Part shown: one piece after another, positions 1-64,000 of the stretch
Layout of the letters: every line of letters begins with the position of its first letter
Numbering within the stretch: the first letter of the stretch is position 1
Source of the DNA: a virus
Reading direction: 5' to 3' (one strand)
IMG/VR virus record: IMGVR_UViG_3300048928_000047
DNA length: 64,000 nucleotides
Translations under genes and position numbers: made by a program
Notes under the pieces: generated by a model
Databases searched by the model: none
Told to the model about the DNA's origin: nothing
The model's input: only the letters and a program-made list of their open reading frames with translations

Positions 1-1
1 A

Positions 2-1078
2 CCATCTGTTATTGATTTAAGCCATGTTGATCAAATCAATCTGGTGCTGGATACAGATCCGGTAAACGGTGTAAATGGTAAAATTGATTGGTATTGCGTT
101 AATGACGTACCTACCACCTACTCCTCTACGAGTGGTGATGATTATACCATGTATTTCCGTATCACGGTACAGGGAAGCAATCCGTACAATGCCAAACTTG
201 GTGATTGTGTAATCATCGACTATAAGCTAAATAGTTTGTACTACACACCTGGTATTATCCCGTTCTCCAACATCAGTGACCCTAATACGGCTCTGTTTGA
301 TGGATGGCGTGGACTTCCATATCCAGGATATCAGTACCCTACTCTGTATTGTTTCAAAGGTCAGAACATTGATTATACACGTCTGAATGAAAGTATCAAC
401 TTCCTTTATGACGCTCAGCAATGGTTCTACACAACCTTCAACCCTGTAATGCCTGGTCCTATGGCTCAAGCATTCGTATGGGATCGTTGGGACGCTAAGA
501 AATACGGTGACACCAATGAGTTTACAATGAAACACTGGAACGAGAAAGCTTGGGATGGATACGAAGCTCGCGCATTCTATTGCGCTGCACGTTGCCTCCA
601 CGAACTAAAAGCTCGTAACGAGCCTATTCCACCTAAACTACTGACAGTCGTTAAGAACTGGGTTGACTACCTGAAATGGTTCCAAGATCATAACGATGGA
701 CGTACACCAACCATCTTTAATCCAGATGGAACAGTGCTCGCACCTATTGATGACTTCACAAGTCACATGTCAGCGTTGTGGATGGCTGGATGTTCTTATG
801 TTGGTCTTGCTGGTCTGGAAAGTCAAATTCCTAACATCGGTATTGTGGCTGATCGTTGCTTCGAGCTGATCCAAGAAAATTACATCATTCTGACTCCTAA
901 TCATCCAATGAACGGAAGCTGGAGTGTTGCACCTCGCGCCAATACGGACAACGGCATGTTCTTCGGTTTCCACGCAGGTGAATTGCTACGTGGCTTCGGT
1001 CTGTATGCACTTTACCGTGAACTGAATCCGCAGTCAAGCCTACCAGATATTGGCATTGACTTGAGAAAAAACCAATGA
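2..1078 (+). CDS. virion (baseplate/tail-associated) protein, C-terminal part; 5' end outside window
   Basis: Frame is open from the window edge (no in-frame stop between nt 2 and the listed GTG at 44). Stop overlaps next start (ATGA at 1075). Directly upstream of baseplate genes. No domain recognised by eye. Confidence 0.6.
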   Translation, partial: PSVIDLSHVDQINLVLDTDPVNGVNGKIDWYCVNDVPTTYSSTSGDDYTMYFRITVQGSNPYNAKLGDCVIIDYKLNSLYYTPGIIPFSNISDPNTALFDGWRGLPYPGYQYPTLYCFKGQNIDYTRLNESINFLYDAQQWFYTTFNPVMPGPMAQAFVWDRWDAKKYGDTNEFTMKHWNEKAWDGYEARAFYCAARCLHELKARNEPIPPKLLTVVKNWVDYLKWFQDHNDGRTPTIFNPDGTVLAPIDDFTSHMSALWMAGCSYVGLAGLESQIPNIGIVADRCFELIQENYIILTPNHPMNGSWSVAPRANTDNGMFFGFHAGELLRGFGLYALYRELNPQSSLPDIGIDLRKNQ

Positions 1079-1323
1079 AGAAATTTTTAATCGGAATGTT
1101 TTGTACTTATCCAAACAGCAAAGTTAGTTCTACCAAAGTGTGGAACGCAGTCGGAATGCTTACCATGACAGGAATGTTCATCTTCTTGGGGATCGAAAAA
1201 GAGATCCCTGAGTGGATGGGTTGGGCTTTCGTTTTCATGATCACACCTTCACGCTTAATGAAGAATCTGATCGATCTACGTTGGGGCAGAACACCTGCCC
1301 CTGATAAGAAGGAGGAAGATTAA
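1075..1323 (+). CDS. small membrane protein (two hydrophobic helices)
   Basis: 82 aa with two hydrophobic stretches. ATGA coupling to upstream gene and TAATG coupling to downstream gene. Confidence 0.5.
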   Translation: MKKFLIGMFCTYPNSKVSSTKVWNAVGMLTMTGMFIFLGIEKEIPEWMGWAFVFMITPSRLMKNLIDLRWGRTPAPDKKEED

Positions 1324-2810
1324 TGGCAGATTATGGCCTAACAGATGCGGGATTTGTAATCCCGACATTCGATGACATTCTGAATAACTACATGACTTCC
1401 CTGAAAAACACTTTCGGGGCAGACACTGCAACTTCCGAAGATACAGTTTTCGGGCAGTTGTTCCGCATTGTTGCATACACCGACTATACACTATGGGAAG
1501 GTATGCAGGGTGTTTATAACACACAAACATTAGATGGTGCAGAAGGTATTTACCTCGACGAGATTTTCTCTAAGCGTGGTTTCTACCGACAAGGCGCGTC
1601 TGCTGGTAGTGGCTATGCTTACGTTAAGACGAACAACAAAGCAGCTTGGACTTATGAATTAGGCACAGAAACCTACTTCAATGCAGATAACGACTTGACA
1701 TATTACGTCAGCACTCCTACCATGCTTAACGCTAAGATTGGAGCATACACTATTTCCAAGGCTAACGCAACAGGATCTGGTGTAAACGCTATTACATTCT
1801 ACATGCAGAACGCGAGTGATGGTGGTCTGAACAGTAAAACGCTAAATCCGAACTCTACAACGTTCATTACAGACTTAATGAATTTCATTAAGGCAAACGT
1901 ATCCATCACGGATAGAAACCTTGTATGGAACGATTCAAGCAACGTATACGTAGGTTTTAATACCTCAGATAACGTTAATCCCGTTGGGCTTGTTACTCCA
2001 ATGAAATTCTACGCTTCCATTCCTATCGGAATTAAGTGGAGTGAAATTCCTGTCGTTGGTGCAGAGGCTGGATATAACCCTGTTGGCGTAGAGAGTATCA
2101 CTGGTATCTCTTCAACATTTGCGGGTTACTTAGACACTGGTAACTTCTATGCATTCTCCCCAGGTCGTGATGTTGAAACCGATGCGGAATTCCGTTCACG
2201 TTTCAATGACAACCTTGATGAAGCAAATGCTGCTACTCGTGCTGCGATTGTTAAAGCTCTGCTGTTAACTGACGGTGTAACTAAGGTTAAGATTTATGAT
2301 AACCCGACACTGCACGATCAGACATATGCACCAGCCTTTACTTTCCAAACTATCGTATTTGGTGGTAACGCTGAGGAAGTGGCTAAAGTTATTTATGACA
2401 CTAAGCCAATCAACACCCTGACTTATGGGACTACAGCTATTACTATCACAACGGAAGATGGTGGTCAAGAGATTATTCGTTTCTCTCCAGGTGATAGCCA
2501 AGTTTACTCTCTGAAACTGGTTTATCAGAGTGCTAACGGTTCTACTCTAAGTACGACAGAAAGAGAAAACATTGTCAAGGCTCTCTCTGACCTGCAAGCT
2601 TACTTCGAATTAGGTTCAACTGTTACTAACGACCAGATTAAAGGGGTAATTTATTCCGCTCTGGCGTTTGGACGCTTGACTTCTCTGCGTGTTTATGTTA
2701 AACTTAATACTGAGGATGACAGTAAATATACTGAGAGCGATATCGTTCCTGCGTACAACGTTGTACCATCATTCGACCTTGGAAACATTTCATACGAATA
2801 CGGAGTCTAA
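1323..2810 (+). CDS. baseplate wedge protein, Baseplate_J (P2 gpJ / T4 gp6)-like
   Basis: N-terminus MADYGLTDAGFVIPTFDDIL and the ~500 aa size fit the J-family pattern. Embedded in the baseplate/fibre module. Confidence 0.6.
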   Translation: MADYGLTDAGFVIPTFDDILNNYMTSLKNTFGADTATSEDTVFGQLFRIVAYTDYTLWEGMQGVYNTQTLDGAEGIYLDEIFSKRGFYRQGASAGSGYAYVKTNNKAAWTYELGTETYFNADNDLTYYVSTPTMLNAKIGAYTISKANATGSGVNAITFYMQNASDGGLNSKTLNPNSTTFITDLMNFIKANVSITDRNLVWNDSSNVYVGFNTSDNVNPVGLVTPMKFYASIPIGIKWSEIPVVGAEAGYNPVGVESITGISSTFAGYLDTGNFYAFSPGRDVETDAEFRSRFNDNLDEANAATRAAIVKALLLTDGVTKVKIYDNPTLHDQTYAPAFTFQTIVFGGNAEEVAKVIYDTKPINTLTYGTTAITITTEDGGQEIIRFSPGDSQVYSLKLVYQSANGSTLSTTERENIVKALSDLQAYFELGSTVTNDQIKGVIYSALAFGRLTSLRVYVKLNTEDDSKYTESDIVPAYNVVPSFDLGNISYEYGV

Positions 2811-2812
2811 AA

Positions 2813-3442
2813 ATGGCAGTGAGTGTTGACCATGTAACGACTTGGGATAATATCAATGAAGATGTTAAAAACCTCCTGATTGAAGATTTTAAATCTTCTG
2901 AAAACATTGTCAAGCTCCTTTACGTCATTTCAAGTGAAAAGCAAAAGATAGATCAGGCAATGATCTATCTTGCTAAACACCGTTTGATCTCCACTGCTAC
3001 AGGTGAATATCTCGATATCATCGGTGAAGAAATGGGGATCGAACGAAATGGTTCTGACGATGAAGAGTATAGAACGATTTTAAAAATCAGGGCATATCGT
3101 GTTGCATCCTCTGGTACACGAGGCGACATTATTGATATTTTCGCTCGTTTCACAGGTACAGATAGATCTACGATTAACACATACGTTGGGTTAAACAAAA
3201 CCTTCGACGTATTCTTTTATAACTTGTGTCTGCAATCTGATCAGGCTATTGCGCAACTGCTTAACGTTTTCCCAATTTTAAGTAGCTACCGTTTAGGAGC
3301 GAAGTCTGGATCGGCTTTCGGTTTCACTTCCTATTACGCGACTAAGCCCCCTCATGGGATTGGTGGCCTGGGTTCCCTATACATGGAATCTACCGGAGAA
3401 GAAACTGGACGCATGTGTATGCTAATAGCGCAAATAGAGTAA
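2813..3442 (+). CDS. baseplate wedge / fibre-connector protein (P2 gpI-like position)
   Basis: 209 aa directly after the J-like gene. Motif GEYLDIIGEEMGIERNG. Assignment rests mainly on synteny. Confidence 0.4.
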   Translation: MAVSVDHVTTWDNINEDVKNLLIEDFKSSENIVKLLYVISSEKQKIDQAMIYLAKHRLISTATGEYLDIIGEEMGIERNGSDDEEYRTILKIRAYRVASSGTRGDIIDIFARFTGTDRSTINTYVGLNKTFDVFFYNLCLQSDQAIAQLLNVFPILSSYRLGAKSGSAFGFTSYYATKPPHGIGGLGSLYMESTGEETGRMCMLIAQIE

Positions 3443-3451
3443 GGAGTTTAA

Positions 3452-4528
3452 ATGGCTAAGCCAACATACTACCCTGATTGGGCGACACAAACAGTAACGC
3501 TTCCAGGGACAGGGAACACAAACAAGATTAGACCGAAAGAAACTATCCGCACAGTGGGTATGGACTTCGGTCAAATTATGACTTGCGAAGAATTAAACTG
3601 GCTGCTGAATAACCTTGGATTATGGATTCACTACATCGTAGATGAATTCATGCCAACGTTACCAAACACCTATCTTCCGCTTGTTGGTACTAAAATTACA
3701 ATGGCTGGTGATGCCACTGGTTCTGTAACTTGGAATGGTAACAAAGAAGTTACTCTTTCAATCCAAGTTGTAGATAATAGCCACAACCACCTATCAGCGA
3801 ATATCTCAGACGCTACAAGTAATGTTGTCACTCCTAACGTAGTAGTTAAGCGAGATGGTAATGGTGGTATTTGGGGCGGTGATATCTATGTCTGTGGTAC
3901 AAGCACAACAGATGCTGCAACGATCTTCTTCCAGAACTTCGCTGGTCAAGTTAACGGTAACTTTTCATCCACTTATGCGGGTGGTGGTTATTTGTCAATG
4001 GCACGTATTAACCCTGCAAACGGTGCTCAAACTGCTGTTGTTACCATGTGGGATGGTGGTTATGTTACCCTGACAAGTCCTCGTACAAACGATGCACAGG
4101 ACACAGTAAATGGTAATGCTCTTGTTCGTTTAGATTATTTGAACAACCGTTTAAATACATTACAAACGACATTGCAAAATAACATTAACAATGTTAACAC
4201 CAACCTAACTAACTACATCAACTCTCAGATTGGTGCAGTAAACAACCGTATCACTAACGTTCAAGATTATCTGCAAGGTCAAATCACCAACAATTTAAAC
4301 TATCTAAACGGTAACTTTGTTCGTGATATGCGTCTTGGATCTGAGATTTCTACACATCGTGAAGACTTAGGTCACGAATCGTTTGTCTATCGTGCTCCAT
4401 ACGGCTGCATGGTGACAGGATTTAACGTTCACTCATCAAGTAGTAGTCAAGATGAATTCGTAGATATGTATAGTAGACCTCTTCAAAAGAACGTTAACGG
4501 TACTTGGTACACAGTGGGACAATTATAA
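3452..4528 (+). CDS. tail fibre protein
   Basis: N-terminal YYPDWA...NKIRPKE...ELNWLLNNLGLWIHYI fibre-attachment motif. Long Asn/Gln-rich heptad segment (LNNRLNTLQTTLQNNINNVNTNLTNYINSQIGAVNNRITNVQ). Confidence 0.7.
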   Translation: MAKPTYYPDWATQTVTLPGTGNTNKIRPKETIRTVGMDFGQIMTCEELNWLLNNLGLWIHYIVDEFMPTLPNTYLPLVGTKITMAGDATGSVTWNGNKEVTLSIQVVDNSHNHLSANISDATSNVVTPNVVVKRDGNGGIWGGDIYVCGTSTTDAATIFFQNFAGQVNGNFSSTYAGGGYLSMARINPANGAQTAVVTMWDGGYVTLTSPRTNDAQDTVNGNALVRLDYLNNRLNTLQTTLQNNINNVNTNLTNYINSQIGAVNNRITNVQDYLQGQITNNLNYLNGNFVRDMRLGSEISTHREDLGHESFVYRAPYGCMVTGFNVHSSSSSQDEFVDMYSRPLQKNVNGTWYTVGQL

Positions 4529-5079
4529 TGACTATTTTAATAAACTTTCAAGAATACACTCCTACCGAAGAAGATAAAGTTAAGCTTCAAGATGAGGTGG
4601 GTGTAATTTTTTTAAAATGTGACCAAGGCGTAGATTGGTATGATTCATTCTCAGCTTTCGATGCGAACAAACTGAAAATTGTCTTTGACACTAAAACAGG
4701 TGTAATCGTACAAACTGGTGTAGACATTACTGCCCTATGGCCTAATGGTTATAGTATAGCCGATGTTGAGAATGAGATCAATGTTAAGCCCGATGATCTG
4801 AAAGGAAAAGTCTTTAACATTAGAGCGGGTAAGATTGTTGATCGAGTTTACACCAAAGCTGAACAGAAACTAATTGCAGATAGTAAGATTTCTTCTCTCC
4901 AGAAAGAAGCTTCTAATCTTATGGCTCCTCTCCAGGCAGCTAAGGAATTGGATATGATGACTGAGGAAGAGTCTGCATATTTAAAAGAATTGCAACGTTA
5001 CTTGGTATATTTAAACCGTGTGACTTCGCAAGAAGGTTATCCAACTAATATTGAATGGCCTATCCTGCCAACTAAATAA
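4528..5079 (+). CDS. tail fibre assembly chaperone (Tfa/gp38-like)
   Basis: Start moved to ATG 4528 (TAATG overlap with fibre stop). C-terminus YLKELQRYLVYLNRVTSQEGYPTNIEWPILP resembles Tfa-family C-termini. Follows a fibre gene. Confidence 0.65.
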   Translation: MTILINFQEYTPTEEDKVKLQDEVGVIFLKCDQGVDWYDSFSAFDANKLKIVFDTKTGVIVQTGVDITALWPNGYSIADVENEINVKPDDLKGKVFNIRAGKIVDRVYTKAEQKLIADSKISSLQKEASNLMAPLQAAKELDMMTEEESAYLKELQRYLVYLNRVTSQEGYPTNIEWPILPTK

Positions 5080-5088
5080 GGAGGTCAC

Positions 5089-5430
5089 ATGCAAATTACC
5101 GAACTATGGGATATCGCAAAGGAAACGATACTCCCTCTAATTGGTGTTATCTGGTTCTTCTTCAAACAAAAAGTTGATGACATGTCATCGGACTTAGAAG
5201 AAGTTGAAGACAAGTATCGAGAATTAGAAAAGAAACTCGTCTTTGTCGAATCAACTTACGCAACGAAAGCCGAACTTGCTCAGATGCTGAACCAGATAAA
5301 CTCTACTCTGATGGCAAATAACACCGCTCTTGAACAGAAAATCGAAAAGATTATGGATCTCAAGAACGCGACTATCCAGATGATGTTAGAGGAAATAACT
5401 AAACGCACACAAAGTAAGGACAAAAATTAA
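5089..5430 (+). CDS. membrane-anchored coiled-coil protein
   Basis: GGAGG SD 4 nt upstream of the ATG. N-terminal TM helix (ILPLIGVIWFFF) followed by a heptad-rich helix. Confidence 0.5.
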   Translation: MQITELWDIAKETILPLIGVIWFFFKQKVDDMSSDLEEVEDKYRELEKKLVFVESTYATKAELAQMLNQINSTLMANNTALEQKIEKIMDLKNATIQMMLEEITKRTQSKDKN

Positions 5431-8400
5431 TGGCATTTCCAACATATCCTGCTACAACACTCGATCAGGGTGTTGACCTGGTTATTTTCTCTTCTAACCA
5501 GTTGCACGATGTTATTAACGGTGCTGCAACAGCCACGGTTGAAACTGAAACAGGTTTAATCCCTACGCTGCGTAAAGCATTGCTTGATAACTTCTACTTC
5601 AAAAGTCCTGTCGCTTGGGCGGCAGGTACTAATGAAACAGTATTTAACCAACTCCGTTTCTTCCAGAATGGGATTCTGAGTGGGTATTACTACGCTCCAA
5701 CAGCGACAACCGCTAACCCAATCCCTATGCAAGGGACTCCAGTAGGAGACAACAACTGGGTTCTGTGGGCTATGAAAACTGAACAGCTTGCTAACGAAGT
5801 ATACCCTTGGTTGTACACTGGCGCAACAGGTTATGAGAAAGTTATCAGCCCTCCATACGTGTTTGATAGTGCTATCGTAACTATCAACGGGGTTGTGCAG
5901 ATTGTTGGTGATGCGTATACTATTCAGGACAGCAAGATCATTCTTTCTGAACCTCTTGGTTTAGATCCTGCTACTGGACTACCTAACAAGTTGTTTGCAT
6001 ATATTGGTAAGATTGTAGCCGCTGCGGATAACGATCCTAACCTGGCAAACCGTGTTACTGCACTGGAAACTACTACTTCCAATCTGACAACTCAGATGGG
6101 TAAAGTTCCAACACAGATTGTGGCACGTAAGTTCGGTCTGAAAGATGCAGAAGTTGGTTTAGCACAAACAGGGCAGTCTTTAACAGGTATCAAGGCTCTT
6201 TACGATCCTACAACTCAAGCAGCGTACACTCTACCAGCAGGTATTAGCGGTAACTTCGGTAGCCTTTCTGCAACAGGTGTGTTAACTTACTCAGGTGGTA
6301 CAGTTGATCTTGCTGCACTGGCTGTTGAACGTGGACAATTTGTTCACCTGCCAACGAGCTTCGGTAACGCAGCTACTTTAACTATCAAGAACCAAACCAT
6401 TGGTATGGGTTCAGGTCGTTATCGTTGGGCTGGTACTCTACCTAAGACAATTTCAGCTACAGACACTTTAGAGAGCAGCGGCGGGGTTAGCCCTACCACT
6501 TGGGTTCTGACGAACACAGAAGCGCTCCTAACGCCACACGGTGGTGTATTCAACGACCTGTTCGACGTTGTTTACCTGTCTGAGTTTGCGAACAATTCAA
6601 AATACACTACTCCAGAAGCAGCTTTCCAGGCGGCTCTGACAGCAACTGCTAACAGTAAAGGGAAAGTGTTGAACGCCTACGGGTGTGACATGACTTTCAC
6701 TACAAGCAGCTTTGATATCACTGGTATCACGCTGAAAGGTGGTGTATTCCGTGGTCAACGTGACTATCGTCTACAGAATGCTACCTTAGAAGGTGTAACC
6801 TTCCGTAACGCTCGCGTTATGTATTGGGGTGGTGCAGTTCGTATCTACGATTGCCTGTGGGACGGTGCGCCACGCGCAGGACAAGTTGGTAGCCTGGTAT
6901 TCCAGGGAAACCCAATTACTGGTACATTCGAGATTGACAACTGTACCTTCAAAAACGGTTTATACGGTATTCTTCAACAAGGTACTGGTGAGCCTGTAAC
7001 TCGTGGTGTATTCCGCAACCTTACCTTCATGGATATGCAAGGTGATGCTATCGAACTTAACGTTATCAGTAAACACTATGATGATGGTTGTGTGATCGAG
7101 AACATCTATCTGTCCAATATTGACGGTACAAACGCTCCTATCGCTAACTCCAACTGGGGTATCGGTATCGGTGTTGCAGGACAGGGACCATACGGTTACG
7201 ATATTCCAGACAGTCAATACTGTAAGAATATCACAATCCGCAACGTGTTTGCAAAACGTTGTCGTCAAATTGTTCACGTAGAAGTTGGACGTAACATTAC
7301 TATTGAGAACATCCACGGTGATCCTGACCAAACTGTTTCGACAGGCACTGGTTTAGCAACTGGTGCGGTGGTAATGTACGGAAGCAAAGACTTCACGATT
7401 GACGGTGTTTACGGTGAACCTAAAACTGATGCTAACACTCCAGCAAGTAATATCCGTCTGATTTACTTAGAGTGGGGTACTAACCCAGTATTGGGACCGG
7501 ACGGACAACCAGTTCAGCCACCACAAGGCAGACCTTCAAACCCTTGCTTCAACTACTCTGTTAAGAACGTTCATACTCGTACAGGGCGTGTGTTCGCAGG
7601 TGTTTCAGCAGGACCAGGATTTGAAAACCGTGTGAGCTTCGAGAACATCCGTTGTGCTGCATTACAGCTATTCGGTATTGCTTCTTGGCTGTCTATGTCA
7701 AACATCACTTGTAACAGCTTCGAGTGTGTTGGTCAACCAGAATCAGGACCAGGTACATTCTACGATGGATTCTTCCGTCGCGAGAAATCAGTTCTTGAAA
7801 TGGTCAATGTAAACTGCTACCCAAATGGTAACACAATGGTTAGTGGTCGTCCAGCATGGAGCCGTTGCCGTTACTCTGACATTCACCGTGTCAATTGTAA
7901 CGTTGAAGCCAACATGTATACCAACATCGCTGGCGGAATTGGTGCTCTTCTTGGTTCTACCGGAAAGGTTTACTACTTGGAAGCTAACCCAAGCAGAAAC
8001 ATTGATGGGCTGCACTTCCCAACTGGGAAAGAGTTCGATAAAGGTGACATGATCGTTAAAGCAGATAACACGTTCTTCCTTGTTACGACAAGTGGTGCAT
8101 ATATCCCAGATATTGCAGCATTCGGAATTCGTGCAACAACTGTTGGCGATAAATCACTGGCTCAGAACTTAGTACCAAATGGAACGGCGACAAACGCTTC
8201 TTGGTTATACCATTACCCATTATCAGCCGGAACACGTATCCGTATTCCTGGAGCAGGTGCAGGTGGTGCAGATCTCGATACTGTAATTACCCGCGCACCA
8301 TATCAAGATAATGACCTGTGGACAAACCCTGTCAAGATTGATATTGCCGATCCTATTCAAACAGCTACTGCGGCTGGAATTAGAATTAAAACTGTTCCTA

Positions 8401-8474
8401 ACGACGCAAGTAATGTTTCAGTGGGTAACACTGCGGTAATTCGTCCAACTCCAAACGATGTACCAACGACGTAA
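5430..8474 (+). CDS. tailspike / putative depolymerase with right-handed parallel beta-helix
   Basis: 1014 aa. Repeated beta-helix rungs: NATLEGVTFRNARV, FEIDNCTFKNGLYG, FRNLTFMDMQGDAIE, IENIYLSNIDG, ITIRNVFAKRCRQ, ITIENIHGD. Confidence 0.7.
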   Translation: MAFPTYPATTLDQGVDLVIFSSNQLHDVINGAATATVETETGLIPTLRKALLDNFYFKSPVAWAAGTNETVFNQLRFFQNGILSGYYYAPTATTANPIPMQGTPVGDNNWVLWAMKTEQLANEVYPWLYTGATGYEKVISPPYVFDSAIVTINGVVQIVGDAYTIQDSKIILSEPLGLDPATGLPNKLFAYIGKIVAAADNDPNLANRVTALETTTSNLTTQMGKVPTQIVARKFGLKDAEVGLAQTGQSLTGIKALYDPTTQAAYTLPAGISGNFGSLSATGVLTYSGGTVDLAALAVERGQFVHLPTSFGNAATLTIKNQTIGMGSGRYRWAGTLPKTISATDTLESSGGVSPTTWVLTNTEALLTPHGGVFNDLFDVVYLSEFANNSKYTTPEAAFQAALTATANSKGKVLNAYGCDMTFTTSSFDITGITLKGGVFRGQRDYRLQNATLEGVTFRNARVMYWGGAVRIYDCLWDGAPRAGQVGSLVFQGNPITGTFEIDNCTFKNGLYGILQQGTGEPVTRGVFRNLTFMDMQGDAIELNVISKHYDDGCVIENIYLSNIDGTNAPIANSNWGIGIGVAGQGPYGYDIPDSQYCKNITIRNVFAKRCRQIVHVEVGRNITIENIHGDPDQTVSTGTGLATGAVVMYGSKDFTIDGVYGEPKTDANTPASNIRLIYLEWGTNPVLGPDGQPVQPPQGRPSNPCFNYSVKNVHTRTGRVFAGVSAGPGFENRVSFENIRCAALQLFGIASWLSMSNITCNSFECVGQPESGPGTFYDGFFRREKSVLEMVNVNCYPNGNTMVSGRPAWSRCRYSDIHRVNCNVEANMYTNIAGGIGALLGSTGKVYYLEANPSRNIDGLHFPTGKEFDKGDMIVKADNTFFLVTTSGAYIPDIAAFGIRATTVGDKSLAQNLVPNGTATNASWLYHYPLSAGTRIRIPGAGAGGADLDTVITRAPYQDNDLWTNPVKIDIADPIQTATAAGIRIKTVPNDASNVSVGNTAVIRPTPNDVPTT

Positions 8475-8476
8475 AT

Positions 8477-8496
8477 AGAGGGGAGAAATCCCCTCT
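8477..8496 (+). terminator. rho-independent terminator AGAGGGGA-GAAA-TCCCCTCT
   Basis: Perfect 8-bp stem with GAAA loop, followed by TTTAATTT. Lies 3 nt after the tailspike stop. Identical 20-mer recurs at 11035. Confidence 0.75.
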
Positions 8497-8540
8497 TTAA
8501 TTTCTATGCTACCGTTTAATAATCGAACGAGGAGTAATAA

Positions 8541-11030
8541 ATGATTCTAACAAGACCTAATAGCGCTATTGCTGATATGGTCGAAGCTACCTACAGAAAG
8601 CGTAGAAGCTTTGTAGCTGGCTTTACATTAACAAATGCAAGAGAAGTATTACTGTACGATACAGACGGTAACTACTATCAATGGAAGGGTGCTTTACCTA
8701 AGATCGTTCCAGCAAACTCTACCCCTGGTTCAACAGGTGGCATCGGTGTTAACACTTGGGTTAACGTTGGTAAAGCTGATGATATCGCTATTATCAATGC
8801 TAAGTTTACAACTATTCAACAAGAGATCGACGACCTCACTACACAAATTCCAGAAGCAGGTAAATCTGCATACGATATTGCGGTAGACAACGGCTTCGTC
8901 GGTACTGAACAAGAATGGCTTGACTCCCTGAAAGGAGAGACAGGTAGCGGTCTTGTAATCAAAGGTAGCTTTGGTTCTGTATCTGACCTGCCTATGACAG
9001 GTAACAGTCCTGGTGATGCATATATTGTTCAAGAGCAAATGTGGGTATGGGATAGTATCCAATGGTCGCCTGTTGGTCAAGTGGGACCGGAAGGTAAATC
9101 TGCGTATCAAAGTTGGTTAGACGTTGGTAACACAGGTACAGAGCTTGACTTCGTTCAATCCATTAAGGGTGATAAAGGTGATCCAGGTCCACAAGGACAG
9201 AAAGGTGATCCTGGTGTAAACGCTAACGGATTTGATTATCAGGGCGCTATCTCTGATCCTGGATTATTACCACTACCATCTCCAGCCAACGTGTCTCAGG
9301 CATGGAGCTATGGAACCTACCTCTACGTGTCTAACGGTACTGAGTGGGTTAACATGGGTGCTATTGTCGGTCCGAAAGGTGACAAGGGCGATAAAGGGGA
9401 TAAAGGTAACGCTGGTACAAATGGGGCAGATGGTAAAGATGGTGACTCAGCTTACCAAATCTGGATTAATGCTGGTAACTTTGGTTCAGAAGCCGATTTC
9501 ATTGCATCACTGAAAGGTGAGAAAGGAGATAAAGGCGACAAAGGTGATCAAGGTAATCAGGGTGTACAGGGTGTTCCTGGTATCCAAGGTGAAGGGCTTA
9601 ACATTGTAGGTGAAGTAGATAACGAAAGTCAACTACCTTCTACTGGTGTTGACTATGGTACAGCTTACTTAGTCGGTCCTGATAAATACATCTACATCTG
9701 GGTAGCAGTAGATCCTGGTGCCGGAACAGGGGAATGGCTAAATGCTGGTGTACTACAAGGTATCTCAATCACTGCGAAAGGTCAAGTACCATCTGCAAGT
9801 GATTTACCAGTTAAACCTCCATACGGTAGCGCATACAGCTTAGAAGACACTGGTAATCTGTACATCTATACGCTAAACTTCGACAAGAGCGAAGGTTGGG
9901 TGGATATGGGTGTTCTCCGTGGTATTGACGGAGAGAAAGGTGACAAAGGGGATACTGGTAACTCTATCCACGCGAAGGGTGAACTAAGTAACACTACCGA
10001 CTTACCTACCACTGGCAACATTCAAGGTGATATGTACTACATTCACCAGCGTTCATACATCTGGAGCGGTACAGCTTGGATTGACATGGGCGTGAACAGC
10101 GGTCCACAAGGTATACAGGGTGAGCAGGGTATTCAAGGGGAACAAGGTATTCAGGGTATTCCAGGTCCTATGGGACCAGGGGTTAAGATCCTTGGGGAAC
10201 TTGATTCAACCGCAGATCTTCCTGCTACTGGAACCATCGGTGAAGGTTATCTGATTGACGGAAACTTCTGGGTTTGGAACGTAGATAGCTCAGGAAATGG
10301 ATCATACCAGAACGCAGGTAATATCCAGGGACCAGCGGGACCGCAAGGTGCGCAGGGTGTGAAAGGTGATAAGGGTGATCAAGGTACACTGTGGATCGTA
10401 TTGCAGCGTAACCCTGGACCTGCTGACGGACGTGTAGGCGACTACTTCCTAAACTCCTTAACACTACAGTTCTTCCAGAAAACCAGCAGTCTTAACTGGG
10501 CTTCTATGGGCTACATGGGTGGTGGTAACGTATACGACGCACCAAGCGATGGCTCTATGTATGCTCGTAAGGACGGTGGTTGGACAGCGTTTACGATCCC
10601 TTCTCCAGGAATCTCAGACGCCCCTGCCGATGGGAAAGTTTATGCACGTAAAGATTCAGCTTGGGTAGAAACACTGGCGAAAGCCCCTACCACAGATGGC
10701 TATTACATGCAAAGTGGTGGTGTGTGGACTCGTTTGAATCGTTACGATTTAGCGGTATCTACTGCGACTGCTACACTTGACGCAAGTCAGGGACAAGTGT
10801 TTACTGTCTCTCTGGCATCAAGCAAAACCCTAACTATTACCAACCTACCTGCGGGTAGAGCGATGACCATTGTTGTTATCTTCACTGGTAATACGGGTTC
10901 AGTGTCATGGACTAACACAATCAACTGGACAGATGGAACGGCTCCAACGTACACAACTGGACGTTGTACAGTTAGTTTGCTATGGGACGGAACGAGCCTA
11001 CTTGGTTTCAAACCAGGTGGTTACGCTTAA
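8541..11030 (+). CDS. collagen-repeat tail fibre protein
   Basis: Several Gly-X-Y runs (e.g. GPKGDKGDKGDKGNAGTNGADGKDGD and GPQGIQGEQGIQGEQGIQGIPGPMGPG). Three copies of SAYxxWxxxGNxGxExDFxxSxKGxKGD. About six ~40-aa modules of the type G-x-(V/L)-xxx-DLP...W...G. Confidence 0.75.
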   Translation: MILTRPNSAIADMVEATYRKRRSFVAGFTLTNAREVLLYDTDGNYYQWKGALPKIVPANSTPGSTGGIGVNTWVNVGKADDIAIINAKFTTIQQEIDDLTTQIPEAGKSAYDIAVDNGFVGTEQEWLDSLKGETGSGLVIKGSFGSVSDLPMTGNSPGDAYIVQEQMWVWDSIQWSPVGQVGPEGKSAYQSWLDVGNTGTELDFVQSIKGDKGDPGPQGQKGDPGVNANGFDYQGAISDPGLLPLPSPANVSQAWSYGTYLYVSNGTEWVNMGAIVGPKGDKGDKGDKGNAGTNGADGKDGDSAYQIWINAGNFGSEADFIASLKGEKGDKGDKGDQGNQGVQGVPGIQGEGLNIVGEVDNESQLPSTGVDYGTAYLVGPDKYIYIWVAVDPGAGTGEWLNAGVLQGISITAKGQVPSASDLPVKPPYGSAYSLEDTGNLYIYTLNFDKSEGWVDMGVLRGIDGEKGDKGDTGNSIHAKGELSNTTDLPTTGNIQGDMYYIHQRSYIWSGTAWIDMGVNSGPQGIQGEQGIQGEQGIQGIPGPMGPGVKILGELDSTADLPATGTIGEGYLIDGNFWVWNVDSSGNGSYQNAGNIQGPAGPQGAQGVKGDKGDQGTLWIVLQRNPGPADGRVGDYFLNSLTLQFFQKTSSLNWASMGYMGGGNVYDAPSDGSMYARKDGGWTAFTIPSPGISDAPADGKVYARKDSAWVETLAKAPTTDGYYMQSGGVWTRLNRYDLAVSTATATLDASQGQVFTVSLASSKTLTITNLPAGRAMTIVVIFTGNTGSVSWTNTINWTDGTAPTYTTGRCTVSLLWDGTSLLGFKPGGYA

Positions 11031-11034
11031 TAAC

Positions 11035-11054
11035 AGAGGGGAGAAATCCCCTCT
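11035..11054 (+). terminator. rho-independent terminator, exact copy of 8477-8496
   Basis: AGAGGGGAGAAATCCCCTCT followed by TCTTTTATT, 5 nt after the fibre stop. Confidence 0.75.
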
Positions 11055-11075
11055 TCTTTTATTCGGAGGAATACG

Positions 11076-11744
11076 ATGGAAGAAACTACTTCAATCGAAG
11101 ATTTTACTTTGGTTTATGATTACACCCCGTTAATTAATATGGCGGATCTTTCTTGGCCTATTTATTTCCCTGCTATTCGTGCTTCTAACACTAACATTAG
11201 TTATCCATACCCGTGCCGAGATTACATTCTTGAAGAGTTTGGTTATGCTGTGATTTTCGATTCACCTATTCCTGATGGTGATGTTATTACAGAAATCACT
11301 CCAGTGCAAGGGGCAGACGGTAAATTCTACCGTACTTATGTTGTACGTGATTTTGATGAACAAGAAGCGGCAGCAGATCTTGCACAAAGAAAACAAGGTC
11401 AAGCAGCTAACCTATATAACATCTTTATTCAAGATGGTTTCACAGGTATTACTGTTACATACGCAGATCAAAATTACACCCTGCAAATGACAGCAGATGG
11501 TATGGCACTATTAAATATTATCAAAGCCTCTGCTACCAGCGGAACTGCCACCGATACTTATCTGATTAATCTGAAAGAAGGTGTGTCAAATCCACTAAAT
11601 AAAACAGATACCTTGGGTCTAATTGACCAAGCTATGAAGCAATGGGGTGTTGTGGTACAAAATTATCTGACTGTCTTGAAAGCAACATACGAGGCGACAA
11701 GTAAGCAGAATCTACCTGCTGTACCTAATACATTTATTAGTTAA
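11076..11744 (+). CDS. hypothetical protein in the fibre module
   Basis: 222-aa ORF with GGAGGA SD upstream. Lies between two receptor-binding-type genes. No motif recognised. Confidence 0.5.
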   Translation: MEETTSIEDFTLVYDYTPLINMADLSWPIYFPAIRASNTNISYPYPCRDYILEEFGYAVIFDSPIPDGDVITEITPVQGADGKFYRTYVVRDFDEQEAAADLAQRKQGQAANLYNIFIQDGFTGITVTYADQNYTLQMTADGMALLNIIKASATSGTATDTYLINLKEGVSNPLNKTDTLGLIDQAMKQWGVVVQNYLTVLKATYEATSKQNLPAVPNTFIS

Positions 11745-11753
11745 GGTGAACTT

Positions 11754-12905
11754 ATGCTTGAAGTGTTACTCGCCGGAGGAAAGCCTTACGTAAACTACAT
11801 TGTTAAACGCTTGCAAGAATTCGGTGTAGTTACCTTGGGTGCAGGTGTTGCCGAGTCTACAGATTCGGCATCAGGGAAAGGTTCGCTCATATTTAGTGGA
11901 ACATCTAATAGTAAAATAACCGTTACAAACCCGTCTGGTGGTCTACCTACTGGTCTTGTGGTTGGGACTACTACCGACCTACTTATAGACACATGGTTAT
12001 ATTTAGATAACACCTCTCAAGCTATTCTATGCGGTAACTTGAATAACAATGCTGGTTCTGGTAGTTGGTGGATAACCTTAAACAATACGTATCAAGTATT
12101 CGCATCCGTTAGTATAGATGGCTACAGCACGACAGGGGAAGTCCAAAGATTTCGTTTTGGGACTGCTGCACTACCAGTTAATACTTGGTTTCGACTGACA
12201 ATAACGAAGTCAGGGAGTAGCTTGTATGTGAAGAAAGATAATGTCTTTCTCGGATCTGTTTTAACTATTTCTAAGGGTTTCGGGGGAAATACTGCTAATC
12301 CCTTCTGTATTGCTGGGACTACAGATAACGCGCTAATGCTGCGTGGTAAAATAGACGATCTAACTATCATGACCAGTATAGTACCGACAGCCACAAGCAT
12401 TACCACAGATTCCATCGGTATTGCAATAGTGGGAGGCACGAAACAATTAACATACTCTGTTACTCCAACCGGAGCACCAATAACAGATAAAGTTTATGCT
12501 TCAAGTAATACTTCTATTATGACCATTGATACTAATGGGCTAATGTCGTTTGTTAGTGAAGGTGGTTTCGATGCAAGTTTAACAGCTAAAAACAATGTTG
12601 GAACAACGCTCTCTGATAGTTCTGGAGGCTATGCATCTACATTAAGCGTGTACACTGAAAGCTTGAGTGCAATGAGTGTAGGGACTACACAACAACTTGT
12701 GGCAACGATAACACCAGATGGTGCAGCGTCGTTATCAGATATGGTTATCACTTATACCACAACAGATCCTACAGTGGCTACGGTTGATAGTAATGGTCTT
12801 ATTACTGGAGTAGGCGATGGCGGGTGCAGGATAGGATGTACTGCCACATATCAAGGTACGGTGGTTGCTTCTGATAGCTCCTACTTATCCGTAAATGCTG
12901 TGTAA
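11754..12905 (+). CDS. LamG/ConA-like plus two Big_2 (Ig-like) domain protein; probable surface-exposed virion protein
   Basis: Two Big_2-type segments: IVGGTKQLTYSVTPTGAPITDKVYASSNTSIMTIDTNGLMSFVSEGG and MSVGTTQQLVATITPDG...YTTTDPTVATVDSNGLITGVGDGG. The N-terminal ~190 aa are lectin/LamG-like. Confidence 0.6.
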   Translation: MLEVLLAGGKPYVNYIVKRLQEFGVVTLGAGVAESTDSASGKGSLIFSGTSNSKITVTNPSGGLPTGLVVGTTTDLLIDTWLYLDNTSQAILCGNLNNNAGSGSWWITLNNTYQVFASVSIDGYSTTGEVQRFRFGTAALPVNTWFRLTITKSGSSLYVKKDNVFLGSVLTISKGFGGNTANPFCIAGTTDNALMLRGKIDDLTIMTSIVPTATSITTDSIGIAIVGGTKQLTYSVTPTGAPITDKVYASSNTSIMTIDTNGLMSFVSEGGFDASLTAKNNVGTTLSDSSGGYASTLSVYTESLSAMSVGTTQQLVATITPDGAASLSDMVITYTTTDPTVATVDSNGLITGVGDGGCRIGCTATYQGTVVASDSSYLSVNAV

Positions 12906-12945
12906 TAAAAAAGGGAACCTCGAAAGAGGCTCCCTTTATTTTTAT
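12905..12945. terminator. bidirectional terminator between convergent arms
   Basis: AAAAAAGGGAACCTC-GAAA-GAGGCTCCCTTTATTTTT. 10-bp stem (one mismatch) flanked by an A-run and a T-run, between the + late module and the - arm. Confidence 0.8.
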
Positions 12946-12947
12946 CC

Positions 12948-13850
12948 TTAGAAAGGAATATCGTCGTCGAAGTCCATTGGAGGTTCTGGCTCAGGAGCTT
13001 TTACCGCCTCTTTTGGCTTACGAGTTGTCTTTGGCTTCTCTGCGGCTGGTTTGGATTCAGCAACAGGAGCATCACCACGGATTGCAGCAGCCACCTTATC
13101 AGATAGCGCCAGCACATCGCGAGCAGCTTCAATCAGTTCGTCAATGGTCACATCATCGCGAGAGTGATCACGGCAAGCATTCAGGATAGCATGACCGACA
13201 GAAGCACCCAGATCGTAATCAGTGATATCCACACCACGAGCCTTAGCAACTTCTGCTTTCAGCGTTACAGTGGCGGACTGTACTACACCTGCGAGTTCAA
13301 AGGCATCACCTTTCACACCACCACGGATTAGCTCAAGAGCACCGTTAACAGCGTGACCAGTTTCAATACCTACGGTATCGCGTTTCTTGAACGGTTGTTT
13401 AGCTGGAGTGCTATCACCACCTTTTCCTGCTTTCGGAGCAGCAGCTTGAACACCTTCGGTAGATACAACGAAGATCTTACCTTTGGATGATTGGTAATAA
13501 GTTTTACCCTGCCATTCATTAGGCTTAACGTCCAGTGTAATTTCAACACCACGTTCGATAGTCACCCACTGGTCGTCTTTCTTGACTTGCAGATTTTCAT
13601 GCTCTGGATGCAGCTTAACATCACCCAGACCGATCCAAACACCTGGATCATCCTTACCAGCACCTTTCTCTTTCAGAAGAATGGAAGCTTTGTGAGTGGA
13701 CTCAATTTTCTTATCCGGCTGACCAGCGACTTTAATGTAAGAGACTTTCATCTCTGCAAACTTGTCCAGCTTAACATATTCTACAATACCCTCAGCCCAG
13801 AATGCTTCTTGTTTAGTCTTGCGGTCGATTTCGGAATTAATTACTGGCAT
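12948..13850 (-). CDS. ssb: single-stranded DNA-binding protein with host-type acidic tip
   Basis: C-terminus PPMDFDDDIPF carries the same MDFDDDIPF as the E. coli SSB C-terminal tip. N-terminal OB-like region, disordered P/A/K linker. Adjacent to replication genes. Confidence 0.75.
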   Translation of the reverse strand: MPVINSEIDRKTKQEAFWAEGIVEYVKLDKFAEMKVSYIKVAGQPDKKIESTHKASILLKEKGAGKDDPGVWIGLGDVKLHPEHENLQVKKDDQWVTIERGVEITLDVKPNEWQGKTYYQSSKGKIFVVSTEGVQAAAPKAGKGGDSTPAKQPFKKRDTVGIETGHAVNGALELIRGGVKGDAFELAGVVQSATVTLKAEVAKARGVDITDYDLGASVGHAILNACRDHSRDDVTIDELIEAARDVLALSDKVAAAIRGDAPVAESKPAAEKPKTTRKPKEAVKAPEPEPPMDFDDDIPF

Positions 13851-13867
13851 ATATTCTCCTCTTTGGA

Positions 13868-14266
13868 TTACATTACTTTGACGCAGAATTCTCTTAATAG
13901 AATTGCATCTGTTGGTTCTAACAGATATTTACCCTTCCCAATACCCACACCGATTTCACCATTTTCAAAATGCAGAAGTTGAATCTTGTTTCCACCAAGA
14001 TTAATGATTCCGGCTTTGCCTGGAGTATCTAAGATATTTCGAAGTGTGTCTTGCAACAGGGTAAATTCTTTACGGGTGACAGTTTGTTCTGAGAACTGAG
14101 AATCGTCGATACGTACACTTAAACGTACTGCACCGCCAGTGATACTCAGAAGTTGTATGAAGAACGAATTGTCTTGTGGAAGTGCTTCTTTCTCAACGAG
14201 AACGAGACTGTTCATCTCACGACTGTAAGAAGTCTCGACTGTTATTTTAGCGCGTGAATCTGTCAT
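13868..14266 (-). CDS. hypothetical protein
   Basis: 132-aa ORF, co-directional and tightly packed. GAGGA SD upstream. Confidence 0.55.
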   Translation of the reverse strand: MTDSRAKITVETSYSREMNSLVLVEKEALPQDNSFFIQLLSITGGAVRLSVRIDDSQFSEQTVTRKEFTLLQDTLRNILDTPGKAGIINLGGNKIQLLHFENGEIGVGIGKGKYLLEPTDAILLREFCVKVM

Positions 14267-14292
14267 TCAAGTCCTCATCTTAACATGAAATG

Positions 14293-14312
14293 GAGGGGTT
14301 TGTCAACCCCTC
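14293..14312 (-). terminator. terminator-like hairpin GAGGGGTT-(4)-AACCCCTC
   Basis: 8-bp perfect stem, 6 nt downstream of the 14318 gene stop. Weak T-run. Confidence 0.4.
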
Positions 14313-14317
14313 ACCCA

Positions 14318-14995
14318 TTAAATTTCATCAGTCCAGTGTGGCTGATTCAGTGGGATGTACTCCGGCAGCTTCATGTGCGGCTCTTGCTTCTGCTTCATTG
14401 GTGCAGGAGGAGCAGCAGGTGGCTCGTCAAAGCTGATATCTGAATCATCAGGAATCTCTACTTTTTTATAAAACATGAATTGTGGAAAACGCTTAGCCAT
14501 CTTACGTAGATGTGCTTCTTTGCCAGTGTAGTTCTCATGGACCAGGCAAACACGAGTCTTCACACAGAATTGAAATTCTTCATTGTAATGACACTCGATC
14601 CCATCAAACCATGCCCGACAGATAGCCACGTCGAAATCTTTGATAATTTCTTCGCGTACACCCTTCTCCATAACCATCAGATTAACTTGAATACCGTTGT
14701 AACGACCTTCAAACACCCATTTCAGGTTAGGTAATTCTGCGTAGGTTGATTCCTTAATCTTGTCAATAGGGTAGAAATCTTTAATCCCCACCATTGTAGC
14801 CAAGGAAGTTACCAATCCAATGGTATTGTGGTTAGGAAGACGCAGATATACGTCCAAGTCCTTGGCAACGGTGTTAAAGTACCAGTCACGAGGAGCACCA
14901 CCTGCGATCATAGCAAACGGATCTACCATCTTCAATTTAGAAAGAAGTTCTGATGCTGCTTGCTTTTGATTATCTACGGTCATGAATAATGCCAT
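14318..14995 (-). CDS. Pol-beta-superfamily nucleotidyltransferase (CCA-adding / poly(A)-polymerase head-domain-like)
   Basis: Motif AMIAGGAPRDWYFNTVAKDLDVYL matches the GG-x-x-RD ... D-x-D signature of class II tRNA nucleotidyltransferases. At 225 aa it lacks the usual body/tail domains. Confidence 0.5.
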   Translation of the reverse strand: MALFMTVDNQKQAASELLSKLKMVDPFAMIAGGAPRDWYFNTVAKDLDVYLRLPNHNTIGLVTSLATMVGIKDFYPIDKIKESTYAELPNLKWVFEGRYNGIQVNLMVMEKGVREEIIKDFDVAICRAWFDGIECHYNEEFQFCVKTRVCLVHENYTGKEAHLRKMAKRFPQFMFYKKVEIPDDSDISFDEPPAAPPAPMKQKQEPHMKLPEYIPLNQPHWTDEI

Positions 14996-15237
14996 TATTT
15001 TAACTCCCCTAACAGTTTCACTCGACCTTCTTTCAGAAGATCATGCAGCCATTTCTGTGTTACATTGGCTTCCCCCGCAATAAATCCTGCACCCTCAGCT
15101 TTAAATCTTTCTGGTTCGGAATCTTTACGGAGAACAATTACATCTCCCAATTTATAAAAGCCAACTTCATCAAGGAACATAACTACATCCCCTACTTCAA
15201 ATTCTACGGTAGTGATTACTGTTTCTACTAATTTCAT
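14995..15237 (-). CDS. hypothetical protein
   Basis: 80 aa. GAGGAGAAA SD. Its stop (TAA) shares one nt with the start of the next gene (TAATG overlap). Confidence 0.5.
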   Translation of the reverse strand: MKLVETVITTVEFEVGDVVMFLDEVGFYKLGDVIVLRKDSEPERFKAEGAGFIAGEANVTQKWLHDLLKEGRVKLLGELK

Positions 15238-15254
15238 TGTTTTCTCCTCTAATA

Positions 15255-15270
15255 AGGGGCTTTCGCCCCT
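15255..15270 (-). terminator. hairpin AGGGGC-GAAA-GCCCCT after the DNA polymerase gene
   Basis: 6-bp GC stem with tetraloop, 6 nt after the polymerase stop. Member of a recurring GGGGC-NNNN-GCCCC hairpin family. Confidence 0.5.
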
Positions 15271-15275
15271 GTTTA

Positions 15276-17861
15276 TCAGTGACAGCTTGCCCAGGAATTA
15301 CCCAAGTCATAACCTGCTGTCAGTTCTACGTTCAGGCCATAGAATTCACCTGCTTTCTTAACTGCGATGGATGCCAGTTCACCTGCACGACTGTAGCCAG
15401 TAAACCAACCACCTTTCGGAGATTCGTGTACGTTAGCCCAGATCTTACCAGTACGAGTTTCTTCCTCAGCTTTCCACGCATTTACTTTAGCCATACATTC
15501 TTTGTCGATTCGTTCCTGCTCTTTCTCATCATCAACTTGAATCCAGCCCAAAGATTCTTTGGAGAACCATTTGAACTCAACCAGGTCACGAGTAACCTCA
15601 AGTTGTGCTTCATCGTGGTAAGCGATCATTTGCTGCACGAAGGATTTGTTTTTCCAATCGTCAACAAAGAAGTCAACTGCCAGCCCTTCTTCTTCGATCA
15701 GGTCATCGTAAATCACCATTGCACGTTTCGCACAGATAACCCCGCCACTCTGGAAGAGTGAGTTTAGGATAGCGTGAGCAGAACGGGTAGGCACTTTACG
15801 TCCGTCGATACCGAGAATGTATTTCTTACCTGTTTTAACCCAGAAATCATGTAGACGTTCTTTCAGTAATGCGAGAGGCTTTGCAGCTTCCCAGAATGCA
15901 TCATAAACCATCTGGCCTGTGTGCATATCACTACCGATTGTCTTAGCCACCTTCGCAGCCTGAGCACCGTATGTGATACCATACTTAACAGATTTAGCCG
16001 GAGCACGTTCAAACTTACGTCCGATAGTTTCTGTAATGCGTCGTGCCATCATTGAGTGAACATCATGCGGCTTTTCTAACAGAAGAGCGTTACAATATTC
16101 ATGTGGCTCTGCTTCATATCTCCAGCAGTAATGCGACTCAATCTTTGCTTCAAGTGAGTCAAAGTCATAACCAATCTGGAAGTATGCCGGAACCTCTACA
16201 CCAAACATGTTACGCATTTGGAAACCGTACAGAGAGGTTACACGAGGAATGTTAGCAACAAGACGGTGTTTCATGCGAGAAGTAGCAGCGTCACACGTTG
16301 CCGCTGGCGTTGGAATACGCCCGTCTGCCCTTACTGCTGCAAGATAACCTTTGTTGTATTCCTGATCCTCTTCATCATCTTCCCAATCTGCACCACCACC
16401 GAGAATAGAGTTGCGACGGTGTTTGTACGTCAGGTATTCCACGATCTGAGTAGCATACGGGAACTTCTCACCCAGTTCAGCCAGGTTAGGACAAATCTCT
16501 TTCTCCTGTCCCTTGGTGAATGATGGGTTAGTCAACACCTTGACACCTTTACCTTTTGCCTTAGCAATACGGTCACGCAGCTTCCACTCAAGAGTTTCAG
16601 GCGTACATTCAAGGTGGTCACAACGATCTTGACAGAAGTTTGATGCCAGAGTTTGATCCACATAATCGCGAATCGCTTTCTCCATCTGCGCCTCGTCCTT
16701 TTTAATCTTAGTACCAGACTTCAACGTAATGTCTTTATCTTTGTACTCAGAAGGACTCCAGCCTAATCCTACCAACCAGTTCTTGATGTGTGTCGTGTCG
16801 TTCAGTGTAGCCGGAACAGTAGGTTCACAGATTGGCTCTTCACTTGAGATAGGAAGTTTCATTTCCTTATCCAGGGCAATCAACCACCATCCATCTTCAC
16901 GCTCAACCAGTTCACCACCATGCTTAGCTGCAAACTTCGTAATGTTACTTGTTGGATCACCATTCTTCTTAAACTGGAGTTTAGGCGGAATGAAATCTTT
17001 CAGATAACCTTTCGTTGCAGGTTTCGGAGGGAGAATAGGTTCAGCCTCAAGTCTACACGCTTCCATCTTAGAATCAAGATCTTTTATATTCTCTTCGGCT
17101 TGTTTCATATTGAAAGCGAAGCCACGGTGTTCCTGACGAGTAATAATGTCAGCAATACGTTGTTCAAGAATAAATGGTTCCGTCCACTTATCGTAGTCTC
17201 CCCATTCTTCCATCAGGTATTTATATACAGCGGTGTTCGATTTGTTATCGTAAATACAGTAATAGAGCATGTCTGCTGCAAACGTTTTGAATCGATCTTC
17301 AACCGGAATATCTTTACGGAAGTCAAGCTTAACATCACCACCTGCCTTGCTGGATAATTCCGCCAGGCTATGACCACCGAAACGGTCAGGGTTCAGCACT
17401 TTACTCAGGATCATGGTATCACAGATTTCCACATCCTGATTATCCCAAGTATTATACTTCACGCTGTAATTCATTTTAAAGTAGAGTTTAATGGCTAACA
17501 AGTCAAAGTTGATAATGTTATGACCAACTACTTTCGTAATCTTGTACTGAGGTTTGTTGGCAAATACACCAGTGCCTTTAACGAAGTCTCGGAATGCGCT
17601 CATTGGAAAATGGGTGTAATCCTGATGTTCGTATTCTAACAGGCTGTAAGTGTATTTCCCGTCAGTCTCTACGTAAGGACGACCATCGAAGTGATACTTG
17701 TCTCCATCGTGGAAAGCAATAATCTCTCCGGTGTCATGACTCTCGCATACAATACAGTGCATCTCAAAACTGTCTTTCAGTCGATAAGGACTTGACAGGT
17801 AATCCACACTCTCATCATTAAGCAAGTTGTTACTTTCAATGTCGAAAGTAAATGCTCCCAT
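15276..17861 (-). CDS. family A DNA polymerase with 3'-5' exonuclease
   Basis: Exo motifs DIESNN, HNIINFD, YCIYD. Polymerase motif A DFDSLEAKI, motif B RAPAKSVKYGITYGAQ, motif C AYHDEAQLE. Confidence 0.95.
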   Translation of the reverse strand: MGAFTFDIESNNLLNDESVDYLSSPYRLKDSFEMHCIVCESHDTGEIIAFHDGDKYHFDGRPYVETDGKYTYSLLEYEHQDYTHFPMSAFRDFVKGTGVFANKPQYKITKVVGHNIINFDLLAIKLYFKMNYSVKYNTWDNQDVEICDTMILSKVLNPDRFGGHSLAELSSKAGGDVKLDFRKDIPVEDRFKTFAADMLYYCIYDNKSNTAVYKYLMEEWGDYDKWTEPFILEQRIADIITRQEHRGFAFNMKQAEENIKDLDSKMEACRLEAEPILPPKPATKGYLKDFIPPKLQFKKNGDPTSNITKFAAKHGGELVEREDGWWLIALDKEMKLPISSEEPICEPTVPATLNDTTHIKNWLVGLGWSPSEYKDKDITLKSGTKIKKDEAQMEKAIRDYVDQTLASNFCQDRCDHLECTPETLEWKLRDRIAKAKGKGVKVLTNPSFTKGQEKEICPNLAELGEKFPYATQIVEYLTYKHRRNSILGGGADWEDDEEDQEYNKGYLAAVRADGRIPTPAATCDAATSRMKHRLVANIPRVTSLYGFQMRNMFGVEVPAYFQIGYDFDSLEAKIESHYCWRYEAEPHEYCNALLLEKPHDVHSMMARRITETIGRKFERAPAKSVKYGITYGAQAAKVAKTIGSDMHTGQMVYDAFWEAAKPLALLKERLHDFWVKTGKKYILGIDGRKVPTRSAHAILNSLFQSGGVICAKRAMVIYDDLIEEEGLAVDFFVDDWKNKSFVQQMIAYHDEAQLEVTRDLVEFKWFSKESLGWIQVDDEKEQERIDKECMAKVNAWKAEEETRTGKIWANVHESPKGGWFTGYSRAGELASIAVKKAGEFYGLNVELTAGYDLGNSWASCH

Positions 17862-17873
17862 TTTCCCTCCTAA

Positions 17874-18191
17874 TTATTTTAATGTATTAAGTAGCTGATG
17901 GAATTGCTCCCAAATAACTTCGTCACCTTCCTTGTATGCATTACTCACTTCGTAATAACCTGAATAATGGCTCCCATTATTTTCATACTCTTGAAAATAA
18001 TATGCACCAAGGGAATTTTGTTTGAGTTGAACATCTGTCCCCATACCCTTGCCAGCAAGCCAACTTGCATAAGCCATGCGGGTTATCTCGTAAGGGGTGA
18101 AGTTCTTTATTGTGTGTTTGGATAGTTCCTGCGGGGTAACTTCTACATCCATTCTCTCGACTGTCGTTACGGAACCTTTTAACTGTATCAT
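17874..18191 (-). CDS. hypothetical protein
   Basis: 105-aa ORF between primase-helicase and polymerase. GAGGAGAGAA SD. Confidence 0.55.
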   Translation of the reverse strand: MIQLKGSVTTVERMDVEVTPQELSKHTIKNFTPYEITRMAYASWLAGKGMGTDVQLKQNSLGAYYFQEYENNGSHYSGYYEVSNAYKEGDEVIWEQFHQLLNTLK

Positions 18192-18209
18192 AATTCTCTC
18201 CTCTAAGTC

Positions 18210-18227
18210 AAGGGGCTTGCGCCCCTT
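18210..18227 (-). terminator. hairpin AAGGGGC-(4)-GCCCCTT
   Basis: 7-bp stem with tetraloop, 4 nt after the primase-helicase stop. Confidence 0.5.
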
Positions 18228-18230
18228 TTA

Positions 18231-20000
18231 TTAATAACTACCTTCGGGTACAGGCAGTTTGTTCATGTACTGATCGTAATCATGAAGGGTAGCAGTCTTG
18301 ATTTCATAGAAGAAACTACCTGCTGCACCTGTCTCAGAGAACTCACGGTTCTTGAGGATGTAGCAATATGTACGGTTTCGTTCCATTGGGTCTTCTGCTT
18401 GTTTGTCACGTTCCAGTGCGATGGTGATACCAGCACCTTTAGCCAGGAAGCTACTACCCATTGCATCATCTTCCACAATGTGTTCATTGCTGTTATTGGA
18501 AGACTTCTTAACGTGAGAGATTACGATAATAGTGATACCGTACTCTTTCATAATACGTTTCAGCCAAGTTGCGAGTTCTTCCTGCGCGGAAACATCCATA
18601 CCAGAAAGCAAGTCAGAATAAGGGTCGATAACAAGGATTGTTACTCCGAAGTAGATGATCATCTCCAGAACCTTTTCCTTGATAACGTCTACGTTTGCTC
18701 CTCGGTCATCACACACGTAGAAACGTGGAGTGCCGTCTTCGTGCTCGTAGAAGTTACGAATTCTCTCCTCATTCGCTTTCAGGATCTCCTGTTTCTCTTC
18801 TGCCGTTTTACGGTGCAGAGGAATGTGCAGGAAAGATGACAGCAAGTTACGAGAATACTTCTTGTACGTTGCCTCCAAGGAAAGAACGCCAAGAGTATGC
18901 TCTGGGTGCGCCATGATAATGTGTTTGGTGATCTCATTCACCAGGAGAGTTTTACCGATACTGGTTTTAGCCAGAATAACAGTAATCTCTTCCTCCACCA
19001 AACCGCCTCCAAGCATGTTAGCAGCCTGTCGCATGAATGGCGGTAGGGTTATGACCTTAGCCTCCAAACATTCCAATGCAGCCTCGTACAGGACGTTTGA
19101 TGCGTATACACCAGCAGGGGTGTACATCTTCGCTTTAAAGAATCGGTCAATGAAGTGATCAACCTTTCCTTCTTCAAGTGCCTGATTAGGATCTTTAACC
19201 TCAGTTAAGTCCATCACATACACTTTGTTGCGAGGTAGAATCTTAACACACTTTTCTACTGCTGCTCTACCAGCATCATCATTATCCATGCAGAGAATGA
19301 TTTTCTTGAACTGATCAAGGAACTTGTAGCGTGATTGCAGTTGCTTGTGCAGGGAACTCTCACCACATGTGCCAGAGACAACGGCTGGCACAGGGTATTT
19401 ACCACCTTTGTTATGATCCATCAGCATCTGTGTAGCTGCAAGCATGTCATGCTCACCACCTACGATGACGATTGTACCACTGTGGTTTCGATATTTAAAC
19501 TCACCGAACAGGTCACATTCTTTACCTGTTTCCCCTACGGGTTGCGTAAAGTCTTTCGGATCAATGCGGTGTTTATAACCTGCGATCTGATAGCTCTTAG
19601 TGGTTGGATAATATGTGTCTGTCACATTGCCTGTTTCAGCATCATAACCATAACGTACACCCAGGGGTTTTGAAATATCTTCTCGGATTCCACGATAGCC
19701 TCGTGGGTTTGTTCCGGTTTGTTCTTTCAGTTTATCATGAATTTGTGGGTTGAACTCGCTTCCCAAGATATCCTCCTCTTCAATTTCTTCACCGTGTTCA
19801 TCCAACCATTCTTGACTCGGAATGGTAAATTCGCATGAGAAGCAGTGTGCTCCTTTGTGCTCACCGCCACTATCTAACCCATATACCATCAAGTTATTCT
19901 GTGAACGATCTCTACCATTCTTCATACAACGTGGACAACCAGTGTGACCTTCTCGACTCAAATCAATATTAAAGCCGTACTTATTTACAACATGTGTCAC
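18231..20000 (-). CDS. bifunctional DNA primase-helicase (T7 gp4-like)
   Basis: Cys4 zinc ribbon (CPRC...CFSC). TOPRIM (VGGEHDMLA, CMDNDDAGR). Walker A AKTSIGKT. Walker B LVIDPYSDL. Confidence 0.9.
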   Translation of the reverse strand: MTHVVNKYGFNIDLSREGHTGCPRCMKNGRDRSQNNLMVYGLDSGGEHKGAHCFSCEFTIPSQEWLDEHGEEIEEEDILGSEFNPQIHDKLKEQTGTNPRGYRGIREDISKPLGVRYGYDAETGNVTDTYYPTTKSYQIAGYKHRIDPKDFTQPVGETGKECDLFGEFKYRNHSGTIVIVGGEHDMLAATQMLMDHNKGGKYPVPAVVSGTCGESSLHKQLQSRYKFLDQFKKIILCMDNDDAGRAAVEKCVKILPRNKVYVMDLTEVKDPNQALEEGKVDHFIDRFFKAKMYTPAGVYASNVLYEAALECLEAKVITLPPFMRQAANMLGGGLVEEEITVILAKTSIGKTLLVNEITKHIIMAHPEHTLGVLSLEATYKKYSRNLLSSFLHIPLHRKTAEEKQEILKANEERIRNFYEHEDGTPRFYVCDDRGANVDVIKEKVLEMIIYFGVTILVIDPYSDLLSGMDVSAQEELATWLKRIMKEYGITIIVISHVKKSSNNSNEHIVEDDAMGSSFLAKGAGITIALERDKQAEDPMERNRTYCYILKNREFSETGAAGSFFYEIKTATLHDYDQYMNKLPVPEGSY

Positions 20001-20012
20001 TGGTTTCTCCTG

Positions 20013-20282
20013 TTAAAAATATTCGTTGCTCTCCATTACATAATTAAGTTCCAAGTCTTCCTTGTATTTCTTAAATTGGAAAGCTATTTCTGCACCTGTA
20101 ATACTTACGTTGGATATTTCTTCCATTCCATCATAAACACGAACATCATCAATGATCAGTCCACCGTAGAAATCCCAATCACTTTCGCGAGACAATGGAT
20201 TTGGTTCTTCGTAGAAGAAATCTACTTCGACAATTACAGGAGTGCCGGACGGCAAGTTATATTCAAAATCGAATGTATTCAT
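20013..20282 (-). CDS. hypothetical protein
   Basis: 89-aa acidic ORF. Its start shares one nt with the stop (TAA) of the upstream glycosyltransferase gene (TAATG overlap). Confidence 0.5.
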   Translation of the reverse strand: MNTFDFEYNLPSGTPVIVEVDFFYEEPNPLSRESDWDFYGGLIIDDVRVYDGMEEISNVSITGAEIAFQFKKYKEDLELNYVMESNEYF

Positions 20283-21226
20283 TACAACCTCTCAATAAGT
20301 AATCTACGAGTCTCGTTTAATGCATCAATACTATATTGAGCACGTACATATTTGGCTAAGGCCATTCCCTTTTCAACACAAATATCTGGAGACTCTACTA
20401 AGTATTCCACCAGGTCTTTCCATTCAGATAATGAATCAGCAAAGTAAACCAGATCCTTAAACTCTTCGGTGAAATAATTCTCACGAGGAGAACAAATCAA
20501 CGGTAAGCCTTTGGCTCCAGCCTCAAGAATCTTGAGGTTGCTTTTTGCATTATTGAAAGGATTGTCTACAAGCGGAGCAATGCTAATCTGATGACCGTCA
20601 TACGATTCCATGTAAGTGGCGTATGGTCTGACACCTTCATAGATACAATCAGGTTGAATATCTTCTCGTATCAATGTCCATTGCAAGCTACTTAGCTCTT
20701 CTTTGTCTCTACGGAATCCGCAGAGTGTTAGCATCTTACCGAGGGGCGGTAGGATTGCCAAGTCATGTTTATGGGTTTCACTGCCAGCCCACACCAATGG
20801 ACTCTTAGAATAACGATCCTTTGTTATGGTGAATTGCCATTCATCGAAAGGCAAACCATTCGGCACGATATGCACGTTGTCATTATATTCTGAGAGTTCT
20901 TTCTGGAGAGCCGGAGTAGTTGTTGTTACCAAATCACTCCGTTCCAAAAACCACTTGAGGTCATCACGGATACGGGTATCAAACAAGTCCTCAAGCATAT
21001 GTCCTTCTGGAATATGTAGGGAGTCATCAAGATCCATAACCATTTTGAAACCAAGTTGTTTGAGAGCCAGGAATCCTGACTTCCCACGAGTAGGCACACC
21101 ATTGAACACGAAGATATTGTGTTGTGGGTTAATGGTGAGCGCTCGTTTGTATGGAAGGATAATTCTATGGAAATCACAGACACTATAATTATGTCCGTTG
21201 CGTGTGTCAAGCACAATGTTAGGCAT
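20282..21226 (-). CDS. GT-B-fold glycosyltransferase (paralogue 1)
   Basis: C-terminal IAPLVDNPFNNAKSNLKILEAGAKGLPLICS fits the GT1/GT4 nucleotide-sugar binding region. Clear paralogue of 21235-22233 (shared CD(F/Y)HR, DLDD and KSNLKILEAGAKGLP blocks). Confidence 0.55.
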   Translation of the reverse strand: MPNIVLDTRNGHNYSVCDFHRIILPYKRALTINPQHNIFVFNGVPTRGKSGFLALKQLGFKMVMDLDDSLHIPEGHMLEDLFDTRIRDDLKWFLERSDLVTTTTPALQKELSEYNDNVHIVPNGLPFDEWQFTITKDRYSKSPLVWAGSETHKHDLAILPPLGKMLTLCGFRRDKEELSSLQWTLIREDIQPDCIYEGVRPYATYMESYDGHQISIAPLVDNPFNNAKSNLKILEAGAKGLPLICSPRENYFTEEFKDLVYFADSLSEWKDLVEYLVESPDICVEKGMALAKYVRAQYSIDALNETRRLLIERL

Positions 21227-21234
21227 AGAACTCC

Positions 21235-22233
21235 TTATAAACTTTCGATCACTTGTCGGCGCAATTCATTTGCATCATCAAGATTGTAATGTGTTCTGAC
21301 GTGTTCTGCAAGCATTAAACCACGATCCTCTGCGTAGTTTGGATTACGAAGAAGTTTCACCACCTCGTAGTGCCATTCTGCGCGGGATTCAGCATAAAAC
21401 ACCACGTTAGCATCCACCGGATTATAATATGGTAACACCTTAGAACAAATGATAGGTAGTCCCTTAGCTCCTGCCTCCAGGATCTTCAAGTTGCTTTTAC
21501 AAGCATTGAAGTCATTATCAACCAGGGGAGCAATAGCTACGGCATGACCATCGTACACCGACATATACTCGCCTAAATGATGTACTGCTGGTTTGTATTG
21601 TGCATTCGGTAGCTTACGTCTGACTTTTCTCCACTCGGCAGTTGTCAATTGCTGATGACTACCAGCAGGAGCAGACTTGTGCTCTTCATATCCGGCAATT
21701 GTTAACAAATCATCATCAAAACTGTTCGAGACAAGAGATAGATCAGGATAGTGACTTGCACCACCCGCCCATATCAACGGAGTGTCTGACTCTTTATCTT
21801 CACTCAGGGTAAACTGACCAGTGTCGAAAGGCAGTGCGTTACGGATAACCACCACATTTCTATTCAGTGGCCTTACCTTGTAAGCCAGATATTCAGTGGT
21901 GACGATAACAACATCTGCTAATTTCACCATGTCAATGATGTTCTGTGTGTGACTTGTGAACACGCTTGCCAGGTAATGTTCAGGGTTAAGTTCATAGAAG
22001 TCATCTAAATCTACTACCACCTTAACACCACGCTCTTTCAGACGGCGAACCTCTTCTGCACCACGAGAATAGATACGGTTGAATACCAGTACATTCTCTT
22101 TTGGTTTGAATTTATTATCAGCAAAAGGCATCACCACTCGGTGATAGTCGCACCCACTTCCTAACTTGTTATCACAATATAAGCGGGGCTTATGAACAAG
22201 CATGTTTAACATCCTCCTTAAATTATCAATCAT
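21235..22233 (-). CDS. GT-B-fold glycosyltransferase (paralogue 2)
   Basis: IAPLVDNDFNACKSNLKILEAGAKGLPIICS. Tandem paralogue of the previous gene. ATGA overlap with the upstream gene. Confidence 0.55.
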   Translation of the reverse strand: MIDNLRRMLNMLVHKPRLYCDNKLGSGCDYHRVVMPFADNKFKPKENVLVFNRIYSRGAEEVRRLKERGVKVVVDLDDFYELNPEHYLASVFTSHTQNIIDMVKLADVVIVTTEYLAYKVRPLNRNVVVIRNALPFDTGQFTLSEDKESDTPLIWAGGASHYPDLSLVSNSFDDDLLTIAGYEEHKSAPAGSHQQLTTAEWRKVRRKLPNAQYKPAVHHLGEYMSVYDGHAVAIAPLVDNDFNACKSNLKILEAGAKGLPIICSKVLPYYNPVDANVVFYAESRAEWHYEVVKLLRNPNYAEDRGLMLAEHVRTHYNLDDANELRRQVIESL

Positions 22234-22793
22234 ATTACCTTCTCCATATCCTGGCAGTGAATGAGATGCGAAATGGCTCTACGTGGATCGATTGCTCCAA
22301 GACGATAAGTATGGAACAGATACATTCCTCGCATGATTCCTAATCGCTTTCCTGCTGCGTGTAGAGTATTAGAGAAGATTAAATCGAATTGAATAGATCT
22401 TTCTTCGAATGGAATTTCTTGCCACAAACTCTTCCTGAATAATAAGAAGAATCCTGCAAGTGGTACTCCCAGAGGAACATCTTCAATGCTATTGCCCCAG
22501 GCTGTTCGGGCTGCTTTCGCAATTTCTATGTGATTGCGTATGTCTGAATCGTCACTGATTTCGTTACCGAATAATTGGTAAGTAGATCCCAGGCGGTTGC
22601 ATGATGCACCAATAACATCATACTCTGGGTTAGAACGGACGAGGGTTTCAAGCCACATCGGTTGTTCTGGTAGTAGGAACATCGTGTCGATATCCCTCAA
22701 GCAAATCCAACTATCTTCCGGCAGTTCACGGATGGTATCGTTGATGCCTTTGCCGATATCACCAGAAAGATAGGGAGTAATGTGGAAGATCAT
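22230..22793 (-). CDS. GT-A-like glycosyltransferase (DxD)
   Basis: Start moved to MIFHITPYLSG (GGAGGGAGAA SD). Motifs WICLRDIDTMF (DxD) and LAGFFLLFRKSLW resemble family-2-type transferases. Confidence 0.45.
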   Translation of the reverse strand: MIFHITPYLSGDIGKGINDTIRELPEDSWICLRDIDTMFLLPEQPMWLETLVRSNPEYDVIGASCNRLGSTYQLFGNEISDDSDIRNHIEIAKAARTAWGNSIEDVPLGVPLAGFFLLFRKSLWQEIPFEERSIQFDLIFSNTLHAAGKRLGIMRGMYLFHTYRLGAIDPRRAISHLIHCQDMEKVI

Positions 22794-22855
22794 TTCTCCC
22801 TCCTGTAATGTTAATTTAGCACCGATCAGCACAAATGTCCAATCGGTATTGCCTA

Positions 22856-23053
22856 TTAATCTTTAGGCTTCACAATGCCACGATTCTGTAGCTCCAACTG
22901 AATGGCAATAGAACGATCTCGTGCAGCCATGTACTCTGTGAAAGTCTCCTGGAGATGATCACCAGCCACATCGCGCAGCTTCAAGAGCTTCTCGTCTGTC
23001 ACCTGAGTCAGGTCATCAAACACCTCTACATCATTTGTCCCATTCGTTTGCAT
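22856..23053 (-). CDS. hypothetical protein
   Basis: Start placed at MQTNG, which has an AAGGAGG SD 6 nt upstream. 65 aa. Confidence 0.45.
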   Translation of the reverse strand: MQTNGTNDVEVFDDLTQVTDEKLLKLRDVAGDHLQETFTEYMAARDRSIAIQLELQNRGIVKPKD

Positions 23054-23258
23054 CAACAACCTCCTTAATGGCTACGGCACAATCTTTACAGATACAATTG
23101 CCTTTGTTCTTTTCAAGTTCAATATACGGGGAATTATCTTCCCGACGAGAGTCATAGATTACACTGTTGAAACACACAACGCAAACATTTTTCAAGATTG
23201 TGTACTTCTCAATACGTTTCTTAGTGCGAAAATTAACTTCGATGATATCTGCCATCAA
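23031..23258 (-). CDS. small zinc-ribbon protein
   Basis: 75 aa with CVVC...CxCKDC pairs. ATGA-type overlap with the upstream gene. Confidence 0.5.
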   Translation of the reverse strand: MMADIIEVNFRTKKRIEKYTILKNVCVVCFNSVIYDSRREDNSPYIELEKNKGNCICKDCAVAIKEVVDANEWDK

Positions 23259-23536
23259 TGTACTGCTCCCAGGATGTTATTCTGTGCCATCGTAGCACTG
23301 AGTTCTACCATGTCGTGAGATCGTGAAAAACGTTCCCACACCTCTGCATCAACCTTGAGAGCTATGCAAGGATAGATAGAGTCGTGAATAACCTCTACGT
23401 GAAACACGTTTGGGTTCTCATCTTCCTCTACGAACATCTGACCATAACTTTCGAGGTGTTTACGGATGTACAGAGCATCCTCCTCAGTGAGTCCAATCAT
23501 CAAATAACTCGCCACCACTACATGTCTATCCTGCAT
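23255..23536 (-). CDS. hypothetical protein
   Basis: 93-aa ORF. AAGGAGAAAA SD. Confidence 0.5.
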   Translation of the reverse strand: MQDRHVVVASYLMIGLTEEDALYIRKHLESYGQMFVEEDENPNVFHVEVIHDSIYPCIALKVDAEVWERFSRSHDMVELSATMAQNNILGAVH

Positions 23537-23545
23537 ATTTTCTCC

Positions 23546-24070
23546 TTAGCTCTTAGGTATATAGAATTGATGTTCCTTGTAACGGTACACCAAGATCATA
23601 TCCTTCTCCCAATGGGTACGGATATTCTTCTTTTTGAAATACTTAGCCCCTTTCGTTACATCTGTTGCATCACGAGCTTCGGGGAAGTTCTTATCAAGGT
23701 AGATTAAGCGATCAGCAATATGCTTTGCCTCCTGCCATCTATCCTTTTCGACGACATTAAATGCGCCTTTATACGTGTATGAGAATTGTCCTGGTTGGAA
23801 GAGAACACCTTTGACGGTCTTAGGGAACTGAGGATCGTTAACACGATTCAGAACAACATTACCGACAGCAGCCATTCCTTTCTTTCCTTGGTTACGGCTC
23901 TCTGCGTACATTGCACAAGCTAAAAGATTTTCTTTCGTATCTCGCTTTGTACACTTGTGGACTACTTTAGCGGTCTTTACGTTTGCAGCTTCGGCAACGC
24001 CGATTACAGGTGTAAATGTAAAAGCAGTTAATGATAGTAACGCAATTGTTACAAAGTTTCGTATCAGCAA
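23546..24070 (-). CDS. SleB/Hydrolase_2-family cell-wall hydrolase with N-terminal signal/anchor
   Basis: CAMYAESRNQGKKGMAAVGNVVLNRVNDPQFPKTVKGVLFQPGQFS is the SleB-family core. No ATG in the N-terminal region. TTG at 24070 has an AGGAGG SD 6 nt upstream and yields MLIRNFVTIALLSLTAFTFTPVIGVAEA. The longer form (to 24130) is also TTG-initiated. Confidence 0.7.
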   Translation of the reverse strand: MLIRNFVTIALLSLTAFTFTPVIGVAEAANVKTAKVVHKCTKRDTKENLLACAMYAESRNQGKKGMAAVGNVVLNRVNDPQFPKTVKGVLFQPGQFSYTYKGAFNVVEKDRWQEAKHIADRLIYLDKNFPEARDATDVTKGAKYFKKKNIRTHWEKDMILVYRYKEHQFYIPKS

Positions 24071-24157
24071 ATTTTGCCTCCTTTTTGTTTTACGAACTAT
24101 TATTCTATCACAGGAGGGAGGATTTTGCAAGAGAAAGGGGCTTTCGCCCCTCTCATG

Positions 24158-24811
24158 TTACAGTGTGAAAGTGGTGGTGAAGTCCACTTTAGCGCCATCT
24201 TCAAGGACGGTGAGCTTGAGGGTGTCGCTCTGAATATTATCCAGAGATTCCAGTTTGACAGTCACACGCTCGTAGGCTGGTTGACCATCTTTCAGGAAAG
24301 TACGCTCTGTGACTACCACCTTGTCTGCTACGATCAGAGTGGCTTTACCGTCATGTTCCAGGTGGTAAGAACTACCGTCTTTATAGTTGACGACAACTAC
24401 GCCACCGCTAACTACCAGATTATCACCCAACACGATTGCCACTGGAGCAGTATTTACACCTACTGCAAGAGTGGTTGAAGATGGTAAACTTTGCAGATAC
24501 TGGAATTCCGACATTGCTGCACTAACCATCTCTTCAAACTCTTCTACTTCGAGAGGATCACGATCACTCCAGTCGTAGTCATCGATCTCGGTGTCACCGT
24601 CTTTGATACCCATATAGTTCCAGTTATCAATTGTGAAACCAGTTTCACCCATCCAAGTATCTTCAAAATTCTCGCAGACGGTGAAATGAATACCCATATC
24701 CCTTACATCCTGGAATAAAGCTGTCGTTTTTCGGCTCTTGGCTGCGTCGTAGTCCACATCAACAACAAAGTCTTCTTCGAACAGGCTACGCAGTTTCTCT
24801 AATGCACTCAT
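24158..24811 (-). CDS. hypothetical acidic protein
   Basis: 217-aa ORF bounded by GC tetraloop hairpins (24131-24154 and 24840-24857). Confidence 0.55.
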   Translation of the reverse strand: MSALEKLRSLFEEDFVVDVDYDAAKSRKTTALFQDVRDMGIHFTVCENFEDTWMGETGFTIDNWNYMGIKDGDTEIDDYDWSDRDPLEVEEFEEMVSAAMSEFQYLQSLPSSTTLAVGVNTAPVAIVLGDNLVVSGGVVVVNYKDGSSYHLEHDGKATLIVADKVVVTERTFLKDGQPAYERVTVKLESLDNIQSDTLKLTVLEDGAKVDFTTTFTL

Positions 24812-24872
24812 TTTATTCTCCTTCTTTAAGTCTCAGTGGGGAGGGCTTGCGCCCTCCGTGGCAGATTAATCC

Positions 24873-25475
24873 TTACGGGCAGTCAAACCAGTTGACGTCA
24901 CCACCGAATGCTACCACCACATCACAGATATCCATACCTGCTTTACCAACACCGTAGGCTTTCAGTTTCCATTCGCCATCTTCACGAACCAGTGAAGCTA
25001 CGTGGCAGATGGTGTTACCAGCAACTTCCGGTGCCAGGAAGTCGAAGTCGAGGATCTCAACATTACGTTCTGCGTCGAAGATTTTCAGCATACCTTCGGA
25101 GGCATGACCGAGGCGCTTCTGACCAGTTTCATCGTCGATGGTGATCACGAATGCAATTTCATCTGCATTCTGGGAGATTTTACTCAGAGTAACATCGATC
25201 TGCTCCAGGTTGCCAGTACCATCACGAACATCTTCGCCAGCGAAGGTTGAACGCTCTGGATCAACTTTGTTTGCATAGCAAACCAGGTGACGGGCAGACA
25301 GCATTTCTGGATTACCAGAGGCATTATGACGGCACACCAGTGCGCTTACGTCCAGATCCAGCTTAGTGGATGATTTCCAGGAGAATTCCAGACGAATCTC
25401 TTTCAGCAGAGGTGCGATCTTTTTCAGGGAGATCTTTTCGGTGGAACCTTTTTTCAGGGAAATTTTCTCAGACAT
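24873..25475 (-). CDS. terD: TerD-family protein
   Basis: Start moved to MSEKISLKKG (AAGGAGAA SD). Motifs ISLKKG..ISLKK, LDLDVSALV, FAGEDVRDGTG and EIAFVITIDD follow the TerD-domain pattern. Confidence 0.85.
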   Translation of the reverse strand: MSEKISLKKGSTEKISLKKIAPLLKEIRLEFSWKSSTKLDLDVSALVCRHNASGNPEMLSARHLVCYANKVDPERSTFAGEDVRDGTGNLEQIDVTLSKISQNADEIAFVITIDDETGQKRLGHASEGMLKIFDAERNVEILDFDFLAPEVAGNTICHVASLVREDGEWKLKAYGVGKAGMDICDVVVAFGGDVNWFDCP

Positions 25476-25507
25476 GTATGTTCTCCTTCTTTCTGTTTTC
25501 ATTTACT

Positions 25508-25570
25508 GGGGAAGAACCGCTCTTCCCCCTTTGATGTAATCTATTCTACGTATTTCTTAGGGTAAGTCAA
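25508..25570 (-). promoter_or_regulatory. sigma70-type promoter plus leader hairpin upstream of terD
   Basis: Minus strand: TTGACT (25570-25565), 16-nt spacer, TAGAAT (25548-25543). Then ...ATCAAA plus hairpin GGGGAAGA-GCGGT-TCTTCCCC (25528-25508), then the SD. Confidence 0.6.
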
Positions 25571-25579
25571 CAACTATTT

Positions 25580-26374
25580 TTAGTTTTTTGCACCTACTTT
25601 CTCAACCCACTGACCAAACTCATCAGACAGCAGTTTGTCATAGAGTTGTTCGTCAGACAGATCCAGGTCATCAATGCCGATGAAAGCTACGTTATCGTAT
25701 TCATTTGCCAGAGCTTTTAGGAAGCTAAAGCGAGCATTACCAACCCCAACCATGAACCAGTAGATAGGTTTACCTTTGTTACGGTTCAGTACAGCGCGTA
25801 CTGCGGATTCGTCATTGTTCTCACCATCAGTCTGGAAGAACACCATTGCAGGTGTGGTATCCACAGACGCAGAGGTATCTGGTACTTGTTCTGTGATCGT
25901 TTTCTTGACAGTAACGGTTTCAGTTTTACCTGTCAGTTTGGCAAAGAAGCCGCTCACCGGACGCTGCTCTTGTACCTCAACTTCACGAGATACAGTTTTC
26001 ATTGGCGTAGAGCCAAAGTATTCGTCGTAGATCGCCTGGATAACTGGTGCGTAGCTTGTGCCGCCATTGATGGATACGTTACGCATACATTTACCTACGT
26101 AGTCGTCGTACACGTCAGCGGTAGCTGGCGGCAGTTCAGAAGAGTAGTTGTTGAACGCCCACATATCGATCTGCTGGTTATCGTCAAACTGCATACCGAA
26201 CGGCAGGAGTTTACCGACGAAATCACTCACAGTACCGTTACGGTACAGGCTGTGCATACTACCAGAGATATCCAGTGCAGATGCTACGCGCAGTACGATC
26301 TGTGCAATCTTTTTCTTTTTCAGGCTGATTACCAGTTGTTCCTGACGTTTTACCAGACTAATTTTCTCGCTCAT
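25580..26374 (-). CDS. von Willebrand factor A (vWA) domain protein, TerY/TerF-like
   Basis: MIDAS motif ALDISGSM, later FFQTDGENND. N-terminus MSEKISL mirrors the TerD start. Adjacent to terD. Confidence 0.7.
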   Translation of the reverse strand: MSEKISLVKRQEQLVISLKKKKIAQIVLRVASALDISGSMHSLYRNGTVSDFVGKLLPFGMQFDDNQQIDMWAFNNYSSELPPATADVYDDYVGKCMRNVSINGGTSYAPVIQAIYDEYFGSTPMKTVSREVEVQEQRPVSGFFAKLTGKTETVTVKKTITEQVPDTSASVDTTPAMVFFQTDGENNDESAVRAVLNRNKGKPIYWFMVGVGNARFSFLKALANEYDNVAFIGIDDLDLSDEQLYDKLLSDEFGQWVEKVGAKN

Positions 26375-26577
26375 AATTTTTCCTCCATTAAGTTTTTAAG
26401 TGCGATGGTTGTTTCAGATTGGGTTTCTTCCTCGGAACCATCTGGATTTGCATGATAGTGCAAGAAATCTTCTGGGTCGTACCAATCGGATTCTTGACCT
26501 TGCTTCCAACCATCTATGAATGCGTCTTCGATGATAGTCTTTAACTCAAGACGTGTCAAGGTGATTTTATCAGTCAT
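26371..26577 (-). CDS. hypothetical small acidic protein
   Basis: 68 aa. 4-nt overlap downstream and 8-nt overlap upstream. Confidence 0.5.
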   Translation of the reverse strand: MTDKITLTRLELKTIIEDAFIDGWKQGQESDWYDPEDFLHYHANPDGSEEETQSETTIALKNLMEEKL

Positions 26578-26797
26578 CTTGTACCTCCGCTAACTGTTCT
26601 CGATAGTGATCATCATCCCATCCACCTGGTGGATAAAAGTCATCACCTACTTCGATGATTGTTCCACCTTCGCTCATTGCTAACTCTTCACAGAAGTAGT
26701 CATGGTAAGCGATCTTCTCCGCAAAGTCAACATCTTTGAAGAAACGAATAGTGGCGCTACCATCACCGCAATCGGCAATTACGAGAGCAATCTTCAT
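26570..26797 (-). CDS. hypothetical small acidic protein
   Basis: 75 aa. Translationally coupled on both sides. Confidence 0.5.
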   Translation of the reverse strand: MKIALVIADCGDGSATIRFFKDVDFAEKIAYHDYFCEELAMSEGGTIIEVGDDFYPPGGWDDDHYREQLAEVQDD

Positions 26798-27000
26798 ACC
26801 TCAAACTCCTTGACCAACTCAAGTTCATCAAAGCGTTCTGCTGAACACTGGTCATAACCGTAAAGTTCACGACCAACAACCAGCACAGGCTCCAGATTAG
26901 GGAAAGATAAAATATGTTCACTGTTCCCTGCAAACTGCTCTTCATCATCATAACGAACAGCTACATACCCATCTTCCAGTTTATAAATACGAATTCGCAT
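26794..27000 (-). CDS. hypothetical small protein
   Basis: 68 aa. AAGGAGAAAA SD. ATGA overlap downstream. Confidence 0.5.
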   Translation of the reverse strand: MRIRIYKLEDGYVAVRYDDEEQFAGNSEHILSFPNLEPVLVVGRELYGYDQCSAERFDELELVKEFEV

Positions 27001-27009
27001 GTTTTCTCC

Positions 27010-28113
27010 TTACACTAAGCCAGATTTGACTTTTTGGATCATCCCATCTTCCAGGGATTGAACCTCGTTGATGTAATCAATACGAGCGGCGCGAGCCTCG
27101 GTATTGATGCGGTTGGTTTCTTCCAGCATTTTAACCAGGTTTTCCTGATCTTTACGCAGGGTTTCAATGTCCAGAATCTGACGGTTAGACAGAGCCGTAG
27201 CATTGATAATGTTTTGTGCAGCCAAATCGCTCCCCATTTGAATTGCAGTGTTGAATTCATCCAACACATTAGCCTGACTTTTACCAGCTTCCGCCTGGCG
27301 TAAGCTCTCAATATACATTGAGAAGTTTGCAGAATAAGCCGGAATAACGTTGTTCACGATGTTACGAGCAGATCGCATAAGCATTTCGCTAACCTTAATC
27401 ATACTGTTCACTCGTGGTCCCATTTGCACACACAGCAAACGTAGTGCTTTAAGGTCAGCAATACGGATCTCCAGAATATCCAGGGTATCGCGGATCTCGG
27501 TACGAGTTTCCACTTCTTCCTCTGGTGTATTCAAGAAACGTGCTTCCTCTTTTGCGTAGGTGTCCGTCAGGAGTTCCACATCACGGTTAAGGCTCATGGC
27601 GTACTGAGCAATAGCGGATTTCAGTTTTTCCAGATAGACAAGTGAATCTTCCTCTTTACGCACATCACCTTCCAGTTCTTTCACCAGAACATCAATACGG
27701 TTGTTAACGTTGTCGTACTCAGCAAACAGATCTTCTTTCAGCCCCATGATCTTCTTGATGAATTTACCAACGCCTTTTGACTGCTTGATTGAAGAAGGAT
27801 CAAGCTGTTTAGCCTGTTTAATCAGGGCAGTGAGGCGTTCATTCATCTCCCCACCTTGATTACCACGTTGGTGTTTCAGGACTTCGCTGTTGAGGCTACG
27901 CAGAGTTAATCCTGCCTCAGCGCCCACTCCGTCAATCTCCTTGCGGCTCATTGCAGGAAGAGCAGGTACAGGTTTAACAACTGCCGGAGCAAACACAGGG
28001 CTTGCTTCCAGCACACTTGGAGCCAGTGCAGAGCGTTTGTCATCAACAGTGGTCAGAACACTTGCACCATGCTTATTGCCTTTCACGGCATTCAGGAATG
28101 GACTCTTAGACAT
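27010..28113 (-). CDS. telA: TelA-like (toxic anion resistance family) protein
   Basis: 367-aa all-helical protein. The segment LDPSSIKQSKGVGKFIKKIMGLKEDLFAEYDNVNNRIDVLVKELE...DSLVYLEKL fits the TelA/KlaB pattern. Lies between the TerD/vWA genes and TerC. Confidence 0.65.
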   Translation of the reverse strand: MSKSPFLNAVKGNKHGASVLTTVDDKRSALAPSVLEASPVFAPAVVKPVPALPAMSRKEIDGVGAEAGLTLRSLNSEVLKHQRGNQGGEMNERLTALIKQAKQLDPSSIKQSKGVGKFIKKIMGLKEDLFAEYDNVNNRIDVLVKELEGDVRKEEDSLVYLEKLKSAIAQYAMSLNRDVELLTDTYAKEEARFLNTPEEEVETRTEIRDTLDILEIRIADLKALRLLCVQMGPRVNSMIKVSEMLMRSARNIVNNVIPAYSANFSMYIESLRQAEAGKSQANVLDEFNTAIQMGSDLAAQNIINATALSNRQILDIETLRKDQENLVKMLEETNRINTEARAARIDYINEVQSLEDGMIQKVKSGLV

Positions 28114-28123
28114 TTCTTTCTCC

Positions 28124-28687
28124 TTATACAGTCATGTTAATGGAGGATGTGTACATTTCTGCACCCTCAGCTTCGAGGATCACAGTCCCCAAGTTGGTGA
28201 GTGACATATCCAGTTCAAATTGATGGTTAACACCACGGACTTTGACACGCGCAACATCGTCATTAGGTACGGTGATTGCTTGACGATAGTTTACAGTATC
28301 TTTCCAGTTATCTTCCATGATAAAGACAACCTTCTCAGCAGTTACTTCGATGGAAATAAAGTCTTTCACTGTATATTGCTCTCCACTTGTGAAAGTAATT
28401 GTCGCTTTATTTACAGTTGGGGCTTTGTTTCGTTCACCCTTTTTACGTTTGGCACGTTTTGGTTTTTCTGTTTGAAGAACTGGGTACATTGGCGTAATAA
28501 CGGCTTCACCAGTTTTCACCATATCAGCACCAGAAAATTGAGTAGTTCCTGTTGTTACACCCTTAAACACCCAATCACCGTTGTTCTCAATGCGAACAAG
28601 TCTGAAAAGATTGCTGTTATCTTCCAGAACACTCTCCGCGAAACCTTCTCCGGTCAGGTGGTACACATTATTTACGATAAGTTGCAT
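28124..28687 (-). CDS. hypothetical protein
   Basis: Start moved to MQLIVNNVYHL (AAAGGAGAGAA SD), downstream of the promoter cassette at 28721-28754. Confidence 0.5.
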   Translation of the reverse strand: MQLIVNNVYHLTGEGFAESVLEDNSNLFRLVRIENNGDWVFKGVTTGTTQFSGADMVKTGEAVITPMYPVLQTEKPKRAKRKKGERNKAPTVNKATITFTSGEQYTVKDFISIEVTAEKVVFIMEDNWKDTVNYRQAITVPNDDVARVKVRGVNHQFELDMSLTNLGTVILEAEGAEMYTSSINMTV

Positions 28688-28720
28688 GTTCTCTCCTTTG
28701 TTATTGGTTTCTCTTGACGA

Positions 28721-28754
28721 GAGGGACTTTATTATCCCTCTAAGCAAAAGTCAA
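28721..28754 (-). promoter_or_regulatory. class-II promoter cassette (GTTGACTTT; -10 inside a hairpin loop)
   Basis: Minus strand: TTGACT (28754-28749), 17-nt spacer, TAAAGT (28731-28726). Hairpin GAGGGA/TCCCTC encloses the -10. Followed by CAAGAGAAACC. Confidence 0.55.
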
Positions 28755-28756
28755 CC

Positions 28757-28996
28757 TTACTGCGAAATGATTTCTTTGATTGCTGGTTCACGTCCTGCTA
28801 ACGTACCGTCAAAATCAATAAGGAAGCTGAATTCAACGCCACTTTCGTGCTGAAACAGCAGTCGGTCATTCGGATCGTAGACGTAGATACCGTCTTCGTC
28901 AACCAGGACGATTTCCAGTTGATCTTTATCTCCGTGTGCCGAGAAGTCTGTGTCAACCATTACTGCGATATCACCTTTCTTTGCATTCTTAAACAT
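28757..28996 (-). CDS. hypothetical protein
   Basis: 79-aa ORF. AAGGAGG SD. Confidence 0.5.
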   Translation of the reverse strand: MFKNAKKGDIAVMVDTDFSAHGDKDQLEIVLVDEDGIYVYDPNDRLLFQHESGVEFSFLIDFDGTLAGREPAIKEIISQ

Positions 28997-29008
28997 GTTG
29001 CCTCCTTA

Positions 29009-29572
29009 TTAGCGACGACGACTTGAGCTAAAGCTGCTACGACTTGAGGAGAAGCTCTTGCTGCTGCTATAACTACGAGATGGTTTACTGTAGCTACTCA
29101 TTGGGCTGGAGTAGGATTTCTTAGCCGAGTATGCGCTGTTAGTGCTCATAGTCGGACGGGACTGCGTTTGATACACCTGCTTACCACTGTTGTTGTAATA
29201 ACGAGTGGTGTTGCTGGAATAACTGCTACCACTACGAGGCTGCGCTACGGTGTTGTTATTGATGATCGTAGTGCGGCTGGAGTTATTGCTGTAGCCACCA
29301 CCGTTACCACCGCCGCTCATCATATGCCCCAGGATCATACCAGTGGCAAAGTCGCCAACACCGGAATCATGACCACCGCTTTGAACGATAACCGGAGCAG
29401 GAGCCGCCTGAACAACTTGTGGCGCTGGTTGGTTAACGTATTGCTCATCCACCATCTGCTGCTGAGGAGCAGGGACGTATTGAGTTTGTTTTGGAACATC
29501 ATCATCACAACCTACCAGCATACTTGCACCCAGAACGATCACAGCACCCAGTACCAGTTTCATATTAGTCAT
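29009..29572 (-). CDS. Ser/Tyr-rich lipoprotein with glycine-zipper segment
   Basis: Signal peptide plus lipobox MKLVLGAVIVLGASMLVGC. Glycine zipper GDFATGMILGHMMSGGGNGGG. C-terminal low-complexity SYSSxxS tail ending RRR. Confidence 0.6.
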   Translation of the reverse strand: MTNMKLVLGAVIVLGASMLVGCDDDVPKQTQYVPAPQQQMVDEQYVNQPAPQVVQAAPAPVIVQSGGHDSGVGDFATGMILGHMMSGGGNGGGYSNNSSRTTIINNNTVAQPRSGSSYSSNTTRYYNNSGKQVYQTQSRPTMSTNSAYSAKKSYSSPMSSYSKPSRSYSSSKSFSSSRSSFSSSRRR

Positions 29573-29762
29573 GTTTGTTCTCCTCGCTTGAAATTTTACA
29601 CTTAGTTTTATCGGTCGAGTAGCAATATGTTTGCTTCCCGTCTTTCATGACTTCAATAGTACCTCCGTTCAGTACCATTGTCAACACCGTGAACAAAAAT
29701 AAAAATCCGATTGCGTAACAAATATTTTCAAACACGATCCAGATCACTTTTAAGATTTTCAT
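29565..29762 (-). CDS. small membrane protein
   Basis: 65 aa. One strong TM helix (ICYAIGFLFLFTVLTMVL). 8-nt overlap with the next gene. Confidence 0.5.
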   Translation of the reverse strand: MKILKVIWIVFENICYAIGFLFLFTVLTMVLNGGTIEVMKDGKQTYCYSTDKTKCKISSEENKHD

Positions 29763-29769
29763 ATTTACC

Positions 29770-29946
29770 TCAATTTAAGAATGAAAGGTTCTGTGTGGAT
29801 TCGATTAATCGAATGCTGTACTCAGAAGGATCGGAAAACTCACTCAACAGCATCTCCCTCGCCTCCGTGTAAGTCTTGGCTCTGACTACCGTAATCTCAG
29901 AGATAAATTTAGAACCACACGTAACTAAAAACAAATAATTAATCAT
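29770..29946 (-). CDS. hypothetical small protein
   Basis: Start moved to MINYLFL (GGGAGAG SD). 58 aa. Confidence 0.4.
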   Translation of the reverse strand: MINYLFLVTCGSKFISEITVVRAKTYTEAREMLLSEFSDPSEYSIRLIESTQNLSFLN

Positions 29947-29962
29947 TACTCTCCCTCTATAC

Positions 29963-29988
29963 AAAAGCCTCCCGAAGGAGGCTCTTTT
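29963..29988 (-). terminator. terminator AGCCTCC-(4)-GGAGGCT flanked by A/T runs
   Basis: 7-bp stem with tetraloop and flanking AAAA / CTTTT, 3 nt after the terC stop. Confidence 0.65.
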
Positions 29989-29990
29989 GA

Positions 29991-30974
29991 TTAAGCTGTT
30001 GCTTCGTCTTCTTTCTCAGGGAAGACCAGACTTGCCAGAACACCAAGTGCCAGAGTACCCAGTACGATATACAGACTAACGTTAGCTGAGATATCGTGTG
30101 GCAGGAACGCCCACTTAGCATGTAACGTTTCACCGAACGGGTGGTAAATCAGTTTAGCACCAACAAACACCAGGACCACCGCCACTGCTTTCTCCAGGTG
30201 AACCAGATACTTAACTGCAACACTCAGCACGAAGAACAGAGCACGTAAACCCAGGATTGCGAACAGCATCGCAGAGTAAACCAGCAGAGGTTCTTGTGTC
30301 ACACCGATCACCGCAGGTACAGAGTCGAAGGAGAAGATTACGTCAGTAAACTCTACCACGAACACACACAGCAGGGCTGGAGTTGCATATTTAATACCAT
30401 TTTTAATCGTGATGAACTTCTCGCCATCAAGAGCCGGATGAACCGGAAGGATCTTACCAACCAGACGGGTAGCCCAGTGTTTGGAATAATCTACATCCTC
30501 TTCATCGTCATCACCGCCTTTGATGATAGCCATTGCAGACCATGCAACAATCAAGCCGAACAACACTTGTACAGACCAATGCAGGTTGAACAGTGCAGTA
30601 CCTGCTGCTACGAAGATACCACGGAAGACAATTGCACCTGCGATACCCCAAAGCAGAATCTTATGCTGCAAGTGTGTCGATTTGATACCGAAACTTGCGA
30701 AGATTGCCATGAACACCATCAGGTTATCCACCGACAAGGATTTCTCTAATACATACCCGCTTAGGAAGAGAGAAGCAAACTCTTTACCATACTCTACCCA
30801 AATGAAACCGTAGTACGCAAAGGCCAGGGCAATCCAGAATGCTGACCACGCCAGCGCACTTTTAATACCGATCTCTTTATTCTCCTTATGACCGAAGAAG
30901 TCCACTACGATTGACAGTACCAGTACACCAACCAGCACTGCGATATCCAGCAGTGGGAATCCGAAATGAGTCAT
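29991..30974 (-). CDS. terC: TerC-family integral membrane protein
   Basis: Multi-pass membrane protein. KSLSVDNLMVFMAIFASFGIKSTHLQHKILLWGIAGAIVFRGIF is the TerC signature region. Confidence 0.85.
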   Translation of the reverse strand: MTHFGFPLLDIAVLVGVLVLSIVVDFFGHKENKEIGIKSALAWSAFWIALAFAYYGFIWVEYGKEFASLFLSGYVLEKSLSVDNLMVFMAIFASFGIKSTHLQHKILLWGIAGAIVFRGIFVAAGTALFNLHWSVQVLFGLIVAWSAMAIIKGGDDDEEDVDYSKHWATRLVGKILPVHPALDGEKFITIKNGIKYATPALLCVFVVEFTDVIFSFDSVPAVIGVTQEPLLVYSAMLFAILGLRALFFVLSVAVKYLVHLEKAVAVVLVFVGAKLIYHPFGETLHAKWAFLPHDISANVSLYIVLGTLALGVLASLVFPEKEDEATA

Positions 30975-30991
30975 GTTTTTCTCCTCTTTTG

Positions 30992-31052
30992 AAGAGGGAG
31001 CCTATCTCCCTCTTGATAACTTATACTTTACTCTCTTTTCGCACAGAGTCAA
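30992..31052 (-). promoter_or_regulatory. sigma70-type promoter plus leader hairpin upstream of terC
   Basis: Minus strand: TTGACT (31052-31047), 16-nt spacer, TAAAGT (31030-31025). Then ATCAAG plus hairpin AGAGGGAG-(5)-CTCCCTCT (31012-30992), then the GAGGAGAAAAA SD. Confidence 0.6.
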
Positions 31053-31055
31053 GCA

Positions 31056-31271
31056 TTATTTTGAACTTTCTTTATCGAAGCAATACATTCCAACCGAACC
31101 GCTCGAATTGCTTACAATGTAACAGAACTTGTGGTTCTGGTCATCCTGCATGATGAAGATCTTATTAACAGCATCCCATCCATCGTAAACTTGATCCACT
31201 TTCACCTCATCGGCGTTAGCTGTACCCATAGTACCGAGGACGAGAGCCAGAGTCAACAGAATTCTTTTCAT
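31056..31271 (-). CDS. small secreted protein
   Basis: Start moved to MKRILLTLALVLGTMGTANA (signal peptide). ATGA overlap with the upstream gene. Confidence 0.5.
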   Translation of the reverse strand: MKRILLTLALVLGTMGTANADEVKVDQVYDGWDAVNKIFIMQDDQNHKFCYIVSNSSGSVGMYCFDKESSK

Positions 31272-31471
31272 TTTCGACCTCGGAATATTCCACGGATCAC
31301 TGTCAGGATGAACGCAACACAAATCACACTCAGCAGAGTGACAGGAATCTCCCAGTTAGGATGACCAACTAAGGCAACAATGTAGTTGTATGCCAGCATC
31401 ACCAACCAAGTTGGAATCAGGCAGACCAGAAATATGACTACCAGGAATAGCAGTCCTACAATAAACTCCAT
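31268..31471 (-). CDS. small two-TM membrane protein
   Basis: 67 aa with two hydrophobic helices. AAGGAGAAAA SD. Confidence 0.5.
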   Translation of the reverse strand: MEFIVGLLFLVVIFLVCLIPTWLVMLAYNYIVALVGHPNWEIPVTLLSVICVAFILTVIRGIFRGRK

Positions 31472-31481
31472 AATTTTCTCC

Positions 31482-31970
31482 TTACTTTAATTGATAAACA
31501 ATCACCTCTAAGCCTCTCAGCATCAGAGTTTCTTTGATCATGGCCTCAACAACCGACCACTTCCCTCCAGCCAAACCGCAACCAATCAGGGGTAAACCCA
31601 CACGTCTTGCGCCATTGGCTACCAGGTCTGCTCCCATCGCATCCAGTGCATCGTAGATGGCATTGTAGTTCAGGTCACGAATGCCTTGATCTCGCTTACT
31701 GTACCCATACTGTCCGTACAGGTTATAAACAGTCAGGAAACCATCCTCAACTACAGCTTTACTGTAGCCACCAAGCTTATACTTGTCGCCTTTAATGGTT
31801 GCACAATCTGCGGCGTACACATCAGGCCATTTAGCCTTAATCTTGGGAGCAATACCGCTCCCCATTGTGTTCCAGCAGTTGCAACAGTGTGCAATCGCAT
31901 CTACTTCACCTTCGGAAGCTGCAACAAGAAGATTTCCTTCTCGGTATTGAATAGGTTCAATCTGCTGCAT
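31482..31970 (-). CDS. macro domain protein (ADP-ribose binding/hydrolase fold)
   Basis: DAIAHCCNCWNTMGSGIAPKIKAKWP and VGLPLIGCGLAGGKW match the two glycine-rich macro-domain loops. Confidence 0.8.
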   Translation of the reverse strand: MQQIEPIQYREGNLLVAASEGEVDAIAHCCNCWNTMGSGIAPKIKAKWPDVYAADCATIKGDKYKLGGYSKAVVEDGFLTVYNLYGQYGYSKRDQGIRDLNYNAIYDALDAMGADLVANGARRVGLPLIGCGLAGGKWSVVEAMIKETLMLRGLEVIVYQLK

Positions 31971-32520
31971 GTTTATCCAACCATTTTTCAGCTTTAACTT
32001 TCAGCAGATCGTTCAAATGACCAACTACCTCGTCTGCCAGTTCCTGACCATCAAGACCACTGGTTGACTTTTTGTGCAGTAGCGCCAAATCCAAGGCGCA
32101 GATAATAACATCAGCACATTCACCCAAAAGGTCTTCTTTCTGACGATCAGGATTGACCAGCCAATCTGCACACTCGCCAGTTTCAGATGCAAGGTATGCC
32201 ATTACTTGGAATACGTCACGAGGTTGATTAACCTTATGGCTTGCATGTACCGCAGTAGAGATATCCAGAGTCATTTCAGGGTAGTCTAAGTGCTTAGCCT
32301 CATCCTCTACCCAGAACATATCATGATGACCACCAACAATGGTAAAAGTAGGATATTCTGTACCGGAGTCAAGCTCTATGGCTTTTACTCTTACTTTACC
32401 ATTAGCTGTGGCTTCCACCAGTTCCAGCACACGGATGTGATAACCCATACCGAATCCAGCGCCATTACTCTTAGCGATGCGCCCGATATCTTTTTGGGAA
32501 ACACTTGTGATCTTTTCCAT
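31957..32520 (-). CDS. protein with C-terminal MazG-like NTP pyrophosphohydrolase domain
   Basis: ASETGECADWL ... LLGECADVIICALDLALL resemble the paired EExxE/D helices of the all-alpha NTP-PPase fold. ATG at 32520 follows an AAGGAGG SD. 14-nt overlap with the macro gene. Confidence 0.6.
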   Translation of the reverse strand: MEKITSVSQKDIGRIAKSNGAGFGMGYHIRVLELVEATANGKVRVKAIELDSGTEYPTFTIVGGHHDMFWVEDEAKHLDYPEMTLDISTAVHASHKVNQPRDVFQVMAYLASETGECADWLVNPDRQKEDLLGECADVIICALDLALLHKKSTSGLDGQELADEVVGHLNDLLKVKAEKWLDKHAAD

Positions 32521-32530
32521 CAACCCCTCC

Positions 32531-33364
32531 TTACTTATTTAAGATATTGCTTTCAAAGAAATGCTCCAAGAACTCAAAGTTCTCTTCATATTTCTCAATG
32601 CTGTTGTAACCTTCTGCCAGGCAACCAAAGTAGAGCGCTTCTACATAAGACAGAGGAAGCTGGCTGAGTGCCACCTTAAAGGTGATTTCACTCTGGCTCA
32701 TCAGGTACTTGATCGGACGCACCAGGCACTTAGCATCAGGTTCATCCTTGATCATCTGCACAAATGCAGAGACACTGTTAATGTCGCTGAAATTCAGCGC
32801 CGCTTCTGTGTTTGCCTCATTGCCGTTATACTTGGCAAAGTACAGGAAAAATGTATCGTTAGTTACATTCTCTGCATCCAGGATCTCAATCAGCTTGTCC
32901 TCATGGGTTCCGGTGATATTCACGTCATCAATGAAGATCAGATTTTTGTTACCCCAAAAGTCTTTATTGATAGAGAACGTGTCGCCATCGATCAGAGCCT
33001 TACGATCTTCCTTACTCAGGAAGCCGTAGTCATTAATGTAACTCACTTTACGGTGGATGATATCCCACTCAATTGGGTAAGCACCACCCATACGGTTCAT
33101 CAGATAATTGAGATGGTCTACAAAATGCTCTGACAACACCGTAGCTGCGTTTTTAACGTAGTTGTAAGGCGAAGGTATTACCACGAACTGTTCGTTCAAC
33201 AGACGCAGTTTGTGGGCTTCATAGAAGCTCTCTGCCAGTTTACGTCCCATACGCTTCGCAGCTTGATTACTACCGAATTTCAGACGTGAGTAGTCGGCAG
33301 TATTAAAACAAGCAACAGTCAGGTCGCTAAAGACATGGGCGAAGTGTTGTTTCTGGTTACGCAT
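32531..33364 (-). CDS. type I phosphoribosyltransferase (PRTase)
   Basis: PRPP-binding loop NLIFIDDVNITGTHEDK (four hydrophobic residues, DD, xx, TG, xT). 277 aa. Confidence 0.7.
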   Translation of the reverse strand: MRNQKQHFAHVFSDLTVACFNTADYSRLKFGSNQAAKRMGRKLAESFYEAHKLRLLNEQFVVIPSPYNYVKNAATVLSEHFVDHLNYLMNRMGGAYPIEWDIIHRKVSYINDYGFLSKEDRKALIDGDTFSINKDFWGNKNLIFIDDVNITGTHEDKLIEILDAENVTNDTFFLYFAKYNGNEANTEAALNFSDINSVSAFVQMIKDEPDAKCLVRPIKYLMSQSEITFKVALSQLPLSYVEALYFGCLAEGYNSIEKYEENFEFLEHFFESNILNK

Positions 33365-34016
33365 TGATGATTTCTCCTTTTTGCAGTTTCTCTAACAGGT
33401 CTTCTGGGTTCTTAATGTGACAGAAATTAAATCCTGCGTCAACACATCTCCCATCAAAAATTTCACTATCTCCGATGTGCAATACTTCGTCGGGTTGAAG
33501 CTGGCGATTGTAAGATCGAAGAACTGTCTGGTCAAAGAAGCGTTTATCAGGTTTACACATTTCCCAGTTATCAGAAAAGTGCATGAAAGCCCAGAAAGGC
33601 ATACGATCAAAACCGACAGCCTGCGCCAGAATATATCCAGGAATGAAGTTGGTATTGCTCTTAATGCTCAACTCATAATCCATCGACAGATTAATCAGTC
33701 GGTCAACCAAGTCCATACTCAGGTGTGGTGGATTCACCAGGAAAGCCATCTCAGAATACTTTTTCATCTGCTCTGCTGATTTTCGATCTACACCCAAGTG
33801 TCTACCCAACGCCCACCATGCGTGATATTGATCACCACACAACATGTGTTCAGCATTCATATCCAACACACGTTTGACGTGTGCATAGGCAGCATCTGCC
33901 TCTTCTGGAGCTACTCCGCCAAAGTAAGAAATAATTTCTGTACGCTCGTAAGCATAACGAGGATTAGCAGTGATCAGGGTATTCCATACGTCAAAAGAGA
34001 TGTGTTTGATTGTCAT
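33357..34016 (-). CDS. HAD-superfamily hydrolase
   Basis: Start moved to MTIKHISFDVWNTLI (motif I of the FDxxGTL type). Motif IV VLHIGDSEIFDGRC. 8-nt overlap with the PRTase gene. Confidence 0.6.
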   Translation of the reverse strand: MTIKHISFDVWNTLITANPRYAYERTEIISYFGGVAPEEADAAYAHVKRVLDMNAEHMLCGDQYHAWWALGRHLGVDRKSAEQMKKYSEMAFLVNPPHLSMDLVDRLINLSMDYELSIKSNTNFIPGYILAQAVGFDRMPFWAFMHFSDNWEMCKPDKRFFDQTVLRSYNRQLQPDEVLHIGDSEIFDGRCVDAGFNFCHIKNPEDLLEKLQKGEIINA

Positions 34017-34017
34017 A

Positions 34018-34623
34018 TTAAGCCCACCATGCGTCAAGGTTTAAGTTACTGTCTACTATCACTTGTTCTACGTGATAGCTCTTCATTTCGATTCCATTTA
34101 ACAGAAGCATACCATACACCTCATTGAAACGCAACTTATCTTCTGCGGAATAAAGACGAGCATTATAGAAGCGATAATCCACCTCTTCGGCATTGGAAGA
34201 GATACGAAAGAAGCCAGTGTCAATTTCCGGCGCACTTGCCGGAGTCTTGATATGCACTTCCCCGTAATGTTCTTTGCTCAGATCCATAAACATTACACAC
34301 GCAACGTGCCGGAACATCTGCTCCAGCTTATAACGTACTACTTTGAATCCAGCCTCTTCGAGTTTTGCTACACAATCCAACATAAGATCTGTCTCAATAC
34401 CCGCCTGGTATTTAGTGAGCATACGGTCACGCTGTGACTGAGTATCACGGTGCAGATCGATTGTGGTACATTTTGCACCAATCAATTTTGCTGCCTCCAT
34501 GAGTTGTTCACTATTTACATCTGCCAGGGTGAGATGAAAGTGCGCTTTCCACACCTTCTCCACTGGAACACCAAGAGGTTCACCGTTGGTGCGTGGCAGG
34601 TTGACGATCAGCTTATGTTTCAT
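34018..34623 (-). CDS. hypothetical protein (one HxTx motif; possible degenerate 2H-phosphoesterase, unproven)
   Basis: 201 aa. AHFHLTL fits HxTx, but the second candidate VHIKT does not. First gene of the overlapping operon ending with the macro gene. Confidence 0.5.
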   Translation of the reverse strand: MKHKLIVNLPRTNGEPLGVPVEKVWKAHFHLTLADVNSEQLMEAAKLIGAKCTTIDLHRDTQSQRDRMLTKYQAGIETDLMLDCVAKLEEAGFKVVRYKLEQMFRHVACVMFMDLSKEHYGEVHIKTPASAPEIDTGFFRISSNAEEVDYRFYNARLYSAEDKLRFNEVYGMLLLNGIEMKSYHVEQVIVDSNLNLDAWWA

Positions 34624-34633
34624 TGTTTCCTCC

Positions 34634-34840
34634 TTAGAAAGGTGCGCGTTCTAACTCATACGGTTCAATGCCAACAATATTAGCAATGTCTCTGTCAGAA
34701 AGCAACTCTTTTCTTTGTAGGATTTCTACGAGAGTACCGAGCATTTCACGAGTATCTCGATCACTCTTCTCTACAAAACCCTTTGCACTATCAATTTGAT
34801 CTTTATAGAAATAAAACTGAGCCATAAATCCTCCAAACAA
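34634..34840 (-). CDS. hypothetical small protein
   Basis: 68 aa. GGAGGA SD. Preceded by a hairpin at 34842-34861. Confidence 0.5.
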   Translation of the reverse strand: MFGGFMAQFYFYKDQIDSAKGFVEKSDRDTREMLGTLVEILQRKELLSDRDIANIVGIEPYELERAPF

Positions 34841-34841
34841 G

Positions 34842-34861
34842 AAAGGGGCTTTCGCCCCTTT
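34842..34861 (-). terminator. hairpin AAAGGGGC-(4)-GCCCCTTT
   Basis: 8-bp stem with tetraloop, 4 nt after the AAA+ gene stop. Confidence 0.55.
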
Positions 34862-34864
34862 GAA

Positions 34865-36025
34865 TTAGTAGTTGTAACCTGCGCCTGAGAAGGCGTAATC
34901 CATGTAGTTGAGGGTTTCTTTCTGTTTCACCTCAATCTCAATGATGTTATCACCCTGAGCGAACACGAAGTGATAACCATCTCCACCCATGCTCTTAATG
35001 CTCTTCTCATCGTAGGCGATGAAGATCTTGTCGCAATCGTAGTACCAATCGCCGTCAGAGTCCTGCTGGTCAAGGGTAACAACACCTTTCATGTTAGGCA
35101 GACGTTCAGTACCTTCTTTGTGGTCTACGTTGATCTGGAACTTAGCGCCTTGGAACAGGGACTGTGCTGACATTCCAGACAGATCGAATCCACGAACATC
35201 TTGCAGACGATCAACACCATTCACTTTCAGAGTTTTAATCTCTTTGGCAGAACGGCTACCTTCATTGATGGAGATACCCATCAGGTTCAGTGCATCAGAG
35301 AACTTATCGTCAGGATAACGGTTCAGTTCTTCTACCAGCGACTGAATTACATCGAAGTTCAGATCTGCTGACAGGTTGTACAGAGTTTCGAAGTCTGCAA
35401 CGAACGCTTTGTTGACCAGGTTTTTAGCCAGGTAGTCATCCAGCGTAGACTTAGGCAGTTTCTTATAGCTAAAGCTATAGAAGATACGGCTTGGTCGGTT
35501 ACGCAGGAATTCAGAAACATAACCATCGTTTTTGGTCAGAACGAACAGTTTATTGTAACCGCCCACACCATCCAGCAGAGTAAGCAGACCGTCCTGATGT
35601 TCTTTCTCAGCATACAGCTTATCGAATTCATCCACCATCACCATGATCGGCTGTTTGATTTTCGACATGAAGTTGATGAACGCTTCACCGTTGAACGGGC
35701 TACCGATGGAGATGGTAGGAATGCCCTGTTTACGCAGTGCCACTGACAGCATTTTCGCTTGCAGGGTTTTACCACTACCCTTAGTTCCTTCCAGGAGAAC
35801 ACCAGTGTTCTTACCATCACGGCTCAGGAACGTCTTGATGATACGCTCGGATTTGTCATCTGTGTCGCCGTAGGTTACGGCTGGCACTTCCATATCGTTT
35901 TTAGGGTACAGATAAAACGCACCTTCCATTGTAACGCCGATACCATAAGTACCCGCTGGAATTACGTCGATATCAACACCGGATTTCTGACGCAGGAAGA
36001 TTTGGCTACCGAATTGTGTGAACAT
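34865..36025 (-). CDS. AAA+ ATPase (paralogue A)
   Basis: Start moved to MFTQFG (AAGGAGAAA SD). Walker A GTKGSGKT, Walker B IMVMVDEFDK. Long collinear similarity to 52474-53598 (shared NTGVLL.GTKGSGKT, LLTLLDG, NRPSRIFYSF, FDVIQ..VEELN blocks). Confidence 0.8.
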   Translation of the reverse strand: MFTQFGSQIFLRQKSGVDIDVIPAGTYGIGVTMEGAFYLYPKNDMEVPAVTYGDTDDKSERIIKTFLSRDGKNTGVLLEGTKGSGKTLQAKMLSVALRKQGIPTISIGSPFNGEAFINFMSKIKQPIMVMVDEFDKLYAEKEHQDGLLTLLDGVGGYNKLFVLTKNDGYVSEFLRNRPSRIFYSFSYKKLPKSTLDDYLAKNLVNKAFVADFETLYNLSADLNFDVIQSLVEELNRYPDDKFSDALNLMGISINEGSRSAKEIKTLKVNGVDRLQDVRGFDLSGMSAQSLFQGAKFQINVDHKEGTERLPNMKGVVTLDQQDSDGDWYYDCDKIFIAYDEKSIKSMGGDGYHFVFAQGDNIIEIEVKQKETLNYMDYAFSGAGYNY

Positions 36026-36052
36026 GTATTTCTCCTTCTTTCTCTTTAAAGT

Positions 36053-36089
36053 GTAGGGGAAGTATATCAACCTCCCCTGTGAAAATCAA
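36053..36089 (-). promoter_or_regulatory. class-II-like promoter cassette upstream of AAA+ paralogue A
   Basis: Minus strand: TTGATT (36089-36084), 17-nt spacer, TATACT (36066-36061). AGGGGA/TCCCCT hairpin spans the -10. Followed by AAAGAGAAAG. Confidence 0.5.
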
Positions 36090-36092
36090 CTC

Positions 36093-36968
36093 TTATTTTT
36101 TAAAAATTCGACCCAGTTGTTTACCGCCATTGATCACCGTACCATCTTCTGCCTGGTAATCCCAGGAGCCGTCAATGTTACGTAGGAAGCTTGAGCGATT
36201 ACCCACATCGTGGATTACTACAGCCATCAGCAGTTTTTCATCGATCTCAGTTTCGATGCTCTCTTTAATACCTTCGGTGACTTCCCGCTCATGTTGGATG
36301 TACACCGTACCATCGATCACCTGCACACTGCGCACGTTTTTAAACGTGTACACTTGCTGCGTGGTGTAAAGTACACGGACGATAGTTTTAGCCACGGTTG
36401 GTTTCTGACGACTACGCTTACGATAGCGTGGACGTGGATTCAGCGCAGGTGCTGGCTCGTCATCCAAGAGTCGATAAGCTACAATATCTCGGTCATTGCC
36501 GTAATGATTCCAACGGAATTCTCCCACCCTACCATCTAATACATCCCCTTCGCGAACTACGATCTTCACTTTGCGATCTTTGTCACCTACGGCAGATTTA
36601 CCATCGTGATAGATAAACCCTTCTGGAATGCCGTTAATCTGTTCTTCCTCAAGGAAACGCTGTTTGAACAGGCATTCAAACGTTTGGTAATCCACGATCA
36701 CTCTACCATGTGCATCCCCTTCGTCATTTCCATTCAATGCGGCTTCTTCGTCAAACCACATGATGTTAGTTTCTGGGGAACTAATGTAGCAGAGCAGATG
36801 ATCAGCATCGTCCCAATAGTTAATCCCTTTTGTCTTGGCAACTTTAATCATCCATTCGATATCTGAATGTTGTGCCTCTTTGAAAGGAAACGCCACTTCT
36901 TTCAGAGTTAGTTTTGGTTTGTCGCTATTACGTTCGCGTGTACTGCTATCCCATTCTGCATCACTCAT
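36093..36968 (-). CDS. hypothetical protein
   Basis: 291-aa ORF. ATGA overlap with the upstream micro-ORF. Confidence 0.55.
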   Translation of the reverse strand: MSDAEWDSSTRERNSDKPKLTLKEVAFPFKEAQHSDIEWMIKVAKTKGINYWDDADHLLCYISSPETNIMWFDEEAALNGNDEGDAHGRVIVDYQTFECLFKQRFLEEEQINGIPEGFIYHDGKSAVGDKDRKVKIVVREGDVLDGRVGEFRWNHYGNDRDIVAYRLLDDEPAPALNPRPRYRKRSRQKPTVAKTIVRVLYTTQQVYTFKNVRSVQVIDGTVYIQHEREVTEGIKESIETEIDEKLLMAVVIHDVGNRSSFLRNIDGSWDYQAEDGTVINGGKQLGRIFKK

Positions 36969-37123
36969 TTCTGATCTCCTTCTTCGTATTTCTTAAGCTT
37001 ACGTTTCAGCACTTCAATTTGCTCTTCTAAGCTCTCGATGTACTCTTGACGTTCCCACTCTCTGCGTTGACTTTCTCGCTCAATCATCTCTCGACGTTGG
37101 CTATCTCCGCTATAATCACTCAT
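36965..37123 (-). CDS. 52-aa coiled-coil micro-protein (not in ORF track)
   Basis: MSDYSGDSQRREMIERESQRREWERQEYIESLEEQIEVLKRKLKKYEEGDQK. Start overlaps the upstream stop by 8 nt. Stop overlaps the downstream ATG (ATGA). Fills an otherwise unexplained 150-nt gap. Confidence 0.5.
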   Translation of the reverse strand: MSDYSGDSQRREMIERESQRREWERQEYIESLEEQIEVLKRKLKKYEEGDQK

Positions 37124-37394
37124 TGTGTTGACCTCGGAGTGTTTTTATGGCTTCTTCATACCAAACATCGAAATCAACGACTTCTCTGCCACCTGGTTTC
37201 AGACCATTACCATTTAAATCAAATTTGTCCCCGTCCATTTCAAGCCAACTATAACCAAGCCCATTGGCAAAGAACATGAAGTCTGCTGCGTCATCCCAGA
37301 AAGTTGAACCAAGAATATGCAATTCGTCAATAACGTGCTGAATCTTATATTCTTCTATGTTGCTATCGGCAAAACAGATTTTAAAAATATTCAT
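37116..37394 (-). CDS. hypothetical protein
   Basis: 92 aa. ATGA overlap with the YqeY-like gene. Confidence 0.5.
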   Translation of the reverse strand: MNIFKICFADSNIEEYKIQHVIDELHILGSTFWDDAADFMFFANGLGYSWLEMDGDKFDLNGNGLKPGGREVVDFDVWYEEAIKTLRGQHNE

Positions 37395-37825
37395 CCTAAG
37401 ATCTCCTTAGCAATAGTGGAAGCCAGTTTACCATCATACTGATTAGGGAAATCCGTGCGCAGGTGTTTCATCATATCCGGCATTTTCTTACCTGATAGGG
37501 CAAATTCTTCTGCAATGAAACGCAGATCTTCCTCAGACAGCATTTCCGGCAGATAGCGCTCCAGTACGATAACATCACGCTCTGCACGTTCGATACGTGC
37601 TTGGGAAGCCGATACAGCTTTCAGAGAAGCAATTTCTTCTTTGGTGTGAGCAATACCCACTTTTACGATATTGATCATGATATCGTCTTCGGATTTACCC
37701 AGATTTGCTTTCTGGGTGCGAGCCAGATCAAACTCACCGATGATATTGGTTAACAGGGCAAACGCACCTTTATCTGTGGTACGCGCCAGAATACGATCTG
37801 CTTTCATTTGAGTTACAATGCTCAT
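37391..37825 (-). CDS. GatB/YqeY-domain protein
   Basis: Start moved to MSIVTQMKADRIL (AAGGAGAA SD). LERYLPEMLSEEDLRFIAEE ... DGKLASTIAKEIL is collinear with bacterial YqeY. Confidence 0.7.
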   Translation of the reverse strand: MSIVTQMKADRILARTTDKGAFALLTNIIGEFDLARTQKANLGKSEDDIMINIVKVGIAHTKEEIASLKAVSASQARIERAERDVIVLERYLPEMLSEEDLRFIAEEFALSGKKMPDMMKHLRTDFPNQYDGKLASTIAKEILG

Positions 37826-37835
37826 TTTGTTCTCC

Positions 37836-38039
37836 TTATCTGCCATACTTACGGATGTTTTTCAATTCTTCTTTACTATAAAGATCAATGTCGATTAAGT
37901 CAATCTTTTTATTATCGAAATGACCATTAAGATACATTGTCATCACAACAGCTAAACCTACGATACAAGCAACGGTGAAGATGCTCAGGATAATTTCTGC
38001 AAGGTTCATCCCGAAAGCAATGATATCATTATGACACAT
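37836..38039 (-). CDS. small membrane protein
   Basis: 67 aa. TM helix ILSIFTVACIVGLAVVMTMYL. AGGAGA SD. Confidence 0.5.
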   Translation of the reverse strand: MCHNDIIAFGMNLAEIILSIFTVACIVGLAVVMTMYLNGHFDNKKIDLIDIDLYSKEELKNIRKYGR

Positions 38040-38056
38040 AATTGATCTCCTGTAAA

Positions 38057-38074
38057 ATGCCCCCGAAGGGGCAT
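38057..38074 (-). terminator. rho-independent terminator ATGCCCC-(4)-GGGGCAT
   Basis: On the minus strand the 7-bp stem is followed by TTTTAC. 4 nt after the 38078 gene stop. Confidence 0.7.
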
Positions 38075-38077
38075 GTA

Positions 38078-38266
38078 TTATTTCTTCAAACTGTCCTCAG
38101 TACCATCCCACTTCTCAACGAGTTCGATGAGTTGTTCTTTGGTCTTTGTCCAGCCAAGTTTCAAAAGTGACTCTACTTTAGCATCCACTGAGGGATCATG
38201 CAAGCCTTTTTCTACTTCTTGTTCAAGCCAGGTTAATACTTTGTGCAGAATTGAACTTCCGTCCAT
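38078..38266 (-). CDS. hypothetical small protein
   Basis: 62 aa. Start overlaps the helicase stop. Confidence 0.5.
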   Translation of the reverse strand: MDGSSILHKVLTWLEQEVEKGLHDPSVDAKVESLLKLGWTKTKEQLIELVEKWDGTEDSLKK

Positions 38267-40080
38267 TAACAGGTATCTCCGTCATAGTTTTCCATTGCTA
38301 TCTTTCTTTCGATGAGTCCTAAGAGGTCATTGCTGCGGGACAAGTCCGGCATCAAATCAACCTCCCCTAAGAACTCACCGTCACCATCCTCAAGCCAGCT
38401 TTCGTAAGCCTGGAGGTGGTTATCGTTACCATCGAAGCTATCTGCTACGAAGCACTTGATATCACTGGCTGTTGTACAGCCAGCACCAAACACGCCTAAG
38501 CGAACATTTTCGATGGGGATGCCGCCTTTAAGCGGCTTCTCCTTTGGGGGCGCAGTTTTCTCCTGCGCTACACCCCTGATATCAATAATCTCTTGAACAG
38601 TGCTGTTCCACTGTAAGCATTTGATACAACGAGTGTGGGCTACGTACAGCAGGTTACGCTCTGCTTCTTCCAGACCCACCCATTCCCCTGTTTTCTTATC
38701 ATAGTTGGAAGGGAAGTCGTTAGCAACAACTACCTGGTCCCATTCCAGACCTTTTGATTTATGAGCCGTAGTGAGCGTCACCTTGGCAGTAGGTGAATTT
38801 CGATGTGTACGCAGGGTGTGAGCGATTGTATTCGCTTTCCCACTCACAACTACGTTAAGTAGTCGTTTCGCGTCAGGATCGCTCTCAGCACATTCTACAA
38901 ACTCGTCCCAGTTTGCATATGGCAACACTGTCTCGTGCTTCACCTTCTCAATATCACCACGACGCAGAGCGTTCACGCTATCCACCATTGAGATAAAGTC
39001 TTTGGTGTCAACGTTGATGATAATCTCCTCACCATCAGCGATACGATCCATTGCTTCCATCAGCAGTGTCAGGTTTTTACGGAAGATGATTGTATACGGC
39101 TTGGTGTAATCCACCATGTCAGAGACATAACTGCCTACCGTTGTATCATAGCCTTTACCTACCAGCGGGTGAGCCAGCGGTTCTTTATCTTCCAGGATCA
39201 TGTTGGCAATGGTTGCCACTTTCGGACCGAATCGGAAACATGCTGTCAGAGGAAGCTCTACACCGTAGGTGGAGGTTTCTTTCATCATGTTCTGACTACC
39301 ACGGAACTGATAGATACTCTGAAATTCATCACCCACCACCACAATGCGTTTCGCTGCCTTGGCATTACGCAGGATGGACAGGAACGCAGGGTTAACGTCC
39401 TGGAACTCATCACCAAAGATGATATCGTATCCCAGATCTTTACCGGACAATTCAAACAATTTCACATAGGTGTCGTGAGTCATGATTGTTTCTGACTTAG
39501 GATCAATACGTTCACGCCAAAGCTGTTTAGCATACGTAACCACTTCTGAAATCAATTTGTTTTCATTGATGTTTTTACGTTTAATATCTGCCAGATGCAC
39601 AGTAGGGAAGTGTTTACGCCCTAAGTGAGCATCATCAGAGAATTCAAATTTACCCACAGTCTGCTTGATCATCAAACCAATCATTGCACGAGTGAGTAGA
39701 GTTTTGCCATTCTTATCAATCAAGTTATTGATTTTGAACTTCTTGGCAATCTCATTACCCGTCCCTGCCACGTTAACGTATGCACCTTCTGGACGTGTCA
39801 GCTTGTGACGCAGAGACTGATCCAGTTGCTGGTAGCAGATAGAGTGAAGGGTACGACACTCCACATTATCCGGCATCTTGCGACGGGCTTCTTCTGCCAT
39901 GCTTTTGTTAAATGCCAGATACAGGATCTTATCATCCGTACCATTTGCCAGCATATACAATGTTGAAGTTTTACCAGATCCAGATTTAGCTTGAATGGTG
40001 GTGAATCGGTTCTCTTTGAACGCACCTTCAATTGCAAATTGTTCGTCAGTCGGTGTAAAACTTAGTTCGCTTTTAGCCAT
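38266..40080 (-). CDS. UvrD/Rep-like superfamily 1 DNA helicase
   Basis: Walker A AKSGSGKTST. Motif II IIFGDEFQDVNP. Motif III VVGDEFQSIYQFRGS. Motif VI TAHKSKGLEWDQVVV. Confidence 0.85.
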   Translation of the reverse strand: MAKSELSFTPTDEQFAIEGAFKENRFTTIQAKSGSGKTSTLYMLANGTDDKILYLAFNKSMAEEARRKMPDNVECRTLHSICYQQLDQSLRHKLTRPEGAYVNVAGTGNEIAKKFKINNLIDKNGKTLLTRAMIGLMIKQTVGKFEFSDDAHLGRKHFPTVHLADIKRKNINENKLISEVVTYAKQLWRERIDPKSETIMTHDTYVKLFELSGKDLGYDIIFGDEFQDVNPAFLSILRNAKAAKRIVVVGDEFQSIYQFRGSQNMMKETSTYGVELPLTACFRFGPKVATIANMILEDKEPLAHPLVGKGYDTTVGSYVSDMVDYTKPYTIIFRKNLTLLMEAMDRIADGEEIIINVDTKDFISMVDSVNALRRGDIEKVKHETVLPYANWDEFVECAESDPDAKRLLNVVVSGKANTIAHTLRTHRNSPTAKVTLTTAHKSKGLEWDQVVVANDFPSNYDKKTGEWVGLEEAERNLLYVAHTRCIKCLQWNSTVQEIIDIRGVAQEKTAPPKEKPLKGGIPIENVRLGVFGAGCTTASDIKCFVADSFDGNDNHLQAYESWLEDGDGEFLGEVDLMPDLSRSNDLLGLIERKIAMENYDGDTC

Positions 40081-40541
40081 TACATTCCTCTCTTAATTTC
40101 ATTCACTAACATGGGGATCAGATCTCGTTCCAATACTCGCTCCATGATGTGTGAGGGCAGATTTCTAAACTGCCAGTTATATGCCACAGTACCACCTTCC
40201 GGTGTAGATACACGGATATACATAGTATCTCGTAATCTGTCGAGGTCAGCACGATACTCAATACCTCGTAAGGTGTGAATAGTCGCCATCATATTGTAGA
40301 TATCTTCACCAGATGTACGAGCTAATTGTACTGGAAGGTAATTTACATCTTTGGTTTTAGGCATGAGGGTTGGGAAATATTCTCCCAGGAGTTCGCATGT
40401 CATTTCAAGACATTCGCGCTCCATTCTATTCTCATTCCGACTGTTGTCAAGATCTCTCTGCAATTTATTTAATTGTTCTTGCTGTGCAGCCAGAGCTTCA
40501 CGCATTTTGCGTTTTTGGTTTCGTCCAAATCGTTTACTCAT
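40080..40541 (-). CDS. hypothetical protein (basic coiled-coil N-terminus)
   Basis: 153 aa. GAGGAGG SD. Its stop (TAA) shares one nt with the helicase start (TAATG overlap). Confidence 0.5.
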   Translation of the reverse strand: MSKRFGRNQKRKMREALAAQQEQLNKLQRDLDNSRNENRMERECLEMTCELLGEYFPTLMPKTKDVNYLPVQLARTSGEDIYNMMATIHTLRGIEYRADLDRLRDTMYIRVSTPEGGTVAYNWQFRNLPSHIMERVLERDLIPMLVNEIKRGM

Positions 40542-40550
40542 CGTTCCTCC

Positions 40551-41060
40551 TCAATAAAAGTCCATCACTTGCAGCATTCGTTTTAGTGTGATTGCCGCAT
40601 ACTCACCATTCAGATCTTCTGGCAGATGCTTAAAGATATAAGCCTCCTGCTCTTCCCAAGACCATTTCTCTTTCTTTTCCGGTAGGTTATCTCCAGCGTG
40701 AGAGTTCTCACGTTGAGTTTGAATGATCCAATTACTGGGGAAGTGAACGCCCCCTTTCTTGAAGGGAATGTAGTGGCCTAAAGTGAAACTACCTTTACCC
40801 TCCAGACCACCAAGTTTGTTCAGATGGATAATCAAACTACGGAACACAAAGTATTCGTAAATATTATCCACCGTGTAGAAAGCGTAATATTTTAAGATGC
40901 CCGTATCACGTTTGAAGTTATGAACATCCAGGCTACACCAGTTTACATTCGTCGGATCGTAGTTGTGGTTTTCAATCCACTCCTCACGTTCATCCCACTC
41001 AGGGTAAATAACCGCTTGGCTTGAAGATTCAACCAAAGGTGAGAAAACATCAAAAAACAT
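40551..41060 (-). CDS. hypothetical protein, possible HNH-type nuclease
   Basis: LGHYIPFKKGGVHFPSNWIIQTQRENSHAGD loosely fits H-N-(N/H) spacing. The ORF is secure; the function is not. Confidence 0.4.
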   Translation of the reverse strand: MFFDVFSPLVESSSQAVIYPEWDEREEWIENHNYDPTNVNWCSLDVHNFKRDTGILKYYAFYTVDNIYEYFVFRSLIIHLNKLGGLEGKGSFTLGHYIPFKKGGVHFPSNWIIQTQRENSHAGDNLPEKKEKWSWEEQEAYIFKHLPEDLNGEYAAITLKRMLQVMDFY

Positions 41061-41069
41061 CTTGCCTCC

Positions 41070-41444
41070 TTAGCTTAGGGCTTTAACGTCATCCAGTGCG
41101 TTACCTGCTTTGAGCAGGATGATATCATTCACTGCATCAGGTTCCCCTGGTTGCTCCGTGAACTTCTCTGTGGCGAACATCACCAGATAGTGTTCATCCA
41201 TCTGGTACACTTTGATCCAACCATCCAGCTTAACATCCTGTGCGAAACCGAAGCCTCTGAATTTTTCTTTCAGTGGGTGATCTCCTGGTCGGGATAGTGC
41301 CATTGAACCATGCGGAATTGTGAAACGCTCTGCACCAATGTAGATGAAGGTATCGTTCTTATCCAGGTCATGATAAATGGTGGCTGGACGATCTGCCAGC
41401 ATGGTTAGTTTGAAGATATCAATATCTTGTGTTGTTTGACTCAT
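41070..41444 (-). CDS. hypothetical protein
   Basis: Start moved to MSQTTQ (GGGAGGAA SD, ATGA overlap with the upstream stop). Confidence 0.5.
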   Translation of the reverse strand: MSQTTQDIDIFKLTMLADRPATIYHDLDKNDTFIYIGAERFTIPHGSMALSRPGDHPLKEKFRGFGFAQDVKLDGWIKVYQMDEHYLVMFATEKFTEQPGEPDAVNDIILLKAGNALDDVKALS

Positions 41445-41809
41445 ATATGTTCCTCCCAGATCCAATAGTCATCTTTAAATGGTGGGTGTCGTTTGTCCCA
41501 TTCTCTTCTCGCCCATTGTACGGCTGCAACCAACACATCTCCGTGACAAGCTTGAGGAGCACAGAAGCAAACAAGGTTTTGACCTTCCAATTCCAGTAAA
41601 TCCTCAAGGGTAATCTTACCAGAACGTATCTGTTCCCACAACCATTCTTTGTATCGCTGAATTGTTGAGCCTCTTGGCTCCCCGTCTTGCAGCTTGAAAG
41701 GATTGGCAAACTTGGAGGCTTTAAGCCCGAAGTGGGGCATTGCACGTCCAATATATGTCGCTCCTTCTGGAATCACCTTGCCAAGGTGATAAAAATTTAA
41801 AACTTTCAT
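41441..41809 (-). CDS. DUF4326-like protein
   Basis: YIGRAMPHFGLKASKFANPF ... NLVCFCAPQACHGDVL follows the DUF4326 pattern (GR..WGNPF ... C.C.P..CHGDVL). Confidence 0.6.
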   Translation of the reverse strand: MKVLNFYHLGKVIPEGATYIGRAMPHFGLKASKFANPFKLQDGEPRGSTIQRYKEWLWEQIRSGKITLEDLLELEGQNLVCFCAPQACHGDVLVAAVQWARREWDKRHPPFKDDYWIWEEHI

Positions 41810-42168
41810 TTCTTCTCGTCCTCTTTGTATTCCAGGAACAAATCTACTTTGTAGGTTTTCCTTTCTTCAAATTTTGCAGGATTGAGAGTGATGAAGAGTT
41901 GGCGGTCTATGTCCATGTATTCTTTGACAAGGATGAAGAGATCCTTCCCACAATAAAAGCCAGTGGCTTTAAAGGCATCGCCCCATTGATCCACTGACTT
42001 TGTACTCTTGTCCAGCTTACAGCGAATGTCTCTACCTTCATCTTGGTATAAAGCTACACCACCGTACCAGGTAAAGAATTTAGTGCCATCGGCAACCACT
42101 TTGAATCCTTCCCGCGCATTCGCGCCAGCAGATAGACACAGCGCGATCACCAACAGCCACTTAATCAT
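41806..42168 (-). CDS. secreted protein
   Basis: Signal peptide MIKWLLVIALCLSAGANA. ATGA overlaps on both sides. Confidence 0.55.
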   Translation of the reverse strand: MIKWLLVIALCLSAGANAREGFKVVADGTKFFTWYGGVALYQDEGRDIRCKLDKSTKSVDQWGDAFKATGFYCGKDLFILVKEYMDIDRQLFITLNPAKFEERKTYKVDLFLEYKEDEKK

Positions 42169-42446
42169 TCAACCTCCAGCCGCTTATTCTTGTCAAACAC
42201 TGCATCGTATTTCTCTCCGCAGCCGTTGTCAACATAAAACTTGATAAACTGGTCATCCTGTTCTATTTCGTAACGAACTTCGAGACACATACCATTACCT
42301 GTATCCTCCAGAATATCCACAGCTAAATCACTGTAAAGTATGCTATCACCGTCAAATGACCAGAAGTAATCTGAGAGGTTATCAAAAGATAAATTCAACT
42401 CAGGGTTTTCCTGGTGGAGTTTAACTGCCATCATTAGATAACTCAT
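42165..42446 (-). CDS. hypothetical protein
   Basis: 93 aa, translationally coupled. Confidence 0.5.
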   Translation of the reverse strand: MSYLMMAVKLHQENPELNLSFDNLSDYFWSFDGDSILYSDLAVDILEDTGNGMCLEVRYEIEQDDQFIKFYVDNGCGEKYDAVFDKNKRLEVE

Positions 42447-42817
42447 TCATCCTCCAGTTGTTCGTAAGGTACAAAGCCAGTACCAAACTTATAGAAACGC
42501 TTGGTTCCGTCAAAGTAGTACAGCACTGCATCATAACGGAAAGCTTCACGGTCTAACTCGTCGATTGGTGTACCGTACAAACTTGGTACTTCTTTACCAT
42601 CTGTTGAGCTAAACCAAGTGTACCAACGTTCACCGCAGCATTCACAGTATGAGTCGTTTCCACAGGTGATGCGATCAGCACGACTCTGTGCATCCTCTGG
42701 CGATGTTGCCTGGATAATAACCGTGTCTCTCACTTCATCATTACGGATAAAGTAACCACCAGAGTTGTTCTGACTCATTGTATACCATTTTAAATCAACT
42801 TCAATCGTTGTTTTCAC
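42443..42817 (-). CDS. hypothetical Cys-rich protein
   Basis: 124 aa. CGNDSYCECCGERW cluster. GGAGGAA SD. Confidence 0.5.
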   Translation of the reverse strand: MKTTIEVDLKWYTMSQNNSGGYFIRNDEVRDTVIIQATSPEDAQSRADRITCGNDSYCECCGERWYTWFSSTDGKEVPSLYGTPIDELDREAFRYDAVLYYFDGTKRFYKFGTGFVPYEQLEDE

Positions 42818-42826
42818 TGTTCCTCC

Positions 42827-43183
42827 TTACTCGTAGGCTTCTTTCCAAGCCTTAACTTTGTCCAACATTTCTTCGTAGTCACCCCACGAATACTCCTCCA
42901 CCTGGTATTCCAGGCGAGAGATTATTTCATCGAACGACCAAGCCGGAAGATAGCCATTGCCGAAGTCAGCAAGTCGTTCCTGGTAGTCGTCAGCATCACG
43001 ATCACCCCAACCAAATTCTGCCTCAAACGAGTCACAACCGGAGCAGGAGCCGTAGGAACCCTCAGCTACACCGAGAACACCATCAACCCGTACAAGAGCC
43101 AGCCATTCGCCCTGATAGCTACCAAATTCTTGGTAGTCCAGCACTTCTGCACCTGTTGCTTCTAACGCTTCTTGATAACTCAT
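42827..43183 (-). CDS. hypothetical acidic protein
   Basis: 118 aa. GSYGSCSGCDSFEAEFGWG motif. GAGGAGAGAA SD. Confidence 0.5.
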   Translation of the reverse strand: MSYQEALEATGAEVLDYQEFGSYQGEWLALVRVDGVLGVAEGSYGSCSGCDSFEAEFGWGDRDADDYQERLADFGNGYLPAWSFDEIISRLEYQVEEYSWGDYEEMLDKVKAWKEAYE

Positions 43184-43206
43184 AATTCTCTCCTCACTTC
43201 AACATG

Positions 43207-43260
43207 TCGCCAGGTGGCGAGGTAATGTTCTATTTTAAGAGCCACTTGCACCGCGCTAAG
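43207..43260 (-). promoter_or_regulatory. possible internal promoter plus leader palindrome
   Basis: Minus strand: TTAGCG (weak -35), 16-nt spacer, TAAAAT (43237-43232). Then palindrome TCGCCACCTGGCGA (43220-43207) before the SD of the 43183 gene. Confidence 0.35.
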
Positions 43261-43319
43261 ATTTGTATGCAGACAAACTGGCTCGCTGTCCCAACCCATT
43301 CTCCCGTACAGGGAGTATT

Positions 43320-44021
43320 TCACTGACTTTGCTTGCGCCATTGGTACACTCCAAACAGAGAGTTAAGCAGGAATGCTACCCACATCGCCAGCACCGCTGC
43401 GCCACCACCTTCATGGTGTAGTGTAGCCTGAATCCACATGACCACTGCCACGATGTTAACCAACACCCAAACATACCATTGCTCAGCATAACGGTACATC
43501 ATAAGTGTGGTAGCCAGAATGGACAGGATTGCAGTTGCAGAATCCAAACCAGGCATACTACCTTTCAGTTCGGCTACGAACAAGGCATAAAGCCCAATTG
43601 CTGCCAGCGTACCGACGCTCACCCAAATGCGTTGCTTTGTCGTCAGGTAGTTCTTGATAACATCTGCACGATCTCCACTTACATTCAGCTTTCGACTCCA
43701 CACCACTGCGCCCCAGAACTGCATCGGGAGGAACACGAGTGTGTACATGATCGCTTCACCGAAGAGTTGGTATTTGTATGAGATCCATGCGTAGAGTGCC
43801 GTAGCAATGACACCCCACCAGTAGCTTGAAATTTTACCCTTTGCCACAAGGATCGCACCTACAATCCCTGTTACTGAGGAGATAAACTCAACCAGCGTAC
43901 TGTTCATCGCAATAGAGATCGCACCGATACTGGCAGTACAGATAACCAACCAAAGATATTCCAAAGGTTTCCAGCCGTAGAAGTCAGTCCAGGTGGATTT
44001 AACGTATAAGTTCATGTTCAT
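43320..44021 (-). CDS. pnuC: nicotinamide riboside transporter PnuC
   Basis: GAILVAKGKISSYWWGVIATALYAWISYKYQLFGEA and LMMYRYAEQWYVWVLVNIVAVVMW match the two conserved PnuC blocks. About seven TM helices. Confidence 0.85.
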   Translation of the reverse strand: MNMNLYVKSTWTDFYGWKPLEYLWLVICTASIGAISIAMNSTLVEFISSVTGIVGAILVAKGKISSYWWGVIATALYAWISYKYQLFGEAIMYTLVFLPMQFWGAVVWSRKLNVSGDRADVIKNYLTTKQRIWVSVGTLAAIGLYALFVAELKGSMPGLDSATAILSILATTLMMYRYAEQWYVWVLVNIVAVVMWIQATLHHEGGGAAVLAMWVAFLLNSLFGVYQWRKQSQ

Positions 44022-44040
44022 CTCCTCTTTAGGATTAAAA

Positions 44041-44337
44041 TTAGTCTTTTTTCAGATGTTCCAGCACTTCTTCACGAGTCATTACACGACCTTCTTCGAC
44101 GTCCCGTTGTGAGATTTCAAGGAGCTTGACAAGAGCTTCCAATTGTTCTTCTTCATCAACAGGTTCAAAATCCCAGAATGCACCTTTCATCGGGATAGGA
44201 ATGCGATCCAGACCACCCTTATCATCACGTAGCAACATTCCACCGTATCCAAATCCTTCTATCACATAGAGAGTATCCACCGAATACAATTCAGAGTCAT
44301 CGCTACGAGTACATCTTACACGATCACCGATTTTCAT
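44041..44337 (-). CDS. hypothetical protein (tandem paralogue, MKIGD family)
   Basis: MKIGDRVRCTRSDDSELYSVDTLYVIEGF parallels the neighbour's MKIGDVLRCTYSVDSDFTVGNLYEIVSF. Confidence 0.5.
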   Translation of the reverse strand: MKIGDRVRCTRSDDSELYSVDTLYVIEGFGYGGMLLRDDKGGLDRIPIPMKGAFWDFEPVDEEEQLEALVKLLEISQRDVEEGRVMTREEVLEHLKKD

Positions 44338-44519
44338 TCAACCTCCTCGAAACGCCAACGAGTGCCATTCATCACAACACCGATACCGCCAGTGTAATCA
44401 TCGTTATCCCTCAGAATAGGATCACCATCCTTATCAAAAGACACGATTTCATAGAGATTTCCTACCGTGAAATCACTGTCCACTGAATAAGTACAACGCA
44501 ACACATCTCCAATTTTCAT
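44334..44519 (-). CDS. hypothetical protein (tandem paralogue, MKIGD family)
   Basis: 61 aa. ATGA overlap with the downstream paralogue. Confidence 0.5.
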   Translation of the reverse strand: MKIGDVLRCTYSVDSDFTVGNLYEIVSFDKDGDPILRDNDDYTGGIGVVMNGTRWRFEEVE

Positions 44520-44528
44520 AAACCCTCC

Positions 44529-44702
44529 TCAGAGTCTTTCGAATGTCACCTTAGCAAGGTGGAGTTCTTTTACTGGTACAAACCCGTTGTACCCGTCAAC
44601 AATCCACTCTTTACCGTGGCGCACCACGATTTCGTATTCACGCAGTTCCAGCTTTGGTACTGCTCGTTCTGTAGCCAACACTTTAAGACGTTTTCCAAAC
44701 AT
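44529..44702 (-). CDS. 57-aa protein (not in ORF track)
   Basis: MFGKRLKVLATERAVPKLELREYEIVVRHGKEWIVDGYNGFVPVKELHLAKVTFERL. GGAGGG SD. Fills the gap between nadR and the MKIGD genes. Confidence 0.5.
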   Translation of the reverse strand: MFGKRLKVLATERAVPKLELREYEIVVRHGKEWIVDGYNGFVPVKELHLAKVTFERL

Positions 44703-44704
44703 TG

Positions 44705-45772
44705 TCAACCCTCCGCTAAAAGTTTATCAATGGCTGTAATAGCTTGATTGACACGATCTTCATAGTCTGTACCCGTGATGTGAACAACAGGGACAGCACA
44801 GTAGAGGTCATGAACCATATCCCACAGCAAGGTATTAGTGTTCTCACGCTTACCTGCGGTGTCTTGCAGACGTAAAGGATCAGCAACCCACTCTACCTCT
44901 GGAGACAGGAACAACACCATATCGTAGAAGTTATGTGCTTCTTCAATAGCCAGTGACATAAACATATCATCATTATAACTCACTTTACCAGCACAAATTG
45001 CAGAAAAATGGGTTATCAGGTTTGTGGTGTCCGAGATGTGGACAACATGTGCCTCGTTGGAGTGCATATATTCTTCCATACGGTGTGCCATAGCCACTTT
45101 GAGATACGCTTCACGATCCATCAGGAATTCACTGCCGCAGAATAACTCTTCACAAATGTTCCGCCCAATCTCAGGCGTAGATGTTGTTTTGTAATGACGA
45201 GCTAAAAGCTCCGTCATCGTGGATTTACCAGTGCTTTCTACACCAATGATAGCTACACGTTTGACAAAACGTGGTTTAGCTTGCTCGGAAAGATATTCAA
45301 AGTTTTCCCGTAGATTGGTACGGATACGAGTGGCAGAGATGTTCACTCCGCTGCGCTCTGCATCCAGTACAACATGCTCCACCTCTGGGAAATACTCAGA
45401 GAAGTAGGCAGTATACTCCGGCTCAGAAGAGAATGCGTGTGTCAACACCTCTCCTTCGGGGATCTTAGCACGAATCAACTCAGCATACGACTTACCACCT
45501 TCTGGGTAGCCAGGAATGTTGGACTCGTCCACGTAGTCTACGATCACTTTGTGAGTGAGTCCAGAGTCTTCAACAAGAGCTTTGAGATCCCACAAACGTT
45601 GACTTAAACCGAGGCGTTCCTGCATCCACGGGGTTTGAGTGTCGTTGAACTTCTGGTCGAAAGACAGGAACAAATACAGACGATCAATGCCCGATTCTAC
45701 TGCCATACGGATGAAGTTGACATGTCCTGCTGTCAGTGGTGCAAACTTACCAAAAATTAAGCCTACTTTCAT
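44705..45772 (-). CDS. nadR: NadR-type bifunctional NMN adenylyltransferase / ribosylnicotinamide kinase (no HTH domain)
   Basis: VGLIFGKFAPLTAGHVNFI (nucleotidyltransferase HxGH-type motif, cf. E. coli NadR GKFYPLHTGH). Walker A VAIIGVESTGKST (cf. NadR GGESSGKST). Confidence 0.85.
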   Translation of the reverse strand: MKVGLIFGKFAPLTAGHVNFIRMAVESGIDRLYLFLSFDQKFNDTQTPWMQERLGLSQRLWDLKALVEDSGLTHKVIVDYVDESNIPGYPEGGKSYAELIRAKIPEGEVLTHAFSSEPEYTAYFSEYFPEVEHVVLDAERSGVNISATRIRTNLRENFEYLSEQAKPRFVKRVAIIGVESTGKSTMTELLARHYKTTSTPEIGRNICEELFCGSEFLMDREAYLKVAMAHRMEEYMHSNEAHVVHISDTTNLITHFSAICAGKVSYNDDMFMSLAIEEAHNFYDMVLFLSPEVEWVADPLRLQDTAGKRENTNTLLWDMVHDLYCAVPVVHITGTDYEDRVNQAITAIDKLLAEG

Positions 45773-45786
45773 GAGATCTCTCCTTA

Positions 45787-46041
45787 TTACTGTTTAATTA
45801 CGAGCGTTGCATCAACAATCACCCAGATACGCTCATCTTGAATAAAATCCTCATCTTCTTCTACGCGACCAGGGCTGCTGTTTAACATGACAGAATAACC
45901 TTGTTGACATTTGAGGTACAGTACACCGTCTTCATGTGAGTCAACAGCATCATCTATGTACGTGAACACTGCACCCTCTGGGATACTTTTATAATCAACA
46001 GCCACCACGTTACGCTCTGTACTCCTTTCAATCTTTAACAT
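45787..46041 (-). CDS. hypothetical protein
   Basis: Start moved to MLKIERS (AAGGAGAG SD). Confidence 0.45.
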   Translation of the reverse strand: MLKIERSTERNVVAVDYKSIPEGAVFTYIDDAVDSHEDGVLYLKCQQGYSVMLNSSPGRVEEDEDFIQDERIWVIVDATLVIKQ

Positions 46042-46059
46042 CCCACTCTCCTTTCTCAA

Positions 46060-46503
46060 TTAGTCTTCGTCAGAACTGTCTTCTACTGCAAAGACAATAT
46101 CTACACCCTGCTCTTTCAGGATCTGGTTGACAATGCCTACCGTGAGTTCAGCAACCTCCATGCCATCCATCATATAATCAAAATCTTCCTGACACAAGAG
46201 AATTTTGAACTCAGCTTTGGGTTTGGGAGGGGCATTCACACAACCATAAGCAAGACCTGCCACTTTGCCATCAACAATAGTCAGAAGTGCAGTACGGAAG
46301 TCATCTGCCAATGGCAGATAGAGATCTTCACCATCAGCATCCTCTAAGTATTGTATGAAATTCTTACTTGTCCAGTATTGATCAACGAACCGTTGCCCAG
46401 GATCAGAGTGGTATAAATTTATCACACCATCTTCATCTTGACTAACAAACTCCACATCTTCATCAAAAACAATACCACTTAATAACTCATATAAATTCAT
46501 CAT
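46060..46503 (-). CDS. hypothetical acidic protein
   Basis: Start moved to MMNLYELL (GGAGGAA SD), just downstream of the terminator at 46518-46537. The longer ORF would run through that hairpin. Confidence 0.5.
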   Translation of the reverse strand: MMNLYELLSGIVFDEDVEFVSQDEDGVINLYHSDPGQRFVDQYWTSKNFIQYLEDADGEDLYLPLADDFRTALLTIVDGKVAGLAYGCVNAPPKPKAEFKILLCQEDFDYMMDGMEVAELTVGIVNQILKEQGVDIVFAVEDSSDED

Positions 46504-46517
46504 TTCCTCCAGTAAAC

Positions 46518-46537
46518 AAAGGGGCTTGCGCCCCTTT
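46518..46537 (-). terminator. rho-independent terminator AAAGGGGC-(4)-GCCCCTTT
   Basis: 8-bp stem with tetraloop. On the minus strand it is followed by GTTT. 4 nt after the 46541 gene stop. Confidence 0.65.
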
Positions 46538-46540
46538 TTA

Positions 46541-46795
46541 TCAGCCTTCAAGATCGTAACGCTGATTCTCCGCTTCGATCTCGGCTTTCTCCGCACGTTT
46601 GATAGCGCGTTCCAGGTGCTCCGGCGACCACGCCGTGTGAACGGTGTTACCGTTCGTCAGGTGGATACGACAAGTATCCCATTCAGCCACGCTGTAACCT
46701 GCATACTGATCCAGGTTGAACTTGGCTTTCACGCCTTTACGACGAAACACAGGATATTCGATTTGCATGTTATACCTCCTCGTTTTTGATTCCAT
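46541..46795 (-). CDS. hypothetical protein
   Basis: 84-aa ORF. GAGGAGG SD near 46800. Confidence 0.5.
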   Translation of the reverse strand: MESKTRRYNMQIEYPVFRRKGVKAKFNLDQYAGYSVAEWDTCRIHLTNGNTVHTAWSPEHLERAIKRAEKAEIEAENQRYDLEG

Positions 46796-46973
46796 ACATA
46801 CCCATGATGTATCCAGCGAGATACAGGGCTTGTTCTTTGGTCAGAGCCATAGACTCATAATCATACAGATAGTTGCTGTTACGTTCAATCAAAGTCATAT
46901 CATCGTAAGCAGTAACTTCGTATTCACGATCATCTGGTCTGTTTCCATCTTTTGGTAGCTTAGTGGTTTTCAT
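46770..46973 (-). CDS. hypothetical protein
   Basis: 67-aa ORF. 26-nt overlap with the next gene, so the exact start or stop relationship is uncertain. Confidence 0.4.
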   Translation of the reverse strand: MKTTKLPKDGNRPDDREYEVTAYDDMTLIERNSNYLYDYESMALTKEQALYLAGYIMGMYGIKNEEV

Positions 46974-46975
46974 AC

Positions 46976-47188
46976 TTAATCTCCCAGGTCACACTCCAGT
47001 AGGAAAGTAAGTAACATCTTAGCTTGAGATTTAGATAAAGTCAACTGTCCTTCACCATAAATTTCACCAACCCACTCTGCTGTTAGATCTAAATGCTCAC
47101 CATTGTACCACTCAGCATCTATGGTGTTACCTGTTTCGGTATCATCAATTAATTGGGTACTTAGGTATGTAGTTTGTTTTCCACTCAC
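46976..47188 (-). CDS. hypothetical acidic protein
   Basis: 70-aa ORF. GGAGGTG SD. Confidence 0.45.
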   Translation of the reverse strand: MSGKQTTYLSTQLIDDTETGNTIDAEWYNGEHLDLTAEWVGEIYGEGQLTLSKSQAKMLLTFLLECDLGD

Positions 47189-47414
47189 AATGATACACCT
47201 CCACTGGTTTCAATGTCCATCTTTCAGGAATCAAAAGATTAGCATAGTTGAAGAATAGATAAAGGTAAACAGCTAATACTGGTAGTAACAGATACCAGGG
47301 AGCACGATTACCAAACTTACGTTGTAGTAGATAGAAATAGGTGAATGGGATAACCAACATACCTATCAGTATCATAAAGAAGATCACTATGAATCTCATA
47401 GTCATTACATCCAT
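47145..47414 (-). CDS. membrane protein
   Basis: Start moved to MDVMTM (TAGGAGG SD). Two or three TM helices. Confidence 0.5.
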   Translation of the reverse strand: MDVMTMRFIVIFFMILIGMLVIPFTYFYLLQRKFGNRAPWYLLLPVLAVYLYLFFNYANLLIPERWTLKPVEVYHCEWKTNYIPKYPIN

Positions 47415-47505
47415 AACACCTCCTATCAAGTATCCGTCCCTTCCATTCTACGAATGTCAGGAACGAATAGAGAATTCCCCCTCGCTATCGCTCGGAACCT
47501 TGGGG

Positions 47506-47544
47506 TTAGGGTAGCATACTTTTTGGAGAAAGTCAATACCCTAA
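47506..47544 (-). promoter_or_regulatory. long-loop inverted repeat enclosing a possible promoter
   Basis: TTAGGGTA ... TACCCTAA 8-bp inverted repeat. On the minus strand TTGACT (47536-47531), 17-nt spacer, TACCCT lies inside it. Confidence 0.3.
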
Positions 47545-47550
47545 ACACAT

Positions 47551-47847
47551 TTATTTTGCAGTGTATAGTGAAGGTTTGATTCCTGAGTACACAGTGTTGC
47601 TATCGTAGTCGTAAAAATGTACAACACCTGTTTCACGAGATACACGAATAGCCAGCTTTGCTCCAGCAATCAGCTTATCGGTTTCACCGATTTTCTGACG
47701 GAAGCGTGTCACCGTATGCGAGAACGCGCTATGTGGCATCCAGTGACGGTTCACACGATCCCGTTTGAAATGACGGAAGTCTGCGATCATGTTGTTGCGC
47801 TGTTTACGTAACATCGCCAGCAGTTGGTAGTACGGATGTTTGCTCAT
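47551..47847 (-). CDS. hypothetical basic protein
   Basis: 98 aa. ATGA-type overlap with the upstream gene. Confidence 0.5.
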   Translation of the reverse strand: MSKHPYYQLLAMLRKQRNNMIADFRHFKRDRVNRHWMPHSAFSHTVTRFRQKIGETDKLIAGAKLAIRVSRETGVVHFYDYDSNTVYSGIKPSLYTAK

Positions 47848-48119
47848 TTAGGGAATACCTCCTTTCCAGCTTCTTCCATTTGCAGCATCACTTCACAGAT
47901 CTGATACATTTGGTCGAAGGTAATTTGTTGAATGCCTGTGTCCTTGCAGAATACAGCACAGAACTCTCGAATGTCAACACCTTTCACGGAGGAGGAGGCC
48001 GTTCTTACAGTTTCACCCTCTTTCCAGTCGATAGGATCTTTCAGTAACACCCAACTGCCATCAGCGGTTTCGATGATATGATCTGAAATGTTAGCGCGTG
48101 GTGTGACGTTGTTCTGCAT
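47844..48119 (-). CDS. hypothetical protein
   Basis: Start moved to MQNNVTPRAN (AAGGAGAA SD), 2 nt after the upstream stop. Confidence 0.5.
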   Translation of the reverse strand: MQNNVTPRANISDHIIETADGSWVLLKDPIDWKEGETVRTASSSVKGVDIREFCAVFCKDTGIQQITFDQMYQICEVMLQMEEAGKEVFPK

Positions 48120-48120
48120 G

Positions 48121-48552
48121 TTATTCTCCTTTTGCAAATTGTTCTGCATAATCAAACCAGATTGTACAGTGTCTGTCTGTGGCCTCCATTAAAGCAGCAA
48201 TTGCCTCCTCTGTCAACTCCACAGGAGTAAATTCATTAGGACGGGCATAGTACAAGCCGTAATCGTCAGAGTTGGTTTTTTCAAAAAGCTCCTGACGTGC
48301 TTTAATGTCCTCAATAGTAAAACCAACCATGTAACCATCGTGCTTAGCACCCCAACCTCGTTCAAATTCCATAACAGGGATGCAGAAGCCATAACGACGA
48401 CCTGTATCGCTTTCTGGCACGTTTTCACGAGAAGCCTTACCGTTTTCCCATCCTTCCTTGAAGATGGCGTAGAGAGACTCGTAGAGGCTCTTATTGCTAC
48501 CCTCTTTGTACGGGTGAAGCTCCTCAAATTTAGCGCGAATGATATCAGACAT
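48121..48552 (-). CDS. hypothetical protein
   Basis: 143 aa. AAGGAGGTG SD. Start overlaps the upstream stop. Confidence 0.55.
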   Translation of the reverse strand: MSDIIRAKFEELHPYKEGSNKSLYESLYAIFKEGWENGKASRENVPESDTGRRYGFCIPVMEFERGWGAKHDGYMVGFTIEDIKARQELFEKTNSDDYGLYYARPNEFTPVELTEEAIAALMEATDRHCTIWFDYAEQFAKGE

Positions 48553-48761
48553 TAAACACCTCCTTTTGGAATATACTCAGGCATAGGCATGTATGCCACC
48601 ACTGGTTCCAGGTCAAAGTAGAAATGACCATTAATAACTGCAAACTTACCGCTACCACCTTGCACCACCTGGCAGACACCATGCTTACCATCAGCCATAA
48701 TGACAATCCAATCACCAAACGGCATATTGTCGATACCATCAACATCAATCCAAGTCGTCAT
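48552..48761 (-). CDS. DUF551-like small protein
   Basis: WIDVDGIDNMPFGDWIVIMADG ... VAYMPMPEYIP follows the DUF551 pattern (WI.V.D.LP ... HWMPLPEPP). Confidence 0.5.
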   Translation of the reverse strand: MTTWIDVDGIDNMPFGDWIVIMADGKHGVCQVVQGGSGKFAVINGHFYFDLEPVVAYMPMPEYIPKGGV

Positions 48762-48916
48762 TTGATCTCCATAATCTTGTAATATGGGAGTTTCTTGATC
48801 AACTCCTCCGGTGTACCGCTTTCAGACCAAGTGGCTCCGCCGTCCGTAGAGGCGTAGCCCTTGTTGCCAACGTATTTGCGCATGATAGCACGAAACTGAT
48901 TCTGGTAGATAGTCAT
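48758..48916 (-). CDS. 52-aa protein (not in ORF track)
   Basis: MTIYQNQFRAIMRKYVGNKGYASTDGGATWSESGTPEELIKKLPYYKIMEIK. TAATG overlap upstream and ATGA overlap downstream. Confidence 0.45.
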   Translation of the reverse strand: MTIYQNQFRAIMRKYVGNKGYASTDGGATWSESGTPEELIKKLPYYKIMEIK

Positions 48917-49089
48917 TACACATCCATCACTTCTTCAAACGTAACAGTATCAAGCAGTGCTTCCTGGAATTCCGCCAGAGTGAAAGCTGACGGCATGGTA
49001 TCACACATATCATCATCGTCACACAGCACAACATCATCCTGCACCCAGTAGATCAGATCGTTATATTTGTTCCGGTAGTATTTAGTCAT
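48916..49089 (-). CDS. 57-aa acidic protein (not in ORF track)
   Basis: MTKYYRNKYNDLIYWVQDDVVLCDDDDMCDTMPSAFTLAEFQEALLDTVTFEEVMDV. ATGA overlap with the upstream stop. Confidence 0.45.
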   Translation of the reverse strand: MTKYYRNKYNDLIYWVQDDVVLCDDDDMCDTMPSAFTLAEFQEALLDTVTFEEVMDV

Positions 49090-49574
49090 TTCTTCTTCCT
49101 CTTCTGTAATTTATTATGACCACGACCTTTCGTGATACGAAAATTGTAGTTCTCCTTTTCACGAGGTAAGGTCGGAGATCGTGGAGTGATACCAACGTAG
49201 TAATCCATAGTTTCCAGATCATAACCTTGCCCTGCGTAGAGTGCAAGAACTTTCTCCTCCAGCGCAGAATAGTTTTCACCAAGCATCACAGCTTTCATTT
49301 TCTGGCGTTCTGCACCAGTAAGACGGATCTCTCCTTCTTTCCAGGCAGATTCTGAGATGTCTCCTTCGAAAGGCTTGAAATTGTCTTCAAGGATCATCCA
49401 ACCTGCCTCCTGCCAATCGTAGCCACGATACCAGCCAGACATTGGGTAGCCCTGCTCATCCCAGATCTTTCCGTCTTCCATATAGAAGAACTCTTCGTCC
49501 GTGAAGTTGCTGTTCTTAACACGTTTACCTTCACGCATTGCTTCTTGGGCTTGAGTCCAGGTCAGATTGTACAT
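49086..49574 (-). CDS. hypothetical protein; N-terminal ~65 aa weakly DUF2829-like
   Basis: First gene of the leftward arm (GAGAGGAGA SD). LTWTQAQEAMREGKRVKNSNF ... YDWQEAGWMILE loosely follows the DUF2829 pattern (f.eAl.a.k.Gkkv.R.gW ... eDW.i.e). Confidence 0.55.
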   Translation of the reverse strand: MYNLTWTQAQEAMREGKRVKNSNFTDEEFFYMEDGKIWDEQGYPMSGWYRGYDWQEAGWMILEDNFKPFEGDISESAWKEGEIRLTGAERQKMKAVMLGENYSALEEKVLALYAGQGYDLETMDYYVGITPRSPTLPREKENYNFRITKGRGHNKLQKRKKK

Positions 49575-49604
49575 TAGCTATCTCCTCTCGTTTTGTATGC
49601 AGCA

Positions 49605-49632
49605 ATCTTATCAAACCAGAAATGAAAGTCAA
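49605..49632 (-). promoter_or_regulatory. leftward sigma70-type promoter of the 37-kb arm
   Basis: Minus strand: GTTGACTTT with TTGACT at 49632-49627, 16-nt spacer, TAAGAT at 49610-49605. About 30 nt upstream of the 49574 start. Confidence 0.6.
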
Positions 49633-49635
49633 CAC

Positions 49636-49663
49636 TTGACATGAAATATTTTTCAAGTAAGAT
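49636..49663 (+). promoter_or_regulatory. rightward sigma70-type promoter (back-to-back with the leftward one)
   Basis: TTGACA 49636-49641, 16-nt spacer, TAAGAT 49658-49663. The two -35 boxes are 3 nt apart on opposite strands. Confidence 0.6.
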
Positions 49664-49693
49664 AAGGCTATCGAAACAAATGAGGAGGTGTAT

Positions 49694-49849
49694 ATGGAAG
49701 GGTTTGAAGAATTCTGGCAAGAAAACTTTAAAGAAGTAACTGATCCGTTAACAATTGCTATTGCAAGAGCATCATGGAACGGGTGCTGGACAAAAGTAAT
49801 AGAAGACTACTCACGTCAGAAACAAGATGAAGGGTATGGTAAACAATAA
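49694..49849 (+). CDS. 51-aa protein (not in ORF track)
   Basis: MEGFEEFWQENFKEVTDPLTIAIARASWNGCWTKVIEDYSRQKQDEGYGKQ. GAGGAGG SD 6 nt upstream. TAATG overlap with the next gene. Confidence 0.55.
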   Translation: MEGFEEFWQENFKEVTDPLTIAIARASWNGCWTKVIEDYSRQKQDEGYGKQ

Positions 49850-50142
49850 TGAACATCACTGCATCTACTAAGAACATCTCAGAAACCGCAGAAGGGTATG
49901 GCATCATCATTGCTATCCACGGTGTTAACGAGAAATGGTTAGCTTCTTTCGAGGAGGACGAAGATCGTAACATTCGTCTGGATGCACCGATTAAGGTGTT
50001 GCACCAGGTGGGAGAAGAGAAAACTCAACTCCGTTCGTATAAAGAGTTTAATGTCACAAACGAGTTAATAAAAATGCTTGACTTTGTGATTGACTTGTTC
50101 GATACTGCACCTACCGAAACGAAGAAAGTGTTGGCATTTTAA
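49849..50142 (+). CDS. hypothetical protein
   Basis: 97-aa ORF in the rightward operon. Confidence 0.55.
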   Translation: MNITASTKNISETAEGYGIIIAIHGVNEKWLASFEEDEDRNIRLDAPIKVLHQVGEEKTQLRSYKEFNVTNELIKMLDFVIDLFDTAPTETKKVLAF

Positions 50143-50157
50143 CAGAGGAGTGGATGT

Positions 50158-50550
50158 ATGAAGAATGAAAGAGGCGATACCATTACTGAAGTGATCCTGG
50201 AAAAAGAAGATGTGTTGGATCTGGATACTACTCTCGCCACCATCATTTTTCAGGGGTTGTGTCAGTTCCGTGTAGTGATTGCGAATGATCCACTCCGCGC
50301 TGTTCCTGGTTTGTTACTGCGCGAGATGTTCCCGACTGTCCCACAGGGAGAGCATACGGAAGAACAGATTGAACAAGCGGATAAAGAGTGGTTGCGGATT
50401 GTTGACCGTATGATCGATGCTTTTGACCAAAGCAAGGATATCATCCACCACTCTGATCCATATTATATTGCAAAACGTACAGAACGTCTTGACATTGAAC
50501 GCGAAGGGCGTATACTCTTTGCTAAATATTTCAACAGCCTGTATAACTAA
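50158..50550 (+). CDS. hypothetical protein
   Basis: 130 aa. GAGGAG SD. Confidence 0.55.
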   Translation: MKNERGDTITEVILEKEDVLDLDTTLATIIFQGLCQFRVVIANDPLRAVPGLLLREMFPTVPQGEHTEEQIEQADKEWLRIVDRMIDAFDQSKDIIHHSDPYYIAKRTERLDIEREGRILFAKYFNSLYN

Positions 50551-50559
50551 GGAGAAACT

Positions 50560-50895
50560 ATGTTTAGCCCAAACGTATTAGAAATGCTGTCCTACCTGAT
50601 TGACAACGACATTGAAGTTTCGTTGCACAAACGTGCAAACGGTGTTTATTATGCCGATCTGCACAGCCAGGCTAAGAGCCATTTGCATGTTTTTGAAAAG
50701 GATGGTAAAGTGGTGTTCGACATGCGTTACGGCAAACAAGAAGAAGTTTCTGCCGAAGAAGATGCAGAAGCTTTAGTGTACCATGCTGCCTGTTGCTTTG
50801 CATATGATTGCATCTGCGGTCGCAGCTTCGGTAGCCAAGCCTGGGATAAGCTCTGCAAAGAGATGGATATCACTGTCTCTTATGGAGACATGTGA
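50560..50895 (+). CDS. hypothetical protein
   Basis: 111 aa. AAGGAGAAA SD. Confidence 0.55.
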   Translation: MFSPNVLEMLSYLIDNDIEVSLHKRANGVYYADLHSQAKSHLHVFEKDGKVVFDMRYGKQEEVSAEEDAEALVYHAACCFAYDCICGRSFGSQAWDKLCKEMDITVSYGDM

Positions 50896-51137
50896 TGAAT
50901 TTTGTTAAAGGTCAGAAGATGACGGTTTATTGCGAAGATGATATGATCTTTGCACTGGAACTGCTGGAAGACGCAGGTTTCAAGTGGATCAATGGGAATG
51001 AGAAGCCAACAGAATGGCTCCCGCATGAAAAAATTGCTGGACATACGTTCCCTGATAGCATAAACTGGCATTCAGACGGCAAGATTTGCCGAGGTAATTA
51101 TCCTTCTGGTAAGGAATGGACGACGAGGGTGTTTTGA
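50892..51137 (+). CDS. hypothetical protein
   Basis: 81 aa. ATGA-type overlap with the upstream gene. Confidence 0.5.
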   Translation: MMNFVKGQKMTVYCEDDMIFALELLEDAGFKWINGNEKPTEWLPHEKIAGHTFPDSINWHSDGKICRGNYPSGKEWTTRVF

Positions 51138-51382
51138 TTAAAGTTAAACAGAAGATGATCTCTGATGATGCAGCAGATCATGTGTGGAAATGCGGTAAGG
51201 TGTGGCGTGAGTACGTCGCTGGTAATGAAGTAGTGGTTGTCACTGAGCATGAGATCTGCCCCACAGATTTGTTTGGTGATTATTACGGAGTAATCAAATT
51301 AGGTATTGACAAGGGTTTAGTTAAGATGCTAACCTTGGCACAAGTTGAACTGGAACACTTAGACAAGTGTGTTGAATTTTAA
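51116..51382 (+). CDS. hypothetical protein (start uncertain)
   Basis: 88-aa ORF overlapping the previous gene by 22 nt. An in-frame TTG at 51134 with a GAGGG SD is an alternative start. Confidence 0.45.
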   Translation: MDDEGVLIKVKQKMISDDAADHVWKCGKVWREYVAGNEVVVVTEHEICPTDLFGDYYGVIKLGIDKGLVKMLTLAQVELEHLDKCVEF

Positions 51383-51396
51383 AAGAGGAGAAATAT

Positions 51397-51996
51397 ATGA
51401 TTTTTGGTCTGATGCGTAAAACTACTCACGATGCGATTGTTGCTGAACTGGAAGCACGTATTGATTATCTGGAAACCAAATCATACGGCTTGTCTGTTCT
51501 CGCTGATGCGCGTCTGGAAAAGCTGGAGAAGGTCGAAGGTGAGATGGCTAAGCTGAAAGCGCCAACCGTAAAAGCAACCCCTGTTGCTGCACCTGCGAAA
51601 GTGATGGTTGAGCAACCAAAACAAGGCGAATATGTCCGTCTGGTTAGCACAGCGCGTAGCCCTTCTACCCGCCTGAACATTCTGGAAACTGTTCTGCCGA
51701 AAGCTAAGTTCCAGATCAAAGGTAATGCGATCCGTGTGCTGTTCAACGGTAAGCCAGCGCGTGTTCGTGTGGCTCAGCCAACGTACCGCAAGGACACCGA
51801 TAAAACCTTCACATTCCTGAACATCGTGCCTGGTGATATCTGTGTTGCTCTGAACGAAGATCAGTCCCTGCGCTCTGTGTTCGTCGCTAAACGCGATATG
51901 ATCACCAGTGGTGGTGGCATCTTCCTGGTTCGTAACAGTGAGCGTGATATCAACGCCATCCAGAACACCAACCTGGTACTGCGCAACTTCAAATAA
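51397..51996 (+). CDS. hypothetical protein (N-terminal coiled coil)
   Basis: 199 aa. GAGGAGAAA SD. Confidence 0.55.
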   Translation: MIFGLMRKTTHDAIVAELEARIDYLETKSYGLSVLADARLEKLEKVEGEMAKLKAPTVKATPVAAPAKVMVEQPKQGEYVRLVSTARSPSTRLNILETVLPKAKFQIKGNAIRVLFNGKPARVRVAQPTYRKDTDKTFTFLNIVPGDICVALNEDQSLRSVFVAKRDMITSGGGIFLVRNSERDINAIQNTNLVLRNFK

Positions 51997-51998
51997 AG

Positions 51999-52033
51999 TT
52001 GACTTTCACTGAGGAGCACTGTACAGTGCTCCT
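51999..52033 (+). promoter_or_regulatory. class-II promoter cassette (GTTGACTTT; -10 inside a perfect palindrome)
   Basis: TTGACT 51999-52004, 17-nt spacer, TACAGT 52022-52027. AGGAGCACTGTACAGTGCTCCT (52012-52033) is a 22-nt perfect palindrome. Followed by GTTGAGAGAAAC. Confidence 0.55.
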
Positions 52034-52066
52034 TGTTGAGAGAAACTAATCCATTAAGGAGAAAAC

Positions 52067-52459
52067 ATGAACGAGGCACTCGAAGCAAAGGCAAGTGAAT
52101 TACTGGTCAAGATGATTGATGTTACCGTACAAAGCGTCAGTGATGTTGTGGAGTTTGGTAAACAACAAATTCCAGAAGTTATCCATCAACTTATCATGTG
52201 GAACATTGCAAAGGTTTCGATCTGGATGATTGTCGGTGTTGTTATTGCTGTGTTCTTGTGTCAAATGGGTAACAGATTCAAACCAAACCTAAATCAGTAT
52301 GAAAAAGGTCTTGGTACATTTGTACAGTTTATTTTCTGGGTGGTAGGTTTGGCTGTCGGTGGTAGTATGTTTGTCAGCAATCTTCTCCAGGTGGCGTACA
52401 TTGTCATCGCACCGAAAGTTTGGCTGATTGAATACGCAGCACAGTTGATTAAAAAATAA
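52067..52459 (+). CDS. membrane protein
   Basis: 130 aa with three hydrophobic helices. AAGGAGAAAA SD. Confidence 0.55.
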   Translation: MNEALEAKASELLVKMIDVTVQSVSDVVEFGKQQIPEVIHQLIMWNIAKVSIWMIVGVVIAVFLCQMGNRFKPNLNQYEKGLGTFVQFIFWVVGLAVGGSMFVSNLLQVAYIVIAPKVWLIEYAAQLIKK

Positions 52460-52473
52460 TTTAAGGGGGTTAT

Positions 52474-53598
52474 GTGTCATACACAATTTATGGTGATATC
52501 GCAGTAGTGGACAAAGAGGCAGGTGTGAAGAGCGAAACTCTCCCTGCTGGTTTCTGGACAGTGAGCCGTGATCCACTGGGTAACTACTTCCTTAGTCGTG
52601 GGGATTTGACAGGTGTACCAAGCGTCCTGTATGGTGAAACAGAGAAACGTGCCTCGCACATCATCTCCACCTACAAGCGTCGTGCGGAGCAGGGCAAGAA
52701 CACAGGTGTTCTCTTGTCCGGCACAAAGGGTAGCGGTAAAACCATGCTGGCTAAGGTGATTAGCCGTAAACTTGCCGCCGAAGGTTTGCCAGTTATTATG
52801 GTAACGCAAGCGTATAGCGATGCCAATTTCATTGAACTGATGAGCAAGATTGCAGAGAAAGCAATTGTCATCTTCGATGAGTTTGACAAAGTGTACGAAA
52901 AGAAACAGGATCAGGAAGCACTGTTAACCCTTCTGGATGGTACAGGCAGTGGTAACAAGCTGTTTATCCTGACGAAGAATAGCGGCTTCATCTCCGAGTT
53001 CTTTATCAACCGTCCAAGCCGTATCTTCTACAGCTTCAACTATGATAAGATCTCCCTGGAGACAATGCTTGATTATCTTGATAAGAATCTCGATGATAAA
53101 GAGCATCAGGCAAGCTTCCAGCGCCTGTGGGATGTGAGTTTAGAACTCTCCTTTGATGTGATTCAAGGCATCGTGGAAGAGCTTAACTTCTACAAAGACA
53201 TGACCTTCAAAGCATGTCTGGATATGATGGGTATTTCCCTGGGCGGTGAAGCCAAGTGGGATATCAGCAATATCACCGTGAACGGTAAGCTGGCAGAAGT
53301 GAACTGGGTTAGCAACTGGCATGGATTCAATCCAATGTCATTCCTGAGTGGTATCAAAACCCTCGATGTTTATCTGCGTCCGGCAACGCAGGATAATCAG
53401 GAAGCATTCGAAGAATGTTCCGCAGTCATCATTGATGATGAAGGTGATCCACGCATTCACCTGAACGCCACGAAGTGGAAGACAGACCTGATTGCAGGTG
53501 GTAAACTGGTTGTGTATAGCGATGAACCAGGCGACAGCTTCCGTGTGGTACTGGAACCAAGCACAACGCGAAGCGCAAACCTGTCACTGATTATGTGA
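52474..53598 (+). CDS. AAA+ ATPase (paralogue B)
   Basis: GTG start with AAGGGGG SD. Walker A GTKGSGKT, Walker B AIVIFDEFDK. Paralogue of 34865-36025. Confidence 0.8.
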   Translation: MSYTIYGDIAVVDKEAGVKSETLPAGFWTVSRDPLGNYFLSRGDLTGVPSVLYGETEKRASHIISTYKRRAEQGKNTGVLLSGTKGSGKTMLAKVISRKLAAEGLPVIMVTQAYSDANFIELMSKIAEKAIVIFDEFDKVYEKKQDQEALLTLLDGTGSGNKLFILTKNSGFISEFFINRPSRIFYSFNYDKISLETMLDYLDKNLDDKEHQASFQRLWDVSLELSFDVIQGIVEELNFYKDMTFKACLDMMGISLGGEAKWDISNITVNGKLAEVNWVSNWHGFNPMSFLSGIKTLDVYLRPATQDNQEAFEECSAVIIDDEGDPRIHLNATKWKTDLIAGGKLVVYSDEPGDSFRVVLEPSTTRSANLSLIM

Positions 53599-53603
53599 CA
53601 CCT

Positions 53604-53621
53604 AAGCCCCGAAAGGGGCTT
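53604..53621 (+). terminator. rho-independent terminator AAGCCCC-GAAA-GGGGCTT
   Basis: 7-bp stem with GAAA loop, followed by TCTTC. 6 nt after the ATPase stop. Confidence 0.65.
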
Positions 53622-53639
53622 TCTTCATATGGAGGAATT

Positions 53640-53870
53640 ATGATTACCCAAGCAGAAAAACAGAAACTATTAGCACTAATTGAAAATTGCTGTGTCTACG
53701 AAGGGCAGGTGGCACTGTGGGATCATTTACGTCCCACACAGATTGATCCTGCAAGCCGTGACTTAGTGACGAGTAATTACGAACGCTCTCTCAAGAATGC
53801 TGATCAAGCAGGGCAAGCACTGATTGCCTTTATCGAAGAGATTACGGAGAAACCTGATGAAACTGACTAA
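53640..53870 (+). CDS. hypothetical protein
   Basis: Start moved to MITQAEKQK (GGAGGAA SD), downstream of the terminator hairpin. Confidence 0.5.
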   Translation: MITQAEKQKLLALIENCCVYEGQVALWDHLRPTQIDPASRDLVTSNYERSLKNADQAGQALIAFIEEITEKPDETD

Positions 53871-54081
53871 AGAACAGATGTTTGATTTTATCCTTAACAA
53901 TGTGGTTACTATCCTCCCAGGCGGAGGTTGGTGGACTCGCCATGACGAGGAAGGGAATGTTATCCAACGGTATCAGAATAAATACACCGTGAGTATCAAT
54001 GAAACAGGTATGTGCGGAATGGATCTCGAAGAAGCCATCCAATACTACCACGACAACTACGGAGATAAGAATGAAGTTTGA
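53857..54081 (+). CDS. hypothetical protein
   Basis: Start moved to MKLTKEQMF (GGAGAA SD). Overlaps the upstream stop. Confidence 0.5.
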   Translation: MKLTKEQMFDFILNNVVTILPGGGWWTRHDEEGNVIQRYQNKYTVSINETGMCGMDLEEAIQYYHDNYGDKNEV

Positions 54082-54688
54082 TAATCTAATCGTGGTTGGT
54101 ATGCGGGACAAAGTACCAGAAGGGTTTAAGGTGGTCAACACTACCAGCCGTGATAAAGAAGGATACGGACAGCAGCTTAGCCCGTTCTACCTGCGTGATA
54201 TACCGATGTATGGTGGTATCGTAGCCAAGAATATGGAAAACGCCTGGCAATTTAGTAAGGTGTACGAAGAGCACGTAGATGAGAACGGTGATCCAACCGA
54301 GGCGTATTACGCATGGGCGCGAGCAGGTTGGGCTAACTGGAGAGCAGAACGCTACCCTATGGGTAAAGGCAGAAATCCTCTGTATAGTGTCTGGGATGGC
54401 AAGAAACTGGATTACATCACTGCCCGTCGAAACCTGTACTTCCCAATGTACGCTCGTGCAGTGGTGCAAACAGCTACATTCAAAGACCTATGGAAACGGG
54501 TTAATGATGGTGAGAAGATTGCACTGTTAGACTTTGACGGTTATCACTACCAGGAGTTAGGTATGGATTATTACGATGTAATTCATGCTGAGGATAAGAA
54601 GTGTGGTCACGGGTTTGTCATCTACGGATTAATTCAAAGAGAACTAATTCTAAGTGGCGACCGACTTTTCCTGCCGATGTTAGGCTAA
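54071..54688 (+). CDS. NADAR (YbiA/DUF1768)-superfamily-like protein
   Basis: Start moved to MKFDNLIVVG (GGAGATAAGA SD). QLSPFYL...NMENAWQFSKVY parallels YbiA FSNF...SEHYFQAQKF. KKCGHGFVIYGLIQ parallels G.N.LG..LM. Similarity judged from memory only. Confidence 0.4.
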   Translation: MKFDNLIVVGMRDKVPEGFKVVNTTSRDKEGYGQQLSPFYLRDIPMYGGIVAKNMENAWQFSKVYEEHVDENGDPTEAYYAWARAGWANWRAERYPMGKGRNPLYSVWDGKKLDYITARRNLYFPMYARAVVQTATFKDLWKRVNDGEKIALLDFDGYHYQELGMDYYDVIHAEDKKCGHGFVIYGLIQRELILSGDRLFLPMLG

Positions 54689-54915
54689 CCTGATATTATC
54701 CGATATTTTAAAAATTTTCGTTTTTAGAATAAGGGGTGTGGGGTTCAATATTTCGGAGCCTCACCTCCAGCACACCGTTAAATCCAGAAAGACAGATTGA
54801 AGTTCTTCGCACCATATTTAAATAAATTTCTAACCAATCTTGTAAGTTATTGTAATAACTTAGGAATCTATTTTCATCTCAATCAGAATAATATTTAAGT
54901 CAAGTTTGAAAGCAA

Positions 54916-55125
54916 CTCCCAAATTATTTAAAACTTTTCTCCAAGTTTCTGGATAAATATTGCAAACCAAAATTTAAAATTTCTCTGAATTATTTAAAAC
55001 TTTTCTGCATCTTATCACAGAAAAATCCAAAACCAAAATTTAAAATTTTCAAAAAATTCCCCAATTATTAAAAGTTTTTGAACTTTTCGATCTGCATTTT
55101 TCCAAAAGCAAAATTTAAAATTCTC
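54916..55125. repeat. three tandem 66-75-bp AT-rich repeats
   Basis: Motif AATTATTTAAAACTTTTCT at 54922 and 54988, with a variant at 55063. Motif CCAAAATTTAAAATTT at 54967, 55033 and 55108. Spacings are 66 and 75 bp. No ORF. Confidence 0.75.
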
Positions 55126-55140
55126 AAAAATTTGCGGGAT

Positions 55141-55240
55141 GAGCATGATAAGCATTCTCATTTGCAATTGATAATCATTCTCGTTTAAAAAGTTGAATGA
55201 GAATCATTCTCATGTACAGATCGGAATGAGACTCATTCGC
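55141..55240. promoter_or_regulatory. array of four Fur-box-like palindromes
   Basis: 19-mers at 55141, 55164, 55193 and 55222 (GAGCATGATAAGCATTCTC, GCAATTGATAATCATTCTC, TTGAATGAGAATCATTCTC, CGGAATGAGACTCATTCGC). They match GATAATGATAATCATTATC at 15, 15, 14 and 12 of 19 positions (hand count). Spacing 23, 29 and 29 bp. Confidence 0.45.
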
Positions 55241-55468
55241 ATTTGTGATTTGTGGAATGACGGGCAGGTCCGGTGATTGTCTCGCCAGCCCCGTTCCCCT
55301 GTCCATGTATACATAATAACACAACCAAATCACGACGCAAGCACTTTATTCAATCTTTACAAAACTTTTTTGAGACGAGCTACCGGCGATCCACCTTCCA
55401 ACCAGTGCCCTGGTATGTTAGCCCCGCCTTTTCGCCGTGGGGTGGCGTGTCCTCTTCTTTATGTGATG

Positions 55469-55498
55469 AGTATAGCCCGACTTGCGCCAGGCTGTCAA
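55469..55498 (-). promoter_or_regulatory. leftward early-type promoter with no obvious ORF downstream
   Basis: Minus strand: TTGACA (55498-55493), 18-nt spacer, TATACT (55474-55469). Then CATCACATAAAG, the initial sequence shared with the rightward promoters at 58362, 62523 and 63080. Confidence 0.5.
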
Positions 55499-55500
55499 CA

Positions 55501-55770
55501 CTATTCTTTATCTTTTTGTGCGTCCAAGACACCACGCCAGAAAGATATCCGATCAGGTCGATAAGAGCATGACCGATAGGCAGCGCCGCAAATATCCACC
55601 ACGGCAAGCCGTAGCGCCTTTACGCCGTGATCGTAGGCTATCCGATTAGATACAGGGGAAGAATGAAGGTTTAACACTTCCAGGACGGTTAGCCCCGTTT
55701 CGCTTGCTACCTGGTGAACGGTTCCACCTTGCCAGCCTAAAACCTGCATCAATCTTTCTGTATTGGTCAT
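55501..55770 (-). CDS. small early protein (GWQGGTVHQV motif)
   Basis: GAGGAT SD. Own promoter and leader hairpin (55788-55841). The C-terminal third overlaps an alternative frame (55380-55607) that encodes a TM helix, so the true 3' end is uncertain. Confidence 0.5.
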   Translation of the reverse strand: MTNTERLMQVLGWQGGTVHQVASETGLTVLEVLNLHSSPVSNRIAYDHGVKALRLAVVDICGAAYRSCSYRPDRISFWRGVLDAQKDKE

Positions 55771-55787
55771 TGTTCGATCCTCGTTAT

Positions 55788-55841
55788 GCCTCCACCGTGG
55801 CGGCTTGATAACTACTATATACTAATGAAGGGAAAACGCAA
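55788..55841 (-). promoter_or_regulatory. leftward early promoter plus leader hairpin
   Basis: Minus strand: TTGCGT (55841-55836), 16-nt spacer, TATAGT (55819-55814). Then ATCAAG plus GC hairpin GCCGCCA-CGG-TGGAGGC (55804-55788). Confidence 0.5.
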
Positions 55842-56080
55842 GAAAAAATTTTCGTGATTTAGGCTCCCAGGTGATCGAAAAATTTTGCTCGCAAGTTTCA
55901 GGATCTCGATTTTTTCAGCTAACGAGTTTTACCAGGTCGAAAAATTTTTGTAACGAGTTTTACGTAAGAGGAAAATTTCCGAAACGAGATCCACCTAATC
56001 GAAAAAATTTTGTGGGAACTCCCAGGTGAAAAAATTTTTTATTTTTCAATCACCAGGGAAATATATATAAAAAATTTTAT
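55840..56080. repeat. array of about 8 phased A(n)T(n) tracts / ~31-bp iterons
   Basis: A5-6T4-6 tracts centred near 55848, 55882, 55912 (inverted), 55945, 55975, 56007, 56035 and 56074. Flanking words recur: CCCAGGTG, CAGGTCG, AACGAG. The array ends 10 nt before the -35 at 56090. Confidence 0.7.
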
Positions 56081-56089
56081 GAGTGGTAG

Positions 56090-56118
56090 TTGACAGCATA
56101 GTGGCGGCGATCTAATAT
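56090..56118 (+). promoter_or_regulatory. first rightward early promoter
   Basis: TTGACA 56090-56095, 17-nt spacer, TAATAT 56113-56118. Confidence 0.65.
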
Positions 56119-56169
56119 TACTACACAAGGCGAGGCGATAGGCGCACCGCATACCAGGAAGAAAAGAAA

Positions 56170-56373
56170 ATGGCAACATTACACGTAGTAGTAACTAACG
56201 AAACAATCAAAGTGATCGTGAACGGTTTTTGTGAGAAGGAAGAGGAAAACGATTTCAACGGCTATTGCATTATATCCGCTTTCCTTGATTCCCTGGTGGA
56301 AATGTGCGTGATCACTCATGAGCAGCGCGAAGCGAAGATCAACCGCCTGAAAAAAGTTTTAGATATTGAATAA
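56170..56373 (+). CDS. early small protein
   Basis: 67 aa. First ORF after the 56090 promoter. Confidence 0.55.
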   Translation: MATLHVVVTNETIKVIVNGFCEKEEENDFNGYCIISAFLDSLVEMCVITHEQREAKINRLKKVLDIE

Positions 56374-56379
56374 AAGCGC

Positions 56380-56441
56380 TTGACAGATTCATCCAGTAAC
56401 GTATAATTCACTTCATAGGCGGCGGGAATGGTTCCCGCGCC
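56380..56441 (+). promoter_or_regulatory. early promoter plus conserved leader hairpin (copy 1)
   Basis: TTGACA 56380-56385, 16-nt spacer, TATAAT 56402-56407. Hairpin GGCGGCGGGAATGGTTCCCGCGCC at 56418-56441. Confidence 0.7.
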
Positions 56442-56462
56442 AAATTAAAGAGAGATAACCAA

Positions 56463-56996
56463 ATGTCTGATATCATTGAAACTTTCAACTTTTCCCGTAA
56501 CAACATTGATTTCACTGTTAACGTTGTATGTGCTTACACGTTTGACCAGTTCGGGGATCAGTGGAAAATGACAGACACGCACGAGGGCGGCGTAACTATT
56601 ACTAACCCTGATGCAGATCGCAATAGCTTTAAATATGCTATCCCTCAGCAGTATACGCTGGCAGAACTCACGGCAGACTATGCGAAAGCAGGACGTGCTA
56701 ACCCGTCCCGTGAAGCTTACGAAAGTTTACAGCGTCAATTAGCGCGTGACATTACCGCCAATGACTACTATTTCACGGTTGACGCTACCGCCGGATCTCA
56801 TACCCTGTTAGACGGTGAAGTAGTATGTTGCGGTTTTGATTATTCCTACGATGATGAAGGATCACTCTTAGACACGGCAGAAGAGATCTGGAAAGCGCAC
56901 GGCGGTGAAGAGGACGCAATTGAAGCCGCGATCAGTGCAGCGCGTGATCTCCTGGATGGTGTAGACGTGTTGAAAAGTATTGTTGAAAACGTCTAA
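56463..56996 (+). CDS. early acidic protein
   Basis: 177-aa ORF after promoter/hairpin copy 1. Confidence 0.6.
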   Translation: MSDIIETFNFSRNNIDFTVNVVCAYTFDQFGDQWKMTDTHEGGVTITNPDADRNSFKYAIPQQYTLAELTADYAKAGRANPSREAYESLQRQLARDITANDYYFTVDATAGSHTLLDGEVVCCGFDYSYDDEGSLLDTAEEIWKAHGGEEDAIEAAISAARDLLDGVDVLKSIVENV

Positions 56997-57002
56997 ATAG
57001 TG

Positions 57003-57031
57003 CTTGACCATAGCCCCGAAAGGGGCTATCA
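57003..57031 (+). promoter_or_regulatory. early promoter with a perfect hairpin in the spacer
   Basis: TTGACC 57003-57008, 17-nt spacer, TATCAT 57026-57031. ATAGCCCC-GAAA-GGGGCTAT (57009-57028) fills the spacer, so it may also terminate the upstream unit. Confidence 0.55.
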
Positions 57032-57062
57032 TTCCCCTACACCAACAGAAGAGAGTAAGAAA

Positions 57063-57311
57063 ATGGAAAGAGCAATTATCGGTAATATCGGAATCCATAA
57101 AGAAAACTTTTTCATTACTGATTTTATTGATGCGCCTTTATGGTGGCATGAGCGCGGCAGGCAGAAAACCGCGAGCGGCTACGGTACAAAAATTGAGACA
57201 CGCAATAAAGTCAAGTATAAAGGGCGCTTGCGCCGTGTTTATTGTGACGTGTACAGCAATTCCGGTTATTGCTACATTATCGTGAAAGGTGAAAAAATTA
57301 CGGTACGATAG
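57063..57311 (+). CDS. early small protein
   Basis: Start moved to MERAIIGN, downstream of the 57003 promoter. 82 aa. Confidence 0.55.
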   Translation: MERAIIGNIGIHKENFFITDFIDAPLWWHERGRQKTASGYGTKIETRNKVKYKGRLRRVYCDVYSNSGYCYIIVKGEKITVR

Positions 57312-57371
57312 TTGACAAGGCCCAGGAATGGGGCTAATATTATCTCAAAGGGCGGGAATGGTTCCCGCGCC
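57311..57371 (+). promoter_or_regulatory. early promoter plus leader hairpin (copy 2; one extra G in the loop)
   Basis: TTGACA 57311-57316, 17-nt spacer, TAATAT 57334-57339. Hairpin GGGCGGGAATGGGTTCCCGCGCC at 57349-57371. Confidence 0.7.
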
Positions 57372-57390
57372 TCCTCAAAGGTGAAAGATT

Positions 57391-57537
57391 ATGAAACAAC
57401 GTGTAATGAAAATCCACACCAACACCGGATCAACCGTTGTAACTCCCTCCCGTTTCGCTATCGCGAGCCGTTGCGCCCGTTTGAAACGTGAGTTAAAATC
57501 TAACCAGGGCGCGGGGTTTACCAGATGGGGGAAATAA
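57391..57537 (+). CDS. 48-aa basic protein (not in ORF track)
   Basis: MKQRVMKIHTNTGSTVVTPSRFAIASRCARLKRELKSNQGAGFTRWGK. It is the only ORF placed correctly after promoter/hairpin copy 2. Confidence 0.5.
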   Translation: MKQRVMKIHTNTGSTVVTPSRFAIASRCARLKRELKSNQGAGFTRWGK

Positions 57538-57544
57538 TAACGTA

Positions 57545-57805
57545 ATGAAACCATTGTTTCTAAACTGTAAAGGCGAGGTTATCGCCTTTATGGATTCAAC
57601 AGCCTACGATCTCGCACGATATGCAATGACGTTTAAAGAAAACGTTTACAAGCGGAGCGGGGGCGGGTATACTATCTTTAATCACCGTAACGCCGAAGTA
57701 AAGGACGTTACAAAGGTTGAGATCGGGAAGTATCGGATCGGGTGGCTACCTTCAAAAGATGCGGGGAGCCTTTACCGTGTATGCGAGTTAGTAACGAGGG
57801 GTTAA
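57545..57805 (+). CDS. early small protein
   Basis: 86-aa ORF. Confidence 0.5.
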   Translation: MKPLFLNCKGEVIAFMDSTAYDLARYAMTFKENVYKRSGGGYTIFNHRNAEVKDVTKVEIGKYRIGWLPSKDAGSLYRVCELVTRG

Positions 57806-57808
57806 CCT

Positions 57809-58357
57809 ATGGGGCGTGAGCATGTTATTCAATCGTGGGTTAAACATGACGAGGATGATTGGCGGGTGATACCGCCTGATCTCCTGGATGACGCAAGCGG
57901 CTACAGTGGCGAGCAAGTGGGGCAGCGCGTAGCGCGTAACAACGGGAACACGGCGATCCGCGCCACGGTTCCAGGTTGGCTACCAAATGGACAGGCAGAC
58001 ATTGCAGGGGCGGCAGATCCGGCAGATGACGCGAAAGGCGATCCCCTGCTGATGGTAGATCCGGCGTTTAAAACGCTGTTAGAGTACCCTGGGAAGGTCG
58101 CAGCGCTTACGAAAACATATGAGGCGGGAAAGATGCCTGAGAGCCTTTATCGTAGCGCCTTGCGAGTCCTGGACGTGAAAGCAGACAAGGCGCAGCGCAA
58201 GATCGATAAGCTGGCGGGATCTGTACTCCTGGAGGAAGAGAACGCGCCGGAGGAAGAGCCGGAGCTTGATCCGGTAGTCCTGGAAGAGGACGCGATCACG
58301 CCGTATCATCCGACACCGGAAGAGGCAGCGCAAGCCCTACGAAATTATTTTAAATAA
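57809..58357 (+). CDS. early acidic protein
   Basis: 182 aa. Acidic C-terminal half (EEENAPEEEPELDPVVLEED). Confidence 0.55.
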   Translation: MGREHVIQSWVKHDEDDWRVIPPDLLDDASGYSGEQVGQRVARNNGNTAIRATVPGWLPNGQADIAGAADPADDAKGDPLLMVDPAFKTLLEYPGKVAALTKTYEAGKMPESLYRSALRVLDVKADKAQRKIDKLAGSVLLEEENAPEEEPELDPVVLEEDAITPYHPTPEEAAQALRNYFK

Positions 58358-58361
58358 GGGG

Positions 58362-58420
58362 TTGACAAGCGCCCAGGAGGGGGCGCATAATTCATCACAT
58401 AGGGCGGCAATGATGCCGAC
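58362..58420 (+). promoter_or_regulatory. early promoter (GC palindrome in spacer) plus variant leader hairpin
   Basis: TTGACA 58362-58367, 18-nt spacer, CATAAT 58386-58391. Spacer palindrome GCGCCC...GGGCGC. Leader TCATCACATAGG plus CGGCA-ATGA-TGCCG (58405-58418). Confidence 0.65.
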
Positions 58421-58437
58421 ACCAAAGAGGATGTACC

Positions 58438-58641
58438 ATGTTAAAAGTTTTCATAGTGACAAGTAACGATGATAAATATGTTGAATATCGTTTGACTATC
58501 ATCGCGAAGAGTGAAGAGCAAGCGCTCAAAATGGCGGCGACCTATACGCAAAAAGAGATCACCGATCTGGAGGTTATCGAATCGGCAGACGTGGATCAGG
58601 TTGGCATTGTTGACAATTCTATAATTTTCTACGGGGTGTAA
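58438..58641 (+). CDS. early small protein
   Basis: 67-aa ORF after the 58362 promoter. Confidence 0.55.
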   Translation: MLKVFIVTSNDDKYVEYRLTIIAKSEEQALKMAATYTQKEITDLEVIESADVDQVGIVDNSIIFYGV

Positions 58642-58643
58642 TT

Positions 58644-58757
58644 ATGTTAATCAAAAAGGCAAACAGTCCGATCACTGGTTTAATCAATGCTCTGATCCTG
58701 GCGGTTCCTGCGTGGGCGATGATTGCGCTTGTTTACGTTACCTTAACCCGCTTTTAA
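58644..58757 (+). CDS. 37-aa single-TM peptide (not in ORF track)
   Basis: MLIKKANSPITGLINALILAVPAWAMIALVYVTLTRF. Starts 2 nt after the upstream stop. Confidence 0.4.
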   Translation: MLIKKANSPITGLINALILAVPAWAMIALVYVTLTRF

Positions 58758-58774
58758 ATTATCGCAAAATTAGC

Positions 58775-58836
58775 TTGACAGCAGATTAAATCAGGCGTAA
58801 ATTACTAATCAAGGCGGCGGGAATGGTTCCCGCGCC
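58775..58836 (+). promoter_or_regulatory. early promoter plus leader hairpin (copy 3)
   Basis: TTGACA 58775-58780, 17-nt spacer, TAAATT 58798-58803. Hairpin at 58813-58836 is identical to copy 1. Confidence 0.7.
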
Positions 58837-58858
58837 ACACCAAAGAGAGAGAAACATC

Positions 58859-59020
58859 ATGATCCCAATGACTACCCGTGAAGCCGCTCGCAACGTAGCC
58901 CGTAAAGTTAACGCCGTTGCACCTGCTAAACTTAAAGCACCAGTAAAAGGCGCAGACGGTTGGATCTTCCCTGGCTTGTCTCATGCCGATAACAAAGGCA
59001 CTTTGAGCCTGAAAAAATAA
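58859..59020 (+). CDS. 53-aa basic early protein
   Basis: Start moved to MIPMTTREAARN, downstream of hairpin copy 3. Confidence 0.5.
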   Translation: MIPMTTREAARNVARKVNAVAPAKLKAPVKGADGWIFPGLSHADNKGTLSLKK

Positions 59021-59022
59021 AG

Positions 59023-59059
59023 TTGACTTTTCGTTATGCCGCGCTAAAATAGGCGGCAT
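59023..59059 (+). promoter_or_regulatory. class-II promoter cassette
   Basis: TTGACT 59023-59028, 16-nt spacer, TAAAAT 59045-59050. The -10 lies in the loop of ATGCCGC...GCGGCAT (59036-59059). Followed by AGAGAAGAGAAACC. Confidence 0.6.
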
Positions 59060-59093
59060 AGAGAAGAGAAACCAAAAACCAGGAGCCAACGAA

Positions 59094-59282
59094 ATGCGCC
59101 ATTTAACAAATGATCCTAACCGTTCCCATGTTATCAGTATGAGTAACGGGCAAACCGTAACATGTTATGATCATTCAGATGAAAGCATTGTTGAGTTAAC
59201 GCAACGTTACTATGAAGGAAAGTATAATCTCAATTGCTCAATAGTAAATAAAGCAGGTGAAGAAATTTATAAAACCCGTTGA
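59094..59282 (+). CDS. early small protein
   Basis: 62 aa. AGGAG SD. Its TGA stop lies inside the next TTGACT -35 box. Confidence 0.55.
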   Translation: MRHLTNDPNRSHVISMSNGQTVTCYDHSDESIVELTQRYYEGKYNLNCSIVNKAGEEIYKTR

Positions 59283-59316
59283 CTTTCTGTAATGGCTGTT
59301 AGATAATGCAGCCATT
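59279..59316 (+). promoter_or_regulatory. class-II promoter cassette
   Basis: TTGACT 59279-59284, 17-nt spacer, GATAAT 59302-59307. The -10 lies in the loop of AATGGCTG...CAGCCATT (59291-59316). Followed by GAAGAGAGAAACC. Confidence 0.6.
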
Positions 59317-59352
59317 GAAGAGAGAAACCAAACAATCTAACGAGGTGATAAG

Positions 59353-59574
59353 ATGGTTACATTTGCAATTATTTCCCTGGTGGCGGGTAACGTGTTTATC
59401 AATGACACTTTCCAGGCTGATGACAGCAAGCCAGGTGAGATCAGCGCGGTTTATGCTGAATGTAAAGCCGCCGAGCGTATGTTATCGCCTTGTATGCTTA
59501 TGTCCGAGCGTAACGATGGGCGGATCGTGTTTACCAATGTTGAATCCTGGTATCAATTGGTAGTAGAAAAATAA
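59353..59574 (+). CDS. early small protein (N-terminal hydrophobic segment)
   Basis: 73 aa. GAGGTG SD. Preferred over the overlapping 59306-59563 frame, which lacks an SD. Confidence 0.5.
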   Translation: MVTFAIISLVAGNVFINDTFQADDSKPGEISAVYAECKAAERMLSPCMLMSERNDGRIVFTNVESWYQLVVEK

Positions 59575-59587
59575 GTTCAATAACCAG

Positions 59588-59645
59588 TTGACAGCAACAC
59601 CGAAAAGCATTAAATTATTCATCAAGAGGCGGGAATGGTTCCCGC
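59588..59645 (+). promoter_or_regulatory. early promoter plus leader hairpin (copy 4)
   Basis: TTGACA 59588-59593, 17-nt spacer, TAAATT 59611-59616. Hairpin GGCGGGAATGGTTCCCGC at 59628-59645. Confidence 0.7.
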
Positions 59646-59666
59646 TTAAACAGAAGAGAAAATATT

Positions 59667-60035
59667 ATGACTACTATCCTCGAAATGAAACGCGCAGAAC
59701 TGGCAAGTGTGATCCGTGATATCGCAGAAACCGAGCGTCAGATCCGCAACTTCTCTTATGAAGTAAGCGAAGAGGAATATGATGCAATCCTGGATGACTG
59801 CTACGAAGATATAGACGTTTGCGGATCACTGTTTAGTCCGTCCTATGCTCTGAAAAATCTTGATCCGGTGGCGTACCGTTGCGGCAAAAGTGACTATGAA
59901 GGGACGATAGATCTTGACGAAGTGCCAGCCTATCAGGAGCTAACGAGCGACCTGGAAGATCTGGAAGAGCGCCGCGATAGCTTAGAGGAAGAGATCGCAG
60001 ACCTGGAAGCCGAAGAGGAAGAAAGCGAAGAATAA
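59667..60035 (+). CDS. early highly acidic protein
   Basis: 122 aa. C-terminus DLEDLEERRDSLEEEIADLEAEEEESEE. Confidence 0.6.
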   Translation: MTTILEMKRAELASVIRDIAETERQIRNFSYEVSEEEYDAILDDCYEDIDVCGSLFSPSYALKNLDPVAYRCGKSDYEGTIDLDEVPAYQELTSDLEDLEERRDSLEEEIADLEAEEEESEE

Positions 60036-60048
60036 TTTTAAAAACAGG

Positions 60049-60108
60049 TTGACACGGTAAACGGTTTAAATTAAATTAGTATTCAAGGCGGCGGGAATGG
60101 TTCCCGCC
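60049..60108 (+). promoter_or_regulatory. early promoter plus leader hairpin (copy 5)
   Basis: TTGACA 60049-60054, 17-nt spacer, TAAATT 60072-60077. Hairpin GGCGGCGGGAATGGTTCCCGCC at 60087-60108. Confidence 0.7.
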
Positions 60109-60130
60109 TTACAATGAAAAGGTTATCAAA

Positions 60131-60505
60131 ATGAAATCAGCAGAAAAAATCAAGTCTTACATCCTGGCAGCAATTGAGTTTTACGATCATAAAGAAGACT
60201 TAATCACCAGCGAAGAGGATAAGATCCGCGAACTAATGCGCCGCTTTAATGCTGAATACTGGTACTATGAAAACCAAGTATACTATAAAGGCAACATGCT
60301 CAAAGCGATGGCCTCATGGTTGCAGGGTTTACCGTCCGACATTAATCACGCCTATTATTACAATGAGATTGATTCTCTTTTGATTGAGTGGGGTTATCTC
60401 AAGCCTACCAGCCGCGAGGCAACGATTGACCGCGAGCGGGATAATTACTGGCTTTACCTGGCGGGATCACTGATCGCGGTTGCAAAGTCTCACAACGTAG
60501 CGTAA
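60131..60505 (+). CDS. early protein
   Basis: 124-aa ORF after hairpin copy 5. Confidence 0.6.
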   Translation: MKSAEKIKSYILAAIEFYDHKEDLITSEEDKIRELMRRFNAEYWYYENQVYYKGNMLKAMASWLQGLPSDINHAYYYNEIDSLLIEWGYLKPTSREATIDRERDNYWLYLAGSLIAVAKSHNVA

Positions 60506-60519
60506 GCTAACACAACAAC

Positions 60520-60537
60520 GGCGGGAACTTCTCCCGC
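60520..60537 (+). promoter_or_regulatory. intercistronic hairpin, variant of the leader element
   Basis: GGCGGGA-ACTTC-TCCCGC. Same GCGGGA/TCCCGC stem but no promoter upstream. Lies between 60131-60505 and the 45-aa ORF. Confidence 0.5.
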
Positions 60538-60567
60538 TAACATTGAAACTAAAACGAGGGTTTAAAA

Positions 60568-60705
60568 ATGAATGGTTCCAACAACGTAGAAAAAATGGGT
60601 AACGGTAAACCGCGCAAGGCATGGAACGAAGATACCAGCCGCAAAGGGGATAAGCGCAACAAAACGCGCCGCGACCGCACCGAGAAACGGGGCTGGATTG
60701 AGTGA
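60568..60705 (+). CDS. 45-aa very basic peptide (not in ORF track)
   Basis: MNGSNNVEKMGNGKPRKAWNEDTSRKGDKRNKTRRDRTEKRGWIE. GAGGG SD. Followed by a terminator. Confidence 0.45.
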   Translation: MNGSNNVEKMGNGKPRKAWNEDTSRKGDKRNKTRRDRTEKRGWIE

Positions 60706-60710
60706 TAAGA

Positions 60711-60736
60711 GAAGGGGCGCACAATAGCGCCTCTTT
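60711..60736 (+). terminator. terminator-like hairpin (GGCGC-ACAATA-GCGCC core)
   Basis: Core 5-bp GC stem extendable with A-T and G-U pairs, followed by TTTCGCTTTC. Confidence 0.5.
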
Positions 60737-60770
60737 CGCTTTCTAACGTGTTTTAACCGGAGGTTATCCA

Positions 60771-60956
60771 ATGACATTGGAACAAATAGAAAAGGCCATA
60801 GAACAGCGCGGAGGGCGCTTAAAAGCGCGTTATCGTGATCAATGGGGCTTTATGGTTAATGGTGTGATCCTGGGGATTGATAACGGTGAGATTTTGATTG
60901 ACAATCTGAAAAATCGTGTTAAGCCTGATCAGGTAGTGGCTATCAATCATATTTAA
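60771..60956 (+). CDS. early small protein
   Basis: 61 aa. GGAGG SD. Confidence 0.55.
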   Translation: MTLEQIEKAIEQRGGRLKARYRDQWGFMVNGVILGIDNGEILIDNLKNRVKPDQVVAINHI

Positions 60957-60973
60957 TTGATAGGAAATAACTA

Positions 60974-61025
60974 TTAGACATTGCGCCCAGGTTGGCGCAT
61001 AGTGATCACATGAGGCGATAACCGC
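60974..61025 (+). promoter_or_regulatory. early promoter (weak -35, GC palindrome in spacer) plus short leader hairpin
   Basis: TTAGAC 60974-60979, 18-nt spacer, CATAGT 60998-61003. Spacer palindrome TGCGCC...GGCGCA. Leader GATCACATGAGG plus GGCG-ATAAC-CGCC. Confidence 0.45.
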
Positions 61026-61039
61026 CGGAGGAGGGATAA

Positions 61040-61426
61040 ATGAAAAAGATTATCATCGCCGCTATCCTGGCGGCAGTAAGCCTAAATGCAACAGCAGCAG
61101 ACACCGAGATCGACGCAATGAGCGCAAGCCGTGATCTCAGAGCCAGCATTGAAAAGATGCTGATAGTTTCGGGCGACACTAACGCAACGTTACGATCTTA
61201 CAACCTATCTAAAACTTTTGAGAATGCATTAAATTCTCAAATGATACCCGTTCTCAATAATAATCCTGATGCATCATGCGAGCTTATAGCGGCGCGGGTG
61301 GCACAGAATGCGCGGGGCAATTATGCGCCTTATCAGGTTAATCCCCTGATGACAAGAGCGATTGAAGATATGATCGGCAAAATGACCGTTTACACGATGG
61401 CGCAATGTTACTATTTAAAGAGTTGA
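61040..61426 (+). CDS. early secreted (periplasmic) protein
   Basis: Signal peptide MKKIIIAAILAAVSLNATAA. GGAGGAGGG SD. The TGA stop lies inside the next TTGACA box. Confidence 0.6.
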   Translation: MKKIIIAAILAAVSLNATAADTEIDAMSASRDLRASIEKMLIVSGDTNATLRSYNLSKTFENALNSQMIPVLNNNPDASCELIAARVAQNARGNYAPYQVNPLMTRAIEDMIGKMTVYTMAQCYYLKS

Positions 61427-61451
61427 CAAGCGAGCGGATCACGGTTAAGCT
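61423..61451 (+). promoter_or_regulatory. early promoter
   Basis: TTGACA 61423-61428, 17-nt spacer, TAAGCT 61446-61451. Confidence 0.5.
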
Positions 61452-61479
61452 GTAATGACAGTAACAGCAGGGGCAGAAA

Positions 61480-61770
61480 ATGGAACAGGCAAAATCTTTA
61501 TTGATGTTTAGCGGTGTAAGCAGTGATGCGGTGACGGTTGAGAGACACCAGGACGGCGACACGCTGATCGCAATGTTACGCGATGGTAACAACGGAGCGC
61601 TTTTGATCCTCAGTCTGAAAGAAGTGAGGAAAGGTTATTATTCGTTAGCTTATCATTTGATAACTAATGATAATGAAACAAGCCAGGATTTTTCCTTGCC
61701 TTTTCCGGCAAATTGTGCGCCGTCTTTCGTGGCTGCAATTATCAATGATGTTTTCCAGGTGGTGGCATGA
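61480..61770 (+). CDS. early protein
   Basis: 96-aa ORF. Confidence 0.55.
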   Translation: MEQAKSLLMFSGVSSDAVTVERHQDGDTLIAMLRDGNNGALLILSLKEVRKGYYSLAYHLITNDNETSQDFSLPFPANCAPSFVAAIINDVFQVVA

Positions 61771-61853
61771 TGGAACGTGACACTAAAATAAAACTTGCTT
61801 TCGCCGCCGTTTTATGGATAATGGTTTTTGCGGTGGTTATCATGAGAGGGTAA
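61767..61853 (+). CDS. 28-aa single-TM peptide (not in ORF track)
   Basis: MMERDTKIKLAFAAVLWIMVFAVVIMRG. ATGA overlap with the upstream stop. Confidence 0.35.
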   Translation: MMERDTKIKLAFAAVLWIMVFAVVIMRG

Positions 61854-61857
61854 ACCA

Positions 61858-61977
61858 ATGAAACGTTATCAAGTGGAATACAGCACAGTAAACCCTGCCT
61901 ATGAGGAAGGGGCGAAAATGTGCAAAATTGCATCTTACTTTTTAGCGCTCATTGTATTATTTTCTTTACTATCCTGA
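61858..61977 (+). CDS. 39-aa peptide with C-terminal TM segment (not in ORF track)
   Basis: MKRYQVEYSTVNPAYEEGAKMCKIASYFLALIVLFSLLS. Starts 4 nt after the previous stop. Confidence 0.3.
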   Translation: MKRYQVEYSTVNPAYEEGAKMCKIASYFLALIVLFSLLS

Positions 61978-62005
61978 AACATCGTTTAAACCTGGAGATC
62001 AGAAA

Positions 62006-62239
62006 ATGGCTAACGTGTCAATCAAAAAAGCAGCACTTGACTATGCGACCGTAAGACAACAGCGCCACGCTATCGACACCGCACAGCGTTTACTAAATGA
62101 GATTGCTTCTCAATTAGGTACAGCACAAATTCCAGCCAATGATCACCTGATGGCGATCCGTAATTTGATAGATGAGAAAGATTCTCAATTGTTCGACAAA
62201 GAGCAAGATTTATACTATATCGTTTCACGCCTGGATTGA
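62006..62239 (+). CDS. early small coiled-coil protein
   Basis: Start moved to MANVSIKKAAL (GGAGATCAGAAA SD). Confidence 0.5.
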   Translation: MANVSIKKAALDYATVRQQRHAIDTAQRLLNEIASQLGTAQIPANDHLMAIRNLIDEKDSQLFDKEQDLYYIVSRLD

Positions 62240-62247
62240 TTCACAAA

Positions 62248-62285
62248 GGCGGGAGCTTGTCAAGGGTTCCCGCAACTATTTTTCA
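62248..62285 (+). terminator. terminator that reuses the leader-hairpin stem
   Basis: GGCGGGA-(13-nt loop with inner CTT/AAG stem)-TTCCCGC, followed by AACTATTTTTCATTTTT. Confidence 0.6.
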
Positions 62286-62522
62286 TTTTTGCGTTATGCA
62301 AAAAAGTGAATTTAAGGCGATCAGGGAGAGAATGATCAAAGGTACGGGAAACGGTTAGCGCCCCGTGTAGGGCGTTTTAGAGCGTTTTACGGGGTATTGA
62401 CTTTTTCCGAAACGCTCAAAGCGTCTTAAATTTAGTTTCACCGTGTGATTATGTGCATACGAGTGCATTTCTATGCAATAAAGTGAATATTGTAAAGATG
62501 ATGAATATTGCATTCATCGCTA

Positions 62523-62550
62523 TTGACTACCGCGCCCGATCTGCTATGAT
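62523..62550 (+). promoter_or_regulatory. early promoter
   Basis: TTGACT 62523-62528, 16-nt spacer, TATGAT 62545-62550. Leader TTATCACATAGGGCGGGGC. An inverted repeat GATGAAT-(5)-ATTCATC lies just upstream (62497-62515). Confidence 0.6.
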
Positions 62551-62605
62551 TTATCACATAGGGCGGGGCAATAACGCAACGCCAGAAAATCCGAAGGATT
62601 GCATC

Positions 62606-63070
62606 ATGAATAAATTTTGCGTAGGTCAAAAGGTTATCGGTTTAAACGAGCGTAAGATCCACGTTGTAACCGCCTTACGTGGCGAGGGCGTGATCGTCCT
62701 GGATGGCAAAATTGAGGACGTGGAAAGCGCCTATCAGATCGAACCTGAATTTATGGATAAGACCAACTATTTTTATCATCATTCAAAATTTGCCGAAGCT
62801 ATCGAAATGATGAATGATGGCTTTTATGCCTACCGTGGATCAGTAGAGGAATATGCGTACCTGAAAAGTTTAGTAACAACAGAACATCCGAGCGCTTTTA
62901 TGTTAAGTGCGCTTTCTATGTGCCAGGGGCTGATTGACACCGCCGCCGCTAAAATTGAGCGCGGGTTAGCGGTAAAGCGTACCGCCGAGCACAATTTAGC
63001 GCAATGGGATCGGTTGACGCTTGATCATCACTTCCCATTCCTTAACCCTGAAAATCTGACAGACTACTAA
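62606..63070 (+). CDS. early protein
   Basis: Start moved to MNKFCVGQK, downstream of the 62523 promoter. The longer ORF would span the promoter. Confidence 0.55.
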   Translation: MNKFCVGQKVIGLNERKIHVVTALRGEGVIVLDGKIEDVESAYQIEPEFMDKTNYFYHHSKFAEAIEMMNDGFYAYRGSVEEYAYLKSLVTTEHPSAFMLSALSMCQGLIDTAAAKIERGLAVKRTAEHNLAQWDRLTLDHHFPFLNPENLTDY

Positions 63071-63079
63071 ATATAATAG

Positions 63080-63141
63080 TTGACGCGCCCAAGGAAAGGG
63101 CGCATAATTCATCACATAGGACGGCGGGAATGGTTCCCGCC
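63080..63141 (+). promoter_or_regulatory. early promoter (GC palindrome in spacer) plus leader hairpin (copy 6, perfect 8-bp stem)
   Basis: TTGACG 63080-63085, 17-nt spacer, CATAAT 63103-63108. Spacer palindrome GCGCCC...GGGCGC. Leader CATCACATAGG plus GGCGGGAA-TGG-TTCCCGCC at 63123-63141. Confidence 0.7.
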
Positions 63142-63159
63142 TTAATGAGAGAGATTATC

Positions 63160-63384
63160 ATGTTTAACTTAGACCAACTGGCAGCAGCGATTGAGAAAGC
63201 AGGTGATGCGAAATATGGCGTTAAAGATCACTATTTCATCGGTCAATATCCTGATGGCACTTATTACGGTGTGTTGTCTAACAAGGTGAAAAGCCGCAGC
63301 AGCGCCGCGCAGATGAGAACGCCGGAATGGTTCGAAAGTAAAGGAATTAAAGCGATCAAAGTGATGAAACGAGGCCACAAATGA
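63160..63384 (+). CDS. early small protein
   Basis: Start moved to MFNLDQLAAAIEK, after hairpin copy 6. Confidence 0.55.
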   Translation: MFNLDQLAAAIEKAGDAKYGVKDHYFIGQYPDGTYYGVLSNKVKSRSSAAQMRTPEWFESKGIKAIKVMKRGHK

Positions 63385-63617
63385 AAACGAAAAGCATTCT
63401 CATTAAGAAAAAATTCCCTGATCGTATGTGGGAGATCAGCGAAGTGATCCACGCTGGAACGGCGGAGGAATACAAGCGCCTGATCGGATATATCCGCGAA
63501 ACAAAAAGCGGTTTTATCTGGACTCATTCAGGCTTGAACCGTGAGAGCGCCAGCTATCACCCAACAAAGGCGCAAGCCTTGCGCGGTTTAAAGCTGGTAC
63601 ACCAGCAACAAAAATAA
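63381..63617 (+). CDS. early basic protein
   Basis: 78 aa. ATGA overlap with the upstream gene. Confidence 0.55.
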   Translation: MKTKSILIKKKFPDRMWEISEVIHAGTAEEYKRLIGYIRETKSGFIWTHSGLNRESASYHPTKAQALRGLKLVHQQQK

Positions 63618-63629
63618 ATCGAATTATTT

Positions 63630-63698
63630 CGCCCTGGAGCTTGATCTCCCTGGGGCGTTTTGCTATCCTTAATTTGTGGGGCGGCAATGATGCCGACC
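63630..63698 (+). promoter_or_regulatory. fused terminator/promoter plus variant leader hairpin
   Basis: Hairpin CGCCC..GGAG-CTTGAT-CTCC..GGGCG followed by TTTT. TTGATC (63641-63646) sits in its loop, then a 17-nt spacer and TATCCT (63664-63669). Leader hairpin CGGCA-ATGA-TGCCG at 63682-63695. Confidence 0.5.
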
Positions 63699-63716
63699 AC
63701 TAACGAGGAAAACAAT

Positions 63717-64000
63717 ATGCAACCTTTACAACTCCTTTCAACTTTACGCGCTATCGCTAACAACACTCTGATCGCTTGCCAGCGCCAGGAGTTTAAGCCG
63801 GAATTCATCTACAAGATGCATAACCAGCAGTTAGCAACAATTGAGGGCGCGATCAAGGGGTATCAGTTAGGGGCGAAAGTGACCGCGAAATATAAAGCGG
63901 AGATAAAGAAAATAACGCTTGCGCCAATGAAGGAAAAGAGCTACTATCTTATCACTGAGCAGGTGAAAGGTGGTGTAAGCCAACTGACCAGCGCCATTGA
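63717..64000 (+). CDS. early protein, 3' end outside window
   Basis: ATG 63717 with GAGGAAAA SD. Frame stays open to the last base of the window, so it is absent from the ORF track, which needs a stop. Confidence 0.55.
   Translation, partial: MQPLQLLSTLRAIANNTLIACQRQEFKPEFIYKMHNQQLATIEGAIKGYQLGAKVTAKYKAEIKKITLAPMKEKSYYLITEQVKGGVSQLTSAI

Follow-up and report, generated by a model that had tools for sequence, protein, structure and literature searches.

Why a lytic phage should carry Ter-type genes beside a nucleotide-enzyme operon, and whether both belong to one system, was the question raised by a block on the minus strand (24873-34623) of the window, the 64-kb stretch of DNA analysed here. 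The window phage was a lytic E. coli/Klebsiella-type myovirus whose best nucleotide matches were phages classified in Stephanstirmvirinae. Its nucleotide identity to any phage record was at most about 85%, over no more than 65% of the block, and by this measure it is a distinct lineage within Stephanstirmvirinae. The block seems to comprise several predicted transcription units and is tentatively regarded here as a phage-borne Ter membrane-stress system in its Stephanstirmvirinae form, with two separable modules.

Gene content and organisation

The features of the block and its upstream edge were as follows.

24873..25475, minus: TerD-domain protein, 200 aa (Pfam TerD PF02342, 1.5e-28)
25570-25543, minus: sigma70-like promoter upstream of terD (TTGACT-16-TAGAAT), leader hairpin at 25528-25508 (-14.4 kcal/mol)
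25580..26374, minus: vWA protein, TerF C-terminal type (Pfam vWA-TerF-like PF10138, 1.9e-39)
26371..27000, minus: trio of small soluble ORFs (68, 75 and 68 aa) separating vWA from TelA, partly conserved in relatives
27010..28113, minus: TelA-like helical protein (Pfam TelA PF05816, 1.7e-33; phrog_5890, 1e-114)
28124..28687, minus: 187-aa protein (phrog_27504 and phrog_27550 only), conserved but divergent in relatives
28726..28754, minus: sigma70-like promoter, 28687 unit (TTGACT-17-TAAAGT), hairpin at 28741-28720
28757..29964, minus: envelope mini-protein block (79-aa ORF, lipoprotein, 1-TM 65-aa protein, 64-aa ORF)
29009-29572, minus: lipoprotein with LVGC lipobox, Asp at +2 and Ser-rich tail
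29565-29762, minus: 1-TM 65-aa protein, kept, like the lipoprotein, across Stephanstirmvirinae
29991..30974, minus: TerC/Alx-family membrane protein (Pfam TerC PF03741, 5.2e-41; TIGR03718, 8e-97)
31052-31025, minus: sigma70-like promoter upstream of terC (TTGACT-16-TAAAGT), leader hairpin at 31014-30992
31056-31271, minus: signal-peptide mini-protein, start corrected to 31271 (MKRILL...ANA|DE)
31268-31471, minus: 2-TM mini-protein, conserved in Stephanstirmvirinae
31482..31970, minus: stand-alone macro domain, 162 aa, TARG1/SCO6735/DarG-like clade (Pfam Macro PF01661)
31957..32520, minus: MazG-like all-alpha NTP pyrophosphohydrolase domain, C-terminal half (phrog_1247, 2.3e-22)
32531..33364, minus: PRTase_3, ComF-like phosphoribosyltransferase with intact PRPP loop (IFIDDVNITGTHE; PF15610, 3.4e-40)
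33357..34016, minus: HAD-fold protein, motif I FDVWNT (phrog_14393 'hydrolase', 1.3e-83; PDB 2om6, 3e-5)
34018..34623, minus: 201-aa protein, tandem alpha+beta fold (phrog_22504)
34634..34861, minus: 63-aa ORF (start about 34825) at the upstream edge of the enzyme operon, GC hairpin 34861-34842 in front

Profile searches bore out the initial annotation for the TerD, vWA, TelA, TerC, macro and PRTase domains; the HAD and MazG-like calls were recovered through phrog_14393 (with PDB 2om6) and phrog_1247, not through above-threshold Pfam matches (21.5 versus 26.4 bits for HAD). TerD aligned with Klebsiella TerD 2KXT at 7.5e-15, relative to which its acidic Ca2+-loop motif was degenerate and only partly conserved, and displayed 85-95% amino acid identity to TerD of the relatives. 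The vWA protein carried the MIDAS DxSxS motif as ALDISGS. TerC fell in the Alx subfamily (TIGR03718, 324 bits versus a cutoff of 246). The TelA-like protein had no relative in a PDB search and family searches with the three small soluble ORFs found none. Starts were corrected for terD (25475, M10 with AGGAG in front, not 25502) and for the '28747' ORF (28687, giving 187 aa), while that of HAD is most likely 34016. The secreted, lipo- and membrane mini-proteins proposed earlier were confirmed as the lipoprotein, for which retention in the inner membrane is predicted, the 1-TM and 2-TM proteins and one signal-peptide protein.

A sigma70 promoter with a leader hairpin had been proposed for terD, terC and the 28687 unit alike. 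This architecture stood for terD and terC, where it matched that of five units at 56-60 kb of the window, and the phAPEC8 record carries a MEME-derived host promoter annotated upstream of its terC. At the 28687 unit the hairpin overlapped the -10 hexamer and is therefore not a leader hairpin of that unit. Promoter-like matches in the region were not enriched over shuffles (23 versus 21.6), so that the promoter calls rest on position and conservation only. The supposed overlap of the enzyme operon was likewise partial: HAD and PRTase overlapped by 8 nt and MazG and macro by 14 nt, but the 201-aa ORF and HAD were 1 nt apart, and the operon is thus tightly packed, not overlapping throughout. An ATGA overlap coupled the 2-TM and signal-peptide mini-proteins (s67, s88), and envelope mini-proteins appear to be translationally coupled to the enzyme operon.

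Conservation of the block and distribution of the HAD–PRTase_3 pair

The genes for TerD, vWA, TelA, TerC, macro, PRTase_3, HAD and three small envelope proteins kept the same relative order in the Stephanstirmvirinae loci examined, the two exceptions being TerD in L003, where the contig ends, and the lipoprotein of L009, for which tblastn gave no match; the block was conserved and syntenic in these relatives, not scattered. Synonymous sites were saturated (pS 0.54-0.87) while pN was 0.08-0.36, which indicates strong purifying selection on every gene tested. The phi92/phAPEC8-type Ter cluster displayed the same genes in the same order (TerD, vWA, TelA, TerC, macro, PRTase_3, HAD) at 63-95% amino acid identity, and identity patterns between the window phage and its relatives were mosaic. 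The cluster was set in a replication and nucleotide-metabolism block: RNR genes adjoined it in phAPEC8, and in Klebsiella phages it lay near DNA polymerase and primase.

Two genes departed from this constancy. The MazG-like gene, which had been listed in the operon, was absent from KP2025, phi92-like phages and phAPEC8 and missing in most relatives, and the 201-aa gene was absent from phi92-like phages; both are lineage-specific accessories, not core genes. The MazG-like protein displayed a visible ExxE...ExxD motif, had no match in Pfam and PDB searches, and its MazG-like domain followed an N-terminal part of 80 aa. The 201-aa protein had no family in Pfam or NCBIfam and no PDB relative. Its AF2 model (pLDDT 89) had uncharacterised viral proteins as structural relatives, and its family counted 259 representatives, among them fusions with NUDIX, HD_4 or HTH.

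PRTase_3 was present in 157 phage records and displayed invariant residues D146 D147 ... T151 G152 T153. HAD was directly upstream of it in 21 of the 22 fetched loci, as its obligate partner, and the pair is the invariant unit, one that also occurs without Ter genes. Among aligned HAD homologues D16, S127/N128, K162 and G189 were invariant and D190 nearly so. The HAD fold proposed earlier was retained; phosphatase activity became uncertain, as all 15 aligned homologues displayed Trp at nucleophile+2, where phosphatases have the general-acid Asp, and this makes a 'nucleotide to nucleoside' chemistry doubtful.

In about half of the loci outside Stephanstirmvirinae (L004-6, L010/11, L013, L015, L018-20 and L022), and also on the Rhizobium plasmid pRL10, the pair had no detectable Ter gene within 10 kb and can therefore function independently of Ter proteins. 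In view of these loci, and of the several predicted transcription units, the Ter island cannot be called 'fused' to a nucleotide operon. The association of a Ter-type set with PRTase and HAD in a lytic phage was nevertheless upheld, and it extended beyond the group: among 113 ORFs flanking the pair outside Stephanstirmvirinae the commonest Pfam families were TerD (seven), TelA (three), vWA-TerF (three) and TerC (three). Ter genes lay within 10 kb, in differing orders, in L012, L014, L016, L017 and L024. The linkage between Ter genes and the pair thus recurs in independent lineages. Caulobacter and Brevundimonas jumbo phages occurred in both PRTase_3 and TelA matches, Brevundimonas phage Papperlapapp being the only record in both sets among the matches listed; TelA also turned up in records of E. 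coli, Klebsiella and Salmonella jumbo phages, none of which were among the PRTase_3 matches listed.

Relation to other Ter systems

The Ter stress-response system was reportedly defined by comparative genomics (Anantharaman, Iyer and Aravind, 2012). It likewise joins a membrane-linked core (TerC, TerD, vWA, TelA) to a PRTase and HAD module for a 'nucleoside-like metabolite', from which the window block differs in lacking TerB, ATP-grasp and HpcH lyase and in the Trp at the general-acid position of HAD. As initially reported, TerB, ATP-grasp and the TIM-barrel (HpcH) lyase were absent by tblastn from the 64-kb window (E<=0.01), and StiP, the 377-aa PRTase and TerW of the canonical plasmid ter cluster gave no match either. 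A TerB homologue was present in 30 phage records, and neither their organism breakdown nor the records listed included any Stephanstirmvirinae.

The plasmid reference was the enterobacterial, IncHI2-type terZABCDEF with its divergent biosynthetic operon (example pSS332-218k). Its TerC was 48% identical to that of the window, whose TerD reached about 30% identity with plasmid TerD/TerE and whose vWA protein reached about 26% (25.6%) with the C-terminal half of TerF. In contrast, the window lacked TerZ, TerA, TerB, TerE, TerW, ATP-grasp, StiP-type PRTase, 377-aa PRTase, lyase and DUF4236, contained TelA, which is not part of the plasmid operon, and had an unrelated gene order. The PRTase and HAD of the two had no detectable homology at E<=0.01. 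Since the PRTase belonged to PF15610, without detectable similarity to the enterobacterial ter PRTases, the description of the island as a 'stripped-down version' of that cluster does not hold.

The ter cluster is not new to this phage group: 'alx-like ter cluster genes' of phi92 and vKMB37 are in print with function unknown (PMC11162368), and Ter clusters are documented in phages phiKp34 (PMC8386662) and PhiPsa374 (PMC9796965). Phage Ter systems with PRTase/HAD, the latter taken as signal synthesis, were described by Iyer et al. 2021 (PMC7824862), who proposed superinfection exclusion; the phage setting is common to the window block, whereas their 'relatively complete' Acinetobacter ME3 system has enterobacterial-type PRTases, not PRTase_3. 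New details are the invariant HAD–PRTase_3 unit, its PRTase family unlike those of enterobacterial ter clusters, the Trp of HAD, the lineage-specific MazG-like and 201-aa accessories and the 201-aa fusions.

Candidate roles

On the best reading, the block may be an early-expressed module for envelope and ion conditioning or for exclusion. Its membrane-proximal part would comprise the Alx-type TerC as a divalent-cation exporter, TerD, the MIDAS vWA protein, TelA and the conserved small envelope proteins, the Ter genes being transcribed by host RNA polymerase from the sigma70-type promoters. The second part would be the tightly packed enzyme operon, at whose heart HAD and PRTase_3 may make or process a ribose-phosphate-linked small molecule; the window lineage adds to them a putative pyrophosphohydrolase of MazG-like type and the 201-aa domain, presumably nucleotide-associated. 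Such a system would condition the envelope of the infected cell and its ion balance, keep the cell energised until programmed lysis and render it refractory to membrane-depolarising insults, e.g. superinfecting phages or colicins. This would parallel the inhibition of phages and the resistance to colicins seen with plasmid ter operons, which are credited with resistance to phages, colicins and tellurite (Whelan 1995, as cited in PMC8386662 and PMC9796965).

It seems rather unlikely that two or three unrelated accessory modules lie side by side, the Ter genes being separate and the enzyme operon a nucleotide/ADP-ribose counter-defence hub, in which macro would reverse DarT- or ART-type ADP-ribosylation and MazG, PRTase and HAD would act on signalling or depleted nucleotides, destroying or rebuilding them. 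The macro domain, which accompanied the pair throughout Stephanstirmvirinae, exceeded the gathering score of PF01661 (5.4e-6) and was nearest to TARG1/SCO6735/DarG de-ADP-ribosylases (2fg1 3.7e-18, 5e3b 1e-17, TARG1 4e-9, DarG 8e-6), sharing fold and clade with these hydrolases. The NUDIX and HD_4 fusions of the 201-aa domain point the same way, as do T4-like jumbo phages, where the pair sits among RNA-repair genes (RNA ligase, 2H, CCA enzyme, NUDIX, PTH2); separate promoters and the loci devoid of Ter genes also suit independent modules. However, macro fell well short of the DarG equivalog cutoff (48 versus 250 bits) and, unlike DarG, was stand-alone, without DarT-binding C-terminal domain, DarT neighbour or other DarT-related context. 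PADLOC returned no defence-system model apart from this macro/DarG similarity (5.8e-14), and its models matched neither PRTase, HAD nor MazG. Against mere juxtaposition stand the rank of Ter families as the commonest neighbours of the pair across independent lineages and the apparent translational coupling of membrane mini-proteins to the enzyme operon.

Pure auxiliary metabolism, still less probable, would have TerC/Alx export or deliver Mn2+/Zn2+/Ca2+ and TerD, vWA and TelA buffer cations, so that phage metallo-enzymes and envelope keep working, with no role in inter-phage conflict. It would agree with the Alx score of TerC, the setting of the cluster among replication and nucleotide-metabolism genes, the part that Klebsiella terC has in resistance to tellurite and zinc (PMC12054061) and the stress tolerance enhanced by the ter operon (PMC9933665). 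Yet it leaves the conserved PRTase_3, HAD and macro genes and the lipoprotein unexplained, the terC leader contained no riboswitch, including the yybP-ykoY Mn riboswitch, and the Ca2+ loop of TerD was degenerate.

A role of the pair, together with MazG-like, in modifying phage nucleotides or DNA, its Ter linkage being incidental, is very improbable: the PRPP loop is intact, a MazG-like enzyme of the dNTP-cleaning type is adjacent and glycosyltransferase genes lie a few kb downstream of the cluster in relatives, but MazG-like is missing from most of these, no hypermodification pathway is known to use the PRTase_3 family, a literature search on the family name found nothing, and the pair also occurred in bacterial MAGs and on a Rhizobium plasmid.

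Gene content of the block and comparison with plasmid ter clusters

The region 24873-34623 formed a continuous series of genes, all located on the minus strand. Profile searches (Pfam and PHROG) bore out the TerD, TerC, TelA, vWA, macro, PRTase, HAD and MazG-like assignments of the initial annotation. Start codons were corrected for TerD (25475), a 187-aa ORF (28687), the HAD protein (~34016) and a secreted mini-protein (31271).

Main genes of the block, with the matches obtained
24873-25475, minus strand: TerD; PF02342 at 1.5e-28 (Pfam), alignment to PDB 2KXT at 7.5e-15
minus strand: TerF-type vWA protein; PF10138 at 1.9e-39, DxSxS MIDAS motif in the sequence
minus strand: TelA; PF05816 at 1.7e-33
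29991-30974, minus strand: TerC; PF03741 at 5.2e-41, TIGR03718 (Alx subfamily) at 324 bits against a cutoff of 246
minus strand: macro domain protein; PF01661 at 5.4e-6
minus strand: MazG-like protein; phrog_1247 at 2.3e-22, neither Pfam nor PDB match
32531-33364, minus strand: PRTase_3; PF15610 at 3.4e-40
33357-34016, minus strand: HAD-fold protein; sub-threshold in Pfam, phrog_14393 at 1.3e-83, PDB 2om6 at 3e-5
34018-34623, minus strand: 201-aa ORF, opening the enzyme operon; no named family

Among the small ORFs were a lipoprotein (LVGC lipobox, Asp at +2, Ser-rich tail), a protein with one transmembrane segment, another with two and a signal-peptide protein. Genes of the enzyme operon were closely packed: HAD and PRTase overlapped by 8 nt, MazG-like and macro by 14 nt, and a single nucleotide separated the 201-aa ORF from HAD. 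The two membrane mini-proteins following macro were coupled via ATGA. A 291-aa ORF, with homologues in all relatives, lacked a functional tie to the cluster and was not retained as a member. The N-termini of the vWA protein and TerD were alike (MSEKISLVK... and MSEKISLKK..., respectively; 24873-26374, minus strand); in plasmid TerF a TerD domain is fused to vWA, and the vWA protein of the window seems to retain its first strand.

The Ter system occurs widely; it has been linked to Klebsiella fitness as well as to resistance to tellurite, colicins and phages. As reportedly delineated by Anantharaman et al. in 2012, this stress-response system comprises TerD, TerC, TelA, TerF/TerY-type vWA proteins with MIDAS and TerB, while its biosynthetic module is said to consist of a linked PRTase and HAD, an ATP-grasp protein and a TIM-barrel C-C lyase. 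The terZABCDEF, ATP-grasp, two PRTase, HAD-like, HpcH lyase, DUF4236 and TerW proteins of a canonical plasmid cluster were compared with the whole window by tblastn. Counterparts were restricted to TerC (48 % identity), TerD/E/Z (27-30 %) and the vWA half of TerF (26 %). TerB displayed no match in the 64-kb window, and neither did the ATP-grasp protein nor the TIM-barrel C-C lyase (HpcH) of the plasmid, which upheld the absences noted initially. TerB homologues were found in 30 phage records, mostly from Erwinia and Pseudomonas phages plus P1, P7 and D6; no Stephanstirmvirinae were apparent among the matches listed.

Compared with the enterobacterial terZABCDEF operon, the window thus had counterparts of no more than three components, TerC, a single TerD paralogue and the vWA half of TerF, arranged in a different order. 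The phage PRTase and HAD shared no detectable similarity with the PRTases and HAD of the plasmid cluster, the phage PRTase belonging to a different family. Since only three types of counterparts were present and neither the PRTase nor the HAD detectably resembled its plasmid namesakes, the block does not represent a cut-down enterobacterial cluster, and its initial designation as a stripped-down version had to be abandoned. Recent capture of terC from E. coli was likewise rejected: similarity to plasmid terC covered less than 20 % of the gene, at only 67-70 % nucleotide identity, and the chromosomal alx gene of E. coli gave no nucleotide match to terC of the window.

Phage-borne Ter clusters are already documented and do not constitute a new discovery. 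'Alx-like ter cluster genes' were described in phi92 and vKMB37 (PMC11162368), and ter clusters are on record for phiKp34 (PMC8386662) and PhiPsa374 (PMC9796965). Iyer et al. 2021 reported Ter systems of phages, among them one of Acinetobacter phage ME3 with PRTase/HAD 'signal biosynthesis', and proposed that they compete with superinfecting phages (PMC7824862). In contrast to the block, the ME3 cluster (locus L032, 9142-17468) displayed enterobacterial-type PRTases (StiP-like and 377-aa type). It also included HAD, TerD, TerC, vWA and a macro ('Appr-1-p processing') gene; co-occurrence of macro and Ter genes is thus seen in two unrelated lineages of phages. Our literature search recovered no Ter mechanism or metabolite, and no mention of PF15610 or PRTase_3.

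Conservation in related phages and promoters

The best nucleotide matches of the block were Klebsiella phages KP13-26, KP2025 and phi1_175008 (82-85 % identity over 46-65 %), followed by Phapecoctavirus and Justusliebigvirus phages (~77 %). The records of phi1_175008 and phAPEC8 are classed under subfamily Stephanstirmvirinae. Gene order was kept in all relatives fetched, as the idea of a genuine island implied. TerD, vWA, TelA, TerC, macro, PRTase_3, HAD, the lipoprotein and two transmembrane mini-proteins formed the core set, the only gaps being TerD in L003, where the contig edge was reached, and the lipoprotein in L009. Among these relatives the MazG-like gene was limited to the window, phi1_175008 and one metagenomic contig, and the 201-aa gene was not present in phi92-like phages. 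In comparisons of the window with phAPEC8 or a phi92-like contig, synonymous sites were saturated (pS 0.54-0.87) while pN ranged from 0.08 to 0.36, which indicated purifying selection on all genes. Identity was mosaic (29991-33364 against L007 and L025): TerC was 87 % identical to that of phAPEC8 and 71 % to that of the phi92-like contig, PRTase_3 63 % and 79 %, respectively.

Two predicted promoters were located in intergenic regions.

Predicted promoters of the Ter genes
25570-25543, minus strand: terD promoter, TTGACT-16-TAGAAT, followed by 'TCAAG/A' and a GC hairpin
31052-31025, minus strand: terC promoter, TTGACT-16-TAAAGT, followed by 'TCAAG/A' and a GC hairpin

This layout of promoter and hairpin was seen five more times at 56-60 kb. 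These five near-identical cassettes (56380-60100, plus strand) displayed TTGACA-16/17-TAxAxT, then 'TCAAGG' and a GC hairpin (GGCGGCGGGAATGGTTCCCGC), lay ahead of small genes and resemble a repeated early promoter/leader unit. Upstream of terC, a host-type promoter was annotated in the phAPEC8 record by its authors. Matches to the promoter consensus were not enriched (23 versus 21.6 in shuffled sequences), and the predicted promoter calls rest on position and conservation. On these grounds the promoters with leader hairpins initially proposed for terD and terC were retained. For the unit starting at 28687, only the leader hairpin was given up: at the promoter-like site 28754-28726 the hairpin spans the -10 hexamer and is therefore not a leader hairpin. 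Ahead of the enzyme operon there was a hairpin (34861-34842) but no sigma70-like site. The sole Rfam match, to the osmY sRNA on the terD hairpin, was sub-threshold and dismissed as chance.

The HAD–PRTase_3 pair

PRTase_3 had 340 homologues in the protein collection and was found in 157 phage records, among them Stephanstirmvirinae and phages of Rhizobium, Brevundimonas and Caulobacter. A single-protein search of genome contigs returned no loci, and an alignment-based rerun returned four. HAD was located directly upstream of PRTase_3 in 21 of the 22 loci fetched, mostly overlapping it, and these loci included T4-like jumbo phages and bacterial MAGs. In 11 loci from outside the subfamily, 113 ORFs surrounded the pair, and their commonest Pfam families were TerD (seven), TelA (three), vWA-TerF (three) and TerC (three). 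Ter genes lay within 10 kb of the pair in five loci (L012, L014, L016, L017 and L024), in differing orders; about half of the loci displayed no Ter gene near it. TelA occurred in 201 phage records, including jumbo phages of E. coli, Klebsiella and Salmonella not found among the PRTase_3 matches listed. The modules are thus linked but separable, Ter families being the commonest neighbours, yet the pair and TelA also occurring apart. The proposed linkage of PRTase and HAD to Ter genes therefore held in other lineages, with the refinement that HAD–PRTase_3 is the invariant unit, separable from the Ter genes.

Other settings of the pair were also encountered. On the conjugative plasmid pRL10 of Rhizobium johnstonii (L026, 8370-9843) it adjoined repA, without annotated Ter genes within 9 kb. 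In two T4-like jumbo phages (L004 and L005, 7171-20300) it sat amid RNA-repair and translation genes (RNA ligase, 2H-SAK, S30AE, CCA enzyme, NUDIX, YqeY and PTH2), with a DUF2828+DUF7788 vWA-like protein directly downstream.

The PRPP-binding loop of the PRTase was intact (IFIDDVNITGTHE, an acidic pair followed by TGxT), and residues D146, D147, T151, G152 and T153 were invariant in 18 homologues. Against PDB, PRTase_3 gave only a weak match, to the HGPRT loop. In the HAD protein the nucleophile D16 was invariant and motifs II-IV were present. HAD phosphatases display a general-acid Asp two residues after the nucleophile (DxD motif I), whereas the window HAD carries Trp; homologues from loci L004-L026 had Trp in 14 of 15 cases and Tyr in one. 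The HAD is thus atypical, and with Trp at the general-acid position its label as a phosphatase is an assumption. The motif FDVWNT was common to the window HAD and the uncharacterised PDB 2om6.

Possible roles of the block and flanking genes

The observation behind the initial annotation stood; its interpretation was supported in part only. As the best-supported reading, tentatively held, the block may be an envelope/ion-conditioning or exclusion system whose Ter genes are driven by host-type promoters. A membrane-proximal Ter core would be combined with a small-molecule enzyme pair, and the block might have effects like those of plasmid ter operons, which confer resistance to phages and colicins. 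Here, as in the other readings, we infer every functional step.

Less likely, the Ter genes and the enzyme operon are adjacent but independent modules, the latter acting in ADP-ribose/nucleotide counter-defence. The macro domain was nearest to BT1257, SCO6735, TARG1 and DarG, and its neighbours in the window were the MazG-like and a 2-TM protein. By its sequence it is a de-ADP-ribosylase-type domain and not a DarG: it scored 48 bits against a full-length DarG cutoff of 250, and DarG displays a C-terminal DarT-binding domain and an adjacent DarT, whereas the 162-aa window protein consists of the macro domain alone. PADLOC defence models matched nothing except macro/DarG and a weak AAA. The MazG-like protein displayed an ETGE...ECAD motif (ExxE...ExxD type).

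The 201-aa protein is probably nucleotide-related. Some of the 259 representatives of its family were fused to NUDIX, HD_4 (RelA/SpoT-type HD) or HTH domains, and invariant residues of the family alternate along beta-strands (HxHxT, RxKxE, ExH, SxN). Two AlphaFold models had pLDDT of 82 and 89, the latter confident. Foldseek searches of PDB gave only TM<0.3, to tandem ferredoxin-like YkoF, ACT and Dyp/Cld; a 50-sequence profile found nothing among PDB sequences. Structural relatives in BFVD were uncharacterised phage and giant-virus proteins only (Klosneuvirus, Bodo saltans virus). Neither a 2H phosphoesterase (HxT-like motifs HFHLT / EVHIKT) nor a CYTH/TTM tunnel enzyme was supported. A Ter link of the family in ME3 was also rejected, ME3_124 lying ~80 kb from the Ter cluster amid phosphoesterase genes.

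Compared with envelope conditioning or exclusion, purely metal homeostasis appears improbable as the role of the block. TerC belonged to the Alx subfamily, and an Rfam scan of 23000-38000 (E<=1) detected no yybP-ykoY riboswitch for terC, whose leader is a simple GC hairpin.

A quite speculative reading takes HAD(Trp)–PRTase_3 as a self-contained mobile cassette of phages, plasmids and some bacteria that would use PRPP to build a non-canonical ribosyl compound. For phages with Ter genes, the long-predicted Ter ligand would be this compound, which would either switch on a TerD/vWA/TelA/TerC envelope response or serve as an antimetabolite against competing phages. If so, the Stephanstirmvirinae cluster would be a minimal genetic system for defining the Ter metabolite, given that E. 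coli K-12 MG1655 served as isolation or propagation host for several relatives. With such relatives and a compact, strongly conserved cluster, deletion genetics and metabolomics should be straightforward; the value of the cluster lies in this genetically tractable, practical route to the old question of Ter chemistry. Nucleotide or DNA modification as the task of the block is very unlikely. For phage-therapy annotation, 'tellurite resistance' labels should here not be taken as transferable resistance determinants.

Two genes downstream of terD lay a cell-wall hydrolase of the SleB type (23546-24130, minus strand), with a hydrophobic segment at its N-terminus; its homologues are labelled endolysin or SleB in the records of relatives. 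Upstream, the enzyme operon was adjoined by a 401-aa AAA/STAND-like ATPase (34865-36070, minus strand) with weak nSTAND3 and AAA matches. It was kept in Klebsiella-phage and phi92-like relatives and was rejected as a member of the block, phAPEC8 displaying NrdD/NrdG in its place. In ME3, the homologue of this ATPase adjoined a NUDIX ADP-ribose pyrophosphatase.

Follow-up and report, generated by a model that had tools for sequence, protein, structure and literature searches.

Ter systems have been tied for decades to phage, colicin and tellurite resistance. To our knowledge, the nucleoside-like metabolite predicted for them has never been identified. The corresponding biosynthetic module, in which one or more phosphoribosyltransferases (PRTases) and a HAD phosphoesterase accompany TerD, TerC, TelA and TerY-TerF, was predicted by Anantharaman, Iyer & Aravind 2012. 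According to the literature, the Ter system includes PRTases and HAD enzymes that make a nucleoside or nucleotide derivative, and phage ME3, jumbo phages of Caulobacter and "related smaller tailed phages" are on record as carrying the Ter-linked module (Iyer et al. 2021, PMC7824862).

Two other described phage systems resemble parts of the locus considered here. PnuC and NadR are the two genes that make up the whole NARP3 pathway, whose starting point is imported nicotinamide riboside (PMC13464706). The T4 protein Tk.4 (AdfM) is an anti-DarTG2 factor, and removal of ADP-ribose from DarT-modified DNA with protection against DarTG2 has been demonstrated genetically for T4 Tk.4 only.

We analysed a 64,000-nucleotide stretch of viral DNA (IMG/VR record IMGVR_UViG_3300048928_000047, hereafter the window), the source of which is a Klebsiella-type phAPEC8/phi92-like phage (Stephanstirmvirinae). 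An original prediction, made from the letters and open reading frames, had read five neighbouring genes of the window as one pathway.

Gene layout of the block

All five minus-strand reading frames that had been claimed between 31482 and 34623 are present (Table 1). They had been described as overlapping and translationally chained, which agrees with the junctions we read from the sequence at three places: the TAA stop of gene 1 (unk201) at 34020–34018 is separated by a single T from the HAD start codon (ATG at 34016), the HAD and PRTase genes overlap by 8 nt (ATGCGTAA at 33364–33357), and the MazG and macro genes overlap by 14 nt (31970–31957). The PRTase and MazG genes do not overlap and are separated by a 10-nt spacer containing AAGGAGG; the MazG start is likely the ATG at 32520 and not the TTG at 32523. 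The chaining of the five genes is not distinctive, because in a crude ORF map of the window 45 of the 99 same-strand neighbour pairs (~45%) overlap or lie at most 2 nt apart.

The 68-aa ORF matching phrog_17780 always precedes the block in Stephanstirmvirinae. An RBS and an ATG directly follow the hairpin upstream of it, and a promoter would not fit between. The domains originally assigned to the five genes were recovered to different degrees: PRTase and macro score above the Pfam cut-offs, HAD and MazG fall below them and are backed by other evidence, and gene 1 has no match in Pfam or NCBIfam.

Table 1. Positions of the five-gene block and of neighbouring features in the window, in the direction of transcription.
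Feature	Position	Strand	Remarks
Terminator-like GC hairpin	34842..34861	-	AAAGGGGC GAAA GCCCCTTT, then CTTGTTT; 3' of upstream AAA-ATPase gene
Small conserved ORF, 68 aa	34634..34840	-	phrog_17780; annotated in phi92 as possible HTH protein
unk201 (gene 1), 201 aa, uncharacterised, mostly viral family	34018..34623	-	
HAD-superfamily hydrolase, family IA-like	33357..34016	-	
Type I phosphoribosyltransferase, Pfam PRTase_3 (ComF-like)	32531..33364	-	
Two-domain MazG-like protein	31957..32520	-	
Stand-alone macro domain, TARG1/DarG/SCO6735 class	31482..31970	-	
Hydrophobic membrane-like protein, 67 aa	31268..31471	-	phrog_16065; kept between macro and TerC in relatives
Protein of ~71 aa with hydrophobic, signal-peptide-like N-terminus	31056..31271	-	MKRILLTLALVLGTMGTANA
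TerC/Alx-family integral membrane protein	29991..30974	-	
Strong intrinsic-terminator-like hairpin	29966..29983	-	AGCCTCC TTCG GGAGGCT, then TTTTGT; directly 3' of TerC stop
TelA (toxic anion resistance) homologue	27010..28113	-	
vWA-TerF-like protein	25580..26374	-	
TerD-domain protein	24873..25502	-	

The HAD–PRTase dyad and its Ter linkage

The PRTase matched Pfam PF15610 (PRTase_3) with 138.5 bits (cut-off 28.7; E 3.4e-40) over positions 8–264 of the 264-position profile. Its PRPP loop, FIDDVNITGTHE at residues 144–155, is intact (family-invariant form FIDDVxITGTHE), and D146, D147, T151 and G152 are invariant across 16 homologues. The HAD protein scored 21.6 against Pfam, under the cut-off of 26.4, and its identity is backed by phrog_14393, PDB 2om6 and conserved HAD motifs. 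Motif I has the invariant form SFDVWxTL with D9 as nucleophile; further invariants are S120-N121, K155 and G182-D183...D188. An invariant Trp replaces the usual Asp+2 general acid, so a classical phosphomonoesterase role may not apply.

The two genes neighbour each other in 18 of 20 IMG/VR loci and in nearly all of 24 bacterial loci, and the same holds for every annotated phage relative that we examined; in CcrColossus, Rhizobium RHph_TM61, Klebsiella KP13-16 and phi92, HAD lies directly upstream of PRTase_3. This adjacency extends from phages of Caulobacter and Rhizobium to Bacteroidales and Actinobacteria and supports the view that HAD and PRTase form one conserved small-molecule module, here called the dyad.

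On the same strand, TerC follows 0.5 kb downstream, and TelA, vWA-TerF and TerD follow 3.4–6.6 kb downstream, so that all four Ter genes lie within 24873–30974. The dyad is repeatedly linked to TerD, TerC, TelA and vWA-TerF, in phages as well as in Bacteroidales and Actinobacteria: metagenomic phage contigs show the order TelA-vWA-...-TerC-x-HAD-PRTase-TerD, a Pedococcus locus reads TerD-TerC-vWA_TerF-TerD-TerD-HAD-PRTase_3-PRTase_3, and a Tannerella locus reads TerD x3-VWA-TerY-PP2C-kinase-HAD-PRTase_3. The dyad is the Ter-linked HAD–PRTase module already predicted by Anantharaman and Aravind and previously noted in phages; the window shares with it the PRTase_3 family, the HAD-then-PRTase order and the linkage to TerD, TerC, TelA and vWA-TerF. 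Unlike some bacterial Ter clusters, which have two PRTases, the window has one, and TerB, ATP-grasp and TIM-barrel lyase genes were not seen in it. The module in the window is also interrupted and flanked by the macro, MazG and unk201 genes, whereas the bacterial clusters are without these.

Based on the observed gene identities, adjacency and co-conservation patterns, we regard it as probable that the block is a mosaic and not a single pathway, consisting of the HAD–PRTase_3 core of a phage-borne Ter (tellurite-resistance-type) system plus accessory genes. The PRTase would attach a base-like nucleophile to PRPP to yield a riboside 5'-phosphate, and the HAD enzyme would strip off the phosphate to leave a nucleoside-like metabolite. 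This metabolite may act with a membrane-associated TerD/TerC/TelA/vWA complex in the infected cell, for the purpose, as proposed in the literature, of excluding competing phages or of protection from envelope or xenobiotic stress. We infer the chemistry and the biological roles throughout the block, for the dyad from its fold families. The accessory genes around the dyad would be macro, MazG and unk201, each with its own distribution; among them, the MazG-type enzyme would be a recently inserted NTP pyrophosphohydrolase and unk201 probably an enzyme or binding protein directed at nucleotides.

Could the dyad instead be a nucleotide-salvage or pool module for phage replication, its proximity to Ter genes being incidental? 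Within the flanks examined, no Ter genes were detected near the dyad of phages of Caulobacter and Rhizobium or of rhizobial genomes, and therefore the dyad can work without a nearby Ter cluster; in relatives, moreover, the locus sits among RNR, helicase and other nucleotide or DNA genes. However, a merely incidental neighbourhood fits poorly with the recurrence of the Ter linkage across phages and two bacterial groups, and dephosphorylating a newly made nucleotide is the reverse of salvage. Some annotators label the enzyme an orotate PRTase, yet the housekeeping PRTase families, membership in which the original prediction had counted against a single pathway, returned no match, the protein being PRTase_3/ComF-like instead. 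We consider the salvage reading unlikely.

The PnuC–NadR pair

The NadR-like gene noted about 10 kb upstream is indeed present (44705–45772). It adjoins a gene for a PnuC NMN/NR transporter (43320–44021), the pair spanning 43320–45772, and the window resembles NARP3 in having adjacent PnuC-like and NadR-like genes. It had been suggested that a nicotinamide-specific PRTase would complete a Nam → NMN → NAD route with NadR, and phage NAD+ reconstitution pathways are on record in the literature. Against this, the search for a nicotinamide or nicotinate PRTase family (NadV/NAMPT, PncB) gave for the window PRTase only PRTase_3 and a faint ComF match; it is a type I enzyme, and NadV is described in the literature as a TIM-barrel enzyme with an N-terminal sandwich-barrel domain. 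The PRTase is constantly partnered by HAD and Ter genes and not by NAD genes. A nicotinamide PRTase is also not needed, because NadR already has its partner in PnuC, with which it forms a self-sufficient NARP3. The proposed route is thus exceedingly improbable, and the PnuC–NadR pair is placed outside the five-gene block because it lies 10 kb away and does not require the PRTase.

Accessory genes around the dyad

The macro protein scored 26.8 against PF01661 (cut-off 22) and is 32% identical to T4 Tk.4 (AdfM) over 147 residues (E 5e-19). Its best PDB relatives are BT1257 and SCO6735 (both E 1e-18), TARG1 (4e-09) and DarG (8e-06), and it matches the DarG models of PADLOC (5.8e-14) and NCBIfam in the macro part. 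Like Tk.4, it is a stand-alone phage gene; the phi92 macro protein, in contrast, carries an extra N-terminal domain (gp185). Unlike DarG, it is without the C-terminal DarT-binding domain and reaches 48 bits against a DarG model cut-off of 250. It is probably an ADP-ribosyl hydrolase acting against DarT-type DNA ADP-ribosylation. The family was found in 2977 phage records, mostly without the dyad; it accompanies the dyad only in Stephanstirmvirinae, where it always follows it.

The MazG protein matched Pfam in its C-terminal half only (14.8 bits, under the cut-off of 22) and phrog_1247 with E 2e-22. The acidic motifs E113TGECAD119 and E134CAD137 (GECAD) are present, and the core (residues 85–182) is ~40–43% identical to phage MazG-like proteins. 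This C-terminal part is a putative MazG-like all-alpha NTP pyrophosphohydrolase core, which in its core identity and acidic metal-binding motifs resembles the small MazG-like pyrophosphohydrolases of T4-like Klebsiella, Enterobacter and Serratia phages. Unlike these small proteins, the window MazG has an extra N-terminal domain of ~85 aa, which phi92 gp185 carries in fusion with its macro domain. Full-length MazG occurs in 4 records only and is missing from relatives of the phAPEC8 and phi92 types; the gene is a recent lineage-specific insertion. Neither phi92 nor any PRTase locus outside one lineage has the unk201 gene, and in other phages this gene occurs without the dyad or 14 kb from the PRTase. 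It is an accessory gene outside the conserved module.

These distributions bear on the original idea that the five genes form one pathway making or destroying a ribonucleotide- or ADP-ribose-derived signal. The tight packing on one strand with partial overlaps, the action of all four recognisable domains on nucleotides or ribose phosphates, the invariable position of macro after PRTase in Stephanstirmvirinae and the fusion of the MazG N-terminal domain to macro in phi92 are consistent with it. The idea holds for HAD and PRTase as a conserved module, but macro, MazG and gene 1, i.e., three of the five genes, are not co-conserved with the dyad. Furthermore, overlaps between neighbours are normal for this genome, and members of the macro family are widespread in phages as stand-alone genes, a separate role having been demonstrated in T4. 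A single five-gene pathway is therefore quite unlikely, while a lineage-specific functional tie of macro and MazG to the dyad in Stephanstirmvirinae is possible. The locus map is corrected in that the testable unit is the HAD–PRTase_3 dyad with phage TerD, TerC, TelA and vWA. Phages of this group that infect E. coli and Klebsiella grow readily and offer a tractable system in which the Ter metabolite could be sought.

The unk201 family

The core of unk201 (residues ~25–201) carries the invariants H28, H30, T32, K51, T53, D66, T70, R97, K99, E101, E122, H124, K126, S142, N144, R156, E186, D191, D197 and W200. The clusters of this family at 50% identity number at least 254. The family is found in phages, has structural matches in giant eukaryotic viruses and includes members fused to NUDIX and HD domains. 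Among 71 family members no shared Pfam family was found, and the search for a PDB relative of the family returned none. A structural model (pLDDT 89.7, pTM 0.83) predicts a tandem ferredoxin-like fold, one sheet face of which bears invariant His, Lys, Arg, Glu and Asp.

A degenerate 2H phosphoesterase had been called conceivable for gene 1; such an enzyme would degrade cyclic nucleotides, like Acb1. The HxTx motif on which this was based (H30-L-T32-L, on the first strand) is present and invariant family-wide, and a second invariant motif, H124-I-K126-T with Lys for Thr/Ser, lies on the first strand of the second half. Like 2H enzymes (Acb1, LigT), unk201 has a core of ~175 aa, a two-lobed alpha/beta architecture and His-bearing first strands; one homologue adjoins an Acb1 gene in another phage, and the NUDIX and HD fusions suggest nucleotide chemistry. 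The predicted fold, however, is not that of 2H proteins: none of these is among the top 50 PDB matches of the confident model, the best of which are tandem ferredoxin-like proteins with TM ≤ 0.36. None of the 71 members matched a 2H Pfam family, and hhalign of the unk201 profile against the adjoining Acb1 gave no alignment (probability 0.65%). In addition to this lack of fold, Pfam and profile similarity, the second motif is HxK and not HxT/S, and the first lies at the extreme N-terminus of the core, whereas in classical 2H enzymes it is found ~40 residues in. A 2H phosphoesterase is thus a highly unlikely identity for gene 1.

Two PADLOC AbiEi models matched unk201 over their full length (PDLC02277, E 2.7e-13; PDLC02279, 5.4e-11). 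The Pfam AbiEi family was matched by 0 of the 71 members and PDB AbiEi sequences gave no match. No AbiEii nucleotidyltransferase toxin was found next to unk201 homologues in the ~12 contexts examined, nearly all of which are phage-contig-like (the origin of one, L047, is uncertain). Neighbours of the homologues include tRNA-repair and Acb1/NADAR genes. Because of these neighbours and the AbiEi-like PADLOC match, we tentatively suggest, as a reading on balance doubtful, that unk201 founds an unrecognised widespread viral family and may be an orphan antitoxin-like counter-defence enzyme, which would reverse or pre-empt nucleotide-based damage or destroy a nucleotide immune signal. Two likely candidates for counter-defence are flagged in the block, the Tk.4/AdfM-type macro gene and unk201, whose family has no Pfam entry or solved relative; the latter, if a true new anti-defence activity, would be the more interesting result. 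In such a counter-defence role, unk201 would have a counterpart in the operon's DarG-like macro gene, which is likewise an orphan.

Gene arrangement at the locus

The window resembles phages of the Stephanstirmvirinae (the phAPEC8 and phi92 group), and its closest relatives are Klebsiella phages KP13-26 and phi1_175008, with 82-86% nucleotide identity over the region. Minus-strand genes occupy roughly 12.9-49.6 kb, and among them all five ORFs of the original prediction were found, encoding a 201-aa protein (here denoted unk201), a HAD protein, a PRTase, a MazG-like protein and a macro domain protein. Their junctions, read from the sequence, were also as claimed: unk201 and HAD adjoin (TAA-T-ATG at 34020-34014), HAD and PRTase overlap by 8 nt (ATGCGTAA at 33364-33357), and MazG and macro by 14 nt (31970-31957). 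Between PRTase and MazG lies a 10-nt spacer with AAGGAGG ahead of the probable MazG start at 32520. The domain calls stand as well, though they are not equally strong. Such close chaining is ordinary in this window: 45 of the 99 same-strand neighbour pairs in a crude ORF map overlap or are separated by at most 2 nt. A scan for sigma-70-like promoters yielded 23 candidates vs 21.6 expected, i.e., chance level.

Coordinates of the five-gene block and of other features in the window
Feature	Position	Strand	Remark
Terminator-like hairpin	34861-34842	minus	3' of upstream ATPase gene
unk201	34018-34623	minus	gene 1 of block
HAD	33357-34016	minus	gene 2 of block
PRTase	32531-33364	minus	gene 3 of block
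MazG-like	31957-32520	minus	gene 4 of block
Macro	31482-31970	minus	gene 5 of block
TerC leader	30975-31055		
TerC/Alx	29991-30974	minus	downstream of block
Strong hairpin, then T-run	29983-29966	minus	directly 3' of TerC
Ser/Asn-rich protein	29009-29572	minus	between TerC and TelA
TelA	27010-28113	minus	downstream of block
vWA-TerF-like protein	25580-26374	minus	downstream of block
TerD protein	24873-25502	minus	downstream of block
Two glycosyltransferase-like genes	20282-22233	minus	just downstream of primase-helicase gene
NadR-like	44705-45772	minus	
PnuC-like	43320-44021	minus	near NadR

A HAD-PRTase_3 dyad in a phage-borne Ter cluster

The proposal that the five genes serve one pathway held for one pair: HAD and PRTase are co-conserved, whereas macro, MazG and unk201 are distributed independently. 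The block is a mosaic around a conserved HAD-PRTase_3 dyad, which belongs to a phage-borne Ter (tellurite-resistance-type) cluster. The PRTase matched Pfam PRTase_3 ("ComF-like") over its full length (E 3.4e-40), a family defined from the PRTases of Ter operons, and its PRPP loop (FIDDVxITGTHE) is invariant across homologues; PDB sequence/profile searches returned no match for it. The HAD protein scored slightly under the Pfam threshold and is supported by phrog_14393, PDB 2om6 and conserved HAD motifs. Invariant among these are the nucleophile Asp, a Ser-Asn motif, a Lys and a GD...D motif. Where Asp+2 would normally stand there is an invariant Trp, likewise in 2om6. The corresponding subfamily motif, SFDVWxTL, with Trp for the Asp+2 general acid, extends from phages through to an actinobacterium, and the chemistry of this subfamily may be atypical.

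We found the PRTase in 157 phage records of GenBank. HAD lies directly upstream of it in phi92, KP13-16, Caulobacter CcrColossus and Rhizobium RHph_TM61, in 18 of 20 IMG/VR loci and in nearly all of 24 bacterial loci. Metagenomic phage contigs showed the gene order TelA, vWA-TerF, ..., TerC, x, HAD, PRTase_3, TerD. Two of the bacterial loci were annotated in full: the one from Pedococcus reads TerD, TerC/DUF475, vWA-TerF, TerD, TerD, HAD, PRTase_3, PRTase_3, and the one from a Tannerella MAG holds three TerD genes, VWA, TerY, PP2C, a kinase, HAD and PRTase_3. The Ter cluster of the window (24873-30974) is kept in phi92, phAPEC8-type and Klebsiella relatives.

The Ter reading of the dyad is already published as a computational prediction: Iyer et al. 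2021 (PMC7824862) described "PRTases and HAD fold phosphoesterases" as part of the Ter system, with a derivative of a nucleoside or nucleotide as their product, and placed Ter systems in the phage vB_AbaM_ME3, in jumbo phages of Caulobacter and in "certain other related smaller tailed phages". By this scheme, the dyad encoded here would convert PRPP and a base of some kind into a nucleoside-like metabolite, which would act together with TerD, TerC, TelA and vWA-TerF.

Several observations were made on the surroundings of the dyad. In GenBank, the PRTase is labelled "DNA methyltransferase" in Klebsiella phage phi1_175008 and "orotate phosphoribosyltransferase" in other records; neither label was backed by our family searches. 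Small and secreted-looking proteins are interspersed in the Ter cluster. One of them, a 187-aa Ser/Asn-rich protein (phrog_21570), bears a signal of lipoprotein type (…ASMLVGC-DDD) and is a candidate phage lipoprotein acting on the envelope. In the short TerC leader there is a sigma-70-like TTGACT-16-TAAAGT as well as a hairpin (GAGGGAGATAGGCTCCCTC). No riboswitch was detected upstream of TerC/Alx (yybP-ykoY or other), and neither tRNAs nor any other Rfam family were detected in the window. Further downstream, two adjoining glycosyltransferase-like genes gave weak GT1/GT4 Pfam matches.

Macro and MazG-like genes

The macro domain scored above the Pfam threshold. Its nearest solved relatives were BT1257 and Streptomyces SCO6735 (E about 1e-18), followed by TARG1 and then by the macro domains of DarG; NCBIfam and PADLOC DarG models matched as well, with the match confined to the macro part. 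T4 Tk.4 shares 32% identity with the protein (E 5e-19). Tk.4 shields T4 from DarTG2 and was named AdfM (2025 preprint). The macro family was present in 2977 phage records, from nearly all of which the HAD-PRTase pair is missing, and macro stands 3' of the pair only in Stephanstirmvirinae. Judged from sequence, the protein is most simply read as a putative ADP-ribosyl hydrolase of the AdfM type, resembling an orphan antitoxin, which would counter DarT-type DNA ADP-ribosylation.

In the MazG-like protein, the likeness to MazG is limited to the C-terminal half (phrog_1247, E 2e-22; motifs ETGECAD, GECAD). This core (residues 85-182) shares 40-43% identity with MazG-like proteins of roughly 100 aa from T4-like Klebsiella, Enterobacter and Serratia phages, and the enzyme would be expected to hydrolyse some NTP; PDB sequence/profile searches gave no match. 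Full-length relatives were found in four records, and the gene is absent from phAPEC8-type (EF1-1) and phi92-type relatives. The N-terminal ~85 aa (32266-32520) are similar to an extension at the N-terminus of gp185, the macro protein of phi92 (positions 6851-7120 of the phi92 locus L009), with 27% identity and an E of 7e-05 in a single comparison. One small domain is thus joined to different enzymes at the same locus, macro in phi92 and MazG in the window, an arrangement suggestive of insertion or shuffling at this spot. The MazG and macro accessory genes may be locally tied in function.

unk201, the element of the block without a known relative

unk201 is the only element of the block without a known relative. 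It had no match in Pfam, NCBIfam or PDB sequence/profile searches, and a Pfam scan of 71 family members revealed no family in common. Close homologues are few and carried on phage-sized contigs; a profile search over 1.84 billion representatives extended the family to 254 clusters, some with fusions to NUDIX, HD_4 or HTH domains. Nearly all predicted strands bear invariant polar residues with i/i+2 spacing (H28/H30/T32, K51/T53, D66/T70, R97/K99/E101, E122/H124/K126, S142/N144, N154/R156, E186...D191), a pattern suggestive of a charged face for ligand binding or catalysis.

A degenerate 2H phosphoesterase had been considered for this protein, with structure prediction as the check. A first AlphaFold model reached pLDDT 82 and a second one, from a deeper alignment, pLDDT 89.7 and pTM 0.83; two Foldseek searches against PDB recovered no 2H enzyme with either model. 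The best matches of the second model were tandem ferredoxin-like proteins, namely ACT pairs, chlorite dismutase/DyP, YkoF and BMC (TM <= 0.36); the first model gave likewise weak matches of this kind, and the 2H fold was rejected. The profile also lacks similarity to the gene for Acb1, an anti-CBASS 2H enzyme, that adjoins one homologue. Internal duplication was not significant when the N-terminal half was compared with the C-terminal half (hhalign probability 4%). In a viral structure library, unk201 matched uncharacterised proteins from phages of Rheinheimera, Acinetobacter (ME3), Aeromonas and Sinorhizobium and from giant viruses.

The distribution of unk201 is its own. The family HMM had no match in PRTase loci outside the phapecoctavirus/Klebsiella-phage lineage, phi92 has a 51-aa ORF at its position, and in one phage carrying both genes, unk201 and PRTase are ~14 kb apart. 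Its contexts are varied, nearly all on phage-like contigs. On a distant phage contig (L006/L007, 8001-9021), a homologue overlaps the Acb1 gene, with a NADAR gene 4 kb away (12545-12976), which looks like a counter-defence neighbourhood. On another (L041, 2490-12426), a 318-aa member stands amid genes for a CCA-adding enzyme-like protein, PTH2, Ro60/TROVE-vWA and an RNA ligase, an RNA/tRNA-repair-like neighbourhood. Other relatives lie near gp32 and ParM-like genes, or alone amid small early genes. The inferred role of unk201 is in counter-defence, as an enzyme or binder directed at nucleotides.

Two PADLOC models labelled "AbiEi" matched unk201 over its full length (E 2.7e-13 and 5.4e-11), with no Pfam AbiEi match. 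No AbiEii-type neighbour was seen in any context examined, and a tblastn search of plasmids with two distant unk201 family members as queries, aimed at such neighbours, found nothing. A metagenome scan gave seven loci, and the one inspected, a NUDIX-fused member, had no recognisable toxin-like neighbour; the other look-ups were on short or phage contigs. The homologue in phage phi1_175008 (L001 10189-10794) is labelled "MazG-like pyrophosphatase" in GenBank, a label that our family searches did not back.

NadR- and PnuC-like genes

The original prediction had also envisaged a Nam -> NMN -> NAD route, with a nicotinamide-specific PRTase supplying the NadR-like gene upstream (AAA_28 plus cytidylyltransferase-like). 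This identity was rejected on family membership, the enzyme belonging to PRTase_3, and on the presence of a PnuC-like NMN/NR transporter gene, which accompanies NadR with two small ORFs between them. The two genes match the make-up of NARP3, in which PnuC and NadR rebuild NAD+ from imported nicotinamide riboside (2026; PMC13464706). Because PnuC and NadR constitute this two-gene pathway, no nicotinamide PRTase is needed.
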